From sequence record PZ166175.1: a stretch of 44,735 bases of DNA, one strand, 5' to 3'. Source of the DNA: a phage. The notes under the pieces were generated by a model that worked only from the letters and a program-made list of their open reading frames with translations, was not told where the DNA came from and ran no database searches. This document shows positions 1 through 44,735 of the stretch, in pieces; positions within the stretch are counted from its first letter, which is position 1, and the number at the start of each line of letters is the position of its first letter. The position numbers were made by a program, and so were the translations under genes.

Positions 1-1343
1 GTCAGCTTGTCGTTATCCGGCACGTATGGCTCTATCGGTGTTCGCATAACCCTACCTGCCGATTGAATCAGGCCGATACCAGACGCTTTCTTCTCGATGA
101 TGATCTTTCGGAGGATGCCATCTGACTGACTGGTTGCCCTTGATTTCTTCTCGAAGTCCAGCAGTTCTGATTCCAACTCTGGTGCCTCCCACTTACCTCT
201 GCGCTGGTCTATCAGGTAAATCTTAGCATCCTTATAGCCCCACAACTGAAGTACAGAGAAGTCACTATAACTCTTTGTAGTCATCGCAGTATCGCAAGTT
301 ATGAATCTGTAATCGTACTTGGCTGGGGGTCTGAATGTGTCGCTAATTCGCTGGAACCAATCCACGTTAATCAGATTTCCACCGAGCGCTACTGGTTCCT
401 GCTGATATTGACTAAGGAAAGTATATGGGTCACTATCCCACATTGCGACCAGGTCATGCACAGATTCCTTTCCTGGGAAGTAGCTGTAATACCTCACACC
501 ATCGCGCTCAACATATTCGCTTGATAGCACGTCATCAATGAATTGCTTTTTAATCCAGTCAGGTAGTGTGTCGATGTAATCTTCAGTAACCAGCGCTGGT
601 ATCTTCACCAAATCAAAATCAATACCCATACCTCCGCTAAGCATGAACCATGTTGAGTCATTGACGTGAAGTCGCTGCTGAATCTGTATAATTGGAGTTG
701 CCTTACCCTTTACAGAGCTTGCGCGGCGCGAACGAATGGTATTGCCAAGCAGTGTGTGACTCTTAGCTCTGTATACAGATGAAAACATCTCGTCTGGCTT
801 GTCGAAGTCATCCAGCATTACCGCGCCACTGTATGTGTCGGTAATATATCCACCACGCGTACCGGTAATTCTACCTCCTTTTGATGCTGATATGGACTCG
901 AATCTAACCTTTCCGTTGTCGTCAACTATCTGAATCTCGTCATCCTTATTTGTCCCGAACTTGCAAGGCCAAAGCTCCTGAAACTCCCTTGATGATATCA
1001 AATCACGAACTCTCTTAGAGTTGCGTTTCACGTTTGAGTCGGCGAAAGAGATATTAAGGTTGCGAACCTTCTTCAGCTTCAGCATCGAGTAGACGGGGAA
1101 GTGGATTGATGTGATTTCTGTTTTTCCGCTGCCCGGCGCTATGTTAATTATGGTATCTTTGCGCTCTCCGGCGATAATCTCGTCAATGATTCTGCACAAG
1201 TACTTGTGATGCCAGTTGGGGATGTATCGCTCGCCCTGGGTGATTTGGAACCAGCACCGAAGAAAACCCTCGAAGCTGTGCTCCGATATAGCCTTAACCG
1301 CCATCTTTTCCTGAATGGTCATTTCTTCCCATACTAAAGACAT
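1..1343 (-). CDS. terminase large subunit, N-terminal about 447 codons; ORF runs off the window start and continues in frame at 44513..44735
   Basis: ATG at 1341-1343 preceded by AAGAGGG RBS; Walker A-like IAPGSGKT; no stop codon before position 1; frame matches the ORF at the window end. Confidence 0.85.
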   Translation of the reverse strand, partial: MSLVWEEMTIQEKMAVKAISEHSFEGFLRCWFQITQGERYIPNWHHKYLCRIIDEIIAGERKDTIINIAPGSGKTEITSIHFPVYSMLKLKKVRNLNISFADSNVKRNSKRVRDLISSREFQELWPCKFGTNKDDEIQIVDDNGKVRFESISASKGGRITGTRGGYITDTYSGAVMLDDFDKPDEMFSSVYRAKSHTLLGNTIRSRRASSVKGKATPIIQIQQRLHVNDSTWFMLSGGMGIDFDLVKIPALVTEDYIDTLPDWIKKQFIDDVLSSEYVERDGVRYYSYFPGKESVHDLVAMWDSDPYTFLSQYQQEPVALGGNLINVDWFQRISDTFRPPAKYDYRFITCDTAMTTKSYSDFSVLQLWGYKDAKIYLIDQRRGKWEAPELESELLDFEKKSRATSQSDGILRKIIIEKKASGIGLIQSAGRVMRTPIEPYVPDNDKL

Positions 1344-1360
1344 GTTATACCCTCTTATTG

Positions 1361-1867
1361 TTATAGCTTACTAATTACGGACTCCAGCGCTTCCTTCATG
1401 CTATCAACGTCGTTAGCTGTGGAGTTATTGCTAATCTTAATCTCCTGCGGCTTATCAATCCCTAGCTCTTTACCAACAATCGTAGAGTTGATGATGCCTG
1501 CAACGCCAAGCTGGTATTTCTGCTCGTAGATTACGTTATCGATAAACTCCATCACGTCAGAGTATCCAGCCTCAGTACGCCAGCGAGCGAATCTATTTAT
1601 ATTAACTCCCATGAATAGCGCCAGGCCAGTTAAGGTGAACACTCGAGGCTTGTGCACTAAACTCTCGCTAACCACGCCCTGGAATGCCGCCGTCTCAATG
1701 GCTTTGATTGCCTCATTCTCAGCCCATGAAAAGTATCTCACTGCAAAGTCAAATACCTCCTCGGGAGTGTACTTGCGGTTGATTGCCACCATGGCAATAT
1801 CGCCATACTTCTTGTTGTATAGCGCCTTGAAATTTCCCTCACCCATCTTTAATGCTGCTTTGCTCAT
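1361..1867 (-). CDS. terminase small subunit (putative)
   Basis: 168-aa ORF immediately upstream of TerL on the same strand; RBS AAGGAGG before the ATG; assignment by position. Confidence 0.5.
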   Translation of the reverse strand: MSKAALKMGEGNFKALYNKKYGDIAMVAINRKYTPEEVFDFAVRYFSWAENEAIKAIETAAFQGVVSESLVHKPRVFTLTGLALFMGVNINRFARWRTEAGYSDVMEFIDNVIYEQKYQLGVAGIINSTIVGKELGIDKPQEIKISNNSTANDVDSMKEALESVISKL

Positions 1868-1884
1868 AAATCCTCCTTTGTTGA

Positions 1885-1905
1885 GGTCAGATTATACCAT
1901 ATTGC
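1885..1905 (-). promoter_or_regulatory. extended -10 promoter candidate (TGGTATAAT) for the terminase operon
   Basis: minus-strand sense reads TGCAATATGGTATAATCTGACC about 30 nt upstream of the TerS start, just downstream of a terminator hairpin. Confidence 0.4.
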
Positions 1906-1910
1906 AGACG

Positions 1911-1933
1911 AAAAAAAGCCCTCAAGCGAGGGC
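1911..1933 (-). terminator. rho-independent terminator (minus strand)
   Basis: GCCCTC-aagc-GAGGGC hairpin followed by a T7 run in minus-strand sense. Confidence 0.55.
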
Positions 1934-1979
1934 TAAAAAACAACGAGAGAAACCAAACTTAACGAGGGTATAACACTTT

Positions 1980-2177
1980 TTACTTTCGCTCACGAACGTA
2001 AGCTACCAGGAATTTGTGAGTATCAGGGTCAGCTCCTGACATCTCCTTTACTTTCGCTACCGCATCCTCAGCGCTGATTGCGGCAACTGACGCGATGTAA
2101 TCTTGAGTGCAGCTCTTACAACTGCGGCCCATTAAGCGAATGGACAACTTCACATCCCACAGGCTACTCATGGTCAT
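1980..2177 (-). CDS. hypothetical protein
   Basis: ORF track 1980..2243 with a likely internal ATG start; overlaps the upstream ORF end. Confidence 0.35.
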   Translation of the reverse strand: MTMSSLWDVKLSIRLMGRSCKSCTQDYIASVAAISAEDAVAKVKEMSGADPDTHKFLVAYVRERK

Positions 2178-2349
2178 TTGCTGATTCTTTTCCGAATAAG
2201 TGATCAAAACCATGCGGAAGATGCGCGGATACAGAAACTCCATTAAGTGAGCCTTTGACCACTCGGGTTTCCGTGAAGTCCATCTTTGCGTTAAACTTCT
2301 GAACGGAACCTGTTTCTGAATCTTTTACGATGAATGTTACAGTTTTCAT
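2164..2349 (-). CDS. hypothetical protein (61 aa)
   Basis: ORF track; same strand as flanking genes. Confidence 0.4.
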   Translation of the reverse strand: MKTVTFIVKDSETGSVQKFNAKMDFTETRVVKGSLNGVSVSAHLPHGFDHLFGKESANDHE

Positions 2350-2380
2350 AATTGAACTCCCTAGAGTTATTGGTTAAATT

Positions 2381-2458
2381 TGGCGCTCCGCACTGGATTC
2401 GAACCAGTAACCTACGACTTAGAAGGTCGTTGCTGCTATCCGATTGAGCTAGCGGAGC
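2381..2458 (-). tRNA. tRNA-Arg (anticodon UCU), with encoded CCA
   Basis: hand-folded cloverleaf: 7-bp acceptor stem GCTCCGC/GCGGAGC, anticodon stem ACGAC/GTCGT with loop CTTCTAA, T-arm ACTGG-TTCGAAT-CCAGT, discriminator G, CCA. Confidence 0.85.
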
Positions 2459-2462
2459 TTTG

Positions 2463-2495
2463 AATGAGTCCCGGTTATGATTCCGGGGTCGCCTT
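2463..2495. repeat. hairpin-containing direct repeat, copy 1 (TCCCGGTTA..TCCGGGG..GCCT)
   Basis: near-identical to 2545..2578; internal CCCGG/CCGGG inverted repeat; immediately 5' of the tRNA in tRNA sense. Confidence 0.4.
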
Positions 2496-2544
2496 TACGA
2501 CCAATTTACAAGATGACATAAATGCCACCCATATAAATCCCGGT

Positions 2545-2578
2545 TACGGCTCCGGGGCTGCCTGATACAGCCGATTAA
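2545..2578. repeat. hairpin-containing direct repeat, copy 2
   Basis: AAATCCCGGTTACGGCTCCGGGGCTGCCT matches copy 1 at most positions. Confidence 0.4.
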
Positions 2579-2818
2579 TATGCCTATTTGCGCTAGGTCT
2601 TGCAAGTCCCATAAGGGGGTGAGGTTTACGCCTTATCCTCTTGGTCCAACATTTCATCCAGTTTTAGGTCGGAATCACCTGCCGCATACGCTACTTAATG
2701 AGCTACGGACTTTTATTCTGCGCTCCGTGCGCCGTTGTGGCTTAGCCACCTCGTTTGTGCATGGCTTTATAGTAGTTAATGCCGCTCAGTGATGCAAGCT
2801 CTTTTTAAACAATCCAAT

Positions 2819-3058
2819 CTATTCGTACAACGATTGACCATTCTCATCATGACCAACACGACCCTTAAGATAACCGCTAGTCCAAACAAATCTGTCCCGA
2901 CTAATGATTGTGAACACTGGCTTCCACATCTTAGAAATCAATGCCGCAACCTGCTTATCGTCCTTGCGCTGCCTTGTCGATAGCTTGCTATACTCCTCGT
3001 TTAACTTTGCCGCTTGGCGTTTAACTGCGTTAAAGTGCGCTTCTGATAATCCGAACAT
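2819..3058 (-). CDS. hypothetical protein (79 aa)
   Basis: ORF track; start overlaps the stop of the upstream small gene (TAATG). Confidence 0.45.
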   Translation of the reverse strand: MFGLSEAHFNAVKRQAAKLNEEYSKLSTRQRKDDKQVAALISKMWKPVFTIISRDRFVWTSGYLKGRVGHDENGQSLYE

Positions 3059-3198
3059 TAATTCAACCCCCTGTTAAAGCTTGCAGTCACTTCCATCATA
3101 TCCCCATCGCAAACGAACTCGTCGCCATATTTCTCATTGAAGTAAATTAAATCATCCACAAACTCTTCTTCATAATAAAATTTACATGTGTTCTTCAT
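3058..3198 (-). CDS. hypothetical small protein (46 aa, MKNTCKFYYEEEF...)
   Basis: hand translation; RBS GAGATTGAGAA before ATG; promoter cassette immediately upstream; below the ORF-track size cutoff. Confidence 0.4.
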   Translation of the reverse strand: MKNTCKFYYEEEFVDDLIYFNEKYGDEFVCDGDMMEVTASFNRGLN

Positions 3199-3214
3199 TT
3201 CTCAATCTCTCGTT

Positions 3215-3276
3215 TTGTTGGTAATGTCATTATATGCCATTCGTGTCAGATGCTTTTAGCTATTCGTGCTATTTTT
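3215..3276 (-). promoter_or_regulatory. early promoter cassette (palindrome + 22 bp + TATAAT)
   Basis: minus sense: AAATAGCACGAATAGCTAAA, 22-nt spacer, TATAAT. Confidence 0.5.
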
Positions 3277-3392
3277 ATCTTCTCTCTCCTTCCATAGATT
3301 CATCAGTTAAAAGTACTGCATAGCCTCTTAGCCAGTCTTAGCCTCATCCATTATTCTTTTAGCCCACTGGCTTGGTAATTCGTAGTTGTCCA

Positions 3393-3554
3393 TTAGTAAA
3401 TTATTACCTCGTCTTTTGAGAGGTAGATATCTTCGCCATTCTTGTTCTTTACGATGTAGCAACTACCATCATCACTCATCTCTGCGAAGAACACATCGCC
3501 GCGCTGAATTAGCGCCACATAATCACTCTCGCCAACATAAACAACCTTAATCAT
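3393..3554 (-). CDS. hypothetical small protein (53 aa)
   Basis: hand translation MIKVVYVGESDY...; RBS AAGGTG; stop overlaps next ATG. Confidence 0.35.
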   Translation of the reverse strand: MIKVVYVGESDYVALIQRGDVFFAEMSDDGSCYIVKNKNGEDIYLSKDEVIIY

Positions 3555-3572
3555 AGAATCACCTTACTTAAA

Positions 3573-3692
3573 TTATAGTTCGTTAGAATGCGTTTTAGCT
3601 TCATCTACTGATGCCGAAATTATGTAAATAATGGCGAAGCCTATAGACCAAAGTAACCACGGTAGAGCCTCAGCAAAAAGCTCGTCTATCAT
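3573..3692 (-). CDS. hypothetical small membrane peptide (39 aa)
   Basis: hand translation MIDELFAEALPWLLWSIGFAIIYIIS...; one hydrophobic helix; weak RBS. Confidence 0.3.
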   Translation of the reverse strand: MIDELFAEALPWLLWSIGFAIIYIISASVDEAKTHSNEL

Positions 3693-3717
3693 TAACCCTG
3701 TGTGCGTATCGCCACCC

Positions 3718-3915
3718 TCAGATTTTGTTAAGTTGCTCAAGAATTTCGTATGCTAGCTCTCGGGCCTGCTCTTCGGTTAAGTGAATGGTGTGAACCTGAG
3801 GTTCATCTCTCATCCCACACGCCTGGGCAATAATGAATGTTGCGTAGCCATCGAAGTGGTTGGCCTGGAGCTTTGGTTCTGATTGTTGAAATCTCATTTC
3901 TTCTTCCTCGTTCAT
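3718..3915 (-). CDS. hypothetical protein (65 aa)
   Basis: ORF track; promoter cassette directly upstream. Confidence 0.5.
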   Translation of the reverse strand: MNEEEEMRFQQSEPKLQANHFDGYATFIIAQACGMRDEPQVHTIHLTEEQARELAYEILEQLNKI

Positions 3916-3980
3916 TTCGATGGGGTAACTATAGCAAGTTACCCCAATACTGTTTTAGCAATTAGTGCTATTTAGCATTC
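3905..3980 (-). promoter_or_regulatory. early promoter cassette
   Basis: minus sense: AAATAGCACTAATTGCTAAA, 22 nt, TATAGT, TACCCCATCGAAATG; box lies in a GGGGTAACT/AGTTACCCC inverted repeat. Confidence 0.5.
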
Positions 3981-4111
3981 TTTGACAACTTCACACCACT
4001 TAATAGTTCCCCCAAGAACCCTCTGCTGATCAAATGCTTCTTTAAAATCCTCATAAACCCGAACATGCTTCACGCTGTTAAATTTACCAGTGTTGTACGT
4101 ATGGATGTAAA

Positions 4112-4336
4112 TCATTTCTTTGTCACCTCATCCCAGTTAGTCAGGTATGCCGCATTAACGCTAAGCGCCTCGTATTTGCGTGATGACTCGAAGTCACTGA
4201 CGTCGAACTGCTGATTGTTGATCTGCTTAACTACCTCTTTTGCAACCGCGATATGCTCTGATGGCGTATGGTAGCTGAATTGAACAAAGCTCTTCAGGAT
4301 TACTGCGTCTTTCTCTGACAGGTTAATTGTAATCAT
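4112..4336 (-). CDS. hypothetical protein
   Basis: ORF track 4112..4375; start moved to the ATG with AAGGAAAA RBS (MITINLSEK...). Confidence 0.45.
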   Translation of the reverse strand: MITINLSEKDAVILKSFVQFSYHTPSEHIAVAKEVVKQINNQQFDVSDFESSRKYEALSVNAAYLTNWDEVTKK

Positions 4337-4346
4337 ATTGTTTTCC

Positions 4347-4451
4347 TTAGTTGTTGAAATACGCGTAAAACTCAAAATAACTCATGTATGATAAGAATCC
4401 AAAAATCAAAATAACCGTCAATACAACTAAAGCTTCAAATGACTTTGGCAT
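4347..4451 (-). CDS. hypothetical small membrane peptide (34 aa)
   Basis: hand translation MPKSFEALVVLTVILIFGFLSYMSYFEFYAYFNN; RBS GAGAGGAAG; cassette upstream. Confidence 0.4.
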   Translation of the reverse strand: MPKSFEALVVLTVILIFGFLSYMSYFEFYAYFNN

Positions 4452-4454
4452 TTT

Positions 4455-4528
4455 TTCTTCCTCTCGCTTGGTGTGGGCTAACTATAACAAAACCCGCCGG
4501 ACCGGGTTTAGCAATTCGCGCTATTACC
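4455..4528 (-). promoter_or_regulatory. early promoter cassette with terminator-like hairpin in the spacer
   Basis: minus sense: AATAGCGCGAATTGCTAAA, 22 nt containing a CCCGG..CCGGG hairpin, TATAGT. Confidence 0.45.
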
Positions 4529-4780
4529 ACCACTAATTGATTTAGACGATTCATGAATCATCTTCTGCCCGTAAAGCTCCTTAGATTTCTGTAATGAATC
4601 AATCGAGTCATTGAGGTCGGTAAGGTAACCCTTATGGCCTCGTAGCCCAAGGCACAATAGCTTCTTGATTGCGTGCTGAGTTGCCGGGTCTGCCACGTGG
4701 AATGCATCTAGAACGCGATATACATCCACCGTAGTTACTGTTCCATCCAGGCTAATAATTTTACGTTCGTACTTGCTCAT
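4508..4780 (-). CDS. hypothetical protein (90 aa)
   Basis: ORF track; ATGA start/stop overlap with the upstream small gene. Confidence 0.5.
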   Translation of the reverse strand: MSKYERKIISLDGTVTTVDVYRVLDAFHVADPATQHAIKKLLCLGLRGHKGYLTDLNDSIDSLQKSKELYGQKMIHESSKSISGGNSANC

Positions 4781-4860
4781 ATCTCAATCCTCGTTATTGT
4801 GCCGCCATGCGTATTAAGCATGAGTTTTGCGTATTTTTCGTCTACATAGTGCAGGAGCAT
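4777..4860 (-). CDS. hypothetical small protein (27 aa)
   Basis: hand translation MLLHYVDEKYAKLMLNTHGGTITRIEI; RBS AGGGGTG; ATGA overlap with downstream gene. Confidence 0.3.
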   Translation of the reverse strand: MLLHYVDEKYAKLMLNTHGGTITRIEI

Positions 4861-4972
4861 ATCAGCACCCCTGATGCTGAACTTATGTTCGTATATGGTC
4901 AATAAAATTCCTTTCGTGTGGTTGATATGGGGATTATACCAGTCAGGATGAATCCCCTTTTAACGAAAGGTT

Positions 4973-5077
4973 CTATTTGATAAACACCAGAAAAATAATC
5001 ACCAGGAGCAGGGTCGCCAATGATAATCCAAGCATCAACAGTTGCATCAACAGTTGCATCACATCAGATGACTTCAT
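4973..5077 (-). CDS. hypothetical small membrane peptide (34 aa)
   Basis: hand translation MKSSDVMQLLMQLLMLGLSLATLLLVIIFLVFIK; ATGA overlap with upstream gene; contains a 12-bp tandem duplication. Confidence 0.35.
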   Translation of the reverse strand: MKSSDVMQLLMQLLMLGLSLATLLLVIIFLVFIK

Positions 5078-5283
5078 ATCGCCTCCGCCTCGTACGCCGC
5101 CAGGATTAATGCCGCCGCCAGTTTGCGGGCTTGATCAGGGCTGTATCGCATAACCGTCTGGCCGTCTCCATTGTCGTAAGGATCGAAATCCAGATACACA
5201 ACCGCTCCTTGATCGGCGCTACCTATACTTACCTCAGCCCGATCAAAGCACTGATCTTCTACTAGAACAGCTTCCATAATCAT
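5074..5283 (-). CDS. hypothetical protein
   Basis: ORF track 5074..5331; start moved to MIMEAV... after RBS AAAGAGGAAA because the cassette box lies inside the longer ORF. Confidence 0.45.
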   Translation of the reverse strand: MIMEAVLVEDQCFDRAEVSIGSADQGAVVYLDFDPYDNGDGQTVMRYSPDQARKLAAALILAAYEAEAI

Positions 5284-5284
5284 T

Positions 5285-5356
5285 TCCTCTTTGTTTTCGA
5301 TGGGGTAATCATAGCTGACTACCCGATCCATTGTTTAGCAATTCGTGCTATTTACC
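5285..5356 (-). promoter_or_regulatory. early promoter cassette
   Basis: minus sense: AAATAGCACGAATTGCTAAA, 22 nt, TATGAT, TACCCCATCGAAAAC. Confidence 0.5.
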
Positions 5357-5441
5357 ACTCAGGAGTGATTTAGCTTTCCGGTAGAACTCAATGGCCGCTT
5401 CCACCTCTTCCTCGCTGTACCGCAAGTGGTATGGTAGTCTA

Positions 5442-5990
5442 CTACTTTGTTTTCTTAATCATTTCCTGATAAGCGTTAATCATTGTAACGGCGCCCTTAA
5501 GCTCTTCACCTTCCAAGCCCGCAACGCTTGGTGACAGCTTGAGTAGTCTAGACTTAAACTTTTCAATGATGGCCGCCTCTTTCTCTGCTTCCTGCTTCTT
5601 CTTCTCACGATTGCCGGTCCAGTGAGCGCCGTCCTCAATATAGATTACCAGGTATTTATCAGCACCATCGCCATCGAAATTACCCGGCCTGGTTTGCTCG
5701 CCTTCATCGTCAATCCAGATGAACTTGTAGCGCGCTCGCTTGTCGGCGTCTCGTAGTTCATTCATTCGCGACACGGTATTGTAGATGTACGAGTTCTTTA
5801 GTTCAGGCATCGCCCTGTCTGCCAGGTTTAGTATCTCGTCAGTCTCTTCGTCATACTCCATTTCGGGATATGGCTTGCCGCGAACAAGTTTGAATATCTG
5901 GCTTACCGGAACTTTGAACTCGCCGTTCTCAGACGCCATTGCGTTACGCACCATCTCACGGATAACTTCGCCAAGTGTTACTTTCTGCAT
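5442..5990 (-). CDS. hypothetical protein (182 aa), first gene of the leftward early operon
   Basis: ORF track; RBS GAAACGAGG. Confidence 0.55.
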   Translation of the reverse strand: MQKVTLGEVIREMVRNAMASENGEFKVPVSQIFKLVRGKPYPEMEYDEETDEILNLADRAMPELKNSYIYNTVSRMNELRDADKRARYKFIWIDDEGEQTRPGNFDGDGADKYLVIYIEDGAHWTGNREKKKQEAEKEAAIIEKFKSRLLKLSPSVAGLEGEELKGAVTMINAYQEMIKKTK

Positions 5991-6287
5991 GTTGATACCT
6001 CGTTTCGTTTACTTCGTTTCAGTGATTGCCATCTTGCCACTTGTTTACGTGTCGGTCAACGTATTTTTATGTCTATTCCATCGCGTATACGTTTTTTCGG
6101 CCTTCAAGGTAGCGTCAGCACTGGTTGTAAACGCGCCGTATCCCCTGTATACCGTTTTTGAGGGTACTTTCCTATATATGTGCCTTTTTATTCCTACAAT
6201 GTCATCCCTTTCCTACAAGTGTCAGAATATCTGCGCGGAACATATCAATTATCTCACCAATGATCGGTATACACAGTATACATATAT

Positions 6288-6308
6288 ATAATAATAATAA
6301 TAATAATA
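6288..6308. repeat. (ATA)7 microsatellite inside a block shared with 24125..24187
   Basis: ataataataataataataata read directly; paralogous block has (ATA)5. Confidence 0.8.
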
Positions 6309-6519
6309 AAGTAAAATGTTGATATATATAGATATTATATTGTATATCGTGTGTATATCTCGCGTAAAAACGTAGGTTAGTGTTCGCTAACTTTTGTGAC
6401 GACACTGAGTATACATGGGTTACGCGTATGCGAAAAATGGCCCGGCAAGAATAAAAATCAACTTGTATGGTAGTCCTTCAATCCTTCATTCACTCACCCA
6501 CCACTTCATTTCACTTTTC

Positions 6520-6605
6520 GCAACAATCAAAAACATCATTGCATCTGAAGCAATATTGCTATATGTGCAATAATCACGTGAATCATTGCAATATCTGCAA
6601 CAATA
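6520..6605. repeat. iteron-like array, five GCAAYAAT copies plus GCAATATTGC and CACGTG palindromes
   Basis: gcaacaatc, gcaatattg, gcaataatc, gcaatatct, gcaacaata within about 85 bp of non-coding DNA. Confidence 0.5.
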
Positions 6606-6616
6606 CATAAATCTTA

Positions 6617-6691
6617 CGAATAGCACTTTTTGCTAAAGACATTAGGGTCTGGTGGGGCTATAGTTAACTCACCAACAGCGAGGGTGTAGAT
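6617..6691 (+). promoter_or_regulatory. early promoter cassette (plus orientation)
   Basis: AATAGCACTTTTTGCTAAAG, 23 nt, TATAGT, then RBS and ATG at 6692. Confidence 0.5.
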
Positions 6692-6889
6692 ATGAAAGTA
6701 AAGGTTATTGAGCTTGATTTCTGTGGTGATATTTATGATGACGAGTATGAGTACTATGGCATCAATCAAGGAGGTGTGCATGAAGTGGTAACTACTTATC
6801 CGGACTTTGAGGCAATTGTAGTGGTTAACAAGTATGGCCGTAATGTTATGCTCTACAATAGAGAGGTTGAAATCTATGAAGAAAAATAA
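6692..6889 (+). CDS. hypothetical protein (65 aa)
   Basis: ORF track; cassette upstream. Confidence 0.5.
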   Translation: MKVKVIELDFCGDIYDDEYEYYGINQGGVHEVVTTYPDFEAIVVVNKYGRNVMLYNREVEIYEEK

Positions 6890-7055
6890 AGATGGATTAC
6901 GTCACGAGTGCGCACTGATTGGGCTTAACGAAGATTACACAGACCTTGTGGTGCGCGGAAAGTTGGACATAGATTTGGCTAAGCAATTCCAGTCAGAGGA
7001 TGAATTCCTGTGCTGTGATGGACTTGGCTGCGTAGAATGTTTGCCATTTATTTGA
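6876..7055 (+). CDS. hypothetical protein (59 aa, MKKNKDG...)
   Basis: ORF track 6834..7055; start moved to the ATG after GAGAGG. Confidence 0.4.
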   Translation: MKKNKDGLRHECALIGLNEDYTDLVVRGKLDIDLAKQFQSEDEFLCCDGLGCVECLPFI

Positions 7056-7065
7056 GGATTGAGAT

Positions 7066-7305
7066 GTGAAAATTCGCTGCACTAACTGTATCACCAGCAC
7101 CGAAAATAAAGTATTAACTCCATTCGTAAAAGGATCTGTATACGACGCTGAGCCGCTAATGATTAGCGGCAAGGTAATACAGAACGAGTGGTTGATTAAT
7201 GGCGCTGAGCGACCGCACAAGAACGATTCTGGCTGGATTGCCATTGCAGGATGGAATGTTGTGATGTTTATCCCTGGAATTGCAACTTTTGACGAGGTGA
7301 AATGA
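7066..7305 (+). CDS. hypothetical protein (79 aa), GTG start
   Basis: ORF track; Cys-x2-Cys at N-terminus. Confidence 0.4.
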   Translation: MKIRCTNCITSTENKVLTPFVKGSVYDAEPLMISGKVIQNEWLINGAERPHKNDSGWIAIAGWNVVMFIPGIATFDEVK

Positions 7306-7466
7306 TGCTATTACCATCTGAGATAAATTATTTCGATCTTGAGGTTATAAGCGCCTATAGCGGAAAGGGCTGGCCTTGCGGAGACTGGTTCCGCGAAGAC
7401 CTGCTTGAGAGCCATGAAATTATGATCAAGGCGATAGAGAAGGCACGAAATAGCACTAATTGCTAA
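7302..7466 (+). CDS. hypothetical small protein (54 aa)
   Basis: hand translation MMLLPSEINYFDLEV...; ATGA overlap with upstream gene; 3' end runs into the next cassette palindrome. Confidence 0.35.
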   Translation: MMLLPSEINYFDLEVISAYSGKGWPCGDWFREDLLESHEIMIKAIEKARNSTNC

Positions 7467-7519
7467 AGCCCTTCGGGGATTTTCCTGTATATTCATCTCA
7501 TCGAAACGGAGGATTTGAA
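7445..7519 (+). promoter_or_regulatory. early promoter cassette
   Basis: AAATAGCACTAATTGCTAAAG, 22 nt, TATATT, CATCTCATCGAAAC, GGAGG, ATG. Confidence 0.5.
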
Positions 7520-7624
7520 ATGAAAGTTTACTTGCTTAATGCTTATACTTATTATGAAGGCTTTGAAATTTGTGGTGTTTTTGATACAGAGGAACTAGCT
7601 GAACTTGAAATGAATAGGCTCTAA
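7520..7624 (+). CDS. hypothetical small protein (34 aa)
   Basis: hand translation MKVYLLNAYTYYEGFEICGVFDTEELAELEMNRL; strong RBS GGAGG. Confidence 0.35.
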   Translation: MKVYLLNAYTYYEGFEICGVFDTEELAELEMNRL

Positions 7625-7858
7625 GTTATAGATATAGAACTTGGCTATGGTCCTGATTATTATCTTATTGAAGAATTTGACGTTAAGGTAGAGATTTAAT
7701 GTTCGATAACTTTAATGACGCAATGGATGAGGCTTTTTACCGAGCCTCACTTGATGAAAGATTTACGGTTTAGTTCAGAAGGTTGACAAGATTGTTGTGC
7801 GAATCGTGCGCAAATCAGTACCTAACAAATTCATGTGGACAACGAAGAGAGTAAAAAA

Positions 7859-8278
7859 ATGACCATTAATTACTGCAAGATAACTGCCGGATGGAACAAA
7901 ACCACAAATAACTGGGTTAGCAACGAAAACGTACTCTACAAAGCTCGCGTTAAAAAGGTTCACCAATGGGTTGATGGTGTAGTTAAGGAGGTGGAATTTA
8001 AGCAAATCAAGAAAGATGGAAAATGGATTAACCTTGAAGAGCGCGGAAGATACATTAAGACTAAAACTCTTTACGTTACCCGAGTTAACCATAACTCGTC
8101 AGTTAAGAAGTCATTTAAGCTCGGAAAGAGATACCAGGTATCTATGCATGCTGGGATTGGACAAAATGCTGGGTATATTTATGACGAAGATGGTAATGCC
8201 TGGCAGCTTTACCGAAGTGAGGATGTTGGGTTCTTTACTCTCTGTGGCACGTACTATTTTGAGGCTCAATATCTGTAA
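7859..8278 (+). CDS. hypothetical protein
   Basis: ORF track 7835..8278; start moved to the ATG after GAGAGTAAAAAA. Confidence 0.5.
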   Translation: MTINYCKITAGWNKTTNNWVSNENVLYKARVKKVHQWVDGVVKEVEFKQIKKDGKWINLEERGRYIKTKTLYVTRVNHNSSVKKSFKLGKRYQVSMHAGIGQNAGYIYDEDGNAWQLYRSEDVGFFTLCGTYYFEAQYL

Positions 8279-8352
8279 ATAGCACAAATTGTTAATGAAT
8301 TATAAGCGGTCGTTGTTATAATGGCCGCTCAGAAACAACACGGAGAGAAGTA
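8277..8352 (+). promoter_or_regulatory. early promoter cassette with consensus TATAAT
   Basis: AAATAGCACAAATTGTTAA, 22 nt, TGTTATAAT (extended -10), then RBS GGAGAG and ATG at 8353. Confidence 0.5.
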
Positions 8353-9936
8353 ATGTTTGATTTCAACGAAGATAAACTATCTGTTGAACAGGTTATGGCA
8401 ATTGCTGCCGCAGAAAACCTTCCACCTTTGCGCGTCGCCATTAATGCTAATGGATATCGCCAGTCTCAATCATTCTGGAAGGCTCCGGTCGAGATTGATG
8501 CAGCTAATGACAAGTATCCAGTAATCTCACTCGGCAATGATGTTGATGTTGTTGGTAAATTGTCAGCTAACATTGCTCGGAGCGTGCAATTCCCCGAGTC
8601 TTCAGCTTACATGCACTTCCTGGGGTGTATTTCCGCTGCGATGCTAGGCCGCTTTACCGTTGAGTATCACGGAACTCAGCAACCGACCTCGCTTTATGTT
8701 GTGACGAGCCAGCCTCCATCTACAGGTAAATCAGCAATAAACTCACTTTCTATTGCTCCAATGATTGCTGAGACTGAGAGACTGAATGAAGTGCGAAAGC
8801 GCGAGCGCAAAAAGATTATGGCTAAACTATCTGCGTTATCCAAAGAGATGAAGCAGGAAAAATCCCCGTCAGAGATGGCTTCTCTTTTCGAGGAGAAAGA
8901 GGAGTTGGAGGAAAAACTCGAGAAACTATGCGATATCGTTTTCCCGGTTTCAGATACCACACCGGAAGGTCTTGCGCGAATAAACAACCGTCAGGGCAAC
9001 TTTGCAGTAATCTCGGATGAGGCAACGAGTGTAAACTCACTACTTGGCATGACCTATGGTGACGGATCAAAGAAAACGAACAGTGAGCTTGTGCTTAAAG
9101 CATGGGATGCGGGTAACGTATCTATCGCGCGTGCGAACGCAGAAAGCAACATGAGTTTCGTTGCTATGGGTTGTATCTCTGTAATTGCGCAGGATGAGAC
9201 TATTAACGCCATCATGAATGCTGGTGCGCGTGGTATCGGTGTGTCGGAACGTTTTCTTCTTGTACGTGAAAAATCACTCCTGGGAGAACGTGTATTCGTT
9301 GATGAAAATGGTGAATCAACTTACGAGCCAATTGACGGTGGGCTGAAGTCTGACTACTTCCGATTGGTTCACGAAATAATGAATGAGCAAGATGTAAAGT
9401 TGACGGTAAGTAACTCAGCGATGAAATACCTCAACCTAGCGCGTCAGGAAATGGAACCTCACCTTGCTGACGGCGGGAAGTATTCACACACAATGTTGCG
9501 AGGCGCGTTGGGTAAGTTCGATAAGCAGGCAATCAGGATTGCGGCTGTTCTTCACACTGTGCGTAACTGGTTCAACCCAAATGGCGGTAGCCCGCAGAAG
9601 TCCAGGGAGATTGATCTTGACACAATGCAAGAAGCTGTGATTATGTTCCAGGAGTTGAGCAAAACTTATCTGTCATCTGCTAACGCCGCTGGTCACGCTG
9701 GCGACAATGCCGAGATGAATAAGCTGATTGATATTCTGATTAAGCAAGGCAAGAACGGTAAAGGCGTAGTTGGTATTCGTTCATTATATGAAGCGGCTCG
9801 TAAAGTTAAGCCGTTCGAGGCTCAGGCTGGAGTAATGACGAAGATTAAAGATCACCTACTGCCAATGCTTGACGAGAAAAACTACACGTGCCTGATTGGT
9901 GATAAAGTTTACATTAATCCGCGATTGCTGGGGTAA
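8353..9936 (+). CDS. hypothetical 527-aa protein with P-loop-like and DE-box-like motifs
   Basis: ORF track; motifs PPSTGKS and VISDEAT read from the translation; own cassette promoter; no family confidently recognised. Confidence 0.6.
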   Translation: MFDFNEDKLSVEQVMAIAAAENLPPLRVAINANGYRQSQSFWKAPVEIDAANDKYPVISLGNDVDVVGKLSANIARSVQFPESSAYMHFLGCISAAMLGRFTVEYHGTQQPTSLYVVTSQPPSTGKSAINSLSIAPMIAETERLNEVRKRERKKIMAKLSALSKEMKQEKSPSEMASLFEEKEELEEKLEKLCDIVFPVSDTTPEGLARINNRQGNFAVISDEATSVNSLLGMTYGDGSKKTNSELVLKAWDAGNVSIARANAESNMSFVAMGCISVIAQDETINAIMNAGARGIGVSERFLLVREKSLLGERVFVDENGESTYEPIDGGLKSDYFRLVHEIMNEQDVKLTVSNSAMKYLNLARQEMEPHLADGGKYSHTMLRGALGKFDKQAIRIAAVLHTVRNWFNPNGGSPQKSREIDLDTMQEAVIMFQELSKTYLSSANAAGHAGDNAEMNKLIDILIKQGKNGKGVVGIRSLYEAARKVKPFEAQAGVMTKIKDHLLPMLDEKNYTCLIGDKVYINPRLLG

Positions 9937-10275
9937 GTGATGTTTCTGCTCGATATATTTAAGTTCTGCGAGTCGTATTCATACTTTACTCGTCAGCATT
10001 TGGCGCGATTCATATACCAACACAAGGACTCTGAGAGGTTTAGCAAGGCATCTGGTTTATCACATAGAGAGTTTTGCAGCGCTGCTTCAAAGGAGTTTTG
10101 CGCGAAGATGCTTAGTGCGGGTTACATTGATGGTAGGTGCGGTGAGTTTGTTAGCAAGGGGAGTTTAAAGAGGCCATTTGGCTTCAACTTTGAGGCACTT
10201 AGCGGGTATGAGAGCAAGTACATAAAAGAGATGATGAGCATAGGAAAAATGACTGACGACGAGTTATTTAGCTAA
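9937..10275 (+). CDS. hypothetical protein (112 aa)
   Basis: ORF track; start abuts the stop of the 527-aa gene; followed by a terminator. Confidence 0.45.
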   Translation: MMFLLDIFKFCESYSYFTRQHLARFIYQHKDSERFSKASGLSHREFCSAASKEFCAKMLSAGYIDGRCGEFVSKGSLKRPFGFNFEALSGYESKYIKEMMSIGKMTDDELFS

Positions 10276-10281
10276 AAATAT

Positions 10282-10305
10282 AGCCTCCATTAGGAGGCTT
10301 TTTTA
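10282..10305 (+). terminator. rho-independent terminator closing the plus-strand early operon
   Basis: AGCCTCC-atta-GGAGGCT followed by TTTTTT. Confidence 0.6.
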
Positions 10306-10679
10306 CGTCTTAAGATTAATGCCATGAGAGCTAAAACCAGCAGACCCATGGATCCTGTTCCAGCCCACGGAAGTGCTGATGATTCGTTATTGGTAATTTC
10401 AATCTTTTCGGCAGTGATTGTGGATGCCTTAATCGAGTTGTCAGCAGTCTTTTTTCCGCTCGAGCTATCCAGGGAACCTACGCTAGAATCCTTAACGGAA
10501 GCATCGCTGGAGTTGCTGGAGTCTACCTTGTTCGTTAACCCGACACCAACCTTATTGTTCTCTGCGCCAGCTTGAGCGCTAATCTCTGGCTTACTGCCAA
10601 TTAAACCAGTCAGCGCAGATGTTGCCGAACACCCAGATAAAGCTGCGCACATTACTAACGCTGCAATCCACTTAAGCAT
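10290..10679 (-). CDS. unimolecular spanin (putative)
   Basis: N-terminal lipoprotein signal with lipobox LSGC plus C-terminal transmembrane helix LLVLALMALIL; last gene of the lysis cassette. Confidence 0.6.
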   Translation of the reverse strand: MLKWIAALVMCAALSGCSATSALTGLIGSKPEISAQAGAENNKVGVGLTNKVDSSNSSDASVKDSSVGSLDSSSGKKTADNSIKASTITAEKIEITNNESSALPWAGTGSMGLLVLALMALILRRKKAS

Positions 10680-11140
10680 AGCTTAATCTCCTCATTCCGG
10701 CGATTTACCAAACCCTTAACAATAACCTTTTTGCCGTTAACGGTAGCTTTATTCCACATCCCCAAAGCCTTACAACCCTGCTCCACTTTACCCTGGTTAA
10801 TTAATTTAACAGCCGTAGACTTCCTCATCGAAGATCCGCCAACGTTGTAGCTAAAGCTAATTAACGCTGCCCTTGTCTGCTGTGCAATTGGGTAGGTAAC
10901 TGCATCCTGAACATGCTTGGCATGAATCTGGATGTGCTTTTCCAGCAGATTTCTGCACTCCCTGTTGCTGTATGTTTTACCCCAGACCACATCTGGACCG
11001 GTAATACCGGAACACACCGTAGGGATTCCGGCAATGTCCATGTAAGGCTTGTTCTCCACACCCTCAACGAGCTCAATAAGCGGCGCTGCGATGTATATTG
11101 CCGCAGCCGTAGCCGCGCTAATTAGCATCTTTTGCTTCAT
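10655..11140 (-). CDS. endolysin, GH24 lysozyme with N-terminal signal-anchor-release-like segment
   Basis: hydrophobic N-terminus ISAATAAAIYIAAPLI followed by lysozyme-like domain; sits between holin and spanin. Confidence 0.7.
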   Translation of the reverse strand: MKQKMLISAATAAAIYIAAPLIELVEGVENKPYMDIAGIPTVCSGITGPDVVWGKTYSNRECRNLLEKHIQIHAKHVQDAVTYPIAQQTRAALISFSYNVGGSSMRKSTAVKLINQGKVEQGCKALGMWNKATVNGKKVIVKGLVNRRNEEIKLCLSGLQR

Positions 11141-11356
11141 TTACTTGCTCCTTATCTTTATTGCTGTTTTTAAGTCTCCTGATTCAAGAGCGCGCCTAAT
11201 CGCCTGGCTGTCTTTGAACTTCCAGTAAGCTCCCCAGGCCCCAAAAATGATTAGAGCGATAAGGCTGATTATTGCTATAGTCATTTGACCAGTTGCCGCG
11301 CCAGTTACCGCAGCCCCGCCGGTTGATGCCGTAGCGGCGTTGATTACTTCCCTCAT
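11141..11356 (-). CDS. holin (putative, single TMD)
   Basis: ORF track 11141..11434; start moved to MREVIN... after RBS AAGGTGG; TMD MTIAIISLIALIIFGAWGAYW; directly upstream of endolysin. Confidence 0.5.
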   Translation of the reverse strand: MREVINAATASTGGAAVTGAATGQMTIAIISLIALIIFGAWGAYWKFKDSQAIRRALESGDLKTAIKIRSK

Positions 11357-11482
11357 GTGATCCACCTTTATGTATTTGTCAATGTTTAAGTTAGTAAAAG
11401 AATGATACATTAGCCCTGCTAGTAAAAGAAGCATAAAAAAGGGGAGCCAAAAGGCCCCCCGCTTGTAAAGCTATGTTTTAGA

Positions 11483-11662
11483 TGCGCTAGTCTTCGATAA
11501 TAAATTCAACTAACGAACCATCAATCGGCGCTAAAATGTGAGTCATGTCATCGCCGTAAATCTTCCAATATCCATCACCCTGGTACTCTGCATTGTACGG
11601 CTGGTTAACTGTAAATGGCAGTGTCTTGGAGTTGTTCTTGGTGCAATAAATCATTTTAGTCA
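11483..11662 (-). CDS. hypothetical small protein (59 aa)
   Basis: hand translation MTKMIYCTKNNSKTLPF...; RBS AACGAGGAAA. Confidence 0.35.
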
Positions 11663-11689
11663 TTTTGTGTTTCCTCGTTTAGTTAATCT

Positions 11690-11765
11690 CGTTTCGATGT
11701 GGTAATTATGCCGCATTTCTGCGGCATTGGTTAGGCAAAAAGTGCTATTAGCTAAACATTTTAGG
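11690..11765 (-). promoter_or_regulatory. variant early promoter cassette with hairpin TGCCGCAGAAATGCGGCA
   Basis: minus sense: TTTAGCTAATAGCAC, hairpin, CATAATTACCACATCGAAAC. Confidence 0.35.
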
Positions 11766-12884
11766 GCGACAAATGAAGCGGCCAACTTCACCGAATTCTT
11801 TATGGTAGACAATAACTGCCGCTTGACGTTGAGAGCGCCAGCCGCCATTTGCGGAGTACGCGTCAGGACTCCCCAGCTGTCCATGCACCTCATCAATTCC
11901 CAAGTTTGTTTCTGTAATCTTCTGAGAATGCCAGTGGCCACTATGTGTGTAAACATACTCACTTTGACCAAATAACTTACGAAAATCAGTTGCCATAACA
12001 GTTAGTCGAGTATCGGCTTTCCGCATTTGGTGCCCGTGAGTGTATCCAATAAGCGTCTTTCCAAAGCTGGTCATCATCATTGCAGCAGGGCTAACATCAA
12101 CATTTACGCGAGGCTCATCTTCATAAAATGCAGCAAGCGCAGCGCGGAGCCAAACCATTCCAGCCTCGTCGTGATTCCCACTTATTACTTTAATATCAAT
12201 AACTTGATGCTTTTCCATCATTCGAGAAATTGCACGTCGCACTGACCGGATTGCCACATAAACAATTTTTGCGTAACGACTGTCAGAATCTAAGATATGA
12301 CCCGAGGCCGGGGTTTTAGCCTCCAGGGAATCGTAATGTAGGAAATCGCCACCCAATACCAATACAGCATTCTTAGAGTTTGGTGCCTTATCTACAGCGT
12401 AGTCAAAGAACCCATTCATAACCTTCTCTGCTGTTGCTGTGTCGTAGTTTTCGCCACACTCGTGTTTGTGTGCCATTGCTCCAATGTGTAAATCAAAAAC
12501 TGGATACATCGCAAGCGTGTTATCATCAAAGTTAACATTCGGTGATTCGGATGGAATGGCCTTTGGCAAATCAGAGCAGAATGCCTCACGTGCTTGCTGC
12601 ATTAAAACCTCAAGTCGCTCATTGTCTATTGAGGTTTTAACCCAGCGAATCTTCTCGTTGCCTCTCGCGTCAATCAATGTTGAAGTCCCTTTGACCAAAT
12701 AGCCGTCAGGAACCAGCTTCTTAATCCCTGGGTTTCCATGAAGCTCGCCGGATTTTGCCAGCTTACTACGACGCAATTCAACGTTGCGAATGTTCATTCC
12801 GTACTTCTCTGCGATTGCTTTGTTCGTCATGCCATTTGCCAGTTCTTCGCGCAATTGTTCGTTGGTGATTTTTGCAGTTGCCAT
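11748..12884 (-). CDS. calcineurin-like metallophosphoesterase with N-terminal HTH-like segment
   Basis: motifs DLHIG, GGDFLHYD, GNHDE, GHQ, GHWH in canonical order; N-terminal MTNKAIAEKYGMNIRNVELRRSKL resembles an HTH. Confidence 0.65.
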   Translation of the reverse strand: MATAKITNEQLREELANGMTNKAIAEKYGMNIRNVELRRSKLAKSGELHGNPGIKKLVPDGYLVKGTSTLIDARGNEKIRWVKTSIDNERLEVLMQQAREAFCSDLPKAIPSESPNVNFDDNTLAMYPVFDLHIGAMAHKHECGENYDTATAEKVMNGFFDYAVDKAPNSKNAVLVLGGDFLHYDSLEAKTPASGHILDSDSRYAKIVYVAIRSVRRAISRMMEKHQVIDIKVISGNHDEAGMVWLRAALAAFYEDEPRVNVDVSPAAMMMTSFGKTLIGYTHGHQMRKADTRLTVMATDFRKLFGQSEYVYTHSGHWHSQKITETNLGIDEVHGQLGSPDAYSANGGWRSQRQAAVIVYHKEFGEVGRFICRPKMFS

Positions 12885-12967
12885 TATATAAGTTCCTTAA
12901 TTCATTACGATAAAGTATAAGATAGTAAAGCTAAACAGTGGGGCTAATGCCACTAGTATTAGGCTTT

Positions 12968-13219
12968 TCATTCAACTTCTTTTAACCAGTAGTCGATAAC
13001 TTCCGCACTAATTGATAATTTTTCATCAAGGTCAGTCATGCACAGATTTCCGCATGCTGGAGAGTAGTAAATCTGTACCCACTTTCCTTCTTTAGTTTTT
13101 GCGTTCACATCCACATAGTCAGGAGGGAACCAGTCAGCAATAGGTATCGCCCTAAACTTAGCTCCACTTTGACCATATACTAAATCGTAATGCTCTGGCT
13201 GAAAATCTAAACCCAACAT
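12968..13219 (-). CDS. hypothetical protein
   Basis: ORF track 12968..13225 (TTG); start moved to ATG after RBS AAGGATTGAG. Confidence 0.45.
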   Translation of the reverse strand: MLGLDFQPEHYDLVYGQSGAKFRAIPIADWFPPDYVDVNAKTKEGKWVQIYYSPACGNLCMTDLDEKLSISAEVIDYWLKEVE

Positions 13220-13221
13220 AC

Positions 13222-13368
13222 TCAATCCTTTTTCATTTTATGTCTCGGCCTAATGCCATGCCTTGAGAGTTCTCGTGATAGCTGCTCCCTTAACTGCTGC
13301 GTGTCCTTGAATTTTATAGAAACCTCAAGTAACCCGTTAACCAATGCTGAATATTCGTGTGGCTTCAT
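13222..13368 (-). CDS. hypothetical small protein (48 aa)
   Basis: hand translation MKPHEYSALVNGLLEV...; RBS TAAGGG; stop overlaps downstream RBS. Confidence 0.3.
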   Translation of the reverse strand: MKPHEYSALVNGLLEVSIKFKDTQQLREQLSRELSRHGIRPRHKMKKD

Positions 13369-13370
13369 AC

Positions 13371-13619
13371 TTAACCCTTAGGCTTCGTTATCTTAAACTT
13401 GAATCCCTCAGATTTCAGGAACTCATTAACATCAATTCTAACACCTGGCTTAACTCTTACATATTTTCTTGGTCTCTCATCCATGTAAGAGAATTTACCA
13501 TTGAAAACAACGCTGATATCTTTTATGTCAAAGAAGCGAGAGATATGCTTAATGTCATCTTGCAAGCCAGCCTCTCCATAGTGCGCCCATACTGCGGCGC
13601 GCCCAGTTTCAACTATCAT
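13371..13619 (-). CDS. hypothetical protein (82 aa)
   Basis: ORF track; ATGA overlap with upstream small gene. Confidence 0.5.
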   Translation of the reverse strand: MIVETGRAAVWAHYGEAGLQDDIKHISRFFDIKDISVVFNGKFSYMDERPRKYVRVKPGVRIDVNEFLKSEGFKFKITKPKG

Positions 13620-13741
13620 AATCCGTAAGCCATTTTCAGGTACTCTTTAGCACACATCCAGCAATATTCTGAACCAGTGTTAACTGCATCATTTGCGTAA
13701 GCCTGTGCAATTTCAAACATCTCTTTGTCTACAATTTTCAT
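13616..13741 (-). CDS. hypothetical small protein (41 aa, Cys-x2-Cys)
   Basis: hand translation MKIVDKEMFEIAQAYANDAVNTGSEYCWMCAKEYLKMAYGL; translationally coupled. Confidence 0.3.
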   Translation of the reverse strand: MKIVDKEMFEIAQAYANDAVNTGSEYCWMCAKEYLKMAYGL

Positions 13742-13938
13742 CTCACAATCTCCACATCCAATTTTGAAACACTAACAACAATACCCGCATCGTTTTTAAC
13801 GATGTATCTATCTGAGTCTGCGGAAATTTCAAGAACAAAATAGCTACTCCCGCGCTTCAGAAGGTACTCATCAATATCCATCCGTGTGGTGTTGTTTCTT
13901 GGCTTAAACGTAACAACGAACGGTCTATTATTAATCAT
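13738..13938 (-). CDS. hypothetical protein (66 aa)
   Basis: ORF track; overlapping start/stop with neighbours. Confidence 0.45.
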   Translation of the reverse strand: MINNRPFVVTFKPRNNTTRMDIDEYLLKRGSSYFVLEISADSDRYIVKNDAGIVVSVSKLDVEIVR

Positions 13939-14255
13939 TCAAAATCCTCCGGGCAATCTTTCTTCATTTCTTCGACAGGAGGAAATACCTCCCATTTTCC
14001 GACACCCTCCCATACACCGTAATGGCATCGCTCAGCTATGAATGTTCGTCCAAAAAATTCATAGTTAGCCCAGAATAGACGAAACCAGTTTTGCATTTTA
14101 ATGCCGTGAACTTTTCCCAACACTTGGTAATACCTCGCCATACTTGCCGCCTCTACGGCAGGGAATATTAACCAGAGCCAAATCAACAAAAGCATAGCGA
14201 CCGCAATTATTGAGTTAAAAAATACCCCGCTCCAATAGATATATGTGTCAATCAT
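13935..14255 (-). CDS. hypothetical membrane protein
   Basis: ORF track 13935..14273; hydrophobic segment IIAVAMLLLIWLWLIFPAV; C-terminus EEMKKDCPEDFE duplicated in the next gene. Confidence 0.45.
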   Translation of the reverse strand: MIDTYIYWSGVFFNSIIAVAMLLLIWLWLIFPAVEAASMARYYQVLGKVHGIKMQNWFRLFWANYEFFGRTFIAERCHYGVWEGVGKWEVFPPVEEMKKDCPEDFE

Positions 14256-14470
14256 AAAAAATCCTTCGGGCAATCTTTCTTCATTTCTTCAATGTCAGCA
14301 ACCATGCGGTCGCGCCATGTTTCAATATCAGTGTTCAAGTAGTCTTCCTCAAAACTCATATCTAGGCAAAATGCTAAGTCCCAAGGGTTTTTGTTATATC
14401 CAGATTTCTTTAGCTCCTGAACCGCCATTAGCTTAAAAACTTCCCATTGCTTGTCAAAGGTTAATTTCAT
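14252..14470 (-). CDS. hypothetical protein (72 aa) sharing its C-terminal 12 residues with 13935..14255
   Basis: ORF track; C-terminus EEMKKDCPKDFL. Confidence 0.45.
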   Translation of the reverse strand: MKLTFDKQWEVFKLMAVQELKKSGYNKNPWDLAFCLDMSFEEDYLNTDIETWRDRMVADIEEMKKDCPKDFL

Positions 14471-14673
14471 TATTCTAATACCTCATCAAATTTTTCGCCA
14501 AATTCGTTTTTAACAGTTTCTAAATCATCTTTGTAGGTTGGGCTGACTTCGAATGCGTAAGACTTATCATCAACATCAATCAGTATATATCCAACGCTTG
14601 TTGTTATTGCTAGTTCATACATATAACCAGTTTTGCGTGATTCGTAGATTTTACCAGTGTAGATAGTAGCCAT
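14470..14673 (-). CDS. hypothetical protein
   Basis: ORF track 14470..14721; start moved to MATIYTGK... after RBS AAAGAGAGAAAG. Confidence 0.45.
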   Translation of the reverse strand: MATIYTGKIYESRKTGYMYELAITTSVGYILIDVDDKSYAFEVSPTYKDDLETVKNEFGEKFDEVLE

Positions 14674-14689
14674 TTTCTTTCTCTCTTTG

Positions 14690-14757
14690 TGTTTCGTTTC
14701 GATGGAGTAACTATATCGCATCCATGCGAAATCCCTTTAGCAATTCGTGCTATTTTG
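14690..14757 (-). promoter_or_regulatory. early promoter cassette
   Basis: minus sense: AAATAGCACGAATTGCTAAAG, 22 nt, TATAGT, TACTCCATCGAAAC. Confidence 0.5.
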
Positions 14758-15168
14758 AAATCATTTCTTTGAATGCCGCAAGAAAACCTTCGCGCCCGTA
14801 GGCCACAGCAGAGAAACCTCCTGATTCTCTGACGCTTTTAAGGAATGACTTCTGTTCTGAACTGACTGGACTTGCCTGCGCCTTCCCAGCCCTCTTTAGC
14901 TCTATTGCGCCAAATGGATACCTCCCTCGCAAAGATTCTGGTATTAGGAATAAGCAGTCTGACACCCCCTTAAGCAAACCCTTAGCTGCATCCTTCCTTG
15001 CTGACCCAATTGATTTCATACCTTCATTAACTGTGTGCCAGTAAACAATCTGCGGATAATGATACTTAACCCAATCAGAGCAAAATATCTGTTCGTCGTC
15101 TTCCTTTGGGCATGACTTTACAGCGCCCGGGTAAAACTCAATGTAATCCTCTTTATCTGTAATCTTCA
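14750..15168 (-). CDS. VRR-NUC-like PD-(D/E)XK nuclease (putative)
   Basis: ORF track 14750..15202; start moved to MKITDK... after GGAGG; D...ELK motif; adjacent to helicase. Confidence 0.45.
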
Positions 15169-15170
15169 TT

Positions 15171-17165
15171 TCAATCCTCCATAGTAAAAGATTTGTTTGC
15201 AATGATATCCTGACCTTTCTGGTTTTTTCTATGGGTCACCCGCAAAGGCTCACGAAATTGACTTGCATTAGTCATAATCATTCTTGCATTACGCAGCCTA
15301 CCTATTCTAAACGCCTCTGCTTTGCTCTGTATGTGAGTCTGACAAAATGCTTTCCACTTAACAGAGCAAACACGATGGTCACTTTCTGGAAAAAATGTTT
15401 CATATGCAATGAACTTCTGACCACTGTGAGCCATGATTTCATAACGGGCGACTATGCCAGTTTGGTTTTTAGTTAATCCAATGCTGAATCCGTAAACCCT
15501 CAACCAATCACCTTGTCGATACATCTTTCCAGACAATTTTGCGTTAGGGTCAATAAGCATTTCTCCGCAGCAGCGGCAGTTTTTAGCGGCGATATCATTC
15601 TTTTCACCGCAACCTTTCTTAATAGTAACTTTTGTCTGCGGGTCCTCTATATCTTCACATAAGCGAAATGTAAAAAAATGCTCACAACGCTTCCCGTCAA
15701 TTACGTTATTGCAACGACGAGCAAAAGGAGAGTTCTCGTAACTACAGGCCGGACATATTCTTGGCTTATCTCCGCCTTTGCGTGAAGACTTAAATTTCTG
15801 GTCCTGCACTTCCTCTATGATTGGGTCAAAGTACAATTCCGCCATGTCATCAAGAGTACCAGCGAAGTCTAGCACCACGTGATCATCCTTAACCATTCCC
15901 ATTTCCTTATGCTTATTCTTAAGAATTCGCATACCTCGCCCCAAAAGCTGAATCAGTAACGTGATGCTACCAACCTTGCGAAGAATTATTGACGTGTCCC
16001 ACGGCGGGACATTGACGCCAGTTGTGAGGCAACCAATCTGAAAGATGAATTTATACTTACCCTCAGATGCATCAGCTAGAATCTCACGACGCTTTTTCTC
16101 ACCTGTAGAGTCAGTTACTATTGCCCAGGTTACACCCTCAGGAAGCGCCTCGGCTGCCTCCTCGCAATGCCGCTTGCCTGAACAAGTTACTAGTGCTGCG
16201 TTACGAGTTTCCATAAACTTGGCTGCGAACTGCATAATCTTTTGCGTCATGGACTGGTTTTGATGAATTTTTTCCTGCATCGCATCCATTTCTTTCTTAC
16301 TAAAGTCTTTCACGCCATCACTACCGTCTGGAACAAACTCGCTAAGGTCGTAACCCAAATCACCAACCTCTCCGTAAACAGTTGGAACCACGAATCCCAA
16401 ATCAACAAGGTAATTTGTTGGAACCTGAATCACAGTTTTTCGCCAGAACCCACGAATGTTTGGATTACTAACGACGATATGATCATTGTTTCGATAAGGG
16501 CTACCAGTGAGGCCGAATATACGAAGCTCCCGCCCGTATTTTTCACGGCAGCGACGCTTCATCTCAGTGATTATTAGCGTGTACTGCGCACGACCAGTAC
16601 CAAGCAATCCAGTATTAACGCCATCCTTAAAAACCATCTCGCCTTTCTTTGTGCTCATTTGTTCAAATGTTTCTTCATTCTCTTCTGCTTCCACGATATC
16701 CATGTGATCGACCATGTGACACTCATCTATAGCTATAACGGCAGGAACATAGTCACCAAGCCCCTTAAATAAGCCATTAGCGGCCGTGCCCTCACTGGCA
16801 ACTATAGTTGGGTAGTAAACTGATTTAACGTTAAGGCCAGCGCAATATACGCTATTACGGATACCAAAATTACGAAGCTCTTCTGAGTTCTGGCTGATTA
16901 TCTCTGACTGGCGAGAAAGAACCATGTAAGGCAAGCCCAATTGCTCCATGCGCTTACCAATCATGGCGAGAATGATTGTCTTACCAGCCGATACGGAAAG
17001 ATCTGCGATAAATGGGGCCTCGTACTTGCCAATAGCCTTTCCGATTGCATCAAATGTAACGCACTGGAACTCGTAAGGGGTTATCTCGCCAAACTGGTAA
17101 TCTTTCTGAATCTGTTTAATTCTTTCTTTATCAAAGTTGGCAACCAGCTTATCGATAGGCAACAT
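15171..17165 (-). CDS. SF2 (DEAD/DExH-type) helicase with C-terminal Cys-rich zinc-ribbon-like region
   Basis: Walker A SVSAGKT, DExH box AIDECHM, Cys cluster CPACSY...RRCNN...CRCCGE. Confidence 0.7.
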   Translation of the reverse strand: MLPIDKLVANFDKERIKQIQKDYQFGEITPYEFQCVTFDAIGKAIGKYEAPFIADLSVSAGKTIILAMIGKRMEQLGLPYMVLSRQSEIISQNSEELRNFGIRNSVYCAGLNVKSVYYPTIVASEGTAANGLFKGLGDYVPAVIAIDECHMVDHMDIVEAEENEETFEQMSTKKGEMVFKDGVNTGLLGTGRAQYTLIITEMKRRCREKYGRELRIFGLTGSPYRNNDHIVVSNPNIRGFWRKTVIQVPTNYLVDLGFVVPTVYGEVGDLGYDLSEFVPDGSDGVKDFSKKEMDAMQEKIHQNQSMTQKIMQFAAKFMETRNAALVTCSGKRHCEEAAEALPEGVTWAIVTDSTGEKKRREILADASEGKYKFIFQIGCLTTGVNVPPWDTSIILRKVGSITLLIQLLGRGMRILKNKHKEMGMVKDDHVVLDFAGTLDDMAELYFDPIIEEVQDQKFKSSRKGGDKPRICPACSYENSPFARRCNNVIDGKRCEHFFTFRLCEDIEDPQTKVTIKKGCGEKNDIAAKNCRCCGEMLIDPNAKLSGKMYRQGDWLRVYGFSIGLTKNQTGIVARYEIMAHSGQKFIAYETFFPESDHRVCSVKWKAFCQTHIQSKAEAFRIGRLRNARMIMTNASQFREPLRVTHRKNQKGQDIIANKSFTMED

Positions 17166-17187
17166 ATCTAAATTCCTGTAAAAATTG

Positions 17188-17218
17188 TCTTGTAGCGTTT
17201 AATTGAGTACAATAATAC
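17188..17218 (+). promoter_or_regulatory. sigma70-like promoter candidate (TTGTCT, 17 bp, TACAAT)
   Basis: read directly upstream of the 17267 gene in the divergent helicase/regulator intergenic region. Confidence 0.35.
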
Positions 17219-17266
17219 CATCAAATAAGGATGACTTTTAACAAAAAATGCTATTGAGGTAATGAA

Positions 17267-17749
17267 ATGAATGCAGTAGACAAGCGAACCATTAACGGCA
17301 ATAACGGAACCATCCGCACCGAAGACAAAAAGAAACGTAAACGACCTTCAGGCTACTACGTTTTAAAAGATGAAGTAAGGGCCGGGCTACGCGCGCGGCT
17401 AGAGATTGTTCTTGATTTCTTCGGCACAAAGGCGAATATCGCAAAGCAGTTAAAGGTAACACCACAGGCCGTAGAAGAATGGTTTAAGCGCGGCATGATT
17501 TCTGCGCGTGGCGCCCAGCTATCGCACAACTACTATAAGCGAAATGGAGAAGGCTTTCGCGCTACATTCTGCCGCCCAGACCTGCAATTCGACGGTAACG
17601 GCAAGCCGCTAACCCTGCGGTGCAAAAAACGTCATATGCTGCGTGTTGTTACTGAGGCCGAATTAGCCACCAAGCCAGAGTGTCGATCATGGCGCAAGAT
17701 TAAGGCCGCTAACGAGGCAGCACGAAAAGCTAAAGAGCAAGGGAAATAG
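17267..17749 (+). CDS. putative DNA-binding protein (HTH)
   Basis: ORF track; segment TKANIAKQLKVTPQAVEEWFKRG resembles an HTH; basic N-terminus. Confidence 0.45.
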   Translation: MNAVDKRTINGNNGTIRTEDKKKRKRPSGYYVLKDEVRAGLRARLEIVLDFFGTKANIAKQLKVTPQAVEEWFKRGMISARGAQLSHNYYKRNGEGFRATFCRPDLQFDGNGKPLTLRCKKRHMLRVVTEAELATKPECRSWRKIKAANEAARKAKEQGK

Positions 17750-17802
17750 CACGAATTGATAAACAGTGGCGCTATACATTGTGTATAGTGCCTTTATTGT
17801 TT
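17745..17802 (+). promoter_or_regulatory. early promoter cassette
   Basis: AAATAGCACGAATTGATAAAC, 22 nt, TATAGT, then RBS GGGGGTAA and ATG at 17803. Confidence 0.5.
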
Positions 17803-18741
17803 ATGGGGGTAACTATGAGTCACCATGATAAGAACGAAGTGATAGCAAAAATGAAGGGAATGTGGAGTGAATTCTACTTGTCTCATTTAGGATGGAACAG
17901 AGAAAATCTTAGCAAGAAGCATGGACCATGCCCGAATTGCGGAGGTCGTGATAGGTTTCGATTCACTGATGAGCTAGGACAAGAAAAAGGAAACGGAGCA
18001 GCAATATGCAACCAGTGCGGAAATGATTCCGGTGTTGGCTGGGTTATGAAATGCTCGGGAATGAGTTATAGCGAAACAATAGATACGCTTGGTGATTGGC
18101 TGAATCTAGTTCCGGTGGAGGTTATATCAAAAGCAAACAAAAGAGCATCAAGAACTTCACCGTATAAGATGGGTGCTCAAATGGATCATGAAAAATGCTG
18201 GGAGATAATGAGGAGAACTGAGGTTGTTGAGTCAAGCCCGCTGACACAGTATGAAGGTATCTACAGCGAGTTTGGTTTTGATGTTGGCAGGACAAAATCA
18301 GGAGAACTAATACACGCACTGCCGTGCTTTATGGCTTATAGTGACGGTATATCAGAAGAAATGTGCAATGTAATGTTTATCAATGAAGAGGGGGATGTTA
18401 GTTATGCTGCAAAAGATTACACTCGCCAGTCTGTTTCTGTTATTGGTTCCTTTAAGGATGATGAGTACGCTTATCTGGTCGATAATTTCATTGACGGCTA
18501 TCGCGTTCATCTTGCTACTGGAAACCGCTGCGTGCTTGTTTGCTACTCCAGTTACAACATGGAAATGGTTGCTTACGCGCTCAAAGATTTCAAGTTAAGA
18601 GTCGCTTGCACTCGCCACGATTTTGATTTACTTGCCGTTGCTGACGATCGCAATCTTGATGTTGTAATGCCAAATGACGATAACCACTTCAAATCAGGAA
18701 TAAGAAAGCGAATATACAAAGCAAGCGAATTACTAGACTAA
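17803..18741 (+). CDS. DNA primase-like protein with N-terminal zinc-binding domain
   Basis: ORF track 17779..18741, start moved to ATG after RBS; motif HGPCPNCGGRDRFRF...CNQCG typical of primase zinc-binding domains. Confidence 0.6.
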   Translation: MGVTMSHHDKNEVIAKMKGMWSEFYLSHLGWNRENLSKKHGPCPNCGGRDRFRFTDELGQEKGNGAAICNQCGNDSGVGWVMKCSGMSYSETIDTLGDWLNLVPVEVISKANKRASRTSPYKMGAQMDHEKCWEIMRRTEVVESSPLTQYEGIYSEFGFDVGRTKSGELIHALPCFMAYSDGISEEMCNVMFINEEGDVSYAAKDYTRQSVSVIGSFKDDEYAYLVDNFIDGYRVHLATGNRCVLVCYSSYNMEMVAYALKDFKLRVACTRHDFDLLAVADDRNLDVVMPNDDNHFKSGIRKRIYKASELLD

Positions 18742-18759
18742 CCTCCTCGGGATGTTTTT

Positions 18760-18825
18760 ATGCCTGAAAGATGATACAATCCAATTTAGCAATTCTTGCT
18801 GTTTTACAAATGGAGACTTTACACA
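18760..18825 (+). promoter_or_regulatory. tail fiber promoter candidate (TGATACAAT) with palindrome TTTAGCAATTCTTGCTGTTTT downstream of the -10
   Basis: extended -10-like TGATACAAT then the cassette-type palindrome between -10 and start codon. Confidence 0.4.
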
Positions 18826-21231
18826 ATGGCAATTTATGACTTAGGAACAGCATCACTAGCTGCAAATGGCGAGGTGACTGGAGTCGGTACGACATGGAAA
18901 GCACCACTCACTCTAATTCGAGTTGGTGCAACTATTGTATTTAAAACTGAGCCAGTTAAGATTTATACTATCTCTGAAATTATCAGCGACACTCAGATTA
19001 ATGTTTATAACCCTAATTCTGAAACTGTTCCTGCTGGGACTGGTTACGCGATTCTTGCTCACGATGGAATTACAGTTCAGGGGTTGGCTCAGGATGTTGC
19101 AGAAACCCTTCGTTACTATCAGTCGCGTGAAACAGAAGTTGCAGATGCTGTTGATGCATTTAACAATTTTGACTCTGCTGATTTTAAATCAAAGGTAACG
19201 CAGGTAAACACGCAGTACGGTGATGTTGTTACGATTGCAGAACAGGTAAACACGAAGTACGGTGATATTGTTACGATTGCAGAACAGGTTTCAAGTGATG
19301 CATCATCATCACAAATTAACGCCACCAATGCATCATCTTCCGCCGATAGAGCACAAGCAGCGGCAAACTCCGTGTCTGGATCATTAACTTTAAACTTCTC
19401 AGATGGAGGAACGGTAGAGTCTAAAAATCAGCAGGTTTTATACATCAATGGAAGTGATGTTAAGTCTTATGTCTGGACTGGGTCATTCCCGAAGACGATT
19501 CCAGCTGGCTCAACCCCAGATAGCGCAGGTGGTGTTGGTGCTTACTCATGGGTCAAGATTTATGACTCAAACCTGTTTGATTACGATGGTTTAAGTTCAA
19601 TCGGTAAGGTTAAATCAGTTTCAGAGTTATCTTGTTTGTCAGGTGAGATTGGTATTACTACGATTGAGCTAGAGTCTTATGTGGCTGGATTCAACCTAGG
19701 CGGTGGTACTCTTATCGCGTCAGATGCATCACTTCAGGTTAATAATGTAACTGTTTTTTCAGGGGACGGCGTCACATGGAGCCGTAAACTTAACGGTAGA
19801 AGAGCAACAGTATATGATGCTGGTTACACTGGTGATGGTGATATAGCTGCGGCAATAAACTCAGTAAACATGGCTGGCCTTGACTGCGTTGTTCCTGTAG
19901 ATGGCCTTGTGCAATCACAGATAAACATCGACGTATCAAGAGGTTCATTGATAGGCGAGAACAAGTGCAATATTAAAGAGTCCCCTGGTGCTGTTGGTGA
20001 ATATTTCGTAAACATATTCAACTCAAATACTGATTATGTTGATAGAGACTCGATATCATCAACATCATTGATATCTGGGATTTCATTTACTGGCCTTGGA
20101 GCACGCAAGTTCTGTGTAGGTGGATCAACATCAGGTGAGACTGGCGAATTAAGAATCGAGAACTGCGGAATCATATCAACTGGTGGAATTGAGTTCTTAG
20201 ACAACTCATATAGGATTCTTTTTGATAAGTGCGCAATAAGCAGGAGTTTTAATGAGACAATAACTTTTAGGTCGAGAGCTAACTCTGGTGAAGTTATGAA
20301 GTTTAATCACTGCTGGATTGTAGATAACGGAGGCCCAATCACCTTTGAGAATGGTCAGTTTATTTTTGATTCATGCTCGTTACCGGCAGGTAAAAAGAGT
20401 GGCTATTTTGACCCCACAGTAAGTCTGCACGATAACGCGACGGTAGTTTTCTCAAATGGAAATATAGAGTATCAGCCAGGTCAGAACTTCGTATCATTCC
20501 TGGTCACGGGAAGTTCGAGATTAAGCATAAAAGACACCACCATTCTTGTTCCGGATGGTTTTACGTCTGTTCCAATCGTAAGTAATGATGATGGCGTTGT
20601 AATCTTGAATAATTGTTCGCTTCCTCTATACGGAAGTACCACAATTGCTTCTGGTTTCCAAGCAAGGCAAGTTGTCGGCGGGTCTAGTAAAAAGGTTATC
20701 GCGAGAGGGTGCTTTCCGAGGGCTGGATTCCCTGTTAGTGATTGGAGCAAGGGATCAATTGTTAGCCCTTACATTAACAGCTTAAGCAATGGCAGCGGAC
20801 AGTTTCAGAATACTTCCAACTGGTCACTGTCGCAAACTTCTTCTGGATCGGTTACTGCCTCTATTGTCTCGCAGGTGCCCACAGGTATAACTGCTCAGTT
20901 TGATAGGTCATTCCTTTTGAATGTACCTGACTTAAACTCATCAGCGAACTTTACCACTAATGCTTATGATTGCGAGCCGGGTAGATACTTCCAGTTCGGA
21001 TTTTGGGCCATGAACACAACAAAAACATTAGCAAGTATTAGATTTTTAGATATTTCTGGTAATGCTGTTGAGGAATCTGTAGGTTACTACATACCGAAAG
21101 GTGGTATCTTCTCTTTTTACGCTCTTATATCAACGGTTCCCCAGGGTGCATATAGAGCCGAGATAAACTTTAACGTAGGACCATCCACTGGCTACCTTAT
21201 GTTACACAATGTTATTTATGGATTGATTTAA
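18826..21231 (+). CDS. tail fiber protein (putative)
   Basis: ORF track 18796..21231, start moved to MAIYDLGTASLA...; long Ser/Thr/Gly/Asn-rich protein; internal tandem duplication. Confidence 0.6.
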   Translation: MAIYDLGTASLAANGEVTGVGTTWKAPLTLIRVGATIVFKTEPVKIYTISEIISDTQINVYNPNSETVPAGTGYAILAHDGITVQGLAQDVAETLRYYQSRETEVADAVDAFNNFDSADFKSKVTQVNTQYGDVVTIAEQVNTKYGDIVTIAEQVSSDASSSQINATNASSSADRAQAAANSVSGSLTLNFSDGGTVESKNQQVLYINGSDVKSYVWTGSFPKTIPAGSTPDSAGGVGAYSWVKIYDSNLFDYDGLSSIGKVKSVSELSCLSGEIGITTIELESYVAGFNLGGGTLIASDASLQVNNVTVFSGDGVTWSRKLNGRRATVYDAGYTGDGDIAAAINSVNMAGLDCVVPVDGLVQSQINIDVSRGSLIGENKCNIKESPGAVGEYFVNIFNSNTDYVDRDSISSTSLISGISFTGLGARKFCVGGSTSGETGELRIENCGIISTGGIEFLDNSYRILFDKCAISRSFNETITFRSRANSGEVMKFNHCWIVDNGGPITFENGQFIFDSCSLPAGKKSGYFDPTVSLHDNATVVFSNGNIEYQPGQNFVSFLVTGSSRLSIKDTTILVPDGFTSVPIVSNDDGVVILNNCSLPLYGSTTIASGFQARQVVGGSSKKVIARGCFPRAGFPVSDWSKGSIVSPYINSLSNGSGQFQNTSNWSLSQTSSGSVTASIVSQVPTGITAQFDRSFLLNVPDLNSSANFTTNAYDCEPGRYFQFGFWAMNTTKTLASIRFLDISGNAVEESVGYYIPKGGIFSFYALISTVPQGAYRAEINFNVGPSTGYLMLHNVIYGLI
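19201..19284 (+). repeat. 42-bp tandem duplication (x2) inside the tail fiber gene
   Basis: caggtaaacacgcagtacggtgatgttgttacgattgcagaa repeated with 2 mismatches; encodes QVNTQYGDVVTIAE / QVNTKYGDIVTIAE. Confidence 0.85.
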
Positions 21232-21235
21232 CCAA

Positions 21236-21266
21236 ACAAAAAAGGCCCCGAAAGGGGCCTTATCTT
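21236..21266. terminator. bidirectional rho-independent terminator between tail fiber and SSB
   Basis: AGGCCCC-gaaa-GGGGCCT hairpin flanked by A-run and T-rich tract. Confidence 0.6.
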
Positions 21267-21679
21267 TAGAACGGTATATCGTCTTCGAATTGTTTTTGTT
21301 GTTGTGGATTTTGCTGTTGTTGCTGTTGCTGTTGCTGTGTCTGCTGCTGCCCCGCAGTGTCACCACGCTGACTGAATTCAAGTCTCGGGTTGTTCATGTT
21401 GATTGTTACATAAGTCTTACCATCTTTATCTCGAACATCTACAGCCAGGCTTTCAGCGCTAACGCTAACAACCTTACCCTCTTGAAATGCCTCGTTGTAC
21501 CAATCTAACATTGACTCTTTCGCGAAAAAGACGGCGCGATAGTTACTATACTGAGTCTGACCATCTTTATCCTTGTATCGCTCACTCAAATCAACCGCAA
21601 ACATTTTCCAGCTACCATTTGCGTTCTGACCTTCTTTGGTGAATGGGGCGCGGCGAATCTGACCAGTAATTACGTGCAT
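21266..21679 (-). CDS. ssb: single-stranded DNA-binding protein with polyQ linker
   Basis: acidic C-terminal tail FEDDIPF; Gln-rich linker QQQTQQQQQQQQQNPQQQ; sits next to ERF-like gene. Confidence 0.65.
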   Translation of the reverse strand: MHVITGQIRRAPFTKEGQNANGSWKMFAVDLSERYKDKDGQTQYSNYRAVFFAKESMLDWYNEAFQEGKVVSVSAESLAVDVRDKDGKTYVTINMNNPRLEFSQRGDTAGQQQTQQQQQQQQQNPQQQKQFEDDIPF

Positions 21680-21699
21680 ATTTTATCTCTCTGTTGCTT

Positions 21700-21718
21700 G
21701 GGGCCTAAGCCCCGTTAA
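21700..21718 (-). repeat. conserved 19-nt hairpin element GGGGCCTAAGCCCCGTTAA, copy 1
   Basis: identical 19-mer at 31966..31984; both sit between a stop codon and the next RBS. Confidence 0.7.
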
Positions 21719-21720
21719 AT

Positions 21721-22371
21721 TTAAAATGTGTCGATTTGTTGTGATTCTACTTCAATCCTTTCTTCAGGATTACTTTTTTCTGCGACTTTCTTTGGTGTTG
21801 CTGGGTTGAAGCCAGTTGCTGCGTTTGCTTCGATTTCTGCCTTTCGCGCGATAATGTGTGGTTCAAAAACCTTCCATCCTGCCGCATCGAGAGATTGCTT
21901 TGCCTCCTTCCATACGTTACGAAGCTCATCAAGAGTGTTGCACTTCTCAAGTTCTCGTTTGAAGTCTTTAACACCTTTGGCTGCAAGATTGCCATCGTCA
22001 TCTGCCTGGCTAAGCCCTAATGCTGCCGTGATGCCGTAACGTCTTGCGTATGTTAAAGCCGAGCCGTAACCTTGTGCATCATTCTTGCTGATTGGGACAA
22101 TCATTAAGAAGCTAACCCATTCTCCAGATTCTGCATGAAACAGCTTTGTCTCAACCTTCATGCGGTTTGTTTGATCATCATCCAGGACGCTCTGGAACAT
22201 AACCAAACCGCACTCATCAAGTCCTGGCTCAACGGCCGCCAATACGTCTTCTAGGGTGGCGTATTTGTTCTTGAGGTGCGAGTTCTGCTTTGACTTTTCA
22301 GCCTTCGCAAATAGCGATTTAGCAGTGTGCAGCGCGTTTAAAATTGATTTGCATGACTCTGAAATTTGCAT
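21721..22371 (-). CDS. ERF-family single-strand annealing protein (putative)
   Basis: motif GSALTYARRYG; flanked by SSB and exonuclease genes. Confidence 0.55.
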   Translation of the reverse strand: MQISESCKSILNALHTAKSLFAKAEKSKQNSHLKNKYATLEDVLAAVEPGLDECGLVMFQSVLDDDQTNRMKVETKLFHAESGEWVSFLMIVPISKNDAQGYGSALTYARRYGITAALGLSQADDDGNLAAKGVKDFKRELEKCNTLDELRNVWKEAKQSLDAAGWKVFEPHIIARKAEIEANAATGFNPATPKKVAEKSNPEERIEVESQQIDTF

Positions 22372-22384
22372 CTTTCATCCTATT

Positions 22385-22584
22385 TTAAATGTATGGTAAT
22401 TCCGCAAAATGAGTGACATCTTCGTTATTTATATTACTATCTCTCTCTGACCAACTACACCAATCGTCGCCATCAAACCACTTTATTTCAACATTATCCC
22501 CGTCAGTTACAAGGTAATCTTTGAACAAATCAATTTCTTTTTCATTAACATTAAACCACTCAACCGTATTAATTACACTCATTT
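22385..22584 (-). CDS. hypothetical protein
   Basis: ORF track 22385..22618; start moved to MSVINTVEWF... after GAGG because the cassette box lies in the longer ORF. Confidence 0.45.
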
Positions 22585-22665
22585 TGCTAACCTCGCTCGT
22601 TGTTGATTGGGTAATCATACCACAACTTTTAATTTCGTCTTTAGCAATTCGTGCTATTTATATTT
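22585..22665 (-). promoter_or_regulatory. early promoter cassette
   Basis: minus sense: AAATAGCACGAATTGCTAAAG, 22 nt, TATGAT, TACCCAATC. Confidence 0.5.
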
Positions 22666-23623
22666 CTTTATATTGTTTTAATGCCCACTCAGGAACAAAT
22701 AGCTCTTGCTCTGTAATGCCATTAGAGTACCCTGGCCAGATATCTAGCTCCTTACACTTCTTGTAAGTAGCCAGCGCCTCAAGATACTGAAGACGGCCGA
22801 TTCTTAGCTGTTCGTCAGTTAGGGTGTACAGCATTGGTAAGTATGGCTCCACCTTCTCCTGTGCCAGCAACCCTACAGCAACCTTGCGCTTCTCGTTGAA
22901 TGCTTTCACAAACAGATCTCTCTGAAGAGCCATTTTTGCAAGGTATCCGTGCGAGAATGCCGATTTACCGAATCCTTCCGGGCTTGCGTCTGCGGTCGTT
23001 TTGTAATCTGTCAGCTTGACTATGCCATCAACAACGTCAACGTGGTCAATTCGAATCTTCACGCCGACACCAAGAATCTCACCGAATATTGATAGCTCTT
23101 TTTGTGCTGTCTCACTATTCACGATTGCATTATATGCAGGTATATTGCAAAGAACCTCACGCATAGCCACAACTTTATCGTAGTCAGCGGCACTAACTAG
23201 CTCCTTACCCTCCACAAGCGCTTGAGCGCTCTCCTGCTGCTCAATTAGCCATTTAACAGGCCAATCCTCACCAGAACGGTACATCATCTCCACGAGCTCG
23301 CTATAGCCCTTCCCGGACGTGCCGGCTACGCCAACTTTTTTAAGTGCTGACGATAATCCGGCCTGGCTTGTAATTAATCCTTCAATCGTGTCAAGGTCTG
23401 TTGCTCGCAAATATTCCCTATCAAATACGTCTTGCTCAAGAATCATGCAGTGGCTAAGGGTTCCAAACTTAAGCGCCTTGCTATCATTGTTTCGCTGCTT
23501 AAACTTCCACTTAGCTGGGGATCCCTGGATAATCTCGACAAGTGAGGAGCCAGAGATGTGATCAGTTTCAGCGTGATAAGCCTCGTTACTTAGCTCCTCT
23601 CGCGTAAAAACTTTAAAGCTCAT
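22658..23623 (-). CDS. PD-(D/E)XK recombination exonuclease (putative)
   Basis: 321-aa ORF; motif IDHVDVVDGIVKLTDYKT; paired with ERF and SSB. Confidence 0.5.
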   Translation of the reverse strand: MSFKVFTREELSNEAYHAETDHISGSSLVEIIQGSPAKWKFKQRNNDSKALKFGTLSHCMILEQDVFDREYLRATDLDTIEGLITSQAGLSSALKKVGVAGTSGKGYSELVEMMYRSGEDWPVKWLIEQQESAQALVEGKELVSAADYDKVVAMREVLCNIPAYNAIVNSETAQKELSIFGEILGVGVKIRIDHVDVVDGIVKLTDYKTTADASPEGFGKSAFSHGYLAKMALQRDLFVKAFNEKRKVAVGLLAQEKVEPYLPMLYTLTDEQLRIGRLQYLEALATYKKCKELDIWPGYSNGITEQELFVPEWALKQYKEI

Positions 23624-23626
23624 ATC

Positions 23627-23822
23627 CTATTCCTTAACCTTAACTACTTTAACAGATTTCATATCTTCCTCAGTAAAGTACCCGGTCAGCACATCGAGGG
23701 CTTCCTCTTTAGTATCGAATCTATCAGCTTCATTCTTATCTGTTGTGTAACCGGCCGGGCCACCAAAATAGCAATCGCCGAACAGTGCGTTGTTTTTCTC
23801 TTTGATAATGTAGTAGGTCATT
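23627..23822 (-). CDS. hypothetical protein
   Basis: ORF track 23627..23956; start moved to MTYYIIKEK... downstream of TATATAGTTAACCCATCGAAAT. Confidence 0.4.
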
Positions 23823-23824
23823 TC

Positions 23825-23900
23825 CGTGTCTCTCTGGTTGTTTGATTTCGATGGGTTAACTATATATTCGGCGAAGTAGCCAGTCCAATTGGTTTTGCCA
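23825..23900 (-). promoter_or_regulatory. degenerate early promoter cassette
   Basis: minus sense: TTGGCAAAACCAATTGG, spacer, TATATAGTTAACCCATCGAAA; upstream palindrome differs from consensus. Confidence 0.35.
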
Positions 23901-24143
23901 ATCGTTGACTTAAGTTTACGTGTTAATACCTTGTAATTCCGCGTAGGCATTGCCACTAGTTACGTTTCTTGGCATCTCAGCCCAGCTATAGCTCAATGTA
24001 ACCATCGTGTATATCGTGTATACCGTTTCTTGCAGAGGTGCATTGGTATAGCTGTCACGCAATACTGTATAAATCAACATGATATTGAAATTATAACCGG
24101 AACACTCTATAGAAGTAGTTACATGATATACACAGTAATATAT

Positions 24144-24158
24144 ATAATAATAATAATA
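24144..24158. repeat. (ATA)5 microsatellite inside the block paralogous to 6267..6337
   Basis: ataataataataata read directly. Confidence 0.8.
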
Positions 24159-24283
24159 AGAGTAAAAGGTTGATATATATAGATATTTTAATGTAACCAA
24201 TGCGTAACTAGGCGTAACAGGGCGTATATCATTTTTCGCGGATTAGATTGCATACATCGAGTTACATCGGTTACGTGTATGCA

Positions 24284-24367
24284 ATAGCACGAATAGCTAA
24301 AGACATTCCGCAGAGACAGCTGTATTATTACCACGTCGAAACTAAGCAACTTAACAAGGAATGCAAG
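24284..24367 (+). promoter_or_regulatory. early promoter cassette
   Basis: AATAGCACGAATAGCTAAAG, 23 nt, TATTAT, TACCACGTCGAAAC, AAGGAA, ATG. Confidence 0.45.
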
Positions 24368-24598
24368 ATGACTAACTTAATTAAATCAGCAATCATTGCC
24401 GCGGCAACAATCATGATGGTAGGTTGTTCTTCTGGCCCTCGCCCTGATGGTTGGTGCGCAACGTCCTCAAACGGCGTGTGCGTAGCTAAATGGAAAGGTG
24501 GCGTAGTTGTTCCGGCTGGTGAAATTGACATTCGCTACGATGGAATTAAAGGCTCCGGTGGCTCCGTTCGTGATTATGGCTCTAAGGAGTGGAATTAA
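24368..24598 (+). CDS. outer-membrane lipoprotein, Cor-like superinfection exclusion candidate
   Basis: ORF track 24248..24598 with start moved to ATG after RBS; signal peptide with lipobox MVGC; 76 aa. Confidence 0.5.
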
Positions 24599-25533
24599 TG
24601 GCTCAAGGTATATACATAGATCTTAATGATGGAAGGAATCCAATGACAATTACCGCAGGGATGCGAGCCTTGAATTTCGCTGGCAACTTCAACGTTTCTA
24701 GTGGTGGGTTTAGTAAGACTTTCTCAATTCAGGGTAATGAAGGAGCCTCAAGGTTCCTTATCCCTAACAATGGAGCTTACTCATTCGAACTTGATAGAGG
24801 TGTTGAGATTTACTACATAAATGGATTCTCATCAACAGCATCAAGCGGAACGATATCGATTGGCTATGAGAATGGATATCCCGACCGTATAACTCAATTT
24901 TCTGGTACTGTTGTTGAGGTACTAAGAGCATCGACTGGACAAGGTATTTATGTTGCGAATAGTACTGATTTTACCTCGATAACCACCACTGACAGGTTGT
25001 TGGTGTGCAAGTTTGCCCAGAGGATATCTTTCACCAACACATACACACTTCCAATTTATGGGATACCATTTGGAAAGTGGAGCAACCCAGGCGTTTCAGT
25101 TGAATACAACGGTAGCAACCAACTGATATGTACAAACATAAATACTGAAGATACTGGTGATACACCAGGAAGTGTCACTATGGATTTGATTATCTTCCAG
25201 ATGGTCGCTCCAACCCCTGGTCCGGGACTTAACATATTTAATTCAAATGGTGTTTGTACGCTATCGACCGTAACTAGGCCATTGGTTGTTTCTGGATTCA
25301 TAAACCTATCAGGTAGCAATCAGTACATTGGCGAATCTTACTTCCCAATACTCAGATGTGGATTTAACACAAGAGCAATACGAGCATATAAGGAGTTGAG
25401 AAACAAAGGAATCGTAATGAGCAATGGATATGTTAGATCTGGTACGGGCTCAAGGATTGTCAGATACGAGATAGGAAATAGGCCTGACGTAACAATATCA
25501 ACGCCACTTCCTTACCTTCCTGATATGTATTAA
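24598..25533 (+). CDS. hypothetical beta-rich protein (311 aa)
   Basis: ORF track 24589..25533; TAATG overlap with lipoprotein gene; Ser/Thr/Gly/Asn-rich; no signal peptide. Confidence 0.5.
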   Translation: MAQGIYIDLNDGRNPMTITAGMRALNFAGNFNVSSGGFSKTFSIQGNEGASRFLIPNNGAYSFELDRGVEIYYINGFSSTASSGTISIGYENGYPDRITQFSGTVVEVLRASTGQGIYVANSTDFTSITTTDRLLVCKFAQRISFTNTYTLPIYGIPFGKWSNPGVSVEYNGSNQLICTNINTEDTGDTPGSVTMDLIIFQMVAPTPGPGLNIFNSNGVCTLSTVTRPLVVSGFINLSGSNQYIGESYFPILRCGFNTRAIRAYKELRNKGIVMSNGYVRSGTGSRIVRYEIGNRPDVTISTPLPYLPDMY

Positions 25534-25537
25534 ATAT

Positions 25538-25563
25538 AAAGCCCCTTTCGGGGCTTTTGTTTT
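25538..25563. terminator. rho-independent terminator (convergent junction with gpJ-like gene)
   Basis: AGCCCC-tttc-GGGGCT followed by TTTTGTTTT. Confidence 0.6.
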
Positions 25564-28500
25564 AGAAAGTACCTACCACAACTCTTCCTCCTCCAGGCAA
25601 GTTAACCGTTATTCCGTTTCCGTTAATCTGTACCGTATTGTTTATTCCGTTGAAAGCGAATTCACCACTGTTGGCGTACAGTTTACCGCGAATCTCAGCG
25701 TTACCAGACTTATCAATCCTCCAGCCTGTGCTTCCTGCTACGTAGTTGCTGGACTGAATAAAGTTACCAATCTTCGCGTTGCTGATTGAGCCATCACCGA
25801 TTACTGCGCTCTGGATGATTACGTTTCCGTTCTCGACAACGAAGGGGAGTTGCCATTGACCGGAGCCAGAACCAATACCATTACTGATTGCGAATCTGTT
25901 TGCGTCAAAGATGAACTGACTGCGAACATTACCACCAGTGCCAACTAGCTCCATGCTCATGCCGGACGAATAAGTCTGTCCATTGTATTTCAGGCCAAGA
26001 CTAATTCCGTACTGTACGCCAGTTGACGTGGCATTAGAGAAAGCATCCAGTTTCTGGTTTAGTGCCGCCTCGTTATCACCCAATCTTGCTGATAGAGCCG
26101 TGTCTGCAGTAGCCCTTGCTTCTGTCTCGGTGGCTAGCGCCGTCTGAACTTCTGTAATCGATGCTACAACTTCATCATCTATCTGTGCTTTAAGGGCTGT
26201 GAGAGCCTCTACGCGCGCCTGAGTTTCATCGGCTATGAGATTAACAGCCTGAACATATTCAGCCTTACGCTTGCCGTTCTCCTTAGTCATGCGACGAACA
26301 TCAGTGTCATTAGCTAATGCGTTCTCAAGAATTGATTCTGCCTGGTTCTGGATGTCCTGATTCTTTTGAATCGCATTCTGTTCGAGGTATTTGAATCCTT
26401 CTGAGCCTTCAATATCAACCTTGATGTAGTCATTGATAATGTTTTCGTCGTCAGTACTCATGCCTCTTGCGAAACTAGACCAATCAGACGTATTACCTAT
26501 TCTGTCAATCAATCTTGCGCGATACCAGATAACCTTACCTGGCTGAATAGGAGTATGCCAGTATTCATAGGCTGGATAAGGCAGCAACGTCAGCAAGCTT
26601 GCGTTATCAGGATTGTAAGTACCATCGCCATTATCAGGAACCTGCTGAAGCTCAGTGTAAGCAGTATCACCAGAGCCATCAGGGAATCCCCATTTAACAC
26701 GGATGCCAAATACCTCATCTGTTGATGCCGTGATAACAGTAGGCGCTGATGGGCGACCAATCTTGCCAGTTAGTGATACCGTTACAATGTCAGACCAGGC
26801 AGACACGTTTTCAGTATCTGATACGCTGCGAACCCTAACGTCATATATTCCTGCGTAAATACCTTCGATATCAACTTCTGTACTAGCTGTTCTTGGTACG
26901 TTAATCCAGTTACCATTTTCCTTCCTCCACTGAACATTGTAGGTTTTGGCGTATGGTGCCTTATCCCATCCGATAACCATCGTCTCAACCGATAAGCCCT
27001 GAACAACCTTACTGTAGCTTGATACAGTCAAGTTTTCTGGTGGCGATAATCTGTCAGGCTCAACAATTGAAGTTGGTCGGTCGACAATATTTACGCCGTA
27101 GTCAATCTCGTCATACTTGTTAGGGTCATACTCTACTGCGGTAATTGTATACTGGAATGAGTCCGAGCCGTCAGAATCTGCTTTTTGAATCCCGGTCACA
27201 ACGTATTGCTGAAGCGCGAGGTTATCCTTGTCGATTGCGAACACAGTATCAGGTTGAGCTACAAAGCTAAAAGCAGTATTCAGGTTGATGGTTCTACCGT
27301 CTTCCGAAATGCTGGCAATAGTTCTCGCTTCAGGGCTTCCGTCTGGTTTGTTCAGAAGAATTCTGTCACCTGGCGCTGCGTCAACTTTAAACGGGGTAAA
27401 AACCTGCAATCCCTGAACTGATTCAATACGACCGGAAAGGTTTAACTGATAGTTGCTGGACCATGCCGCGTCATTGACCGCAATGACCTCTCCAATCATC
27501 GGAATCATGCCCTCCAACCCAGTGGTGAAGCTGATAGTTTCGCTTCTCAGATTGGTTTTTAGGAGCCATCTGCCGCGTCTGTTTGCTTCACTTCTTCTCG
27601 TACATCCGATTGCCGTGAGATCTACTGGGTTGAATCCGAATCGACGAGTGGCTTCCAGTTCAAATACTGGTTCAACATCCTGCTGATAGTTGTTCTCCAC
27701 ATCATCAAACTGAACGTTTGCCGTAGTGTAAAGGCTCTTATCGCTGGCAAATGTGCGGCTGAATAATCCATTAACGACGTTATCATTCGTGAAGATGTAA
27801 GATGGATTACGAGGTTTGTCGACAACAATACCAATCTTTTCGCCATCGTAGAAAGTTAAGCCACGGAAGATTGAGCAGATATCACGAATTAGTGTGTAGG
27901 CCTCAACTTTATTCTGAACAACCATATCGCACAGGTAGCGCGGCTCCATGCCGCCTTTTCCATCTGGAACCATTTGGTCGCAGAATTGCGCAGCCTCGTA
28001 AAGACCCCACTTATCAATCTCTACACCTAGTTCTCGCTGGTCAAGACCGTAGCGGCGGTTTGTCACTAAGTCATACAGAACCCACGCTGGGTTGTTTGAC
28101 CATGCCATTTTGAATAGGCCATTCCATGTCCCGCTGTAAGTTCTGGTTTCAGGGTCGTAGTTAGTTGGGACCTGAATCAGCTTCCATCTCTTCTTGATTG
28201 AGATTGTCGGGATACCGTTAGGGAATAAGTCAGAGCCAAACTCAACGTAAACCAGAGCCGTAAGCGGATAGCGGAATTTAGCATCTATTACTTCCTGATA
28301 GGTTGTAATTTGCATTCCGTTAACCAGGGTGCTACTTGTTGAATCTGGTGTAATCTTGCGGATGCGAACCAGTGCGCTATCAAATTCAGCCGGAAGGTTC
28401 ACGCGAATGCTTCTGTCGTAACCTGTAGTGGTTTTCCCGTTAGCAACTCCGCGAGTGTATTCCTGGTAAGCCCCGCCATTAACAGACAGGTCAATCGCAT

Positions 28501-28972
28501 ACTCGCAAGTAGTTCCGTTCAGATCGCCATTACTTTCTTGCTTAACCAGCCTGGGCCAATATAGCTTTACACGAATCGCTGATAGCTGAGTATTGTTAAC
28601 CGCAATGATGTAAGGGGTATCGTTCGTGATTTCTCTGGAAGCCTGAATCTCTGAGTTAGCACCATCAAGACCAGCGATATAGTCCTGATACTGCGTGCCA
28701 GCACGGAACTCAGCGCGAACACCCTCGTAGTTGTAGCTACCATCCTGGTTTTGCACTGGAACATCAGCAAGGTATAAATCCTTCATTGAGAAGTTTGAAT
28801 CCACCTCTCCGTCAGCAACAGCAAGCAACACCTTAACCTTGTTAAGTGAAATAAGGTTATCTTCCTGTTCAACTGGTTGATGCTGCTTCTGGCTACCGCC
28901 TTTAGCACCATAAATCTTAATCTCTTCAGCCATATCACAAAGCCTCATGTTTGTTTTGATCATTTGTGCCAT
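25562..28972 (-). CDS. central tail fiber / host specificity protein (lambda gpJ-like)
   Basis: 1136-aa ORF at the distal end of the tail module after gpI/K/L/M-like genes. Confidence 0.7.
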   Translation of the reverse strand: MAQMIKTNMRLCDMAEEIKIYGAKGGSQKQHQPVEQEDNLISLNKVKVLLAVADGEVDSNFSMKDLYLADVPVQNQDGSYNYEGVRAEFRAGTQYQDYIAGLDGANSEIQASREITNDTPYIIAVNNTQLSAIRVKLYWPRLVKQESNGDLNGTTCEYAIDLSVNGGAYQEYTRGVANGKTTTGYDRSIRVNLPAEFDSALVRIRKITPDSTSSTLVNGMQITTYQEVIDAKFRYPLTALVYVEFGSDLFPNGIPTISIKKRWKLIQVPTNYDPETRTYSGTWNGLFKMAWSNNPAWVLYDLVTNRRYGLDQRELGVEIDKWGLYEAAQFCDQMVPDGKGGMEPRYLCDMVVQNKVEAYTLIRDICSIFRGLTFYDGEKIGIVVDKPRNPSYIFTNDNVVNGLFSRTFASDKSLYTTANVQFDDVENNYQQDVEPVFELEATRRFGFNPVDLTAIGCTRRSEANRRGRWLLKTNLRSETISFTTGLEGMIPMIGEVIAVNDAAWSSNYQLNLSGRIESVQGLQVFTPFKVDAAPGDRILLNKPDGSPEARTIASISEDGRTINLNTAFSFVAQPDTVFAIDKDNLALQQYVVTGIQKADSDGSDSFQYTITAVEYDPNKYDEIDYGVNIVDRPTSIVEPDRLSPPENLTVSSYSKVVQGLSVETMVIGWDKAPYAKTYNVQWRKENGNWINVPRTASTEVDIEGIYAGIYDVRVRSVSDTENVSAWSDIVTVSLTGKIGRPSAPTVITASTDEVFGIRVKWGFPDGSGDTAYTELQQVPDNGDGTYNPDNASLLTLLPYPAYEYWHTPIQPGKVIWYRARLIDRIGNTSDWSSFARGMSTDDENIINDYIKVDIEGSEGFKYLEQNAIQKNQDIQNQAESILENALANDTDVRRMTKENGKRKAEYVQAVNLIADETQARVEALTALKAQIDDEVVASITEVQTALATETEARATADTALSARLGDNEAALNQKLDAFSNATSTGVQYGISLGLKYNGQTYSSGMSMELVGTGGNVRSQFIFDANRFAISNGIGSGSGQWQLPFVVENGNVIIQSAVIGDGSISNAKIGNFIQSSNYVAGSTGWRIDKSGNAEIRGKLYANSGEFAFNGINNTVQINGNGITVNLPGGGRVVVGTF

Positions 28973-28980
28973 TCTACACT

Positions 28981-29006
28981 AAATAAAAAACCCGCACTAG
29001 GCGGGT
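28981..29006 (-). terminator. terminator-like hairpin between gpI-like and gpJ-like genes
   Basis: CCCGC-actag-GCGGG followed by T-run in minus sense. Confidence 0.45.
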
Positions 29007-29013
29007 ATGATGT

Positions 29014-29586
29014 TTAAGCAATATCTTCACTATAAGATCCGGCACTAAATACCGAACCGCCAACCGTTCGATAGCCATAAGGTAGGCAAACAGGATAACC
29101 AGCTGCTACAGTGTTTACAGCTGAGCCAAATGCGTAAGAGGCGCGGTTGCTTGTTTGGTTGTCCTGCGTCTTTAATCCAGTTGCTTGAGGTGAAAGTATC
29201 TGGGCAATACCACCTGCTGCCAAAGATACGCCAGCGCCGACAAGATAAATCTGCCCAGAAATGATACCAACCGTGATAAGTGCGGCACCTAAAATTGTCT
29301 GAAACAACCCACCAGACTTTCGGCCTTGAGGGATTGGTAAGATGCGTATCTCCTGAACGGCACTAAAATCAGAGATTCGATGCTCGTTCACATTTTTGCC
29401 ATCAACGAACACGGCGTACCTTGTGTTCTGACCGACATGGCTATTCATGAACTCCTTGAAGGCGGGAATCTGAGAGCAGAGCGCTCGCATTGCTTCGGGA
29501 ACGCTATTCACTGCCATTTGGTGAATCTTTCCAAACTTACGGCCTAGTGATAGGCCCAACTTAATGTCAATCAGTTTCTGGGTCAT
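29014..29586 (-). CDS. tail assembly protein (lambda gpI-like)
   Basis: 190-aa ORF with Gly/Ala-rich hydrophobic C-terminal half; position between gpK-like and gpJ-like. Confidence 0.55.
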   Translation of the reverse strand: MTQKLIDIKLGLSLGRKFGKIHQMAVNSVPEAMRALCSQIPAFKEFMNSHVGQNTRYAVFVDGKNVNEHRISDFSAVQEIRILPIPQGRKSGGLFQTILGAALITVGIISGQIYLVGAGVSLAAGGIAQILSPQATGLKTQDNQTSNRASYAFGSAVNTVAAGYPVCLPYGYRTVGGSVFSAGSYSEDIA

Positions 29587-30325
29587 AAATTACATCCTCT
29601 GGTAAATCCTTGTGGCGAACGATTCGCACAGTGCGCTCGCGCCAGTAATCGGAGTAGACATCAACGGAGCTCATTTTACCATAAAGATGATGAATGAATC
29701 TGTTGTTGCCAATGTAGATTCCGGCGTGGTTTGTCACCTCGCTTTGCACCTGCATCATAATCATTGAGCCAATTGGAATATCTGAAGTTTTTACCAGCTC
29801 AAATCCTTCCTTAATCCAGTTGTCGTCATAGATATTTTCATTGTACCGCCTCTCCCACCACGGGTAATTAACGCGATAGTCATTCAGTTTTACGCCGTAT
29901 TTCTTGTGAAATTCCATGACTAAGCCCCAGCAATCAAAGCTACCAAGACCCCACGGGCGACCAATAAGAGGCATCGTTGATGGTTCAAGTATTCTCATAT
30001 CTCCCTCTGGTATGCTTACGATAACATATGGAATCTCGCACTCATTGCAGCTACAGATATCCGCAGGGCTGGGTCTTGTCGTGGCTCCATCACCTGTGTG
30101 GGAGTGAACCACGTAAACAATAGATTCACTGTGAGCCAAATTAAAGAGAACATCTGCATACTCATTTGAATCAAGAATAAATTCATGCTCTGGGTCCTTG
30201 CTGGCATTGGTGATTCTGTGATATTTCTGGGCTCGTCCCTTCTGCGTGACAACGCCACAGCATTCTTGCGGGTAAACTTCTTTTGCGTGGTGGAAGATTT
30301 GCAGCTTAACTTTTGGTGTTAACAT
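29567..30325 (-). CDS. tail assembly protein (lambda gpK-like, JAB/MPN + NlpC/P60)
   Basis: ORF track 29567..30349, start moved to MLTPKV...; motifs HSH and DCWGLV...H. Confidence 0.65.
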   Translation of the reverse strand: MLTPKVKLQIFHHAKEVYPQECCGVVTQKGRAQKYHRITNASKDPEHEFILDSNEYADVLFNLAHSESIVYVVHSHTGDGATTRPSPADICSCNECEIPYVIVSIPEGDMRILEPSTMPLIGRPWGLGSFDCWGLVMEFHKKYGVKLNDYRVNYPWWERRYNENIYDDNWIKEGFELVKTSDIPIGSMIMMQVQSEVTNHAGIYIGNNRFIHHLYGKMSSVDVYSDYWRERTVRIVRHKDLPEDVIYDPETD

Positions 30326-30383
30326 TTTATCTCCAATAAAAAAGGCCAATCTCTCGATTGACCCAGTTTAACACTAATTTCGT

Positions 30384-30743
30384 TTATTCAAAATAAACCT
30401 CGAAATCTATAAATACTGAAACACCCTTTGATTTAAGCTCCTCAACCTCTATCAAACTATCATCAAAGAATTTCTTAGTAACATCAATCCCATTCATTCG
30501 ATACTTCATCTTGCCATCGTGAGCATCCTTGCGAGGAGTCACTCCCTCTACTCGTGAGAAGTCGTAACAATCATCACAAGTCATGCTGTTAAATTTTACA
30601 ATATTGCCATTCTCATCTTGAGTCTGATAGTGCCTGTTTGAGTCAACAACATTGCAGGTGTAAATGCAGCCAGCAAAAAACAAACCAGCGCACTTTTCTT
30701 TTTCTTTTTTGTATCCGTTAAATTTAATGTAGAACATTTTCAT
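30384..30743 (-). CDS. hypothetical Cys-rich protein, inserted gene inside the tail operon
   Basis: ORF track; own early-type promoter cassette upstream; multiple Cys pairs. Confidence 0.5.
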   Translation of the reverse strand: MKMFYIKFNGYKKEKEKCAGLFFAGCIYTCNVVDSNRHYQTQDENGNIVKFNSMTCDDCYDFSRVEGVTPRKDAHDGKMKYRMNGIDVTKKFFDDSLIEVEELKSKGVSVFIDFEVYFE

Positions 30744-30744
30744 C

Positions 30745-30815
30745 TCCTCTTGTTTCGATATGGTAACTATAACCCATCTTTCAAAATCGCCTTTAGCAAT
30801 TTGTGCTATTTAGCT
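30745..30815 (-). promoter_or_regulatory. early promoter cassette inside the late tail operon
   Basis: minus sense: AAATAGCACAAATTGCTAAAG, 22 nt, TATAGT, TACCATATCGAAAC, AGAGGAG, ATG. Confidence 0.5.
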
Positions 30816-31565
30816 CTGGTTTGCTTTAGCCTGAAGGCTTGCTGCTGCGCATCCACCAAATGAAATCTGATTATTCTCACCAAATCTAAGCTTGCAGCTA
30901 TTTACCGTTCCGGCGCAGAAGTCTAATGAAGGGTCTGATACTGGGTTATCATCCTTGTCAAAGTAACGATTACCAGCGTAGTCGCAACCATTCCCGCTAC
31001 GATACCAGCCACGTGAAGCCCAATAGCAAACAGACTGAACAAGTCTCGCCGGGATATAAATGCCATCCATATCCATCGGGCTACTAAGCTCAAATGATGC
31101 CGTCTTGTAATCAACCTGCCTAGGTCGCTCAATGAAGTAAACAAATCGGCGATAGTCCCCATCAGCAATACTTCCGTCTTCATTAATATTATCGCGCGTA
31201 GTAATCCAGATTGTAACCTTAGCCTTAACCAATCCATTGTAAGTACGTATAAGTGCGCTAATGCGCTGGTCTACGTTTGATACTGTTAGCGTTACTTTGT
31301 TGGCCTTCCCGTCAGAAGTCATATTGATGCCCGATATACCGAAAGGTCTAGGACCATACTCTTCACCGCGAAATGTAATAGTCTTCTCTGGTAGTGGCTC
31401 CCCATTCATTTGAGCCATCATAATCTCTTCTGGCGTGTATGAAATGTTCTCATTGTGGAAGTTGTAAACGAGACTTCCGAAGGAGGTTCCGTCAACCTGG
31501 ATTAGTGTCACAATCTCGCCAGGGAAAAGGCTTTGCAACTGATTTTCAAACTTTGAACTTAACAT
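30810..31565 (-). CDS. minor tail protein (lambda gpL-like)
   Basis: ORF track 30810..31577, start moved to MLSSKF... after TTGGAGAAA; C-terminal Cys cluster. Confidence 0.6.
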   Translation of the reverse strand: MLSSKFENQLQSLFPGEIVTLIQVDGTSFGSLVYNFHNENISYTPEEIMMAQMNGEPLPEKTITFRGEEYGPRPFGISGINMTSDGKANKVTLTVSNVDQRISALIRTYNGLVKAKVTIWITTRDNINEDGSIADGDYRRFVYFIERPRQVDYKTASFELSSPMDMDGIYIPARLVQSVCYWASRGWYRSGNGCDYAGNRYFDKDDNPVSDPSLDFCAGTVNSCKLRFGENNQISFGGCAAASLQAKANQS

Positions 31566-31577
31566 ATATTTCTCCAA

Positions 31578-31599
31578 TAAAAAAGCCCCTAATGGGGCT
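31578..31599 (-). terminator. terminator-like hairpin between gpM-like and gpL-like genes
   Basis: AGCCCC-atta-GGGGCT followed by TTTTTTATT in minus sense. Confidence 0.5.
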
Positions 31600-31603
31600 T
31601 AGT

Positions 31604-31954
31604 TTAACGCATTGAGCTAAAAACTTCTACGAATTGCATGCTCACAGTCTGAACTTCCTTGCTGAGCGGAGTGACGCTAATGCTATCCTGCTGAATCACG
31701 AACATGGATGTATCACCCTGCGGAGTTGTCCAGAAGAATGGAGTAATGATGTGGTTGAAGCAAAAAACCATCACATCTCTCCAGTCCTTGTTAGTGTATG
31801 TCATCTGGTAGCTTCTAGTGTTACTACGATATCCACCCGTACCCCTTTGGGTGTAACCATTGCCGAAGCTAACAATTCGCACGTTGTTCGTATTACTGAA
31901 TGAAGCTGAGCCACCCTGTATTTGAGTACACCAGTTGAAAGTATCAATAGCCAT
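31604..31954 (-). CDS. minor tail protein (lambda gpM-like)
   Basis: 116-aa ORF directly downstream of tape measure gene. Confidence 0.55.
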   Translation of the reverse strand: MAIDTFNWCTQIQGGSASFSNTNNVRIVSFGNGYTQRGTGGYRSNTRSYQMTYTNKDWRDVMVFCFNHIITPFFWTTPQGDTSMFVIQQDSISVTPLSKEVQTVSMQFVEVFSSMR

Positions 31955-31965
31955 AAAAATCCTTA

Positions 31966-31984
31966 GGGGCCTAAGCCCCGTTAA
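31966..31984 (-). repeat. conserved 19-nt hairpin element GGGGCCTAAGCCCCGTTAA, copy 2
   Basis: identical to 21700..21718; between tape measure stop and gpM-like RBS. Confidence 0.7.
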
Positions 31985-34963
31985 TTAGTTAAATCCGCGA
32001 AGGTACTGATAAGCTTTCCCACCCTGCTGGAAGGACTGAGCAATCTCTTCCGCTACGATGGCCTTGACGCCATTCTGCAATGCCTTGGCTTGCTCTGGGT
32101 CGCTACCGACACCTGAGTTTACGTTAACAGTGATGCCGCTAACATTAACATCCGAACCAACAGAAACCAAGCCGCCATTTGCATAACCAGATGGACCACC
32201 TACAGCGCCGCCGTTTGCATACCCCTTCATTAGCGCGTAAAGGTTTTTCACACCGATTCGGCTTGTAGCTTCTTTTGTGAATACAAACTCACCACGGTGC
32301 ACAGTGCCTGCTGGCTGGTACTTACCGCCGTCACCAGTGTAACCGCCACCGGCGAAACCTATAGCAGACGCAAAAGAGCCAAACGCATTACCTCCACCAC
32401 CACCAAAGCTAGTCAATGTTGACTCGATGGCCTTAACCAAAAGTAACTGAGTTGCAATCTTCGCAATCATTTTGAGGATGCTTGCTGTGAACTCCCTAAA
32501 ATTGGTCTCACCAGTGGTTACAAGGTTTGTAATTTGCTCTGTAATCCCTTCGAATGCCGCAACTGTCAAGTCCTTAGCAATCTTGTTGTAGTCTGTATAT
32601 TTATCAGTCAAGTCTGCAAGCGTTGATGTTACGCCAGCTTGCCAATCAGACCTAAGATTATCTTCCTGCTTGTAGTATTCCTTTCTTGCATCTAGTAACT
32701 GCTGAAAATCAACATCATCGACAGAACCACCAGCATTAACCTGATTGGATTGAAGTGCCTGAATTTCCTTAGCTCTTTGCTGCTCGCGAGATGATAATCC
32801 AGCCCCCAAATTAATATTGCTTGCTTCATTGTTAATCTGAATAATCTTCTTGCGGTTATCTTCAGCTAGCTTATTGGCTCTCTCCTGCAAAACAATCTGA
32901 TCACCTAGCTCAGCCTTCTGCCTGGATAACTCAAGAACCTTATCCTTTTCAATGAGAAGTCTTGCTTGCTCTTTTTTTATTGAGCCATCACGCTGTCTTT
33001 GCTCAAGAATCTGGAATTTTGCAACCTCCTGAAGATACTGCTTGCGCTCATTGCTTATTACTGAGCCAATATCCCTGTTTTCCTGAAGCACCTTGAGTTG
33101 TGCCTGTAGTGCAAGCACGCCAGATTCGTAACCAATTGTAAGGTCTCTTTGCTCTTTAACCCTACCATTTTCTTCTTTCCTGTTCTTCTTGATCGCATCA
33201 AGTTCATCCTGAAGCGCTTTCTTCCTTTTTGAAAACTCCTCATCCGTGCCTGACTGCTCATTGGTATTCTGATTTTCTCTGCGAGTAACGTAACCAAGTT
33301 CTCCTTCTCTGATTCTGGCATCGCGCTCCTTGATGGACTTCTCTAGCTCAAGGTTTTGCTTCTTAGCGGCATCGATAATCTTCTGCTGTCCCTTTATAAC
33401 ATCATCACCAACACCATCAAGGCCGGGGATGTTCTGCAATGCCTGTGTTGCGCTAATTACGAATTCACCAATCAGCACATCACCCTGGTTAATGAAGACC
33501 CTGATTTGCTCAATTGTTCCGGCAATTACGTCAACAAACAGGTTCAGCGCCCCAACCGTTCTACGACTAATTGCATCCCAGATATCAGAGATGTACTTCT
33601 TAAAGTCATTCCATGCCAATTCAAGTGGTGTCAATTGAGCTGCTATGTCGTTAAGGTTGGCTTCCTGCGACTTGCTGAAAATATCAATCGCGGCGGTAAC
33701 AGCCTCAACCTCTCCCTTTGTCTTTCTCAGGTTTTCGATTGTCGTCAACTGCCCCTGCGTGAGGAAGTTAAAGCGCTTATCCAAATCAACTAAACCCTGG
33801 ATTGGGTCGCTTGCAATCTGGTTATAGTAACCAGTAATCTCCTTCGCATCCTTACCTGTCAACTGCGCCCATCTGGCGGTTGATTTGGTAATCTTGTCAA
33901 TCTGCGTCAGCGTAAGGTTCCCTTGCTCAATAAGGCTTGTTGCGATGCTAGTCACAAGTCCTCTGGTGGCACCAGTAGCATCAGAAACAGAGCTAACCAA
34001 CTCTCTAACCTGCGAGATTGATGCGATTGTGGAGTTGTTTGAGAACACAATGGCAGAATTTAATGCTCTGAATTCACTCTCTGCCTGAGCGGCACCGATA
34101 CCGAGAGCAACAAGTGCCCCACCCAAAACGCCAACAGCAACATTGAATGGATTTAAGGCTTCGAGCGCGAATCTAAAGGTGTTACCAATACCTCCAAATG
34201 CATCCTTAATTTGTCCGCCTTGCTGAATTGCAATAAGCCAAATCGGAATGCCGCCAGCAAGTGATGTCCCAATATCTGTAATCTGCGCTGGCAATTGAGA
34301 GATTGCAGCCTTGTATTGACCCGCGCTTAAGCCAGAGCGTCGAAAGGCCTTGCTCTGAGCAATTAGCTGGGTGTTTGCCTTCTGTGATGCATCGGCGATT
34401 CTGTCAATAATAGGCGCTGCCTGAGAACTTACGCCAAGCTGAGCAGCCTGTAATTTTAAGTACTCCTCACGCGTCAATGTTGCCGCTTGAGCCTGTCGCT
34501 CAAGTGACTCAATGAACCTGTCAGCTTCAGCCTTCGCTTTTGCCTTATCCTTTGCGGCTTGAGCTGCTGCCCTACCCTCCTCAGTTAGCGCCGCACGTGA
34601 GCGAGCAAGCTTTGCGTTCTGCGTTTCAAGCGCCTCACCTAATCGGAAAAACTCCTCATCAGGAACCACGCCAGCCGCGAAAGCCTTATCCAGACCTACA
34701 GCAGCCTCCTGGAGTTTACGGAACTTTGCCGCAGTTGGATCAATAGCAGTTTGCAATTTAGCTAAAGATGCTTGTTGCTCAGCAAGTGCGCGAGCGGTAT
34801 CTCTAGCCTGGTTTTTAGCAACCTGCTCAGCGTTGACGAACTCACTAATACCGGAAGCGGCTTGCTGGTTTGCCTGCCTGAACTTCTGTAGTGATTGAGT
34901 GCCCCTGTCTACTTGCGCGACGTCTACGGCTAGTGTTATTCCGGCTAATTCATTTGTTGCCAT
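31985..34963 (-). CDS. tail tape measure protein
   Basis: 992-aa ORF, Ala/Gln-rich coiled-coil composition; downstream of G/T-like chaperone pair. Confidence 0.8.
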   Translation of the reverse strand: MATNELAGITLAVDVAQVDRGTQSLQKFRQANQQAASGISEFVNAEQVAKNQARDTARALAEQQASLAKLQTAIDPTAAKFRKLQEAAVGLDKAFAAGVVPDEEFFRLGEALETQNAKLARSRAALTEEGRAAAQAAKDKAKAKAEADRFIESLERQAQAATLTREEYLKLQAAQLGVSSQAAPIIDRIADASQKANTQLIAQSKAFRRSGLSAGQYKAAISQLPAQITDIGTSLAGGIPIWLIAIQQGGQIKDAFGGIGNTFRFALEALNPFNVAVGVLGGALVALGIGAAQAESEFRALNSAIVFSNNSTIASISQVRELVSSVSDATGATRGLVTSIATSLIEQGNLTLTQIDKITKSTARWAQLTGKDAKEITGYYNQIASDPIQGLVDLDKRFNFLTQGQLTTIENLRKTKGEVEAVTAAIDIFSKSQEANLNDIAAQLTPLELAWNDFKKYISDIWDAISRRTVGALNLFVDVIAGTIEQIRVFINQGDVLIGEFVISATQALQNIPGLDGVGDDVIKGQQKIIDAAKKQNLELEKSIKERDARIREGELGYVTRRENQNTNEQSGTDEEFSKRKKALQDELDAIKKNRKEENGRVKEQRDLTIGYESGVLALQAQLKVLQENRDIGSVISNERKQYLQEVAKFQILEQRQRDGSIKKEQARLLIEKDKVLELSRQKAELGDQIVLQERANKLAEDNRKKIIQINNEASNINLGAGLSSREQQRAKEIQALQSNQVNAGGSVDDVDFQQLLDARKEYYKQEDNLRSDWQAGVTSTLADLTDKYTDYNKIAKDLTVAAFEGITEQITNLVTTGETNFREFTASILKMIAKIATQLLLVKAIESTLTSFGGGGGNAFGSFASAIGFAGGGYTGDGGKYQPAGTVHRGEFVFTKEATSRIGVKNLYALMKGYANGGAVGGPSGYANGGLVSVGSDVNVSGITVNVNSGVGSDPEQAKALQNGVKAIVAEEIAQSFQQGGKAYQYLRGFN

Positions 34964-34976
34964 CTAAGCCTCCATA

Positions 34977-35008
34977 ATAGAAAACCCGCCGAAGCGGGTT
35001 ATTTTTTT
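34977..35008. terminator. bidirectional terminator-like hairpin upstream of tape measure gene
   Basis: AACCCGC-cgaa-GCGGGTT with T-runs on both sides. Confidence 0.5.
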
Positions 35009-35310
35009 CTCAGGTTATCCATCATCTCAAGAGCCTTAGCTTCAAGGATGCGTAAATCGCTGAGTACCAATTCTTCTTCAGAAACATTATACACTCTAAA
35101 GAGGAAATTTAGCACGTTGTAATCTAGCCCTGTAGCTCCGTTAGCTCCGACTCTCCACTGCGTAGCCATTGAACAATAAATGTCCCACGCCTTCATCATG
35201 TTGTCGTCGAAGTGCAAAACCTCAGGCTCTTCGTCTTCGTAATCAGAGCGGCGCATCCCAATAGCTTCCAGTTCGGCATCTGTTGGCTCTGACTGGTACT
35301 GTAGATACAC
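34999..35310 (-). CDS. tail assembly chaperone, gpT-like frameshift extension
   Basis: ORF in the -1 frame relative to 35319..35633; slippery heptamer A_AAA_AAC at the junction. Confidence 0.6.
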   Translation of the reverse strand: MYLQYQSEPTDAELEAIGMRRSDYEDEEPEVLHFDDNMMKAWDIYCSMATQWRVGANGATGLDYNVLNFLFRVYNVSEEELVLSDLRILEAKALEMMDNLRKK

Positions 35311-35318
35311 CGCCCTCT

Positions 35319-35633
35319 TTAGTTTTTTACCCGCTGGCCTGCCAGTGCCTGCATATAAGCGGTAGTAAGTGCAACGGTTGAGGCTGGGAACAGGTCGGAG
35401 AACTCATTAACGTTATCCTCGTTGTATTCTTCTTCCAGATCCCAATCAGAAGCAATTGCCATGATAAGTTCTTTGGTGCTCAAATCTTCCTTGCTAAGCA
35501 ATTCCTGCAACTCAGATGTTTTCTTATGCTTGACTGTAAAGATAACCTCTACATCCTGGTCGTTAGCCAGCTTGAATTTTACCGGAAGCTTGAAGTCTGG
35601 CAGCGCCGCCAGTGAAAGTTTGAACTTTGCCAT
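35319..35633 (-). CDS. tail assembly chaperone (gpG-like)
   Basis: 104-aa acidic ORF between major tail and tape measure genes; ends ...GTA AAA AAC TAA. Confidence 0.6.
   Translation of the reverse strand: MAKFKLSLAALPDFKLPVKFKLANDQDVEVIFTVKHKKTSELQELLSKEDLSTKELIMAIASDWDLEEEYNEDNVNEFSDLFPASTVALTTAYMQALAGQRVKN
35322..35328 (-). other. programmed -1 ribosomal frameshift site A_AAA_AAC
   Basis: heptamer in zero-frame codons AAA AAC one codon before the gpG-like stop; -1 frame reads into 34999..35310. Confidence 0.6.
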
Positions 35634-35682
35634 CTTAGTTAATCCTCTTATTGTTTGTGAGTATGTATTCTATTACTTAGTT

Positions 35683-35920
35683 CTTTCTTTTGCAATCTTA
35701 GCGGCTGAGTCCTTACAAACCTCCTTGCCATATTTCATGATTTGGTCAACTTTACCACCCGCAAGTTCCTGGCATGCTCGCTCAGCCTTAGAAAATTCAA
35801 CAGTATATTTGTTTGCCTTGCTATTTGCACCAGCCTCGCCAGTTGGGTTAACAATCTGAACTACTGCATAAAAAGCAACCAGAACTGCAGCAAGCTTGAT
35901 AATTTTTTAACGTTATTCAT
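35683..35920 (-). pseudogene. small secreted-protein gene interrupted by a frameshift at an A6 run
   Basis: ATG after RBS AAGGAA gives MNNVKK then stops after 19 codons; the -1 frame continues for about 70 aa; one extra A restores an 85-aa signal-peptide ORF. Confidence 0.4.
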
Positions 35921-35924
35921 TTCT

Positions 35925-36000
35925 TAATTCCTTCATTTCGTTTCGATGAGTTAACTATACAGGAAGATTGCATTAACGCTTTAGCAAAAAGTGCCATGCA
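35925..36000 (-). promoter_or_regulatory. early promoter cassette inside the late operon
   Basis: minus sense: CACTTTTTGCTAAAG, 22 nt, TATAGT, TAACTCATCGAAAC. Confidence 0.45.
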
Positions 36001-36001
36001 A

Positions 36002-36024
36002 TAAAAAACCCTCCGAAGAGGGTT
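36002..36024 (-). terminator. rho-independent terminator downstream of major tail protein gene
   Basis: AACCCTC-cgaa-GAGGGTT followed by TTTTTTAT in minus sense. Confidence 0.6.
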
Positions 36025-36030
36025 TGTGCT

Positions 36031-36687
36031 TTAAACTTCAGCTGCCACAGAGGACAGACGACCACGAATGGATACAGCTATGGATACCGTTTCGATTTCG
36101 TTAACACCAATGGTAGGGGTGTCGTTGAAAGCGATAGTGCCGGACTGCAGACGCATTTCCTGAGCGCGAGGTACAAACAGACGAATAGCAACAACCTGGC
36201 CAGACTCATCGTAGTTACGCAGGACAGGATAAACCGGGTTAGTGTACTCATGAGCGAAGGTGAAGGTGTTCGTTACCGCAGATTTATAAGTAGGAATCTG
36301 CTGCTCACGGTCATCAGAAAGACACTGGAAGTTAACGAACTGCTGTTCGCCGCCATCAGTGGAAACGTCCTGAACGCACGGAACTTCGAACCATGAAGTA
36401 ATCTTAACAACCTCACCAGTTAAGCCAGCAGGGAACTTAGTGGTGTTGGAGGTATCAATACCTTCAACTGTTACCGAAGTGCCAGAAACTTCAGTTACTC
36501 TCACCTGCTTGTCGCTAAGTAGGGTTGAGCTGGAGGCGGTAAACAGAAGGTAGTCACCCTTAGCCAGGCCGGATCCGTCAGATACAGTTAAAACAGGGGT
36601 AGCTGCGTTAGAGATTGCAGTTACGTTAATTGCAGTTCCGCGAGATCCTTCTACGAAGACCTGCGTGCCATTTGATAAATGAGCCAT
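36031..36687 (-). CDS. major tail protein (putative)
   Basis: 218-aa ORF upstream of the chaperone pair with a strong terminator after it. Confidence 0.5.
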   Translation of the reverse strand: MAHLSNGTQVFVEGSRGTAINVTAISNAATPVLTVSDGSGLAKGDYLLFTASSSTLLSDKQVRVTEVSGTSVTVEGIDTSNTTKFPAGLTGEVVKITSWFEVPCVQDVSTDGGEQQFVNFQCLSDDREQQIPTYKSAVTNTFTFAHEYTNPVYPVLRNYDESGQVVAIRLFVPRAQEMRLQSGTIAFNDTPTIGVNEIETVSIAVSIRGRLSSVAAEV

Positions 36688-36702
36688 GTATTTTTCCTTT
36701 TG

Positions 36703-37104
36703 TTAGTCTAGACGAACATAAAAACGAACCGGGATAAACCACCCAGACTTGGATTTGATAACAGGGTTAACAACTCCAGACTCATAAATGGTCCCGCTGT
36801 CAAGCATTGTACCATCAACGATAGATTCTGCCAATTGATTAGCGATTTGCCTGGGTCTATCAATTCCAGTTCCCGGGCTGAAGAACACTGAAATCTGCAC
36901 CATTCCTACATAGTATTTACACTTCCTACTCAGTCCGTAGGTTACAGTGTCAACTTCCGTGTAGTCGTACTTAAGCCAGATTGACCCATCTGCCGGAGGT
37001 GTGAATGCAGCATTCTCCCACGCAACTGGATATCTGACCGGAAACTCACTCACCAGTAAATCATTGACGAATTTCCTTGCCGCTAATGATAATTCATATT
37101 GCAC
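36703..37104 (-). CDS. tail completion / tail terminator protein (putative)
   Basis: 133-aa ORF; assignment by position only. Confidence 0.4.
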   Translation of the reverse strand: MQYELSLAARKFVNDLLVSEFPVRYPVAWENAAFTPPADGSIWLKYDYTEVDTVTYGLSRKCKYYVGMVQISVFFSPGTGIDRPRQIANQLAESIVDGTMLDSGTIYESGVVNPVIKSKSGWFIPVRFYVRLD

Positions 37105-37531
37105 GACGAGCCTCCTCCACTGCTTCTTGGAAATACCTGCCTAACCTTGCCTGAACAACACCTAAAACACCTGCTGGAGCCTGATTTGATGCGCCATACT
37201 CAAGCCTAGCAGCATAATCAAGTCGGTTAGTTATATAAATAACGCTTGTGGCTTTTGAATTAGCAACTGCCATGGCTTGCCTGGCGAGGTATGTTTTCGT
37301 CTGCCCACCAGTCTGATCGTACTCATTGAGTGACTGATTGGCCGGTGAGTTTGCGGTGATTTGCCAGTTAGCCTTGAACCTACCAGTGTCGACAGGAGAT
37401 AGGTCTACAATTGCGTTAGCTGTTTTTGTGACTGTATTAGCCACTACAATCTCAAAACCACTTTCCGCTCTGTCAATCCAGTCAGCAATAGATTTCTCAA
37501 AAGTAACCACGCTTCCAATGTTTCTAGCCAT
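37094..37531 (-). CDS. neck/tail completion protein (putative)
   Basis: ORF track 37094..37708; start moved to MARNIGS... (ATG overlapping upstream stop) to avoid a 185-nt overlap. Confidence 0.4.
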   Translation of the reverse strand: MARNIGSVVTFEKSIADWIDRAESGFEIVVANTVTKTANAIVDLSPVDTGRFKANWQITANSPANQSLNEYDQTGGQTKTYLARQAMAVANSKATSVIYITNRLDYAARLEYGASNQAPAGVLGVVQARLGRYFQEAVEEARRAI

Positions 37532-37907
37532 AAGTAGCCACCCTACGAAGAATCGGTCTATACCCAACAACTGTTCCGGTTGGTTTAACGGGCCGTGGGT
37601 CAATAACAACAAAAGTCTCACCATCGACTTTAATCTGATAACCCTGCCTGATTTCAATCTGAGCCGTGAAGATTCCGCGCTTATCGCCAAACTGGATAAA
37701 CTCGCCATCGATATCTCGAGTCTTAATTTCTCGCACCAAACCTTTTAGTTGAAATGTTTGCGAAGGCACTTCAACCTCAACGCCGTTAACGATTTCAACA
37801 TATCCAGCGCCGGTACTCATTTCATAAACACCATTAGCATCACTAAAGAAGTTAATGCCAGCGCGAGTAATTGATTCGATTTCGTTGTAGTTCATCGGCA
37901 ACCGCAC
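37524..37907 (-). CDS. head-tail joining protein (putative)
   Basis: 127-aa ORF; position only. Confidence 0.4.
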   Translation of the reverse strand: MRLPMNYNEIESITRAGINFFSDANGVYEMSTGAGYVEIVNGVEVEVPSQTFQLKGLVREIKTRDIDGEFIQFGDKRGIFTAQIEIRQGYQIKVDGETFVVIDPRPVKPTGTVVGYRPILRRVATYG

Positions 37908-38308
37908 CCACCGCCACCAGCGGAAGTAATCAATCCAAAGCCGCCACCTTTCTTGCGGATAAGCGCCTTGTACATGCGACCCCAGGAGGAGGATGATAAA
38001 TCACCCTGGATTGCTGATTGGTTATCATAGGTTATAGAGAATTCACCGCTCAGTGCATAACTTGACATTCTACGGCTGTATGTTTCCAGGCCTTCATTCT
38101 CACCCTTAAATGCGCCATCAGCAAGCATCAGGTGTAGCGCATAAAGACCGACAGCCTTGTCTTTGTCTGCACCAAACTTGCTTTCGCATACATATAGACG
38201 TGCCAAATCAATCCATACATTAATTGCTTCGTCATCCACCGCTTTAAGCGCAGGAACAAGAGAGCGCATAAACGCCAAAATTGCATCATTCATATTAGCT
38301 CCATACAA
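37892..38308 (-). CDS. head-tail connector / head completion protein (putative)
   Basis: 138-aa ORF; Gly-rich Cys-containing C-terminus; position only. Confidence 0.4.
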   Translation of the reverse strand: MYGANMNDAILAFMRSLVPALKAVDDEAINVWIDLARLYVCESKFGADKDKAVGLYALHLMLADGAFKGENEGLETYSRRMSSYALSGEFSITYDNQSAIQGDLSSSSWGRMYKALIRKKGGGFGLITSAGGGGCGCR

Positions 38309-38334
38309 TAAAGGACGCCGAAGCGCCCTGTTTG

Positions 38335-38580
38335 TTATTTGTACTCGTTACCAGTCTCAGCTTCGGAGATGGTTTTCGGTTCTTTGCGCTTTTTCTTGCT
38401 AACAATCTCTTGCGCGATTTGCTTGGTTGCTTTAGCGTCACCTTCAATAGTGAGTTTACCCTCTGCGATTAAACGCTTGAGTCCGTCGCAAATTACATCA
38501 ACCTCGAGAGTGTCACCAGGTAAATATTTCTCACCCTTGTAAACGATAAGGCAAGCGCCAGTATGCTCTAAACGAATCAT
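38335..38580 (-). CDS. hypothetical protein (81 aa)
   Basis: ORF track; between capsid gene terminator and connector genes. Confidence 0.4.
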   Translation of the reverse strand: MIRLEHTGACLIVYKGEKYLPGDTLEVDVICDGLKRLIAEGKLTIEGDAKATKQIAQEIVSKKKRKEPKTISEAETGNEYK

Positions 38581-38644
38581 TTTTGTCTCCTTTGTTTATC
38601 TGATTGAGTGATTATAACCCAACAATTCCATTTGGTACAGACGT

Positions 38645-38668
38645 AAAAAAAAGCCCTCCGAAGAGGGC
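38645..38668 (-). terminator. rho-independent terminator downstream of major capsid protein gene
   Basis: GCCCTC-cgaa-GAGGGC followed by T8 in minus sense. Confidence 0.65.
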
Positions 38669-38674
38669 GATTTA

Positions 38675-39616
38675 TTACTCGAAGGTAATACCCTTCATTA
38701 CAGCCATCGTCAGTGGACGATAAACAATCAAACCTGTAGCTTTTGATGTTACAGGGTACTTAAAGTGCAAGTCCTTGGGTTGCCCAGGAAGTACGTTAGT
38801 AGCTTCTGGAATCTCAATAGACATATTGAGTGGATTCTTTTCAAACGCCAGAGCAGCCTTGCCACCTGCGCCATCGTAGTTGTCCAGGAATTGAAGATAA
38901 CGCAGATTGATACCCGAGTTGTTGGTAGCGAACAGCTGCGCGTAACTGATAGAGGTGTTGGGAACCAGCTCTTGCATCATGCGGCGAGCGGAAGCAGGCA
39001 GCAAGATATCAGTTGCGGTGTGAGTGCCATTGGTCGAAGTCTCGATTGCATCAATAAGTGCGGTGATATCATTCATGGCAGCAGCTGCGGAGTTCCACGT
39101 ACCAGCAACAACGTTGTTGATGTTCGGATGGTCAAATACGCTCACGATACCGTGCGGAGAGGAACCAGACCAAACCAGTTTATCAAGCAGGTTGTCGTGA
39201 GCTTCGAAAGCCAATGCCTGTTTGCGAGTCGACAGAGACTGACCAGTTGCGGCGCCAGCTTTAATTTCATCAGTAGAAATCAGGAATGCGTTACCGAAAC
39301 GGAAAACTTTACCCTGTTTCTCAGTCATGAAGGCATCAACCAGCGGCAAGTCGTCAGAGTAATCAGCGATAATCTGAGCAATGCCAGCACCATCAAATTC
39401 TGGGTATTCGAAATACTTCGCGTGACCAGGAATTTCATTTGTTACAGGGAAGATATTAACAACTGAGTTTTCTGCGTATTCTTTTTCGTAAGCGCGATTC
39501 AGAGCAGCGGTAAGCTGGCTAACAGTCCAGACACCAGCGGCATCTGCTTTATCTACGCCCATTTGCTCGAGGTGAGCGGTGATTTTTGCTTGCTCTGCAT
39601 CAAATTTAATGGCCAT
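38675..39616 (-). CDS. major capsid protein (putative)
   Basis: 313-aa ORF in the head module, followed by a strong terminator; assignment by size and position. Confidence 0.6.
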   Translation of the reverse strand: MAIKFDAEQAKITAHLEQMGVDKADAAGVWTVSQLTAALNRAYEKEYAENSVVNIFPVTNEIPGHAKYFEYPEFDGAGIAQIIADYSDDLPLVDAFMTEKQGKVFRFGNAFLISTDEIKAGAATGQSLSTRKQALAFEAHDNLLDKLVWSGSSPHGIVSVFDHPNINNVVAGTWNSAAAAMNDITALIDAIETSTNGTHTATDILLPASARRMMQELVPNTSISYAQLFATNNSGINLRYLQFLDNYDGAGGKAALAFEKNPLNMSIEIPEATNVLPGQPKDLHFKYPVTSKATGLIVYRPLTMAVMKGITFE

Positions 39617-39708
39617 TCTTTATTGTTCCTTTTCAGTTATGTGTATACGGATTCATTATACAGTAGGGCGACCGCAAATCAACAGATAAGTTAGTCGCCC
39701 ATAATTCG

Positions 39709-40281
39709 TTAGCTCGCGATGATCTTAGCTACGCGAAGCTGAGCGAGAAGGTCGTTTAGCTTAGCGCCTACTGCGTTAACTGCCGTGGTAGCTGAGGTGG
39801 CTACCTCTGAGGCTTCAGCGCCAGTCACGCCCTGGATCCCAACGTCATCGACAGCCGAACCTGCAACAAACTTATTGCCAGGCATAGCTTGGTTTTCACC
39901 AGTGCCAACAATCGGGGCAAAAGTGGCTGGTTTTCCGGTTACGTCAGCCCAAGATACTGAAACAGCACCGCCTGAACTTCCTTTATATGCGTAAGCAAAG
40001 AATTGACCCGCCGACAGGCTCAGGCTTGATGTGTCAATGGTAAATCCGTCATTAGACGCGGCCTCAATGGCTTCGAACAGCTTGCGCATATTTGTGGAGG
40101 TGATCACCTTGGCTTCAGTGATTGAACTATCAGCTCCCTTGGCAACAACGATGGAATATGACTGAGAGCCATTTACCGTGATTTTGCTTACTGGCTGAAA
40201 GCCTGCCGTTATAGCCGCTTTCAATAGTGCATTGAATCGTCCGCTATCTGCGTTGATAGCCTTAACTTCGGTGTAAGCCAT
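39709..40281 (-). CDS. hypothetical head-associated protein (190 aa)
   Basis: ORF track; Ala/Ser/Gly-rich. Confidence 0.4.
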   Translation of the reverse strand: MAYTEVKAINADSGRFNALLKAAITAGFQPVSKITVNGSQSYSIVVAKGADSSITEAKVITSTNMRKLFEAIEAASNDGFTIDTSSLSLSAGQFFAYAYKGSSGGAVSVSWADVTGKPATFAPIVGTGENQAMPGNKFVAGSAVDDVGIQGVTGAEASEVATSATTAVNAVGAKLNDLLAQLRVAKIIAS

Positions 40282-40336
40282 GATTTATCTCCTTTTCTAA
40301 GTGACAATTGAATATAACATAGGCGTAATTTGATTA

Positions 40337-40359
40337 CAAAAAAACCTCCCGAAGGAGGC
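40337..40359 (-). terminator. rho-independent terminator downstream of the 169-aa head gene
   Basis: CCTCC-cgaa-GGAGG followed by T7 in minus sense. Confidence 0.6.
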
Positions 40360-40376
40360 TTTATATATCTTAATTA

Positions 40377-40886
40377 TTAAGCTGCAACAGTTGAGTCTGC
40401 GGATTGAATAAGCTGAACTTCAACTAGTGCGCCATCAACGCTTAGATCTTGCGGGTCTGTGCCCTTGTTTTTGATGTAACCACCAGCAAATGTAAAACCA
40501 GTCTCCCAAGTAGTGGTGGCAGCCTTAGCAGCAACAACACCACTCGAGTTTACGTAAACCTTGCTACCAAAGTCCGGCGCAGCATCTAGAGTTGTACGAA
40601 CCCAGATTCGACCATGAGTCATTACGTTAACCGCTTCTTTTACGCGAGCTGTGCCATCTGGAGTCTCGTAATGAGATTTAACAACAACACCATAAGGTTT
40701 AACTGCCGTGCCAGTTACGACTGGGAGTCCAACAACCTTGTGACCATCTACAGGCTGAGCGGATGTAACGCCAACAAAAGTGCCAACCTGAATTGGTGCT
40801 GCACCGCCAACCACACAAGCGCCGTCGATGTTATACAGAGAAGTATCGGAAACCATACCAGCCAGTGCTACGGAACGAATTGCCAT
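40377..40886 (-). CDS. hypothetical abundant head protein (decoration-type candidate)
   Basis: 169-aa ORF followed by its own terminator. Confidence 0.4.
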   Translation of the reverse strand: MAIRSVALAGMVSDTSLYNIDGACVVGGAAPIQVGTFVGVTSAQPVDGHKVVGLPVVTGTAVKPYGVVVKSHYETPDGTARVKEAVNVMTHGRIWVRTTLDAAPDFGSKVYVNSSGVVAAKAATTTWETGFTFAGGYIKNKGTDPQDLSVDGALVEVQLIQSADSTVAA

Positions 40887-40898
40887 GTTTATAACTCC

Positions 40899-41984
40899 TT
40901 ATTTCTTAATTTTAGCTAAACGAGCACGCGGGTCTAATTTCTTAGGCTCATTGGCGCTGTCATATTTGTCGGAAGCGGTAGTCGCTTTACGTACTTCAGC
41001 CATTTTATCAGATTCTTTGGCAATGTCGAACGCTGCGTCGATGTACGCGTCAGACTTCTCGGAAACATCAAGGCCGGAGACTTCTTTAACGTAAGCAACT
41101 TTAATGCCTTTAGCATCCAGACCGTCAGCCTTAACACCAGCCTCAGCAGCAACAGCAACCAGGGCGGCAAGGGCATCAGCGTCAGCTTTCGCTTTAGCCA
41201 CGGCAGCTTCGATTTCAGCAGGCATTGCATCAACTTTAGCTTTCAGTGCATCGCGCTCAGCAATTGCGGTGTCAGCCTTTGCGTTCAGCGCTTCGATGTG
41301 AGAAGCGATTTCCGGGGCGACCTCAAATTCCTGTGCGCCGTCGAGTTTAATCTTAATCATTTCCTGTTTATCCTCTTTATTGATATCAACGTCAGTAGTA
41401 TACGGGTTTTCCTGCTCACCGTCCATATTCAATTTGGCAATACCTGCTCGACCTCTATATACCATTGCGAGATGGTTCACTTTAATGTCACGCTGAATTG
41501 CGTCGAACTCCTGCCAACCATCTGGCACATCGAATTGCTCACCATCAGACTTAAGTACGTACTCGCCAGTAATAGGATCACCCCAGCCAGGGGTTTCGTC
41601 AAGAATTGCAGAGTAACCAACGGATAACTCCTTGGCGTTACCTGCCATAGCTTCCTGAATGGCTGTGTTATCGTAAACAACAATCGGAGCAACCACTGAG
41701 CTACCTAATGGCTCAGCTTTGCCAGTAACGGAACCTACCACCACCTCTTTAGCGTTCTCTGAGTTAACGAAAACATGGTCAAGAGTCATTGGCTTACCCT
41801 GGTAACTTTCCAGAGATTCATCCTTGAAAACCTCCTCGGCTGGGCGAAACTCTCGAACCGTGCGACCGTCATCCATGTAGTAGACTTGCACGCCGAGACG
41901 TGCGACCACTGGTGTATCGACTAAGAAACCGTTCTCGTCAATTGTTGCTTTAAACTTTACACTGTCATAGCGGGTTTTACACAT
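40899..41984 (-). CDS. scaffolding-like protein with Ala/Lys-rich coiled-coil C-terminus
   Basis: ORF track 40899..41999 (GTG); start moved to MCKTRYD... after RBS GAGGAGG. Confidence 0.45.
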   Translation of the reverse strand: MCKTRYDSVKFKATIDENGFLVDTPVVARLGVQVYYMDDGRTVREFRPAEEVFKDESLESYQGKPMTLDHVFVNSENAKEVVVGSVTGKAEPLGSSVVAPIVVYDNTAIQEAMAGNAKELSVGYSAILDETPGWGDPITGEYVLKSDGEQFDVPDGWQEFDAIQRDIKVNHLAMVYRGRAGIAKLNMDGEQENPYTTDVDINKEDKQEMIKIKLDGAQEFEVAPEIASHIEALNAKADTAIAERDALKAKVDAMPAEIEAAVAKAKADADALAALVAVAAEAGVKADGLDAKGIKVAYVKEVSGLDVSEKSDAYIDAAFDIAKESDKMAEVRKATTASDKYDSANEPKKLDPRARLAKIKK

Positions 41985-42032
41985 CCCAATCCTCCTCACT
42001 AAAAGCCATCAAATTCATCATTTATCCTCACA

Positions 42033-42761
42033 TTATGATTCCCAATCAGGAACTGACCAGCAACGACAACCGTATTCTTGACCTGGAAATATATCAGCGC
42101 CACCAAGTTTAAAGCTAAGACCTTCTCTCGCTATATGCGATTGTCGCTCTCTTTCATCTAGCATTCCATGCCAGACGTATCGGCTAACACCAGCATCCTC
42201 AAGCCTGCGTCTCATAAGTGTTGAGTTCAGACTTGAGACAATTCCAGATGCAATATTTGCCGTTCGCTTCCTGTATGTTTTGTACCTATCGGATAACTTA
42301 ACGTAGTCCCCACTCTGGATTGTTGACGCCGTCTGCAAAAAGTCATCTTTAATGTTATTCAGCAATTTAATCACTGACTTGTTTGTGGTGTAAACCCACT
42401 GATTAAGGTCATCATTATACCAAGGCTCATCGCCATTGATGCCATTAACTTCAAGGTCTAGAACGCTAGGGTTTGACCTTCCACCGGTCTTAATTGCAAG
42501 CACAAGAAATTGAGAGCTATTGTATCTGTATATAGCTGCACCTATGGCTGGGATGGTTGATATAAATGAAGACACCAGTGCCGCAATTACCCCGTCAAGA
42601 TATCCTTCCTCTTCCTCCAGCTCCTCTGCAGTATCAATTTTAAGTCTTGTTGCTGATTCCCTCATTGCTGAAATTAGCTCAGTTACCGCAATGCTAAGAT
42701 TGCGGTTTACCTGGCTCTCAATTGTCTGTGGGTACTTCCAGCGGGTCATTACTGGTTTCAC
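42033..42761 (-). CDS. head morphogenesis protein (Mu F / SPP1 gp7-like)
   Basis: 242-aa ORF directly downstream of portal; C-terminal motif RQSHIAREG...FPGQEYGCRCW; start may be internal because it overlaps the portal gene. Confidence 0.55.
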   Translation of the reverse strand: MKPVMTRWKYPQTIESQVNRNLSIAVTELISAMRESATRLKIDTAEELEEEEGYLDGVIAALVSSFISTIPAIGAAIYRYNSSQFLVLAIKTGGRSNPSVLDLEVNGINGDEPWYNDDLNQWVYTTNKSVIKLLNNIKDDFLQTASTIQSGDYVKLSDRYKTYRKRTANIASGIVSSLNSTLMRRRLEDAGVSRYVWHGMLDERERQSHIAREGLSFKLGGADIFPGQEYGCRCWSVPDWES

Positions 42762-43986
42762 TAATTGTCACCTCTGTTTCTACTGAACCGTCACTAATCT
42801 TAACCTCTGGAGCGATTGTGCGCAATGTGTCTCTTGCCTCATCAATATCCATAGCGCCAGCTGCAATTAGTGTCGCAATGCTGTTTACGTTCTTCTCAAG
42901 AATCTCGGCCTTATCCTTACTTGATTCCTGCGCTAGGGGATAAAACTCAACTGACCATTCGTCAACGTTAACAATGAACGGGATTAGGAACTCAAGAATA
43001 GGAAGCAGTTCAGAGTTACGCTTGCGGTCAATTAGCTTGTGGAATGTCTCCAGCGCTGTATTCTGGCTTGAGGATACGCCGCCAACGTTCTTATTCTTCA
43101 GGATAATCTCATGAATACCGCTCAGCGCAACAATTCTGTCAAACTTCTTATCCAGGAACGCATCAATCCCGCCAATATCAGAGTTTAGAATGCTATACTC
43201 TTCAGATTCCGCGTCAATGCCAATCGCCTGACCAACGCCGCTATTGTTGTCAACCTGCGCAAGTCGTAATCTTGCAGCGCCAAACCCTTCGCTATCATCA
43301 CACAACTCAGCCAAGCCTTTCGCTTTCCACACTGCTTGCTGCTTTCGTCTCAGTAGTTGGGTAGCGAGTCTTTCGCAGTTGGTGTAATCCTTGATTGAGT
43401 CAAGAATATCACTGGATAGAACGCTTCGGCCCCAGCCATCATTCTGCCGACGCATTGCGTTAGGAATTCGCTCTCCGCCAATGATGTGAATTCTGCTGTA
43501 GTGTACATCATAGAACATATCGCTCTCATCAGTGGTGATTCGATAGGTTAGTGGCTTGCCAAAACGTGCGTTGCGGGGATTCTCTTCGCGAGTTTGTACT
43601 TTTACTTGAGTACGGTCGTAAACGCGAACGGTTTCAAGCTCAGCACCTTCTCTGACCGGACTTGTTAGCGCCCTATTGTCCTTAACGATAGCTACAATTG
43701 CAGCCCCACCGAATAATCTAGCCCACGACCATGCGTCGTTAATATTCTGCGTCATTTCTAGGTCATCCCAGCGAGACCAGAATGCAGGCTCATCATCAAT
43801 ACCATCAATGTGGAATCCTGCCGCTAATGCTGTCTCAGGGATTGTGTCGATAATTCTACGCACTATGGCATTATTTGCATAAAGCGAACCCAGAATTGTA
43901 GGTTCCTGATTCTGTAAGCTCCCGTAAATCTCACTACCATCACTGTCGCCGAGAAATATATTGGCGTAGCTGTCTGTCTTGACCAT
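42718..43986 (-). CDS. portal protein
   Basis: ORF track 42718..43998 (TTG); start moved to MVKTDSY... after GGAGAAAAAC; size and position after TerL. Confidence 0.65.
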   Translation of the reverse strand: MVKTDSYANIFLGDSDGSEIYGSLQNQEPTILGSLYANNAIVRRIIDTIPETALAAGFHIDGIDDEPAFWSRWDDLEMTQNINDAWSWARLFGGAAIVAIVKDNRALTSPVREGAELETVRVYDRTQVKVQTREENPRNARFGKPLTYRITTDESDMFYDVHYSRIHIIGGERIPNAMRRQNDGWGRSVLSSDILDSIKDYTNCERLATQLLRRKQQAVWKAKGLAELCDDSEGFGAARLRLAQVDNNSGVGQAIGIDAESEEYSILNSDIGGIDAFLDKKFDRIVALSGIHEIILKNKNVGGVSSSQNTALETFHKLIDRKRNSELLPILEFLIPFIVNVDEWSVEFYPLAQESSKDKAEILEKNVNSIATLIAAGAMDIDEARDTLRTIAPEVKISDGSVETEVTISETSNDPLEVPTDN

Positions 43987-43997
43987 GTTTTTCTCCA

Positions 43998-44021
43998 ATA
44001 AAAAAGCCCCATGTAGGGGCT
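43998..44021 (-). terminator. rho-independent terminator between the inserted gene and portal
   Basis: AGCCCC-atgta-GGGGCT followed by TTTTTTATT in minus sense. Confidence 0.55.
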
Positions 44022-44042
44022 AGTTTATCACACGGCTTTTAA

Positions 44043-44441
44043 TTACTCGAATTTTACTTCGAACTTGATTGTGTCGCACTTTACACCATCCTCACTAAGC
44101 TCATCTACAGTATAGCGAACACTCCCGAACTCAATCATGTCAACCTCATGCCCGTTTATGTAATATCTAAGTTTTGGTTTTTCATCATTGAGAGTTGGTT
44201 TTTCATTATTGAGAGTTGGCGTGACTACACATTCGGTCTCAGTCACAAAGTTGTCATCTACACCAAGCAGATTGAAATTATGGAGCGATCCGTTTTTAAC
44301 GCAACGGTGACTATTATTATCATCGCAAAGTTCAATAAATCCACCGTGAAAATCGCAAACATCATATTCCTTACCTACGGTGAAGCCCCAATAATCTCCA
44401 TCCGTGCTGCCAAGATATACGGCTTTTAATTTGGTTGTCAT
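44043..44441 (-). CDS. hypothetical Cys-containing protein, inserted gene between TerL and portal
   Basis: ORF track; own early-type promoter cassette and own terminator; internal 21-bp tandem repeat. Confidence 0.55.
   Translation of the reverse strand: MTTKLKAVYLGSTDGDYWGFTVGKEYDVCDFHGGFIELCDDNNSHRCVKNGSLHNFNLLGVDDNFVTETECVVTPTLNNEKPTLNDEKPKLRYYINGHEVDMIEFGSVRYTVDELSEDGVKCDTIKFEVKFE
44175..44216 (-). repeat. 21-bp tandem repeat (x2) inside the inserted gene
   Basis: ttggtttttcatcattgagag / ttggtttttcattattgagag; encodes PTLNNEKPTLNDEKP. Confidence 0.8.
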
Positions 44442-44444
44442 TTG

Positions 44445-44520
44445 TTTTTTCTCCTCTCGTTTGTGTAAGTTAACTATAAGCCATCCGTGTCTTTGGTGTT
44501 TAGCAATTCGTGCTATTTAA
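44445..44520 (-). promoter_or_regulatory. early promoter cassette overlapping the TerL stop codon
   Basis: minus sense: AAATAGCACGAATTGCTAAAC, 22 nt, TATAGT, TAACTTACACAAACGAGAGGAG, ATG. Confidence 0.5.
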
Positions 44521-44735
44521 TTCCAGCTATGCGCATTAATCGCGCTTTGGGATCATCCGCGATGTTAAGCACCAGGTTGATTGCCATTGTCATGGTATCA
44601 ATTTGGTCGTCGTGCTTATGCGAGTCATCCGCCGTAAAAGCTGCAATCTCAGTAAGCAATCCGTTTAACCACGGTGCGGACTCAGGAAGAACTACGTTGC
44701 CAGCTTTAATCTGTGGCAATGCGCTCATTACGCGA
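44513..44735 (-). CDS. terminase large subunit, C-terminal continuation of the ORF that starts at 1343
   Basis: reading frame from position 1 joins across the window junction (codon uses positions 2, 1 and 44735); ends ...HKHDDQIDTMTMAINL... Confidence 0.75.
   Translation of the reverse strand, partial: RVMSALPQIKAGNVVLPESAPWLNGLLTEIAAFTADDSHKHDDQIDTMTMAINLVLNIADDPKARLMRIAGIK

Follow-up and report, generated by a model that had tools for sequence, protein, structure and literature searches.

In Maffei et al. 2021, a 'bona fide RBP locus' encoding the receptor-binding protein (RBP) was described downstream of gpJ, with alleles that match receptor specificity without exception (PMC8594841). 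Spontaneous resistance to phages Bas01 and Bas02 was mapped to in-frame lptD deletions, and phage Rtp was predicted to target LptD (Maffei et al. 2021, PMC8594841). Dependence on LptD was confirmed for OzMSK, an Rtp-like phage, and the RBP was predicted to fold into a pair of lectin-like beta-sandwiches whose tip carries loops and whose base holds the conserved N-terminus (Black et al. 2025, PMC13035648). The family is tied to LptD once more in a 2026 preprint (10.64898/2026.04.02.716166), which includes a model of the Bas02 RBP on this protein. According to the same preprint, Bas01 requires both NupG and LptD, and the need for NupG is attributed to a NupG-specific domain of GpJ, not to the RBP.

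Structures are available for both an RBP and an exclusion lipoprotein of this type. The RBP of phage Oekolampad (RBP-Oeko) inserts deep into the extracellular side of open-state LptDE, with an interface of approximately 1,700 Å2 (Dunbar et al. 2025, PMC12685063). Rtp45, encoded by Rtp, binds LptDEM from the periplasmic side (PDB 9RPS, cryo-EM; Dunbar et al. 2025, PMC12685063). A beta-hairpin of Rtp45 rises through the LptD lumen, shifts loop EL4 by up to 20 Å and sterically blocks the RBP, and the structure contains a Cys30-Cys38 disulfide (PMC12685063). RBP-Oeko and Rtp44, the corresponding protein of Rtp, share 33% identity (PMC12685063).

Genome setting and layout of the cassette

The sequence analysed here, record PZ166175.1, is 44,735 nt long, and this whole stretch is referred to as the window. 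It is the genome of a T1-like siphophage of the Braunvirinae type. Across the tail-to-head half (25562-44735), this genome shares approximately 90% DNA identity with BEK6, OzMSK, BEK1-1 and Veterinaerplatzvirus isolates. The tail genes occupy the minus strand, the last of them coding for a 1136-aa GpJ homologue, and the two plus-strand genes of the cassette converge on gpJ. Homology, synteny, sequence features and purifying selection are direct observations on this cassette, and both of its open reading frames are real genes under purifying selection. Judging from the homologues, we consider it highly probable that the cassette serves host recognition through LptD, the LPS exporter in the outer membrane of E. 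coli, in an Rtp-like (Braunvirinae, Drexlerviridae) siphophage and pairs an RBP with an LptD-blocking lipoprotein. The region contains the following features:

24283..24367, plus strand: conserved cassette leader, promoter-like and with a Shine-Dalgarno sequence (consensus scan; conservation across relatives)
24368..24598, plus strand: predicted superinfection-exclusion lipoprotein of the Rtp45 type, 76 aa (PF24052, 9RPS_D, identity to Rtp45, lipobox, dN/dS)
24598..25533, plus strand: predicted LptD-specific tail-tip RBP of the Rtp44 / Bas02 gp24 / RBP-Oeko family, 311 aa, 936 bp (PF20051, 9RPT_C, identities, dN/dS)
25538..25557, both strands: bidirectional intrinsic terminator hairpin, common to the cassette and the convergent gpJ (both-strand call, folding, conservation)
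25562..28972, minus strand: GpJ-like central tail fibre / tip protein, 1136 aa (PHROG 31; Pfam FNIII-A_GpJ and Phage_Tail_Tip)

Every element named in a preliminary description of this region is present; one coordinate and some of the labels had to be corrected. The lipoprotein gene starts with the ATG at 24368, and a frame read from 24369 runs into stop codons. Its Shine-Dalgarno sequence, AAGGA at 24356-24360, is rated good. The translational coupling described earlier is borne out by a TAATG overlap between the two genes at 24596-24600, with AAGGAG (24584-24589) placed 8 nt ahead of the second ATG. The lipoprotein gene and the gene for the 311-aa protein very likely form one transcription unit.

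The leader carries a promoter-like AAGACA (24300-24305) and TATTAT (24323-24328), separated by a 17-nt spacer, which together agree with the consensus at 9/12 positions. Matches of this quality are not enriched in the region, where 8 were found and 5.3 expected. A block of approximately 85 nt from 24283 (AATAGCAC) is kept in phages with different upstream genes, and homology with Bas02, BEK1-1 and 12210I resumes exactly at AATAGCAC (24283). Within the -10 hexamer, the first T, the A at position 2 and the T at position 6 are invariant among the compared phages. A promoter of the cassette's own, as claimed in the preliminary description, is plausible given the conserved leader and the invariant -10 positions; the 9/12 match and the missing enrichment count against it. 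Just upstream of the cassette lie a conserved inverted repeat and phased GCGTAA repeats.

Between the converging stop codons of the RBP gene and gpJ there are 28 nt, within which an 8-bp GC-rich stem and a T-run are found. The hairpin, AAAGCCCC-TTTC-GGGGCTTT at 25538-25557, is followed by TTTTGTTTT, and the minus strand is also called as a terminator. The folding energy of a 51-nt context is -15.6 kcal/mol (z = -3.4), and the hairpin shows no change across 8 related phages, in agreement with the strong terminator facing the gpJ-like gene reported before. An Rfam scan of 23600-25700 gave nothing credible, the best matches being far under the gathering scores.

The cassette proteins and their proposed roles

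The 311-aa protein matches Pfam PF20051 (DUF6453) with 396.6 bits (cutoff 25), residues 4-291 aligning with positions 1-290 of the 291 in the profile, and PHROG 1265 with an E-value of 1.6e-96. The alignment with chain C of PDB 9RPT, the Oekolampad RBP, covers the whole protein (E 1.8e-40, residues 1-311 against 1-321). Its identity is 99.4% to the protein of BEK1-1, 97.7% over 311/311 residues to bas02_0024 of JeanPiccard (Bas02), 96.8% to the protein of 12210I, 88.4% to that of HK578 and 79.1% to Rtp44. Because of the full-length match to a solved structure and the 97.7% identity to the Bas02 protein, we regard the RBP assignment as settled. The preliminary description had found no assignment for this protein, although the literature provides one (PMC8594841; PMC12685063; PMC13035648). 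Of its two guesses, receptor binding agrees with the RBP homology, and a role as exclusion partner does not.

The definitions used in the literature lead to the same family. With 936 bp, the open reading frame directly after the gpJ homologue lies in the range of 930-960 bp used by Black et al. (PMC13035648), and the protein shows the more than 30% identity with more than 99% coverage by which the preprint recognises family members (10.64898/2026.04.02.716166). The gene has a dN/dS of 0.015-0.08 against six relatives, indicating strong purifying selection. Compared with Rtp44 there are 65 substitutions, scattered along the whole length of the protein. Ser, Thr, Gly and Asn make up 38.6% of the residues, and we found neither a signal peptide or N-terminal hydrophobic stretch nor a transmembrane segment (maximum Kyte-Doolittle(19) 1.28), as the preliminary description had stated for composition and signal peptide. 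AlphaFold2 run from the single sequence returned a mean pLDDT of 30.9 and a pTM of 0.24, too low for a usable model; by homology to 9RPT_C, we infer a double beta-sandwich fold with tip loops.

The GpJ of the window is 97.4-97.8% identical to the GpJ proteins of Bas02 and Rtp (Rtp: 97.8%). It lacks the 33-aa insertion and the divergent block that are peculiar to the Bas01 GpJ, and by sequence it is of the Bas02/Rtp type. The C-terminal approximately 170 aa of GpJ are near-identical among the five LptD phages compared. This GpJ is presumed to be the docking partner of the 311-aa RBP. In the T1 structure the GpJ C-terminus is not resolved.

The 76-aa lipoprotein consists of a signal peptide (residues 1-19), a predicted lipidated Cys20 and a mature part of 57 aa. 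The signal peptide has K6, a hydrophobic core at residues 7-18 and the motif M-V-G-C20. MVGC20 fits the PROSITE PS51257-type pattern and departs from the strict lipobox [LVI][ASTVI][GAS]C by Met at -3. Rtp45 has Met at exactly the same position, and the lipoprotein with an MVGC lipobox reported earlier holds. Since the +2 residue is Ser (non-Asp), the protein is compatible with sorting to the outer membrane. Cysteines are present at positions 20, 30 and 38 only, and Cys20 and the Cys30/Cys38 pair of Rtp45 are all conserved.

The lipoprotein scores 123.5 bits (cutoff 27) against Pfam PF24052 'Phage_lipoprotein', a family that also corresponds to PHROG 4281. The sole significant match in a PDB search was 9RPS chain D, Rtp45 (E 3.2e-43). 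The two proteins are identical at 66/76 residues (86.8%) and at 87.7% across the mature part, and dN/dS of the gene is 0.12-0.24 against six relatives, which indicates purifying selection. Going by these matches, the 76-aa protein is a predicted exclusion lipoprotein of the Rtp45 type, and its relative is Rtp45, not Cor. The superinfection exclusion by receptor blocking that the preliminary description proposed is thereby supported through homology to Rtp45.

Based on these relatives, we infer LptD binding, virion incorporation, promoter use and expression timing for the phage of the window, and suggest the following mechanism. Both genes would be co-transcribed from the cassette-borne promoter, translationally coupled and closed by the terminator common with gpJ. 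The monomeric RBP would insert its loop-bearing tip into the LptD barrel of the lipopolysaccharide translocon LptDE from the extracellular side, leading to irreversible adsorption. After export, the lipoprotein would receive its lipid at Cys20 and be directed to the outer membrane, where it would sit in the inner leaflet. It may then bind LptDE from the periplasm, with its beta-hairpin running up the LptD lumen and displacing extracellular loop 4, such that the RBP could no longer bind. Superinfecting LptD-dependent phages would be excluded, and progeny would probably be spared adsorption to debris. As its homologues would have it, the operon is a tail-tip host-specificity module with a cognate exclusion factor and not an accessory exclusion operon. 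The preliminary description had envisaged a non-structural exclusion operon and had itself named a virion role of the 311-aa protein as the point on which this picture would fall; judged by homology, the protein is almost certainly a tail-tip component of the virion.

Receptor and alternative readings

LptD as the lone protein receptor is expected, because the GpJ of the window lacks the Bas01 block and the need for NupG has been assigned to GpJ. The RBP family could nevertheless be right and this allele recognise a different or additional outer-membrane protein, such as NupG, or have had its specificity shifted by the 21% divergence from Rtp44. RBP loci are modular and exchanged by horizontal transfer (PMC8594841), Bas01 does depend on NupG as well as on LptD (10.64898/2026.04.02.716166), and the 65 substitutions against Rtp44 are spread throughout the protein. 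We consider such a receptor change very unlikely, since the RBP is nearly identical to that of the LptD-dependent Bas02 and the cognate lipoprotein is an orthologue of the LptDE-binding Rtp45. Co-dependence on NupG in particular was rejected on the type of GpJ, which has neither the 33-aa insertion nor the divergent block of Bas01, the domain of GpJ and not the RBP being held responsible in that phage. The predicted protein receptor of this phage is expected to be LptD alone.

The databases suggest another role. Pfam lists the 311-aa protein as 'DUF6453', and PHROGs and RefSeq use 'membrane protein' or 'moron', the entry for PHROG 1265 naming a moron and membrane protein and RefSeq labelling rtp44 a membrane protein. 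Read in this way, it would be a non-virion protein of the host-cell membrane and an exclusion partner of the lipoprotein, with which it is co-transcribed on the strand opposite to the tail genes. In our literature search we found no proteomic study of virions that covered a DUF6453 protein; AHP24-type phages gave just seven abundant structural proteins, and a search on 'DUF6453' itself returned one unrelated mention only. The label 'membrane protein' is disfavoured because the protein is without any hydrophobic segment, signal peptide and transmembrane segment included. Moreover, a homologue contacts LptDE on its extracellular face over 1,700 Å2, which is sensible only for a protein carried by the virion, and two independent surveys found no exception to the match between alleles and receptor specificity (PMC8594841; 10.64898/2026.04.02.716166). 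This makes the moron role extremely improbable, and for the large protein the database labels lag behind the literature. There is next to no likelihood that the lipoprotein is a Cor-type FhuA blocker as in T1, phi80 and N15, a reading suggested by its similar size, its lipoprotein nature, its position adjoining the gpJ locus and a weak similarity to the signal peptide of T1 Cor. BLASTP against T1 Cor gave 12/40 identities with a 10-residue gap, all within the signal peptide and lipobox, and T1 Cor reaches 17.3 bits against PF24052, under the 27-bit cutoff. FhuA-type RBP genes like T1 ST31/ST32 are absent from the locus, and the protein shares 86.8% identity with Rtp45, the structure of which was determined on LptDE. 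Membership in the Cor family was rejected on the lack of homology between the mature part and T1 Cor and on the score of Cor below the PF24052 cutoff. The label 'Cor-like' in the preliminary description can stand as an analogy only, and its parallel with T1-type phages is limited in that the predicted receptor is LptD rather than FhuA and the T1 module is unrelated and of other architecture.

From sequence alone, we predict that the essential LptD is the terminal receptor of this phage and that the phage encodes an exclusion lipoprotein directed at LptD, and we prefer this pairing of RBP and Rtp45-type lipoprotein over the readings above. The practical value lies in annotation and prediction, since databases still say 'DUF6453', 'membrane protein' or 'hypothetical protein'. 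Phages targeting LptD are relevant to phage therapy and 'phage steering'. They are also laboratory contaminants that are hard to avoid, because fhuA (tonA) strains give no protection. The locus itself is ordinary and leaves current understanding unchanged.

Comparison with known systems

T5 uses the same logic on FhuA with pb5 and Llp, a monomeric RBP at the tip of the central fibre and a small periplasm-facing exclusion lipoprotein that keeps the RBP from binding (PMC9586334, cited in PMC12685063). FhuA is a TonB-dependent transporter. Llp works through long-range allostery and Rtp45 by physically displacing loop EL4 (PMC12685063). Pfam showed no sequence relationship between Llp or pb5 and the cassette proteins. 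The llp and oad genes of T5 are transcribed divergently.

In T1 the same slot between gpJ and recE/erf/ssb is occupied and includes an exclusion lipoprotein of approximately 75 aa. The two post-J genes of T1, in contrast, run in the same direction as J and bear no sequence relationship to the cassette genes. Cor is encoded on its own by a single gene, and the receptor is FhuA. The 311-aa protein shows no similarity to T1 ST31 (E 3.4). Likeness to the T1 post-J module (ST32/ST31) was rejected, as no such genes are found at the locus of the window and the architecture differs.

The RBP of Oekolampad (Bas18; 9RPT/9RPW/9RQI) belongs to the same family, aligns over the full length and is encoded at the same locus after gpJ. 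Oekolampad is a Dhillonvirus and not a member of the Drexlerviridae, and its RBP is distant from that of the window, Dhillonvirus homologues having 33-34% identity. Conservation between the two is good in the central core and over approximately 30 residues at the N-terminus, whereas the RBP-Oeko contact region around Gln299 is gapped and non-conserved in the alignment. Because this region is not alignable and identity is modest, the binding mode may differ in detail from that of RBP-Oeko, which is the only family member with a solved structure. We speculate, as a tentative and rather doubtful extension, that RBPs of the Bas02/BEK1-1 type may dock on LptD in a pose or state unlike the 'open-gate' of Oekolampad, and that the lipoprotein could exclude all RBP subtypes. 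Cognate lipoproteins keep 74-78% identity in phages whose RBPs share only approximately 40%, and one periplasmic plug acting against many RBP subtypes is possible because the lipoprotein is conserved while the RBPs diverge.

Across LptD phages in general, the lipoprotein is conserved far better than the RBP. In Webervirus phages of Klebsiella, the genes for lipoprotein and RBP are separated from each other, and homologues are found in Gordonclarkvirinae podophages without a DUF6453 gene.

The closest arrangement is rtp45-rtp44-rtp43 of Rtp. Gene order and orientation, lengths of 231/936/3411 nt, the 1-nt overlap, the convergent GpJ gene and the terminator are the same, and downstream Rtp has the same recE/erf/ssb genes and lateral tail fibre gene as the window. 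No extra genes precede the cassette in the window, as in Rtp, FP and XT34, whereas Bas02, BEK1-1 and 12210I have additional plus-strand genes just upstream (a Dcm-like methyltransferase and a Roi/anti-repressor-like protein). The mature lipoprotein differs from Rtp45 at 7/57 positions, three of which (33-35) are located in the strand pairing with LptD beta6. The RBP allele belongs to a subtype distinct from Rtp44/Bas01, with dS saturated at 2.1, and groups with the alleles of JeanPiccard (Bas02; cassette genes bas02_0025/0024), Veterinaerplatzvirus, BEK1-1 and HK578. The cassette is already known genetically and structurally, and the copy in the window is a further allele of the Bas02/BEK1-1 subtype.

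Conservation within the cassette and in GpJ

In phages OzMSK, CJ19, ACG-M12 and those of the AHP24 type, the lipoprotein is 74-78% identical to that of the window where the receptor binding protein (RBP) is only approximately 40% identical. Constraint on the lipoprotein from the periplasmic side of LptD seems to be much stronger than constraint on the RBP from the extracellular side, and the contrast between the two identities hints at cross-exclusion between RBP subtypes. Comparing the window with phage BEK1-1, the RBP is 99.4% identical and the adjoining lipoprotein only 93.4%, with dS values of 0.19 and 0.33, respectively. Most of the differences between these two lipoproteins lie in the signal peptide. 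We see signs of mosaicism inside the cassette, between the RBP gene (24598-25533) and the lipoprotein gene (24368-24598).

The tail tip protein GpJ (25562-28972, minus strand, in the window) was also compared. The coiled-coil region of GpJ from Bas01 contains a 33 amino acid insertion and a divergent flanking block (residues approximately 900-960 in GpJ of the window), both missing from GpJ of the window, Bas02, Rtp and BEK1-1. The last approximately 170 residues are near-identical in all five phages. A preprint (10.64898/2026.04.02.716166) claims a NupG-linked GpJ domain and a GpJ tip that matches the RBP, and our comparison fits both claims.

Sequence upstream of the cassette

We set window positions 23957-24282 against loci L001 (6158-6847), L003 (3223-3870), L006 (717-1695) and L008 (3003-4933). 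By this comparison, relatives have a hot spot for insertions directly 5' of the cassette leader. Bas01 and Bas02 encode a Dcm-like C5 methyltransferase at this slot, and BEK1-1, 12210I and Bas01 encode Roi/anti-repressor-like DNA-binding proteins. The slot is without any gene in the window (23957-24282), Rtp, FP and XT34. Two repeat features are found just 5' of the cassette in the window:

24189-24235, three GCGTAA(C/T)-type repeats, TGCGTAACT, GGCGTAACA and GGCGTATAT
24247-24285, perfect 10-nt inverted repeat, arms ATTGCATACA and TGTATGCAAT, spacer of 19 nt

The GCGTAA(C/T)-type repeats are spaced in a phase of about 11 bp within the 411-nt intergenic region that separates the cassette from the divergent minus-strand recombination operon. 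They are kept in Rtp, FP and XT34, and look like an array of sites for a DNA-binding protein. The inverted repeat lies 15 nt 5' of the putative -35 element and, as RNA, folds with -14.4 kcal/mol (z = -2.4). In FP and XT34 the arms are ATTGTATACA and TGTATACAAT, from which the window differs by paired T>C and A>G changes that compensate each other; in Rtp there is one mismatch, located in the right arm. With a single covarying pair behind it, the inverted repeat may tentatively be regarded as an operator or a hairpin.

Lipoprotein homologues in other phage groups

Homologues of the lipoprotein were found by protein similarity in two further groups of phages, exemplified by:

Klebsiella phage NJS3 (Webervirus), 2507-2734, lipoprotein homologue
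Phage SU10 (NC_027395), 3986-4267, Rtp45-family homologue

In Klebsiella Webervirus phages the lipoprotein homologue (55% identity) has genes for a helicase and a Dam methylase on either side, and approximately 10 kb separates it from the DUF6453 RBP homologue. The tight coupling of superinfection exclusion and RBP genes seen in the window is thus not universal.

Podophages of Gordonclarkvirinae/Kuravirus, including SU10 (gp104), Bas87, Bas89 and Bas94, also encode lipoprotein homologues of the Rtp45 family, at 38-47% identity and with E values between 1e-8 and 1e-11; small early genes are their neighbours. Among the DUF6453 matches listed, none is in a genome of approximately 77 kb, the length of Gordonclarkvirinae/Kuravirus genomes. 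The receptors that the BASEL-2 paper names for these phages are limited to O-antigen and LPS core, and LptD is described as being contacted by the N4-like Pseudomonas phage DEV. We speculate that podophages with an Rtp45-family gene either also touch LptD, as DEV does, or exclude LptD-dependent siphophages.

What the first reader, a model, noticed from the sequence alone, without database searches (positions are those of the whole stretch)
35300..35640. Programmed -1 frameshift site A_AAA_AAC joining the two tail chaperone ORFs
The gpG-like ORF ends ...GTA AAA AAC TAA. The heptamer A_AAA_AAC is a canonical slippery sequence, and the -1 frame runs straight into the downstream ORF (34999..35310), giving a G-T fusion as in the conserved tail assembly chaperone frameshift. 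A standard gene caller would annotate two separate ORFs.
Basis: partly seen in the sequence, partly recalled or inferred. Interest (0 to 1): 0.5.

Follow-up and report, generated by a model that had tools for sequence, protein, structure and literature searches.

The report
Tail chaperone G/GT −1 frameshift site
This is the standard programmed ribosomal slip that lets a T1-like E. coli phage make a short and a long tail-assembly chaperone from one message; it is real, conserved across the phage family, and already annotated in a close relative, so it is ordinary.

Summary
On the minus strand, a 104-codon ORF (35633..35319, Pfam Phage_TAC_4) ends GTA AAA AAC TAA. The in-phase heptamer A_AAA_AAC is at 35328..35322. 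The −1 frame has no stop from 35403 to 34999 and encodes a DUF1799 'T' segment. The pair lies between the major tail gene and the tape measure gene.

The 211-aa fusion matches a PHROG family of fused chaperones in one stretch (E=3e-81). Of 49 distinct relatives, down to about 50% protein identity and including phage T1, 43 keep the exact heptamer plus adjacent stop, while nearby synonymous sites vary freely. Other relatives carry other Lys-codon slip motifs at the same position. The T-frame peptide LKRAVYL is conserved from the slip site onward. In most relatives it lies 19-43 codons upstream of any start codon.

A 72-nt hairpin starts 5 nt downstream. It is the most stable 80-nt fold in 3.2 kb of the tail operon, but no compensatory base changes support it.

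Phage OzMSK (91.5% identical, same junction) already carries a joined frameshift CDS. Verdict: a genuine, already known G/GT −1 frameshift. Interest is low. No fusion protein has been measured here.

The parts
35319..35633 (-). G gene: short tail assembly (tape measure) chaperone, 104 aa, made by standard decoding
   Evidence: ORF. PF08748 Phage_TAC_4 at E=6e-33, 114 bits against a cutoff of 21.1, full length. AlphaFold model (pLDDT 81.7) matches BFVD 'Tape measure chaperone' proteins at TM 0.8-0.85.
35322..35328 (-). Slippery heptamer A_AAA_AAC (codons GT[A AAA AAC]); base 35322 is read twice after the −1 slip
   Evidence: Sequence. It is the only in-phase X_XXY_YYZ heptamer in G. It is identical in 43 of 49 distinct relatives, including T1.
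35319..35321 (-). G stop codon TAA, directly 3' of the heptamer
   Evidence: It is TAA or TGA in all 43 relatives that carry the canonical motif.
34999..35322 (-). T segment in the −1 frame: 107 codons (LKRAVYLQYQ...RKK) plus stop. GT fusion = join(35633..35322, 35322..34999), 211 aa
   Evidence: No stop in the −1 frame from 35403 to 35002. PF08809 DUF1799 at E=5.5e-16. The fusion matches phrog_17368 positions 1-210 of 213 in one stretch at E=3.3e-81.
35245..35316 (-). Predicted 72-nt stem-loop starting 5 nt after the heptamer; candidate frameshift stimulator
   Evidence: MFE −34.8 kcal/mol, the most stable of 625 80-nt windows over 36700..33500 (mean −16.5, sd 4.6). z=−4.6 against shuffles. 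The stem is retained in all 10 clade members checked, but without compensatory changes.
35308..35318 (-). AGAGGG (35318..35313) plus GTG (35310..35308): possible independent start for T. Found only in this clade and lies inside the 5' arm of the hairpin
   Evidence: GTG is the first T-frame start codon only in the window clade. Elsewhere the homologous Val codon is GTT, GTC or GTA. The OzMSK annotation note mentions an independent RBS.
36031..36687 (-). Major tail tube protein gene (context, upstream)
   Evidence: PF08813 Phage_tail_3 at E=2e-68 and phrog_584.
31985..34963 (-). Tape measure protein gene (context, downstream)
   Evidence: PF06791 TMP_2 at E=7e-50, PF09718, and phrog_24.

Best explanation
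The window is a T1-like E. coli siphophage (Drexlerviridae, Braunvirinae-like). Ribosomes translating the tail chaperone gene G (35633..35319) mostly terminate at TAA and give the 104-aa protein G.

A minority slip back one nucleotide on A_AAA_AAC (35328..35322). The lysine tRNA re-pairs from AAA to AAA and the asparagine tRNA from AAC to AAA. Decoding then continues with CTA AAG AGG... in the −1 frame to 34999, giving a 211-aa GT protein (...QRVKN-LKRAVYL...).

By analogy with lambda G/GT, the shared G part binds the tape measure protein and the T part recruits the major tail protein. Neither protein ends up in the virion. The fixed low slip rate sets the G:GT ratio.

The 72-nt hairpin 5 nt downstream (35316..35245) probably pauses the ribosome and raises the slip rate on what is an intrinsically weak heptamer in E. 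coli. The adjacent stop codon may contribute.

Shown here: the sequence anatomy, family membership, and conservation of the site and of T-frame coding. Inferred: that the slip occurs, its rate, the role of the hairpin, and the protein functions.
For: - Anatomy: heptamer phase, stop codon and open −1 frame are as described.
- Gene order is tail tube, G, T, tape measure, with Pfam TAC_4 and DUF1799.
- The fusion matches phrog_17368 in one stretch at 273 bits. Scanned separately against the same profile, the two halves score 111 and 148 bits.
- 43 of 49 distinct relatives, including T1 itself, keep GTA/GCA/ACA AAA AAC TAA/TGA while upstream third positions are saturated.
- Where the heptamer is absent, another Lys-codon slip motif sits at the same codon: A_AAG_GGT, A_AAG, or A_AAA_AGC/AGT.
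- The T-frame peptide LKRAVYL is conserved directly after the slip site with synonymous codon changes (AAG AGG / AAA CGG). In most relatives the first T-frame start codon lies 19-43 codons further on.
- Gene callers give truncated 83-85-aa T proteins in other lineages.
- 39 of 51 distinct loci have a downstream fold in the top 5% of local windows. In the window it is the top window.
- PQ659294 annotates the joined frameshift CDS at the identical junction.
- UniProt/BFVD holds short and long 'tape measure chaperone' isoforms in relatives.
- A_AAA_AAC is a proven −1 site in E. coli IS1 (PMC4066793). [quoted passage not shown] A frameshift in T1-like chaperones has been noted for phage Skenny (PMC6763657).
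Against: - No protein or ribosome-profiling evidence exists for this phage. I found none for any T1-like phage in the library searched.
- In E. coli, A_AAA_AAC belongs to the less efficient class, because the shift from AAC to AAA is non-cognate (PMC4066793).
- The hairpin has no covariation support. In the T1-type alignment only 2 pairs change on both sides, no more than in shuffles. In the window clade, variation in paired sites is 6/54 against 43/264 elsewhere (p=0.41), and all changes are one-sided.
- Some lineages lack a strong downstream fold.
- In this clade a GTG with a nearby AGAGGG could allow some independent T synthesis.
Confidence: 0.88

Rival explanations
1. T is made on its own. 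Ribosomes initiate, or re-initiate after terminating at TAA, at GTG 35310..35308 using the AGAGGG 35318..35313 as a Shine-Dalgarno sequence. This gives a free 103-aa T protein, and the heptamer is incidental.
For: GTG preceded by GAGG exists in the window and its close relatives. The OzMSK annotators note an 'independent RBS'. Most GenBank records annotate T as a separate gene.
Against: - The GTG is confined to this clade. The homologous codon is GTT, GTC or GTA in T1-type and Rogunavirus-type relatives.
- In those relatives the conserved LKRAVYL... lies upstream of any start codon.
- The spacing from GAGG to GTG is only 3 nt, and the site lies in the 5' arm of a −34.8 kcal/mol hairpin.
- Some clade members have AACGAG instead of AGAGGG.
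- This rival does not explain the invariance of the heptamer.
Confidence: 0.05
2. The fusion arises from transcriptional slippage. RNA polymerase occasionally adds one A in the A6 run, giving mRNAs in which G and T are in frame, with junction ...VKK-LKR...
For: An A6 run is present, and inserting one A gives exactly the T frame. Two IMG/VR contigs differ in run length (A5), showing that the run is error-prone for polymerases or sequencers.
Against: - From my own knowledge, not tested here: efficient slippage by bacterial RNA polymerase usually needs runs of about 9 or more A or T.
- The C after the run, the adjacent stop and a hairpin 5-7 nt downstream are conserved. Those are features of ribosomal frameshift signals.
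- Variant sites in relatives (A_AAG_GGT, A_AAG_GTC) have only three A's and cannot support polymerase slippage, yet keep the same architecture.
- The same heptamer in IS1 is listed as a proven case of −1 ribosomal frameshifting (PMC4066793).
Confidence: 0.04
3. The heptamer is a chance feature of a Lys-Asn C-terminus. G and T are two unrelated adjacent genes with no fusion.
For: AAAAAAC occurs at the chance rate in the window (12 against 12.6 expected).
Against: - The nucleotide motif is invariant in 43 of 49 relatives against saturated synonymous sites. AAC is never AAT, and the codon before AAA always ends in A even when the amino acid changes (V, A or T).
- T lacks a conserved start codon.
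- A fused family (phrog_17368) and annotated joined CDSs exist.
Confidence: 0.02

Closest known systems
Phage lambda G/GT tail assembly chaperone −1 frameshift (Levin, Hendrix & Casjens 1993; Xu, Hendrix & Duda 2004, 2013, 2014, as summarised in PMC5009743)
   Same: Two ORFs between the major tail gene and the tape measure gene. The slip site is near the 3' end of G. The −1 frame extension gives GT. The expected low G:GT ratio would set tail assembly stoichiometry. The tape measure protein here also carries lambda-type domains (PF09718).
   Different: The heptamer is A_AAA_AAC rather than lambda's G_GGA_AAG. The stop codon directly abuts the heptamer. G and T belong to other Pfam families (TAC_4, DUF1799), and no sequence similarity to lambda G or T was detected. 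A strong downstream hairpin is predicted here.
T1-like phage chaperone pair: T1 gp40/gp39, and the joined 'tape measure chaperone' CDS of Escherichia phage vB_ecoS_OzMSK (PQ659294)
   Same: Homologous genes in the same order. The OzMSK junction is identical (GTA AAA AAC TAA AGAGGGCGGTG). T1 has GCA AAA AAC TAA. 895 GenBank phage records contain both halves.
   Different: T1-type relatives carry a compact hairpin (GGGCGGTTT...AAGCCGCCC) 6-7 nt downstream. The window clade instead pairs the same 5' arm with a 3' arm about 55 nt further on, giving a 72-nt hairpin. T1 RefSeq annotates T only as a truncated 55-aa ORF.
IS1 insAB' −1 frameshift
   Same: The same A_AAA_AAC heptamer, working in E. coli, in the low-efficiency class (PMC4066793).
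   Different: IS1 has no established stimulator (PMC4066793), whereas a strong hairpin is predicted here. The proteins are unrelated (transposase against chaperone).
E. coli dnaX −1 frameshift (A_AAA_AAG with upstream SD-like element and downstream hairpin)
   Same: An A-rich Lys heptamer decoded by the single E. coli lysine tRNA, with a downstream hairpin at about 5-6 nt.
   Different: The last base is C, not G, so A-site re-pairing is non-cognate. No conserved SD-like element lies upstream, and the upstream third positions vary freely. Here frameshifting lengthens the product, whereas in dnaX it shortens it.

Membership tests
Conserved tail assembly chaperone G/GT −1 frameshift of long-tailed phages | Two small ORFs located between the major tail protein gene and the tape measure gene | tested here: met
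   Order on the minus strand: tail tube 36687..36031, G 35633..35319, T to 34999, tape measure 34963..31985.
Conserved tail assembly chaperone G/GT −1 frameshift of long-tailed phages | The second ORF is in the −1 frame, overlaps the end of the first, and has no stop between slip site and T | tested here: met
   The −1 frame is open from 35403 to 35002, with an 82-nt overlap upstream of the G stop.
Conserved tail assembly chaperone G/GT −1 frameshift of long-tailed phages | In-phase slippery sequence (X_XXY_YYZ) inside the overlap | tested here: met
   A_AAA_AAC at 35328..35322, the only such heptamer in G.
Conserved tail assembly chaperone G/GT −1 frameshift of long-tailed phages | Slip site and two-frame arrangement conserved among relatives despite sequence divergence | tested here: met
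   43 of 49 distinct sequences have the identical heptamer. The −1 frame is open for 104-107 codons past the G stop in all loci with an intact A6 run or variant slip motif. Variant Lys slip motifs sit at the same position in others.
Conserved tail assembly chaperone G/GT −1 frameshift of long-tailed phages | T has no translation start of its own and is made only as GT | tested here: inconclusive
   Across the family the conserved T-frame residues precede any start codon. The window clade, however, has a GTG with a weak, closely spaced SD-like sequence at 35310.
Conserved tail assembly chaperone G/GT −1 frameshift of long-tailed phages | GT fusion protein made at a low fixed ratio to G and required for tail assembly | not testable with these tools
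   Needs proteomics, reporter assays or genetics.
Pfam PF08748 Phage_TAC_4 (G) and PF08809 DUF1799 (T) | Score above the curated gathering threshold | tested here: met
   G scores 114.1 bits against 21.1. T scores 59 bits against 26.
phrog_17368 (fused chaperone family, 213 positions) | Collinear end-to-end match of the conceptual fusion through the junction | tested here: met
   Residues 1-207 against profile positions 1-210 of 213, one stretch, E=3.3e-81.
−1 PRF signals with a downstream RNA stimulator | Stable structure starting 5-9 nt after the heptamer | tested here: met
   The hairpin 35316..35245 starts 5 nt downstream, MFE −34.8, top of 625 windows. 39 of 51 relatives are in the top 5% of local windows.
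−1 PRF signals with a downstream RNA stimulator | Base pairs supported by compensatory changes | tested here: not met
   The T1-type hairpin has only 2 double changes, not above shuffles. The window clade shows one-sided changes only, with no reduced variation in stems (p=0.41).
dnaX/IS911-type signals with upstream SD-like stimulator | Conserved SD-like element 6-17 nt upstream of the heptamer | tested here: not met
   The upstream codons GCN CTN GCN GGN CAR CGN vary freely at third positions, and no conserved GGAGG-like element is present.
Rfam frameshift elements | Match to a curated covariance model | tested here: not met
   Only two sub-threshold chance hits, both at the terminator hairpin.

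The most novel reading that the evidence does not exclude
In this Braunvirinae-type clade the frameshift stimulator may have been rebuilt. The conserved 5' arm (GGGCGG, coding K-R-A-V of T) no longer pairs with the nearby AAGCCGCC arm used by T1-type phages. It pairs instead with a new 3' arm about 55 nt downstream (GAUGCGCCGCUCU), forming a 72-nt hairpin that is the most stable fold in the tail operon.

Together with the stop codon that always abuts the slip site, this could mean two things. Slip efficiency on the weak A_AAA_AAC site may be set by lineage-specific RNA structure and by competition with termination. The same hairpin may also mask the clade-specific GTG start of T.
Probability: 0.35. 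Interest if true: 0.3.

Novelty: already known. Interest (0 to 1): 0.12.

Why it matters
Its practical value is for annotation. The correct product of this locus is a 104-aa G plus a 211-aa GT, join(35633..35322, 35322..34999), not two independent genes. Most deposited relatives, including the T1 reference genome, still list two separate or truncated ORFs.

The family-wide comparison adds a small point for people who study recoding. Drexlerviridae keep a weak E. coli heptamer, A_AAA_AAC, directly against a stop codon and usually followed by a hairpin. Some relatives use other Lys-codon slip motifs at the same codon instead. This makes the family a convenient natural series for testing how heptamer, stop codon and hairpin jointly set a low frameshift rate. 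It opens no new question.

Tried and rejected
- PDB by sequence (phmmer with the fusion): no hit at E≤1.
- Foldseek of the G model against PDB: nothing below E=0.87. Only BFVD viral models matched.
- NCBIfam: no family for the fusion.
- Rfam at E≤1 on 34900..35700: no frameshift element.
- Covariation for the T1-type hairpin and a substitution-pattern test for the window-clade hairpin gave no support beyond thermodynamics. I therefore do not claim the hairpin is proven.
- Upstream SD-like stimulator: rejected, because the upstream synonymous sites are not conserved.
- Other slip sites in the overlap: only the tetramer C_CCA (35388) lies in the overlap besides the heptamer. It is a weak motif and I did not pursue it.
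- Xu et al. 2004 and 2013 could not be read because they are not held. Statements about lambda rest on PMC5009743 and on my own knowledge.
- The two IMG/VR contigs with five A's (L042, L055) put T in the +1 frame. I treated these as probable homopolymer errors, not as a different mechanism.

Full report
**1. What is in the sequence**

The genes here run on the minus strand.
- A 104-codon ORF starts with ATG at 35633 and ends ...GCA GGC CAG CGG GTA AAA AAC TAA, with the stop at 35321..35319.
- The heptamer A_AAA_AAC is at 35328..35322. It is in the phase needed for tandem −1 slippage (GT[A AAA AAC]).
- The −1 frame carries no stop from 35403 to the TAA at 35001..34999.
- A ribosome that slips at the heptamer would continue CTA AAG AGG GCG GTG TAT... 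for 107 more codons. That gives a 211-aa protein, ...AGQRVKN-LKRAVYLQYQ...RKK.

Every coordinate in the finding is correct.

**2. Is it more than chance?**

The string AAAAAAC is not enriched: 12 copies against 12.6 expected. Of the 12, only this copy has a long in-phase ORF upstream (114 codons) and a long open −1 frame downstream (109 codons). It is also the only in-phase X_XXY_YYZ heptamer in the gene. The real argument is comparative and follows in section 4.

**3. What the genes are**

- The upstream ORF is a full-length match to Pfam PF08748 Phage_TAC_4, a tail assembly chaperone (E=6e-33, 114 bits against a cutoff of 21).
- The −1 frame segment matches PF08809 DUF1799 (E=5.5e-16).
- The flanking genes are the tail tube protein (36687..36031, PF08813) and the tape measure protein (34963..31985, PF06791 and PF09718).
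- In PHROGs, G matches positions 1-107 and T positions 109-210 of phrog_17368.
- The conceptual fusion matches phrog_17368 in a single stretch, residues 1-207 against profile positions 1-210 of 213, at E=3.3e-81. So a family of fused proteins of this design already exists.
- An AlphaFold model of G (pLDDT 81.7) matches BFVD models named 'Tape measure chaperone'. These include a 210-aa long form from Klebsiella phage Solomon, and both the 129-aa and 236-aa forms from Serratia phage Scapp (TM 0.79-0.85).
- PDB gave nothing by sequence or by fold. NCBIfam gave nothing.

**4. Relatives**

The region is 90-92% identical to a group of E. coli siphophages. The closest match for G-T is phage BEK3, classified in Drexlerviridae, Braunvirinae, at 99.1% protein identity. 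Veterinaerplatzvirus, which is among the hits, is also in Braunvirinae. By tblastn, 1136 GenBank phage records match the fusion, and 895 of them contain both halves as two pieces.

I collected 55 IMG/VR loci, several GenBank loci and four Logan (public sequencing-run) assembly contigs, with G identity down to about 50%.

*The heptamer.* Of 49 distinct sequences, 43 have the exact A_AAA_AAC followed directly by TAA or TGA. In the nine codons upstream (…Y-x-x-A-L-A-G-Q-R) the third positions carry 1.0-1.96 bits of entropy. When the residue before Lys changes (Val, Ala or Thr), its codon still ends in A. T1 itself reads GCA AAA AAC TAA.

*Variant slip sites.* Other relatives keep the same architecture with a different slip motif at the same codon:
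- GCA AAG GTC TAA, the tetramer A_AAG (L012-L016);
- GTA AAG GGT TAA, the heptamer A_AAG_GGT (L061);
- GCA AAA AGC/AGT TAA (L059, L060).

The constant element is a Lys codon preceded by A. This points to slippage of the single E. coli lysine tRNA as the core event. Two contigs have only five A's, which puts T in the +1 frame. I regard these as homopolymer errors.

*Coding in the T frame.* The peptide LKRAVYL(Q/Y/F)YQ begins directly at the slip site and is conserved through synonymous changes (AAG AGG / AAA CGG / AAA AGG; GTG/GTT/GTC/GTA). In most relatives the first ATG, GTG or TTG in that frame lies 19-43 codons further downstream. Those codons can only be translated by ribosomes arriving from G. 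Consistent with this, gene callers produce T proteins truncated to 83-85 aa in other lineages. T1 RefSeq annotates only a 55-aa remnant.

**5. Downstream RNA structure**

In the window, a 72-nt stem-loop (35316..35245) starts 5 nt after the heptamer.
- Its MFE is −34.8 kcal/mol.
- It is the most stable of 625 overlapping 80-nt windows over 3.2 kb of the tail operon (mean −16.5, sd 4.6).
- z = −4.6 against dinucleotide shuffles.

T1-type relatives instead have a compact hairpin, GGGCGGTTT-loop-AAGCCGCCC, 6-7 nt downstream. The 5' arm (GGGCGG) is shared between the two types, but the 3' arm lies at a different place.

Across 51 distinct loci, 39 have a downstream fold in the top 5% of windows from their own locus. 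This is the best of two window sizes, so about 10% would be expected by chance. The Rogunavirus-type loci (L011-L016) and a few others do not.

Compensatory changes do not support either hairpin. The structure is therefore a well-placed, thermodynamically outstanding candidate stimulator, not a demonstrated one. No conserved SD-like element lies upstream, and no Rfam family matches.

**6. Mechanism and its rivals**

The best explanation is the standard one. Most ribosomes terminate and give G. A small fraction slip −1 on A_AAA_AAC and make GT.

According to Sharma et al. 2014 (PMC4066793), heptamers whose A-site codon re-pairs non-cognately, such as AAC to AAA, are less efficient in E. coli. 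The same paper lists A_AAA_AAC as the proven IS1 site and A_AA.G as the best tetramer. A low rate fits the chaperone system, in which lambda needs about 30 G per GT (PMC5009743).

Three sub-pathways cannot be told apart from sequence:
- a tandem slip, giving junction VKN-LKR;
- a P-site slip of the Asn tRNA while the stop codon waits in the A site, giving the same product;
- a Lys-tRNA slip with an empty A site, giving VKK-LKR.

The rivals are weaker.
- *Independent initiation of T at GTG 35310.* This is possible only in this clade. The SD spacing is 3 nt and the site is buried in the hairpin. It explains neither the conserved heptamer nor the start-less T of relatives.
- *RNA polymerase slippage on A6.* This is unlikely for so short a run. 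It cannot work on the A_AAG variants in relatives.
- *Pure chance.* This is excluded by the conservation.

**7. Comparison with what is known; novelty**

This is a member of the conserved tail-assembly-chaperone frameshift class first shown in lambda. The specific T1-like version is already recognised.
- The announcement of the T1-like phage Skenny mentions the frameshift (PMC6763657).
- A 2026 Nature paper refers to long and short chaperone isoforms generated through programmed frameshifting (PMC13581612).
- Most other records still annotate two genes.

The feature is already known and of low interest. The only mildly new observations are at family level: the heptamer-plus-stop design, the interchangeable Lys slip motifs, and the apparent relocation of the hairpin's 3' arm in this clade.

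**8. Not shown**

No experiment or proteomic data was available. The existence and abundance of GT in this phage, the role of the hairpin, and the functions of G and T are inferred by homology and analogy.

Noticed in passing
window 35920..35673 (minus strand): The small gene between the tail tube gene and G looks frameshifted in this window. Relatives (OzMSK, G8, BEK3) have an 82-aa ORF starting ATG AAT AAC GTT AAA AAC ATT/ATC ATC AAG... with a hydrophobic N-terminus. Here GTTAAAAACATTATC reads GTTAAAAAATTATC (35911..35898), so one base is missing. The ATG frame stops after 19 codons (TAG 35863..35861), and the conserved remainder is in the −1 frame without a canonical start. This could be a sequencing error, a real inactivating mutation, or a second −1 slip on the A run.
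   Followed up: partly
window 36025..36006 and 35000..34983 (minus strand): Terminator-like GC hairpins with T tails lie after the tail tube gene and between T and the tape measure gene. T1 has annotated rho-independent terminators at the same two positions (18770-18796 and 19508-19527). The second also scores on the plus strand, so it may be bidirectional, and is preceded by an A7 run at the end of T. They probably attenuate transcription to grade the amounts of tail proteins.
   Followed up: partly
L012-L016, L059-L061 (relatives): Some relatives replace A_AAA_AAC by other slip motifs at the same codon: GCA AAG GTC TAA, GTA AAG GGT TAA, and GCA AAA AGC/AGT TAA. The Lys codon preceded by A is the only constant. 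The L012-L016 and L059/L060 lineages also lack a strong downstream hairpin; L061 has one (top 2.4% of its own 80-nt windows).
   Followed up: partly
L042 and L055 (IMG/VR contigs): These two contigs have five A's instead of six at the slip site (GTA AAA ACT AAA...). That extends G by 17-26 codons and puts T in the +1 frame. The likely cause is homopolymer errors in those assemblies.
   Followed up: no
L058 (phage T1 RefSeq NC_005833) 18872..19506: The T1 reference annotation lists ST40 (G) and only a truncated ST39 (19339..19506, 55 aa) as separate genes named 'tail length tape measure protein'. The sequence nevertheless has GCA AAA AAC TAA at 19178..19189 and an open −1 frame from there to the stop at 19504..19506. 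The reference genome lacks the joined CDS.
   Followed up: yes
window 15222..15228 (minus strand): A second in-phase A_AAA_AAC lies 18 codons before the end of a long ORF (657 codons open upstream). The −1 frame there is open for only 20 codons, so a slip would merely swap a short C-terminal tail. This is probably chance, and I did not examine it further.
   Followed up: no
whole region; GenBank MG065688: The best DNA match for 31985..36700 is a record named Campylobacter phage A110b (91.8%). Every other close relative is an E. coli Drexlerviridae phage, so the host label of that record looks doubtful.
   Followed up: no

Follow-up and report, generated by a model that had tools for sequence, protein, structure and literature searches.

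A one-base frameshift in a conserved 82-aa gene beside the tail assembly chaperone genes of a T1-like coliphage

Results

One missing base splits a conserved small gene over two reading frames

The small gene between the major tail protein gene and the tail assembly chaperone genes of a T1-like Escherichia coli phage is a disrupted allele of the conserved 82-aa family phrog_22925, and we hold with high confidence that this allele is a recent one-off and not a designed recoding site. In the 44,735-nt stretch of DNA analyzed here (PZ166175.1; hereafter the window), the frame initiated at the ATG ends after 19 codons, and a −1 frame that opens just past a TAA at 35909..35907 continues beyond it. 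The translation of this second frame, (K)IIKLAAVLVAFYAVVQIVNPTGEAG...KIAKERTK, contributes ~76 residues more, comprising the rest of a signal-peptide-like segment and then a helical part with two cysteines. The frame is broken at a run of six adenines, and one base put into the run restores an 82-aa ORF. The parts of the broken gene are:

35861..35920, minus strand: initiated frame, ATG (35920..35918) plus 18 codons, translated as MNNVKKLSSLLQFWLLFMQ and ending at TAG (35863..35861)
35673..35906, minus strand: −1 frame, the remaining 76-77 codons of the ancestral 82-aa protein, ending at TAA (35675..35673)
35903..35908, minus strand: A6 run (T6 on the plus strand), site of the frame break

Alignment of the window to three genomes revealed an uncompensated 1-nt deletion at 35904. 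Where relatives read GTT AAA AAC ATY, the window reads GTT AAA AA- ATT, so that the C of codon 6 is missing and AAAAACATT has become AAAAAATT. Because all 26 relatives read A5-C-A at this position, the C was lost from codon 6, and the A6 run is, as judged from these alignments, the product of that deletion rather than a prior homopolymer altered in length. A preliminary description of this locus had recognized the early stop of the initiated frame, the open −1 frame continuing for ~70 residues, and the repair of the gene by a single extra base at the A6 run, all of which stand. It had also placed the run at 35904..35909, one position off, had expected a restored protein of 85 aa instead of 82, and had taken the missing base for an A of the homopolymer. 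The comparison of homopolymer length in relatives that it proposed corrects this last point, since A5-C-A in 26/26 of those read implies a missing C and no change in run length.

The allele is unique among relatives

All 26 of the fetched relatives that carry the gene read GTT AAA AAC ATY ATC at the site, and they encode 82 aa, except for one copy cut at the edge of its locus and one with a nonsense codon. A 101-nt query for the site matches 79 INPHARED records, and among the matches listed (~70) all that cover it span one base more than the window, typically 102 vs. 101 nt. The extra base is also present in seven of seven IMG/VR contigs. The exact deletion allele was absent from the viral, metagenome, and genome contigs scanned, and neither an A6 nor an A7 allele was found in any collection, relaxed pattern scans yielding only unrelated AT-rich chance matches. 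Similarly, the split two-frame architecture occurs in none of the 26 sequenced relatives and in none of the ~70 database records listed. An exact look-up of the window's major tail protein in other assemblies gave no match, and a look-up of the chaperone recovered many contigs, every one of which has the gene in intact form or different cargo. The preliminary description had named relatives without an ORF at this place, alongside reads confirming six bases, as speaking against its reading; for the relatives the opposite was found, as almost all have an intact 82-aa ORF.

The gene belongs to a lineage-restricted family under purifying selection

Once its frame is repaired, the protein aligns end to end with phrog_22925 (E=2e-53, residues 1-82 against profile positions 1-82), and the uninterrupted 82-codon ORF that characterizes the family is replaced in the window by the 19-codon frame and the −1 frame of 76-77 codons. 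A search of 5.8 billion proteins identified 39 clusters, nearly all of 82 aa, and when 1.84 billion representatives were searched exhaustively with a profile, nothing beyond this family came back. By these comparisons, the family is a lineage-restricted ORFan. Searches for function by homology gave no hits in Pfam, only noise in NCBIfam, none in PADLOC, and none in a PDB profile search at E values up to 10.

The small-gene family is under purifying selection, with a pooled pN/pS of ~0.17 over 22 distinct alleles that differs little between leader and mature part. Residues N6, C50, and C69 are invariant across 25 aligned cluster representatives, and the order of major tail protein, terminator, cassette, small gene, and chaperone is kept in relatives. 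Against these relatives, the restored window gene has a dN/dS of 0.12-0.20. Relaxed constraint is thus not seen, and the deletion event is for this reason considered recent.

These data also bear on the reading that there is no gene here at all, with the −1 frame a chance ORF or the real feature on the plus strand, to which we give negligible probability. Two plus-strand ORFs do overlap the region (35422..35859, 145 aa, and 35742..35927, 61 aa), but the minus-strand frame is a full-length member of a constrained 82-aa family in conserved synteny, whereas the antisense 145-aa ORF contains one to three in-frame stops in most relatives and the antisense 61-aa ORF is frame-shifted in every relative by the extra base. 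The plus-strand ORFs were rejected as the real feature, as they are not conserved.

The gene follows a terminator-like hairpin and a repeated promoter-like cassette

The window, a complete and circularly permuted genome, is that of a T1-like E. coli phage (Drexlerviridae, Braunvirinae) related closely to Guelphvirus and Veterinaerplatzvirus, with only 87-93% identity to its best database relatives. The assembly is circularly closed and its start point arbitrary, and an end-overlap test found no terminal overlap. Both of its ends fall within the large terminase gene (1..1343 and 44516..44734, minus strand), where the junction is seamless. Two INPHARED records with other host names, MG065688.1 (“Campylobacter phage A110b”) and PP134917.1 (“Pseudomonas phage PsgS01F”), are typical E. 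coli Braunvirinae genomes with 90-92% identity to the window over the tail region, and their host labels probably reflect contamination or misattribution. Around the small gene, the window contains the following features:

36031..36687, minus strand: major tail protein gene (218 aa), upstream neighbor of the small gene
36006..36025, minus strand: GC-rich intrinsic-terminator-like hairpin, AAACCCTCTTCGGAGGGTTT plus a T-run, ending the major tail protein gene
35979..35997, minus strand: palindromic, operator-like half of the cassette, ATGGCACTTTTTGCTAAAG (consensus ATAGCAC-N3-TTGCTAAAG)
35941..35959, minus strand: −10-like and leader half of the cassette, TATAGTTAACTCATCGAAA, a repeated element
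35929..35933, minus strand: Shine-Dalgarno AAGGA, read from the sequence, 8 nt ahead of the ATG
35319..35633, minus strand: tail assembly chaperone gene (PF08748) with its own RBS, downstream of the small gene
35321..35327, minus strand: canonical programmed −1 frameshift site A_AAA_AAC at the end of the chaperone ORF (...GTA AAA AAC TAA)
34999..35310, minus strand: second tail-assembly-chaperone ORF

A 992-aa tape measure gene comes after the chaperone ORFs. No terminator-like site was found on the minus strand between 35673 and the chaperone start at 35633; co-transcription of the small gene and the chaperone gene from one cassette is therefore compatible with the arrangement and would fit it.

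The hairpin behind the major tail protein gene has the same sequence in relatives, is annotated as a terminator in EC3a, and forms the upstream edge of an accessory slot. Past this terminator, a cassette copy directly upstream of the small gene constitutes its own putative promoter. Across the window, 18 sites match the palindrome ATAGCAC-N3-TTGCTAAAG vs. 0.55 expected (for example, 6620..6638 and 7450..7468 on the plus strand, and 14735..14753, 22639..22657, 30791..30809, and 35979..35997 on the minus strand), while TATAGTTAACTCATCGAAA is present in seven copies vs. 0.01 expected, numbers that mark the cassette as real and repeated and support the earlier view of a cassette-driven small gene.

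Alignment of the cassette copies indicates a fixed spacing of 22 nt from the palindrome to TATAGT. In six of the seven full copies, the palindrome precedes TATAGTTAnCnCATCGAAA and a gene start by exactly 22 nt, and an RBS and ATG occur 10-25 nt beyond each copy. With this spacing, TTGCTA lies too far from TATAGT for a sigma-70 −35 element and the palindrome is centered near −42, from which we infer a position like that of a class-II activator site. Because the spacing is unfit for a sigma-70 −35 element and the center falls near −42, the cassette copies suggest a genome-wide class of activator- or regulator-dependent phage promoters. No description of the cassette in Braunvirinae was found in a literature search at the level of titles and abstracts.

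One further cassette copy (23846..23864) lies at the window locus equivalent to EC3a gp44 (23627..24200, minus strand). EC3a gp44 is annotated as a 143-aa CDS (L005 26617..27048) that extends upstream across the promoter cassette, and the equivalent gene in the window probably begins at an ATG ~24 nt past the cassette (~23822) and encodes ~65 aa. A candidate third frameshift near 23925, relative to EC3a gp44, was rejected as an annotation artefact, since the EC3a CDS is over-extended upstream.

The break lacks the features of a programmed slippage site

Sequencing error, pseudogene, and slippage-dependent expression, the explanations offered in the preliminary description, form the correct set of options. 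In the slippage reading, the break is real and a useful full-length protein is produced by ribosomal −1 slippage at A_AAA or U_UUU or by transcriptional slippage at A6/T6, from an allele that is programmed or acts as a “dimmer”. We consider this improbable, although the shift needed is indeed −1, two minimal Z_ZZN sites (A_AAA at codon 6 and U_UUU at codon 17) lie within a 15-codon stretch open in both frames, and a slip at either would retain the basic-plus-hydrophobic N-terminus. Z_ZZN is the minimal −1 site, and the idea of a “savior indel” offset by a low rate of compensatory frameshifting has precedent (PMC5009743). For single-base deletions in E. coli test genes, unprogrammed suppression was reported at 1-10% in aggregate (PMC10861913).

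The sequence around the run points the other way. The zero frame reads GUU_AAA_AAA_UUA and contains no in-frame X_XXY_YYZ, the heptamer of tandem −1 slippage, since U_AAA_AAA has a P-site mismatch and only the minimal A_AAA tetranucleotide is found at the run. The 70 nt downstream fold with an MFE of −16.5 kcal/mol vs. a shuffle mean of −19.3 (z = +0.85), and 163 of 200 shuffles fold at least as well. A run of 6 nt is too short for appreciable RNA-polymerase slippage. Slippage or phase-variable tracts have runs of ~8-9 nt or more and vary in length, whereas this run has 6 nt and relatives read A5-C-A. No relative has the split architecture, and N6 does not vary among the 25 aligned cluster representatives.

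How the conservation of a programmed site looks can be seen in the same operon, where the chaperone A_AAA_AAC site, 580 nt downstream of the focal run, joins 35319..35633 to 34999..35310 and is identical in OzMSK, the one relative read there, in which it is annotated as a joined CDS. With its heptamer out of frame, no supporting structure, and no split relative, the small gene does not bear out slippage as a designed feature. That the deletion is real and the allele a “dimmer” rather than a knock-out, with unprogrammed −1 slips supplying a few percent of the normal dose, is very improbable. If this were true, a slip would rebuild the 82-aa protein with its leader, making the allele a phage analogue of the “savior indel” that provides a low-dose exported envelope factor, possibly for superinfection exclusion or receptor masking.

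A real mutation is favored, with a consensus error nearly as likely

A real mutation is favored over a base-calling deletion in the consensus, with error considered nearly as likely. We give about an even chance to a recent real mutation in a dispensable gene that leaves the allele effectively null. Somewhat short of even is the probability we give to a sequencing or assembly artefact, in which the phage has an intact 82-aa gene (with AAAAACATT or an A7) and the consensus dropped a base by the A5 run. An artefact would account for an allele that is unique among ~100 relatives and all collections searched, and for the dN/dS of the restored gene, a value expected also for a very recent mutation. 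Deletion-only errors near short runs are typical of some sequencing platforms.

All EC3a proteins and three whole-genome or partial alignments were surveyed against the window for frameshifts. By this survey, the window has only two uncompensated coding frameshifts (35904 and 7756); each affects a small gene, and the large structural and replication genes are free of them. Breaks confined to small genes support real mutation, as selection predicts them and random error does not. At the second site (7699..7860, plus strand), the window reads GAT G-A AAG vs. GAT GGA/GGG AAG in relatives, a unique 1-nt deletion that cuts a 53-aa hypothetical gene (EC3a gp21 homologue) to 24 codons. At that locus, the window is shorter by at least one base than every INPHARED match listed (30 of 71 records).

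As unique 1-nt deletions beside short runs, the two breaks together are in line with consensus errors from deletion-biased long reads, but neither is a length change of a long homopolymer: a C singlet was lost at 35904, and GG became G at 7756. The lost C stands outside the run, and undercalling of a homopolymer would account for it only together with a C-to-A change. Moreover, the window has 29 other A6/T6 runs and seven longer A/T runs, yet no further uncompensated frame break was detected where its coding sequence aligns to relatives. The ~36 kb of large conserved genes are free of breaks, both being confined to small accessory genes, a distribution for which a rough chance estimate is (5 kb / 36 kb)^2, or ~0.02.

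Real knock-outs of this gene also occur, which argues further against an artefact. An independent nonsense allele is found in a 42.7-kb Logan contig (SRR33512635; L018 3001..3141), where E47 is changed from GAG to TAG and 46 aa are left. Given the frameshift here, this nonsense allele, and the other cargo found in the slot of other relatives, the gene looks dispensable, and these alleles make it seem dispensable for propagation.

In most relatives, the slot holds the intact 82-aa gene behind the phage's own putative promoter cassette. If the mutation is real, loss of the C in the AAC of codon 6 would fuse A5 and A1 into A6 and place the rest of the gene in the −1 frame, such that translation from the ATG would yield only a 19-aa peptide. 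Through −1 slips that are not programmed, at A_AAA (codon 6) or U_UUU (codon 17), no more than a few percent of ribosomes could return to the frame. The term “null” may accordingly be too strong for the allele, given unprogrammed suppression of up to 1-10%.

The slot carries exchangeable cargo

The cargo of the slot differs from phage to phage, while the terminator and cassette ahead of it stay the same. Four types were recovered:

Most relatives: 82-aa gene
L021 2695..2880 (metagenomic contig): acidic, unrelated 61-aa ORF
L040 941..1327 (AugustePiccard): 128-aa lipoprotein with an LLAGC lipobox
L041 940..1206 (ECH1, ACG-M12): diverged 88-aa homologue with 54% identity

Three of the four are signal-peptide or lipoprotein genes, and thus envelope-targeted as far as their sequences indicate. 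This variation identifies the Braunvirinae slot between the major tail gene and the chaperone genes as a putative exchange point. Of the hallmarks of a moron, the small gene has its own putative promoter and sits in a slot with patchy, exchangeable cargo, but no terminator-like site lies downstream of it before the chaperone start.

The 82-aa protein is a putative exported product

The signal-peptide-like N-terminus noted in the preliminary description was recovered on closer inspection, and the features of a signal peptidase I substrate are all present. A basic n-region (residues 1-9, with K5 and K9) is followed by a hydrophobic core of 15 residues (10-24; Kyte-Doolittle up to 2.66), a helix breaker (N25-P26-T-G), and small residues at −3 and −1, A30-x-A32 before N33 (AGA or ADA, then NS), of which A32 is nearly invariant. 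The remaining ~50 residues are lysine-rich and predicted to be helical, and they contain the two invariant cysteines. From these features, we infer that the 82-aa protein would be exported by Sec and cleaved by signal peptidase I to a small periplasmic product of ~50 aa, which probably acts on the envelope of the infected cell. An AlphaFold2 model contains three helices at low confidence (pLDDT 62.8), and a Foldseek search of this model against BFVD returned nothing at E <= 0.001. Our best guess for the role of the protein, to which we give less than even odds, is that of an exclusion or receptor-masking factor.

Discussion

For annotators, 35673..35920 on the minus strand is a frameshifted copy of a conserved 82-aa gene; neither a 19-aa ORF, nor a pair of ORFs, nor a recoding event should be annotated there. 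The slot, rather than the frameshift, is the more interesting result.

The closest counterparts of the window gene are the phrog_22925 members of Guelphvirus and Veterinaerplatzvirus, including EC3a gp56 (YP_009789324.1), OzMSK_029, and BEK6 QGH76861.1, each annotated as an 82-aa “hypothetical protein”. They share with it the slot, the terminator, and the promoter cassette, as well as 92-95% protein identity after frame repair. In the window copy, unlike in these relatives, codon 6 is one base short and the gene is divided between two frames.

Two known types of frameshift offer a comparison. The chaperone frameshift of this operon, which is of the lambda G/GT type, resembles the focal site in its A6 run, its −1 shift, and its place in the same transcription unit, but it has an in-frame heptamer, whereas the focal run is out of frame, unique, and arisen by deletion. 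The “savior indel” at a G-run of herpesvirus thymidine kinase (PMC5009743) likewise involves one base gained or lost at a short run of a viral gene, and rare slippage could in the same way give a trace product from the focal gene. A selective benefit of lowered expression is not in evidence at the focal allele.

Known exclusion factors offer a second comparison, in which the likeness of the small gene to HK97 gp15 and to Cor and Llp is one of position and protein type only. The HK97 gp15 moron encodes a small membrane protein, is inserted by the tail chaperone genes, and excludes superinfecting phage (PMC3594210). Like it, the small gene has its own putative promoter in the tail-assembly block of a siphophage beside the chaperone genes, encodes an N-terminal hydrophobic helix, and appears dispensable and variable in presence. 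A Pfam scan, which gave no hit at all, revealed no sequence relationship between the two. The promoter of HK97 gp15 is foreign, whereas that of the small gene is the phage's own repeated cassette, and unlike the HK97 moron the small gene is followed by no terminator-like site on its strand. HK97 gp15 is membrane-anchored, while the cleavable A-x-A suggests a periplasmic product for the small gene. T1-like phages are generally regarded as virulent, and a role in prophage expression is therefore unlikely for the small gene.

Cor and Llp are exported or lipoprotein exclusion factors of T1/T5-like phages. The 82-aa protein differs from them in lacking the lipobox [LVI][ASTVI][GAS]C, with no Cys before residue 50, and in finding no detectable counterpart among Pfam, NCBIfam, PADLOC, or PDB entries. 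It resembles them as a small, predicted envelope-targeted protein of a T1-like coliphage, and the same slot in AugustePiccard holds a lipoprotein.

What the first reader, a model, noticed from the sequence alone, without database searches (positions are those of the whole stretch)
43998..44520. Self-contained gene unit between TerL and portal: cassette promoter, 132-aa Cys-containing protein with tandem repeat, own terminator
TerL and portal are normally adjacent. Here a 132-aa ORF sits between them, driven by a palindrome cassette that overlaps the TerL stop codon and closed by its own hairpin terminator. It contains a 21-bp tandem repeat (PTLNNEKPTLNDEKP) and several cysteines. It is a candidate accessory function such as anti-defense or host modulation.
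Basis: partly seen in the sequence, partly recalled or inferred. Interest (0 to 1): 0.6.

Follow-up and report, generated by a model that had tools for sequence, protein, structure and literature searches.

The report
Fast-evolving accessory gene beside phage portal
A small, dispensable, fast-evolving gene with its own promoter sits between the DNA-packaging (TerL) and portal genes of an Rtp/T1-like coliphage; it belongs to an uncharacterised phage family, has a second copy among the tail genes of the same genome, and its function is still unknown.

Summary
On the minus strand a 132-aa ORF (44441..44043) lies between the TerL stop (44515..44513) and the portal start (43986). A perfect copy of a 14-copy palindromic promoter cassette precedes it, and a hairpin terminator follows it. 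A 21-bp x2.2 tandem repeat lies inside it.

Four points need correcting or adding:
- The terminator is not the gene's own. T1 and BEK6 have it at the same site with no ORF.
- The repeat is a private 7-aa duplication in a disordered linker.
- The cysteines are not a conserved motif.
- The gene is not unique. It belongs to PHROG 14592 (Rtp gp22 / JK06 JK_35P). A 119-aa paralog with the same unit architecture sits in the tail module (30743..30384).

The protein has a hypervariable SH3-like, DUF7244-related N-domain, a linker, and a conserved beta-beta-alpha-beta C-domain. It is dispensable (absent or frameshifted in close relatives) and lower in GC than its flanks. Its nonsynonymous divergence is about 7 times that of portal at equal synonymous divergence, and N-domains shuffle between loci.

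It is best read as a moron-type accessory gene, probably transcribed with the replication genes. An anti-defence or host-interaction role is plausible but untested. The 'virion structural protein' label has no experimental basis that I could find.

The parts
44513..44735 (-). 3' end of the large terminase (TerL) gene; stop codon TAG at 44515..44513
   Evidence: Terminase_6C, E 1e-4. Relatives annotate terminase large subunit here.
44499..44516 (-). Palindromic core of the promoter cassette, ATAGCACGAATTGCTAAA (inverted repeat TAGCA-N5-TGCTA). It contains the TerL stop codon.
   Evidence: Perfect copy. The window holds 14 copies against 0.06 expected. The cassette is conserved at the same place in most relatives checked.
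44473..44502 (-). Predicted sigma-70-type promoter: weak -35 TAAACA (44502..44497), 18-nt spacer, -10 TATAGT (44478..44473). The palindrome would be centred near -42.
   Evidence: Consensus scan. The same layout occurs at the other cassettes. Function is not tested.
44451..44458 (-). Ribosome-binding site GAGAGGAG, with 9 nt between it and the ATG
   Evidence: Read from the sequence. Conserved in relatives.
44043..44441 (-). 132-aa ORF of PHROG 14592. N-terminal SH3-like domain at residues 1-61, disordered linker at 62-86, beta-beta-alpha-beta C-domain at 87-132.
   Evidence: PHROG E 1.2e-33. 52 homolog clusters. AF2 models. dN/dS below 1.
44174..44219 (-). 21-bp tandem repeat, 2.2 copies. It is an in-frame 7-aa duplication (PTLNNEK/PTLNDEK) in the linker.
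   Evidence: TRF score 85. It forms a 7-column insertion relative to all 30 aligned homologs. It lies in the segment with pLDDT below 50.
43999..44021 (-). Intrinsic terminator hairpin AGCCCCTACATGGGGCT plus a T-run. It is ancestral to the TerL|portal junction.
   Evidence: Present in the empty sites of BEK6 and T1.
42718..43986 (-). Portal gene. The probable start is ATG 43986, preceded by TTATTGGAGAAAAAC.
   Evidence: Phage_portal_3, E 1.7e-66. The start context is conserved in relatives.
30323..30812 (-). Paralogous unit in the tail module. Cassette ATAGCACAAATTGCTAAA (30809..30792) abuts the stop of the 255-aa minor tail gene. Then come the 119-aa ORF (30743..30384; the ATG best placed behind the RBS is 30737, giving 117 aa), hairpin GGTCAATCGAGAGATTGGCC plus T6 (30363..30338), and TTATTGGAGATAAA-ATG of the next tail gene.
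   Evidence: PHROG 14592, E 1.4e-33. Sequence. 30% identical to ORF132.
11490..11663 (-). Standalone 58-aa DUF7244 (SH3-clan) protein next to the lysis cassette. It is a distant relative of the N-domain of ORF132.
   Evidence: Pfam DUF7244, E 4.7e-28. The N-domain HMM hits it at E 2.5e-6. hhalign probability 60%, E 8.7e-5.

Best explanation
The region is a moron-type accessory gene unit of an Rtp-like Drexlerviridae coliphage.

Shown:
- A promoter cassette plus ORF is inserted exactly between the TerL stop codon and the ancestral TerL terminator.
- The ORF is a real, translated-looking gene of PHROG 14592. It encodes an acidic (pI 4.6) two-domain protein with no signal-peptide-like N-terminus: a hypervariable SH3-like N-domain distantly related to DUF7244, a disordered indel-tolerant linker, and a conserved 45-aa beta-beta-alpha-beta C-domain.
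- The gene is dispensable, lower in GC than its flanks, and fast-evolving.
- It has a paralog in the tail module. N-domains recombine between the paralogous loci.

Inferred:
- Host sigma-70 RNA polymerase transcribes it from the same promoter class that drives the helicase, primase and Erf-recombinase genes and the small early ORFs. The transcript would stop at the terminator and be short and monocistronic. Expression would therefore be independent of, and probably earlier than, the surrounding packaging and head genes.
- The protein most likely acts inside the infected cell as a modular binding adaptor. The constant C-domain would provide self-association or docking. The variable SH3-like domain would bind a rapidly changing partner, most plausibly a host factor or defence protein.
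- It is therefore an accessory phage-host conflict gene, not a packaging or head component.
For: Insertion geometry:
- BEK6 reads ...AAATAG|CCGTGATAAACTAGCCCC-hairpin-TTATTGGAG-ATG(portal). The window carries about 470 extra bases at '|'.
- T1 has TerL, terminator and portal with no ORF.

Family:
- PHROG 14592, E 1.2e-33.
- 34 phage records, and in all 20 loci examined the gene lies between TerL and portal.
- Only 44 representatives among 1.84 billion proteins.

Dispensability:
- Absent from BEK6 and T1. Msk, OzMSK, BEK1-1, FP and A110b show only TerL and portal features or 77% coverage in two pieces.
- Frameshifted in phiEB49, ACG-M12 and IMM-001.

Composition: 39.6% GC against 46.8-47.5% in the flanks. 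The paralog is 35.8% against 44%.

Evolution:
- N-domain pN 0.32 at pS 0.53. Portal pN 0.048 at pS 0.48.
- dN/dS is about 0.44 against 0.07. It is 0.8 for the closest pair.

Promoter class:
- 14 cassettes against 0.06 expected.
- Twelve lie in the non-structural half. They precede the DNA helicase, the DNA primase, the Erf operon and small unknown ORFs.
- The only two in the 19-kb late block both drive PHROG 14592 genes.

Structure:
- C-domain model has pLDDT 93.

Modularity: the N-domains are nearly identical over about the first 57 residues (52/57 and 50/57) but are joined to C-domains of different types. An N-N-C form and a C-only form also exist.
Against: - No homology to any characterised anti-defence, defence or host-takeover protein. 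Pfam, NCBIfam, PADLOC and PDB are all negative.
- Gene-wide dN/dS is below 1, so positive selection is not demonstrated. The pattern also fits relaxed constraint.
- Promoter activity and timing are predicted from sequence only. The -35 hexamer is weak, and the promoter of the late operon was not identified for comparison.
- The gene and its paralog lie inside structural modules. The C-domain type correlates with locus. This would also fit docking to head or tail parts.
- Databases label the family 'virion structural protein'.
Confidence: 0.55

Rival explanations
1. It is a non-essential virion-associated decoration or adhesin. The conserved C-domain would dock onto a conserved virion part: type 1 near the head or portal, type 2 on the tail tip. 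The SH3-like domain, held on a flexible linker, would be displayed on the particle and bind cell-surface or environmental ligands.
For: - Both paralogs lie inside structural modules.
- The two C-domain types are tied to their loci in the 20 head-site and 3 tail-site loci examined, while N-domains are interchangeable.
- A promoter plus terminator around a single ORF is also how abundant structural genes are often set off. T1 and this window have terminators after the major capsid and major tail genes.
- SH3-clan domains often bind cell-wall or carbohydrate ligands (established knowledge).
- PHROG and RefSeq label the family 'virion structural protein'.
Against: - The label traces to JK06's unsupported 'hypothetical minor outer capsid protein'. 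The original submitters of most other records call it hypothetical.
- The protein is not among the virion proteins identified in two T1-like proteomes (PMC4070988; PMC3496638). Those were gel-band analyses, and I did not check whether those phages carry the gene.
- The type-2 unit sits at two different tail junctions: gpL|gpK in the window and gpM|gpL in JulesPiccard. This fits a movable cassette better than a position-specific structural gene.
- It uses the promoter class of the replication genes.
- The phage already encodes a cement-type protein, Phage_cement/XM1_gp53.
- There is no fold match to known decoration proteins.
Confidence: 0.22
2. It is a selfish or near-neutral mobile cassette. 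The promoter-ORF(-terminator) module would spread among terminator-proximal intergenic sites by recombination between the repeated cassettes and the shared terminator/RBS motifs. It would bring little benefit to the phage.
For: - Three different insertion sites are occupied.
- Presence and absence vary independently at each site.
- Several copies are frameshifted.
- HNH homing endonucleases occupy the same junctions in AugustePiccard, RobRod40 and DTL.
- dN/dS is near 0.8 for the closest pair.
- GC content is low.
Against: - Fold-defining residues are invariant (G11, T21, Y26, N50, I95, N96, F105, I125, E128, V129, K130). The C-terminal 14 codons have pN 0.03 at pS 0.31. The protein is therefore under purifying selection.
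- It has no nuclease, transposase or integrase features. H98 of the beta-beta-alpha element is not invariant.
- Intact ORFs are kept across two subfamilies, Braunvirinae and Rogunavirinae.
Confidence: 0.12
3. It is a lysis- or envelope-related SH3 protein. The N-domain would share the still unknown role of the standalone DUF7244 SH3 protein that sits beside the lysis cassette of Drexlerviridae, for example peptidoglycan binding or endolysin modulation.
For: - The N-domain is distantly related to the window's own DUF7244 protein, which lies next to a holin-like ORF and a Phage_lysozyme ORF.
- PMC13164509 proposes a lysis-related role for DUF7244.
Against: - ORF132 itself gives no Pfam DUF7244 hit, and only 14 of 60 family members give sub-threshold hits. 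hhalign probability is only 60%.
- The protein has no signal-peptide-like or hydrophobic N-terminus that would take it to the periplasm (read from the sequence; no predictor was run).
- The DUF7244 function is itself only a hypothesis.
- The gene is not linked to the lysis genes.
Confidence: 0.08
4. It is not a gene: a chance ORF lying between regulatory elements.
For: None beyond its small size.
Against: - Strong RBS.
- About 100 homolog clusters with conserved residues across the two paralog groups.
- dN/dS below 1.
- Confident AF2 domains, pLDDT 93 for the C-domain.
Confidence: 0.01

Closest known systems
PHROG 14592 (Rtp gp22, JK06 JK_35P, phiEB49 gp57/gp37, BASEL bas01_0005 and bas03_0004); function unknown
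   Same: Full-length HMM match at E 1.2e-33. Same position between TerL and portal in all 20 loci examined. Same promoter cassette, RBS and terminator context.
   Different: The window's allele is at most 74% identical to any known member. It carries a private 7-aa linker duplication. The family label 'virion structural protein' has no experimental basis that I could find.
Morons of lambdoid phages (promoter-gene-terminator units inserted between genes that are adjacent in relatives; Juhala/Hendrix concept, e.g. HK97 gp15) - from established knowledge
   Same: It is inserted between two genes that are adjacent in relatives. It has its own predicted promoter and is followed by a terminator. Its base composition differs from the flanks. 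It is dispensable.
   Different: The host phage is virulent, so there is no prophage-state expression. The head-site terminator predates the insertion. The promoter is the phage's own multi-copy cassette, not a foreign one. The family has paralogs at up to three late-operon sites, with domain shuffling between them.
DUF7244 (PF23896), the standalone SH3-clan protein beside the Drexlerviridae lysis cassette (PMC13164509)
   Same: Small five-stranded SH3-like barrel. There is weak but recurrent sequence similarity and structural similarity at TM about 0.7. A bona fide DUF7244 gene is present in the same genome.
   Different: ORF132 does not reach the Pfam threshold. It carries an extra linker and C-domain. 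It lies in the late operon and not by the lysis genes.
Gp54 of phage Bas11 (PDB 9AXB), a small non-essential SH3-like protein that triggers the CapRelSJ46 defence (PMC11578894)
Capsid cement and decoration proteins (e.g. Pfam Phage_cement / XM1_gp53_minor_capsid)
   Same: Small, encoded in the head module, and possibly highly expressed.
   Different: No sequence or fold similarity. The phage has a separate cement-type gene: window 40377..40886 is the 169-aa ORF in the same position as the 169-aa gene of a relative (L014) that carries these Pfam hits.

Membership tests
PHROG 14592 | Significant full-length match to the family HMM | tested here: met
   E 1.2e-33, residues 5-132 on profile positions 2-116 of 116. 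The paralog scores E 1.4e-33.
Moron (promoter-gene-terminator insertion) | The gene lies between two genes that are directly adjacent in related phages | tested here: met
   BEK6 and T1 have TerL, terminator and portal with no ORF.
Moron (promoter-gene-terminator insertion) | Own promoter immediately upstream | tested here: inconclusive
   A perfect copy of the 14-copy cassette with a TATAGT -10 is present and conserved in relatives. Activity was not tested, and the -35 is weak.
Moron (promoter-gene-terminator insertion) | Own terminator brought in with the gene | tested here: not met
   At the TerL|portal site the hairpin is present in empty sites, so it predates the ORF. The type-2 paralog unit does carry its own hairpin at two different sites.
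Moron (promoter-gene-terminator insertion) | Base composition distinct from the flanking genes | tested here: met
   39.6% GC against 46.8-47.5%. The paralog is 35.8% against about 44%.
Pfam DUF7244 (SH3 clan) | Score above the Pfam gathering threshold | tested here: not met
   ORF132 gives no hit at E<=1. 14 of 60 family members give sub-threshold hits, best E 0.0065. hhalign probability is 60%. Fold-level similarity is present.
Virion structural or decoration protein | Physical presence in purified virions | not testable with these tools
   Two published T1-like virion proteomes do not list it. They were gel-band limited, and the gene content of those phages was not checked.
Virion structural or decoration protein | Homology or fold similarity to a known decoration or cement family | tested here: not met
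Zinc-binding or Cys-rich protein | A conserved set of four Cys/His ligands | tested here: not met
   C29, C39, C47, H32 and H45 are variable. Only C122 (50/51), H54 (45/51), C71 (40/51) and H98 (40/51) recur, and they lie in different domains.
HNH / beta-beta-alpha-Me nuclease | Invariant catalytic His and metal-ligand Asn/His on the beta-beta-alpha element | tested here: not met
Known anti-phage defence proteins (PADLOC) | Match to a defence-system HMM | tested here: not met
   No hit at E<=1 for either paralog.
Known anti-defence proteins | Homology to a characterised inhibitor, or a demonstrated inhibition phenotype | not tested
   No anti-defence library was available. Pfam, NCBIfam and PDB give nothing.

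The most novel reading that the evidence does not exclude
PHROG 14592 units are movable, self-expressed modules of Drexlerviridae. They settle at terminator-proximal junctions of the late operon: TerL|portal, gpM|gpL and gpL|gpK. They are switched on with the replication genes. They encode a two-part counter-defence or decoy protein. Its hypervariable SH3-like head is swapped between loci by recombination to keep pace with host immunity sensors, for example sensors that watch terminase, portal or small SH3-like phage proteins. The constant C-domain would oligomerise or dock the protein.
Probability: 0.25. Interest if true: 0.65.

Novelty: new member of a known kind. Interest (0 to 1): 0.4.

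Why it matters
T1/Rtp-like phages are common laboratory and therapeutic coliphages, and about half of their genes are uncharacterised. This analysis gives four practical results:
- It turns an apparent singleton into a defined family, with clear domain boundaries, insertion sites and natural knock-outs (empty sites and frameshifted copies).
- It shows that the database label 'virion structural protein' is not backed by data that I could find.
- It provides natural phage pairs that carry or lack the gene (for example BEK2 against BEK6), which makes a host-range or defence-panel test straightforward.
- If the protein proves to be an immune antagonist or trigger, its shuffled SH3-like domain would be a compact example of modular arms-race evolution inside a structural operon. 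If it is a decoration protein, it would be a handle for display on T1-like particles.

Tried and rejected
- **Conserved Cys/His metal site:** rejected. The ligands are not conserved.
- **Sequence libraries:** Pfam, NCBIfam, PADLOC and a PDB profile search gave no meaningful hits.
- **Origin of the 'virion structural' label:** the two open-access T1-like proteome papers do not list this protein. The Rtp and phiEB49 genome papers are not held. No paper mentions the locus tags. There is no Drexlerviridae cryo-EM decoration paper in the library.
- **IMG/VR scan:** only 3 loci, so relatives were taken from GenBank phage records and assembly look-ups instead.
- **Transcriptome data on Drexlerviridae promoters:** none found.
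- **Nucleotide-level (RNA or recombination) constraint on the last 27 nt of the ORF:** rejected. pS there is 0.31 and pN 0.03. The paralog keeps the peptide F-E-V-x-F-E with different codons, so the constraint is on the protein.
- **Small ORF 3396..3554 as another N-domain relative:** not supported (hhalign probability 4.6%).
- **Long proteins in the 1.84-billion-protein search (3921 aa, 1539 aa and others):** they match only short stretches and were not pursued.
Full report
**Context**

The window is an almost complete genome of an Rtp-like Drexlerviridae (Braunvirinae) coliphage. The region 42700-44735 matches 90 phage records, best to BEK2/BEK3 at 90% identity and Rtp at 87%. The structural genes run on the minus strand. 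The last 73 codons in the window are the TerL C-terminus (Terminase_6C). The 422-aa ORF downstream is the portal (Phage_portal_3, E 1.7e-66), followed by a Mu-F-like head morphogenesis protein.

**The observation**

Read on the minus strand:
- TerL ends with TAG at 44515..44513.
- A 71-nt spacer follows, then a 132-aa ORF (ATG 44441, TAA 44045..44043) with AGGAG 9 nt upstream.
- Then comes the hairpin AGCCCCTACATGGGGCT plus T6 (44021..43999). Its folding energy is -16.3 kcal/mol, z = -2.7.
- Then TTATTGGAGAAAAAC-ATG, the portal start at 43986.
- The spacer begins with ATAGCACGAATTGCTAAA (44516..44499), which contains the TerL stop. This 18-mer has the inverted repeat TAGCA-N5-TGCTA. It occurs 14 times in the window at <=3 mismatches against 0.06 expected, and the copy here is perfect.
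- TAAACA-18-TATAGT follows at 44502..44473.
- Tandem Repeats Finder reports a 21-bp unit x2.2 at 44174-44219, 96% match, score 85.

**What the surroundings show about the unit**

- Phage BEK6 reads GGAATTAAATAG|CCGTGATAAACTAGCCCC-hairpin-TTTTTTATTGGAGAAAAACATGGTC at this junction. The window has the same flanks with about 470 extra bases at '|'.
- T1 likewise has TerL, an annotated terminator and portal with no intervening ORF.
- The insertion therefore consists of promoter cassette plus ORF. The terminator is the ancestral TerL terminator and not the gene's own.
- Flank-matching records such as Msk, OzMSK, BEK1-1, FP and A110b list only TerL and portal features at the junction, or cover 77% of the query in two pieces.
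- In phiEB49, ACG-M12 and IMM-001 the copy is frameshifted.
- In AugustePiccard and RobRod40 an HNH endonuclease gene sits between TerL and the cassette.
- The cassette, the GCCACGGATGGC spacer, TATAGTTAC, the RBS and the terminator context are conserved upstream and downstream of the homologous gene in most of the relatives checked.

**The family**

- The ORF matches PHROG 14592 over its full length (E 1.2e-33). It has no Pfam or NCBIfam family.
- tblastn finds it in 34 phage records of Braunvirinae and Rogunavirinae. In all 20 loci I examined it lies between TerL and portal.
- The 5.8-billion-protein search finds 52 clusters at 90% identity, most with 1-2 members. The best has 70% BLASTP identity (74% in the alignment), so this allele is new.
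- A profile search of 1.84 billion representatives finds only 44 at E<=1e-3, nearly all 105-140 aa and unnamed. The family is narrow.
That protein was annotated in 2005 as 'hypothetical minor outer capsid protein'.
- I found no experimental support for the label. Two T1-like virion proteomes identify other proteins, and no paper mentions the locus tags.

**Architecture of the protein**

AlphaFold2 with a 51-sequence alignment gives three segments:
- a five-stranded beta domain at residues 4-59, pLDDT about 80;
- a disordered segment at 62-85, pLDDT below 50;
- a beta-beta-alpha-beta domain at 91-131, pLDDT about 90. Modelled alone, this domain reaches pLDDT 93.

N-domain:
- Foldseek against viral models finds 55-68-aa phage proteins, including DUF7244 members, at TM about 0.7.
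- The window encodes a bona fide DUF7244 protein (11490..11663, E 4.7e-28) next to a holin-like ORF and a lysozyme.
- An HMM of the N-domain hits that protein at E 2.5e-6 among the window's ORFs. hhalign gives probability 60%, E 8.7e-5. 14 of 60 family members give sub-threshold DUF7244 hits, and no other family recurs as often.
- I read the N-domain as a distant SH3-clan relative of DUF7244, below Pfam's threshold.

Other properties:
- pI is 4.6. No signal-peptide-like or hydrophobic N-terminus is evident in the sequence; no predictor was run.
- The tandem repeat falls in the disordered linker. It is a 7-column insertion relative to all 30 aligned homologs. P0003 and P0004 carry the single copy PTLNDEKPKL.
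- Linker length varies widely in the family.
- Three of the five cysteines are rare or private, and there is no conserved Cys/His set.

**A paralog and movable units**

- The 119-aa ORF at 30743..30384 hits the same PHROG (E 1.4e-33) and is 30% identical to ORF132.
- Its unit has the same design: cassette ATAGCACAAATTGCTAAA abutting the stop of the upstream minor tail gene, RBS, ORF, a hairpin (GGTCAATCGAGAGATTGGCC plus T6), and TTATTGGAGATAAA-ATG of the next tail gene.
- These are the only two cassette copies in the 19-kb late block.
- The other twelve lie in the non-structural half. They precede the DNA helicase, the DNA primase, the Erf-recombinase operon and small unknown ORFs.
- The tail-site paralog is also polymorphic. 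SU57, ACG-M12, BEK6 and phiEB49 have it. RobRod40, UALMA_PCEc3, Msk and BEK1-1 have the two minor tail genes adjacent. DTL has an HNH endonuclease there. Rtp, BEK2 and IME253 gave no tblastn hit to it.
- The two sites vary independently. BEK6 has the tail copy only. BEK2, Rtp and IME253 have the head copy only. Msk has neither.
- In JulesPiccard a type-2 unit, with the same hairpin, sits at a third junction, gpM|gpL. AugustePiccard has one at gpL|gpK.
- Chimeras exist. P0094 against P0044, and P0100 against P0052, share nearly identical N-domains (52/57 and 50/57 over the first 57 residues) joined to type-2 and type-1 C-domains respectively. An N-N-C protein and a C-only protein also exist.
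- Both window paralogs are lower in GC than their flanks: 39.6% against 47%, and 35.8% against 44%.

**Rates of evolution**

I computed Nei-Gojobori estimates on 14 loci, 91 pairs.

| Region | pS | pN | dN/dS |
|---|---|---|---|
| N-domain | 0.53 | 0.32 | 0.44 |
| C-domain | 0.43 | 0.20 | 0.36 |
| Last 14 codons | 0.31 | 0.03 | - |
| Portal | 0.48 | 0.048 | 0.066 |

- Synonymous divergence is the same as in the flank. Amino-acid change is about seven-fold faster.
- No pair has gene-wide dN/dS above 1. The closest pair (window against P0001) has 0.8.
- This shows a real coding gene under weak or heterogeneous constraint. Positive selection is possible but not demonstrated.

**Interpretation**

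The shown facts fit the definition of a moron-type accessory unit. Two departures apply: the head-site terminator is older than the insertion, and the promoter is the phage's own multi-copy cassette.

The promoter class links the gene with replication and recombination genes and not with its late neighbours. I therefore infer, without test, independent and probably earlier expression. This argues against a stoichiometric packaging or head role.

The family has a constant C-domain and a hypervariable, exchangeable SH3-like domain on a flexible tether. It is also dispensable and patchily distributed. These properties are what one expects of a binding adaptor engaged with a fast-changing partner. 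I commit to an intracellular phage-host conflict role (antagonist, decoy or sponge) as the most likely mechanism. My confidence is about 0.55 for the accessory, non-structural reading as a whole, and about 0.25-0.3 for anti-defence specifically.

The main rival is a non-essential virion decoration or adhesin whose C-domain type matches its docking site (0.22). The module location and the locus-specific C-domains support it. The unsupported label, the movable type-2 unit, the promoter class and the lack of fold similarity to decoration proteins weaken it. A near-neutral selfish cassette (0.12) and a lysis-related SH3 role (0.08) remain possible.

**Novelty and score**

The gene is a new allele of an existing but uncharacterised family, in a known kind of arrangement. 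Several points appear undescribed in the literature I could search:
- the paralogous units;
- the three insertion sites;
- the domain shuffling;
- the link to DUF7244;
- the promoter-class argument.

None of them establishes a function. Interest is 0.4.

Noticed in passing
window 30323-30812 (-): A second self-contained unit of the same family (119-aa ORF, PHROG 14592) lies between the gpL-like and gpK-like minor tail genes. It has the same cassette, RBS and terminator/RBS design. It is independently present or absent in relatives.
   Followed up: yes
window 3255, 3954, 4507, 5334, 14736, 18785, 22640, 30792, 44499 (-); 6620, 7450, 8279, 17746, 24284 (+): There is a 14-copy palindromic cassette, ATAGCACGAATTGCTAAA (TAGCA-N5-TGCTA). 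It is followed at a fixed distance (22 nt from TTGCTA in the copies measured) by TATAGTTAC, often by CCATCGAAAC, and then by an RBS. The -35 is weak and the palindrome would be centred near -42. This suggests activator-dependent promoters that also standardise the 5' UTR. In several copies the spacer and the bases after the -10 form an inverted repeat around the -10 (e.g. GGGGTAAC...GTTACCCC at 3954). No regulator was identified.
   Followed up: partly
window 11490-11663 (-): A standalone 58-aa DUF7244 (SH3-clan) gene lies directly upstream of a holin-like ORF (11141..11434), a lysozyme (10655..11140) and a probable spanin. This is the arrangement described for T1 and KanT1 in PMC13164509.
   Followed up: partly
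window 43984-44032, 31563-31611, 30326-30350: A recurrent design occurs in the late operon: a GC-rich hairpin followed directly by TTTTTTATTGGAGA-N4-5-ATG, that is, a terminator fused to the RBS of the next late gene. T1 has it too. Late genes must therefore be read through many terminators. How this happens (leakiness or antitermination) is unexplained.
   Followed up: no
window 6253-6344 and 24008-24195: Two copies of an AT-rich block of about 90 bp (TACACAGTATACATATATATAATAATAATAA...AGTAAAAnGTTGATATATATAGATATT) lie 17.85 kb apart, with an inverted partner at 24008-24037. Possibly an origin or regulatory region.
   Followed up: no
window 19201-19284 (+): A perfect-register 42-bp tandem duplication (95% identical) lies inside the 811-aa ORF 18796..21231.
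   Followed up: no
L007 1034-1429 (AugustePiccard), L016 953-1429 (RobRod40), DTL tail locus (H97): HNH homing-endonuclease genes occupy the same intergenic junctions (TerL|cassette and the minor-tail junction) that hold the PHROG 14592 units. These junctions look like general insertion hot spots.
   Followed up: partly
L010 (phiEB49), L022 (ACG-M12), L019 (IMM-001): The head-site copies are split by frameshifts. They are either pseudogenes or sequencing errors. In phiEB49 and ACG-M12 the tail-site paralog is intact.
   Followed up: partly
window 2384-2458 (-): A single tRNA gene (Rfam RF00005, 59.6 bits).
   Followed up: no
window 24368-24598 (+): A cassette-driven 76-aa ORF has a lipoprotein-type signal (…MMVGC|SS), PHROG 4281, function unknown. 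It lies just beyond the J-like tail tip gene (25562..28972, opposite strand), so it is a candidate Cor-like superinfection-exclusion lipoprotein.
   Followed up: no
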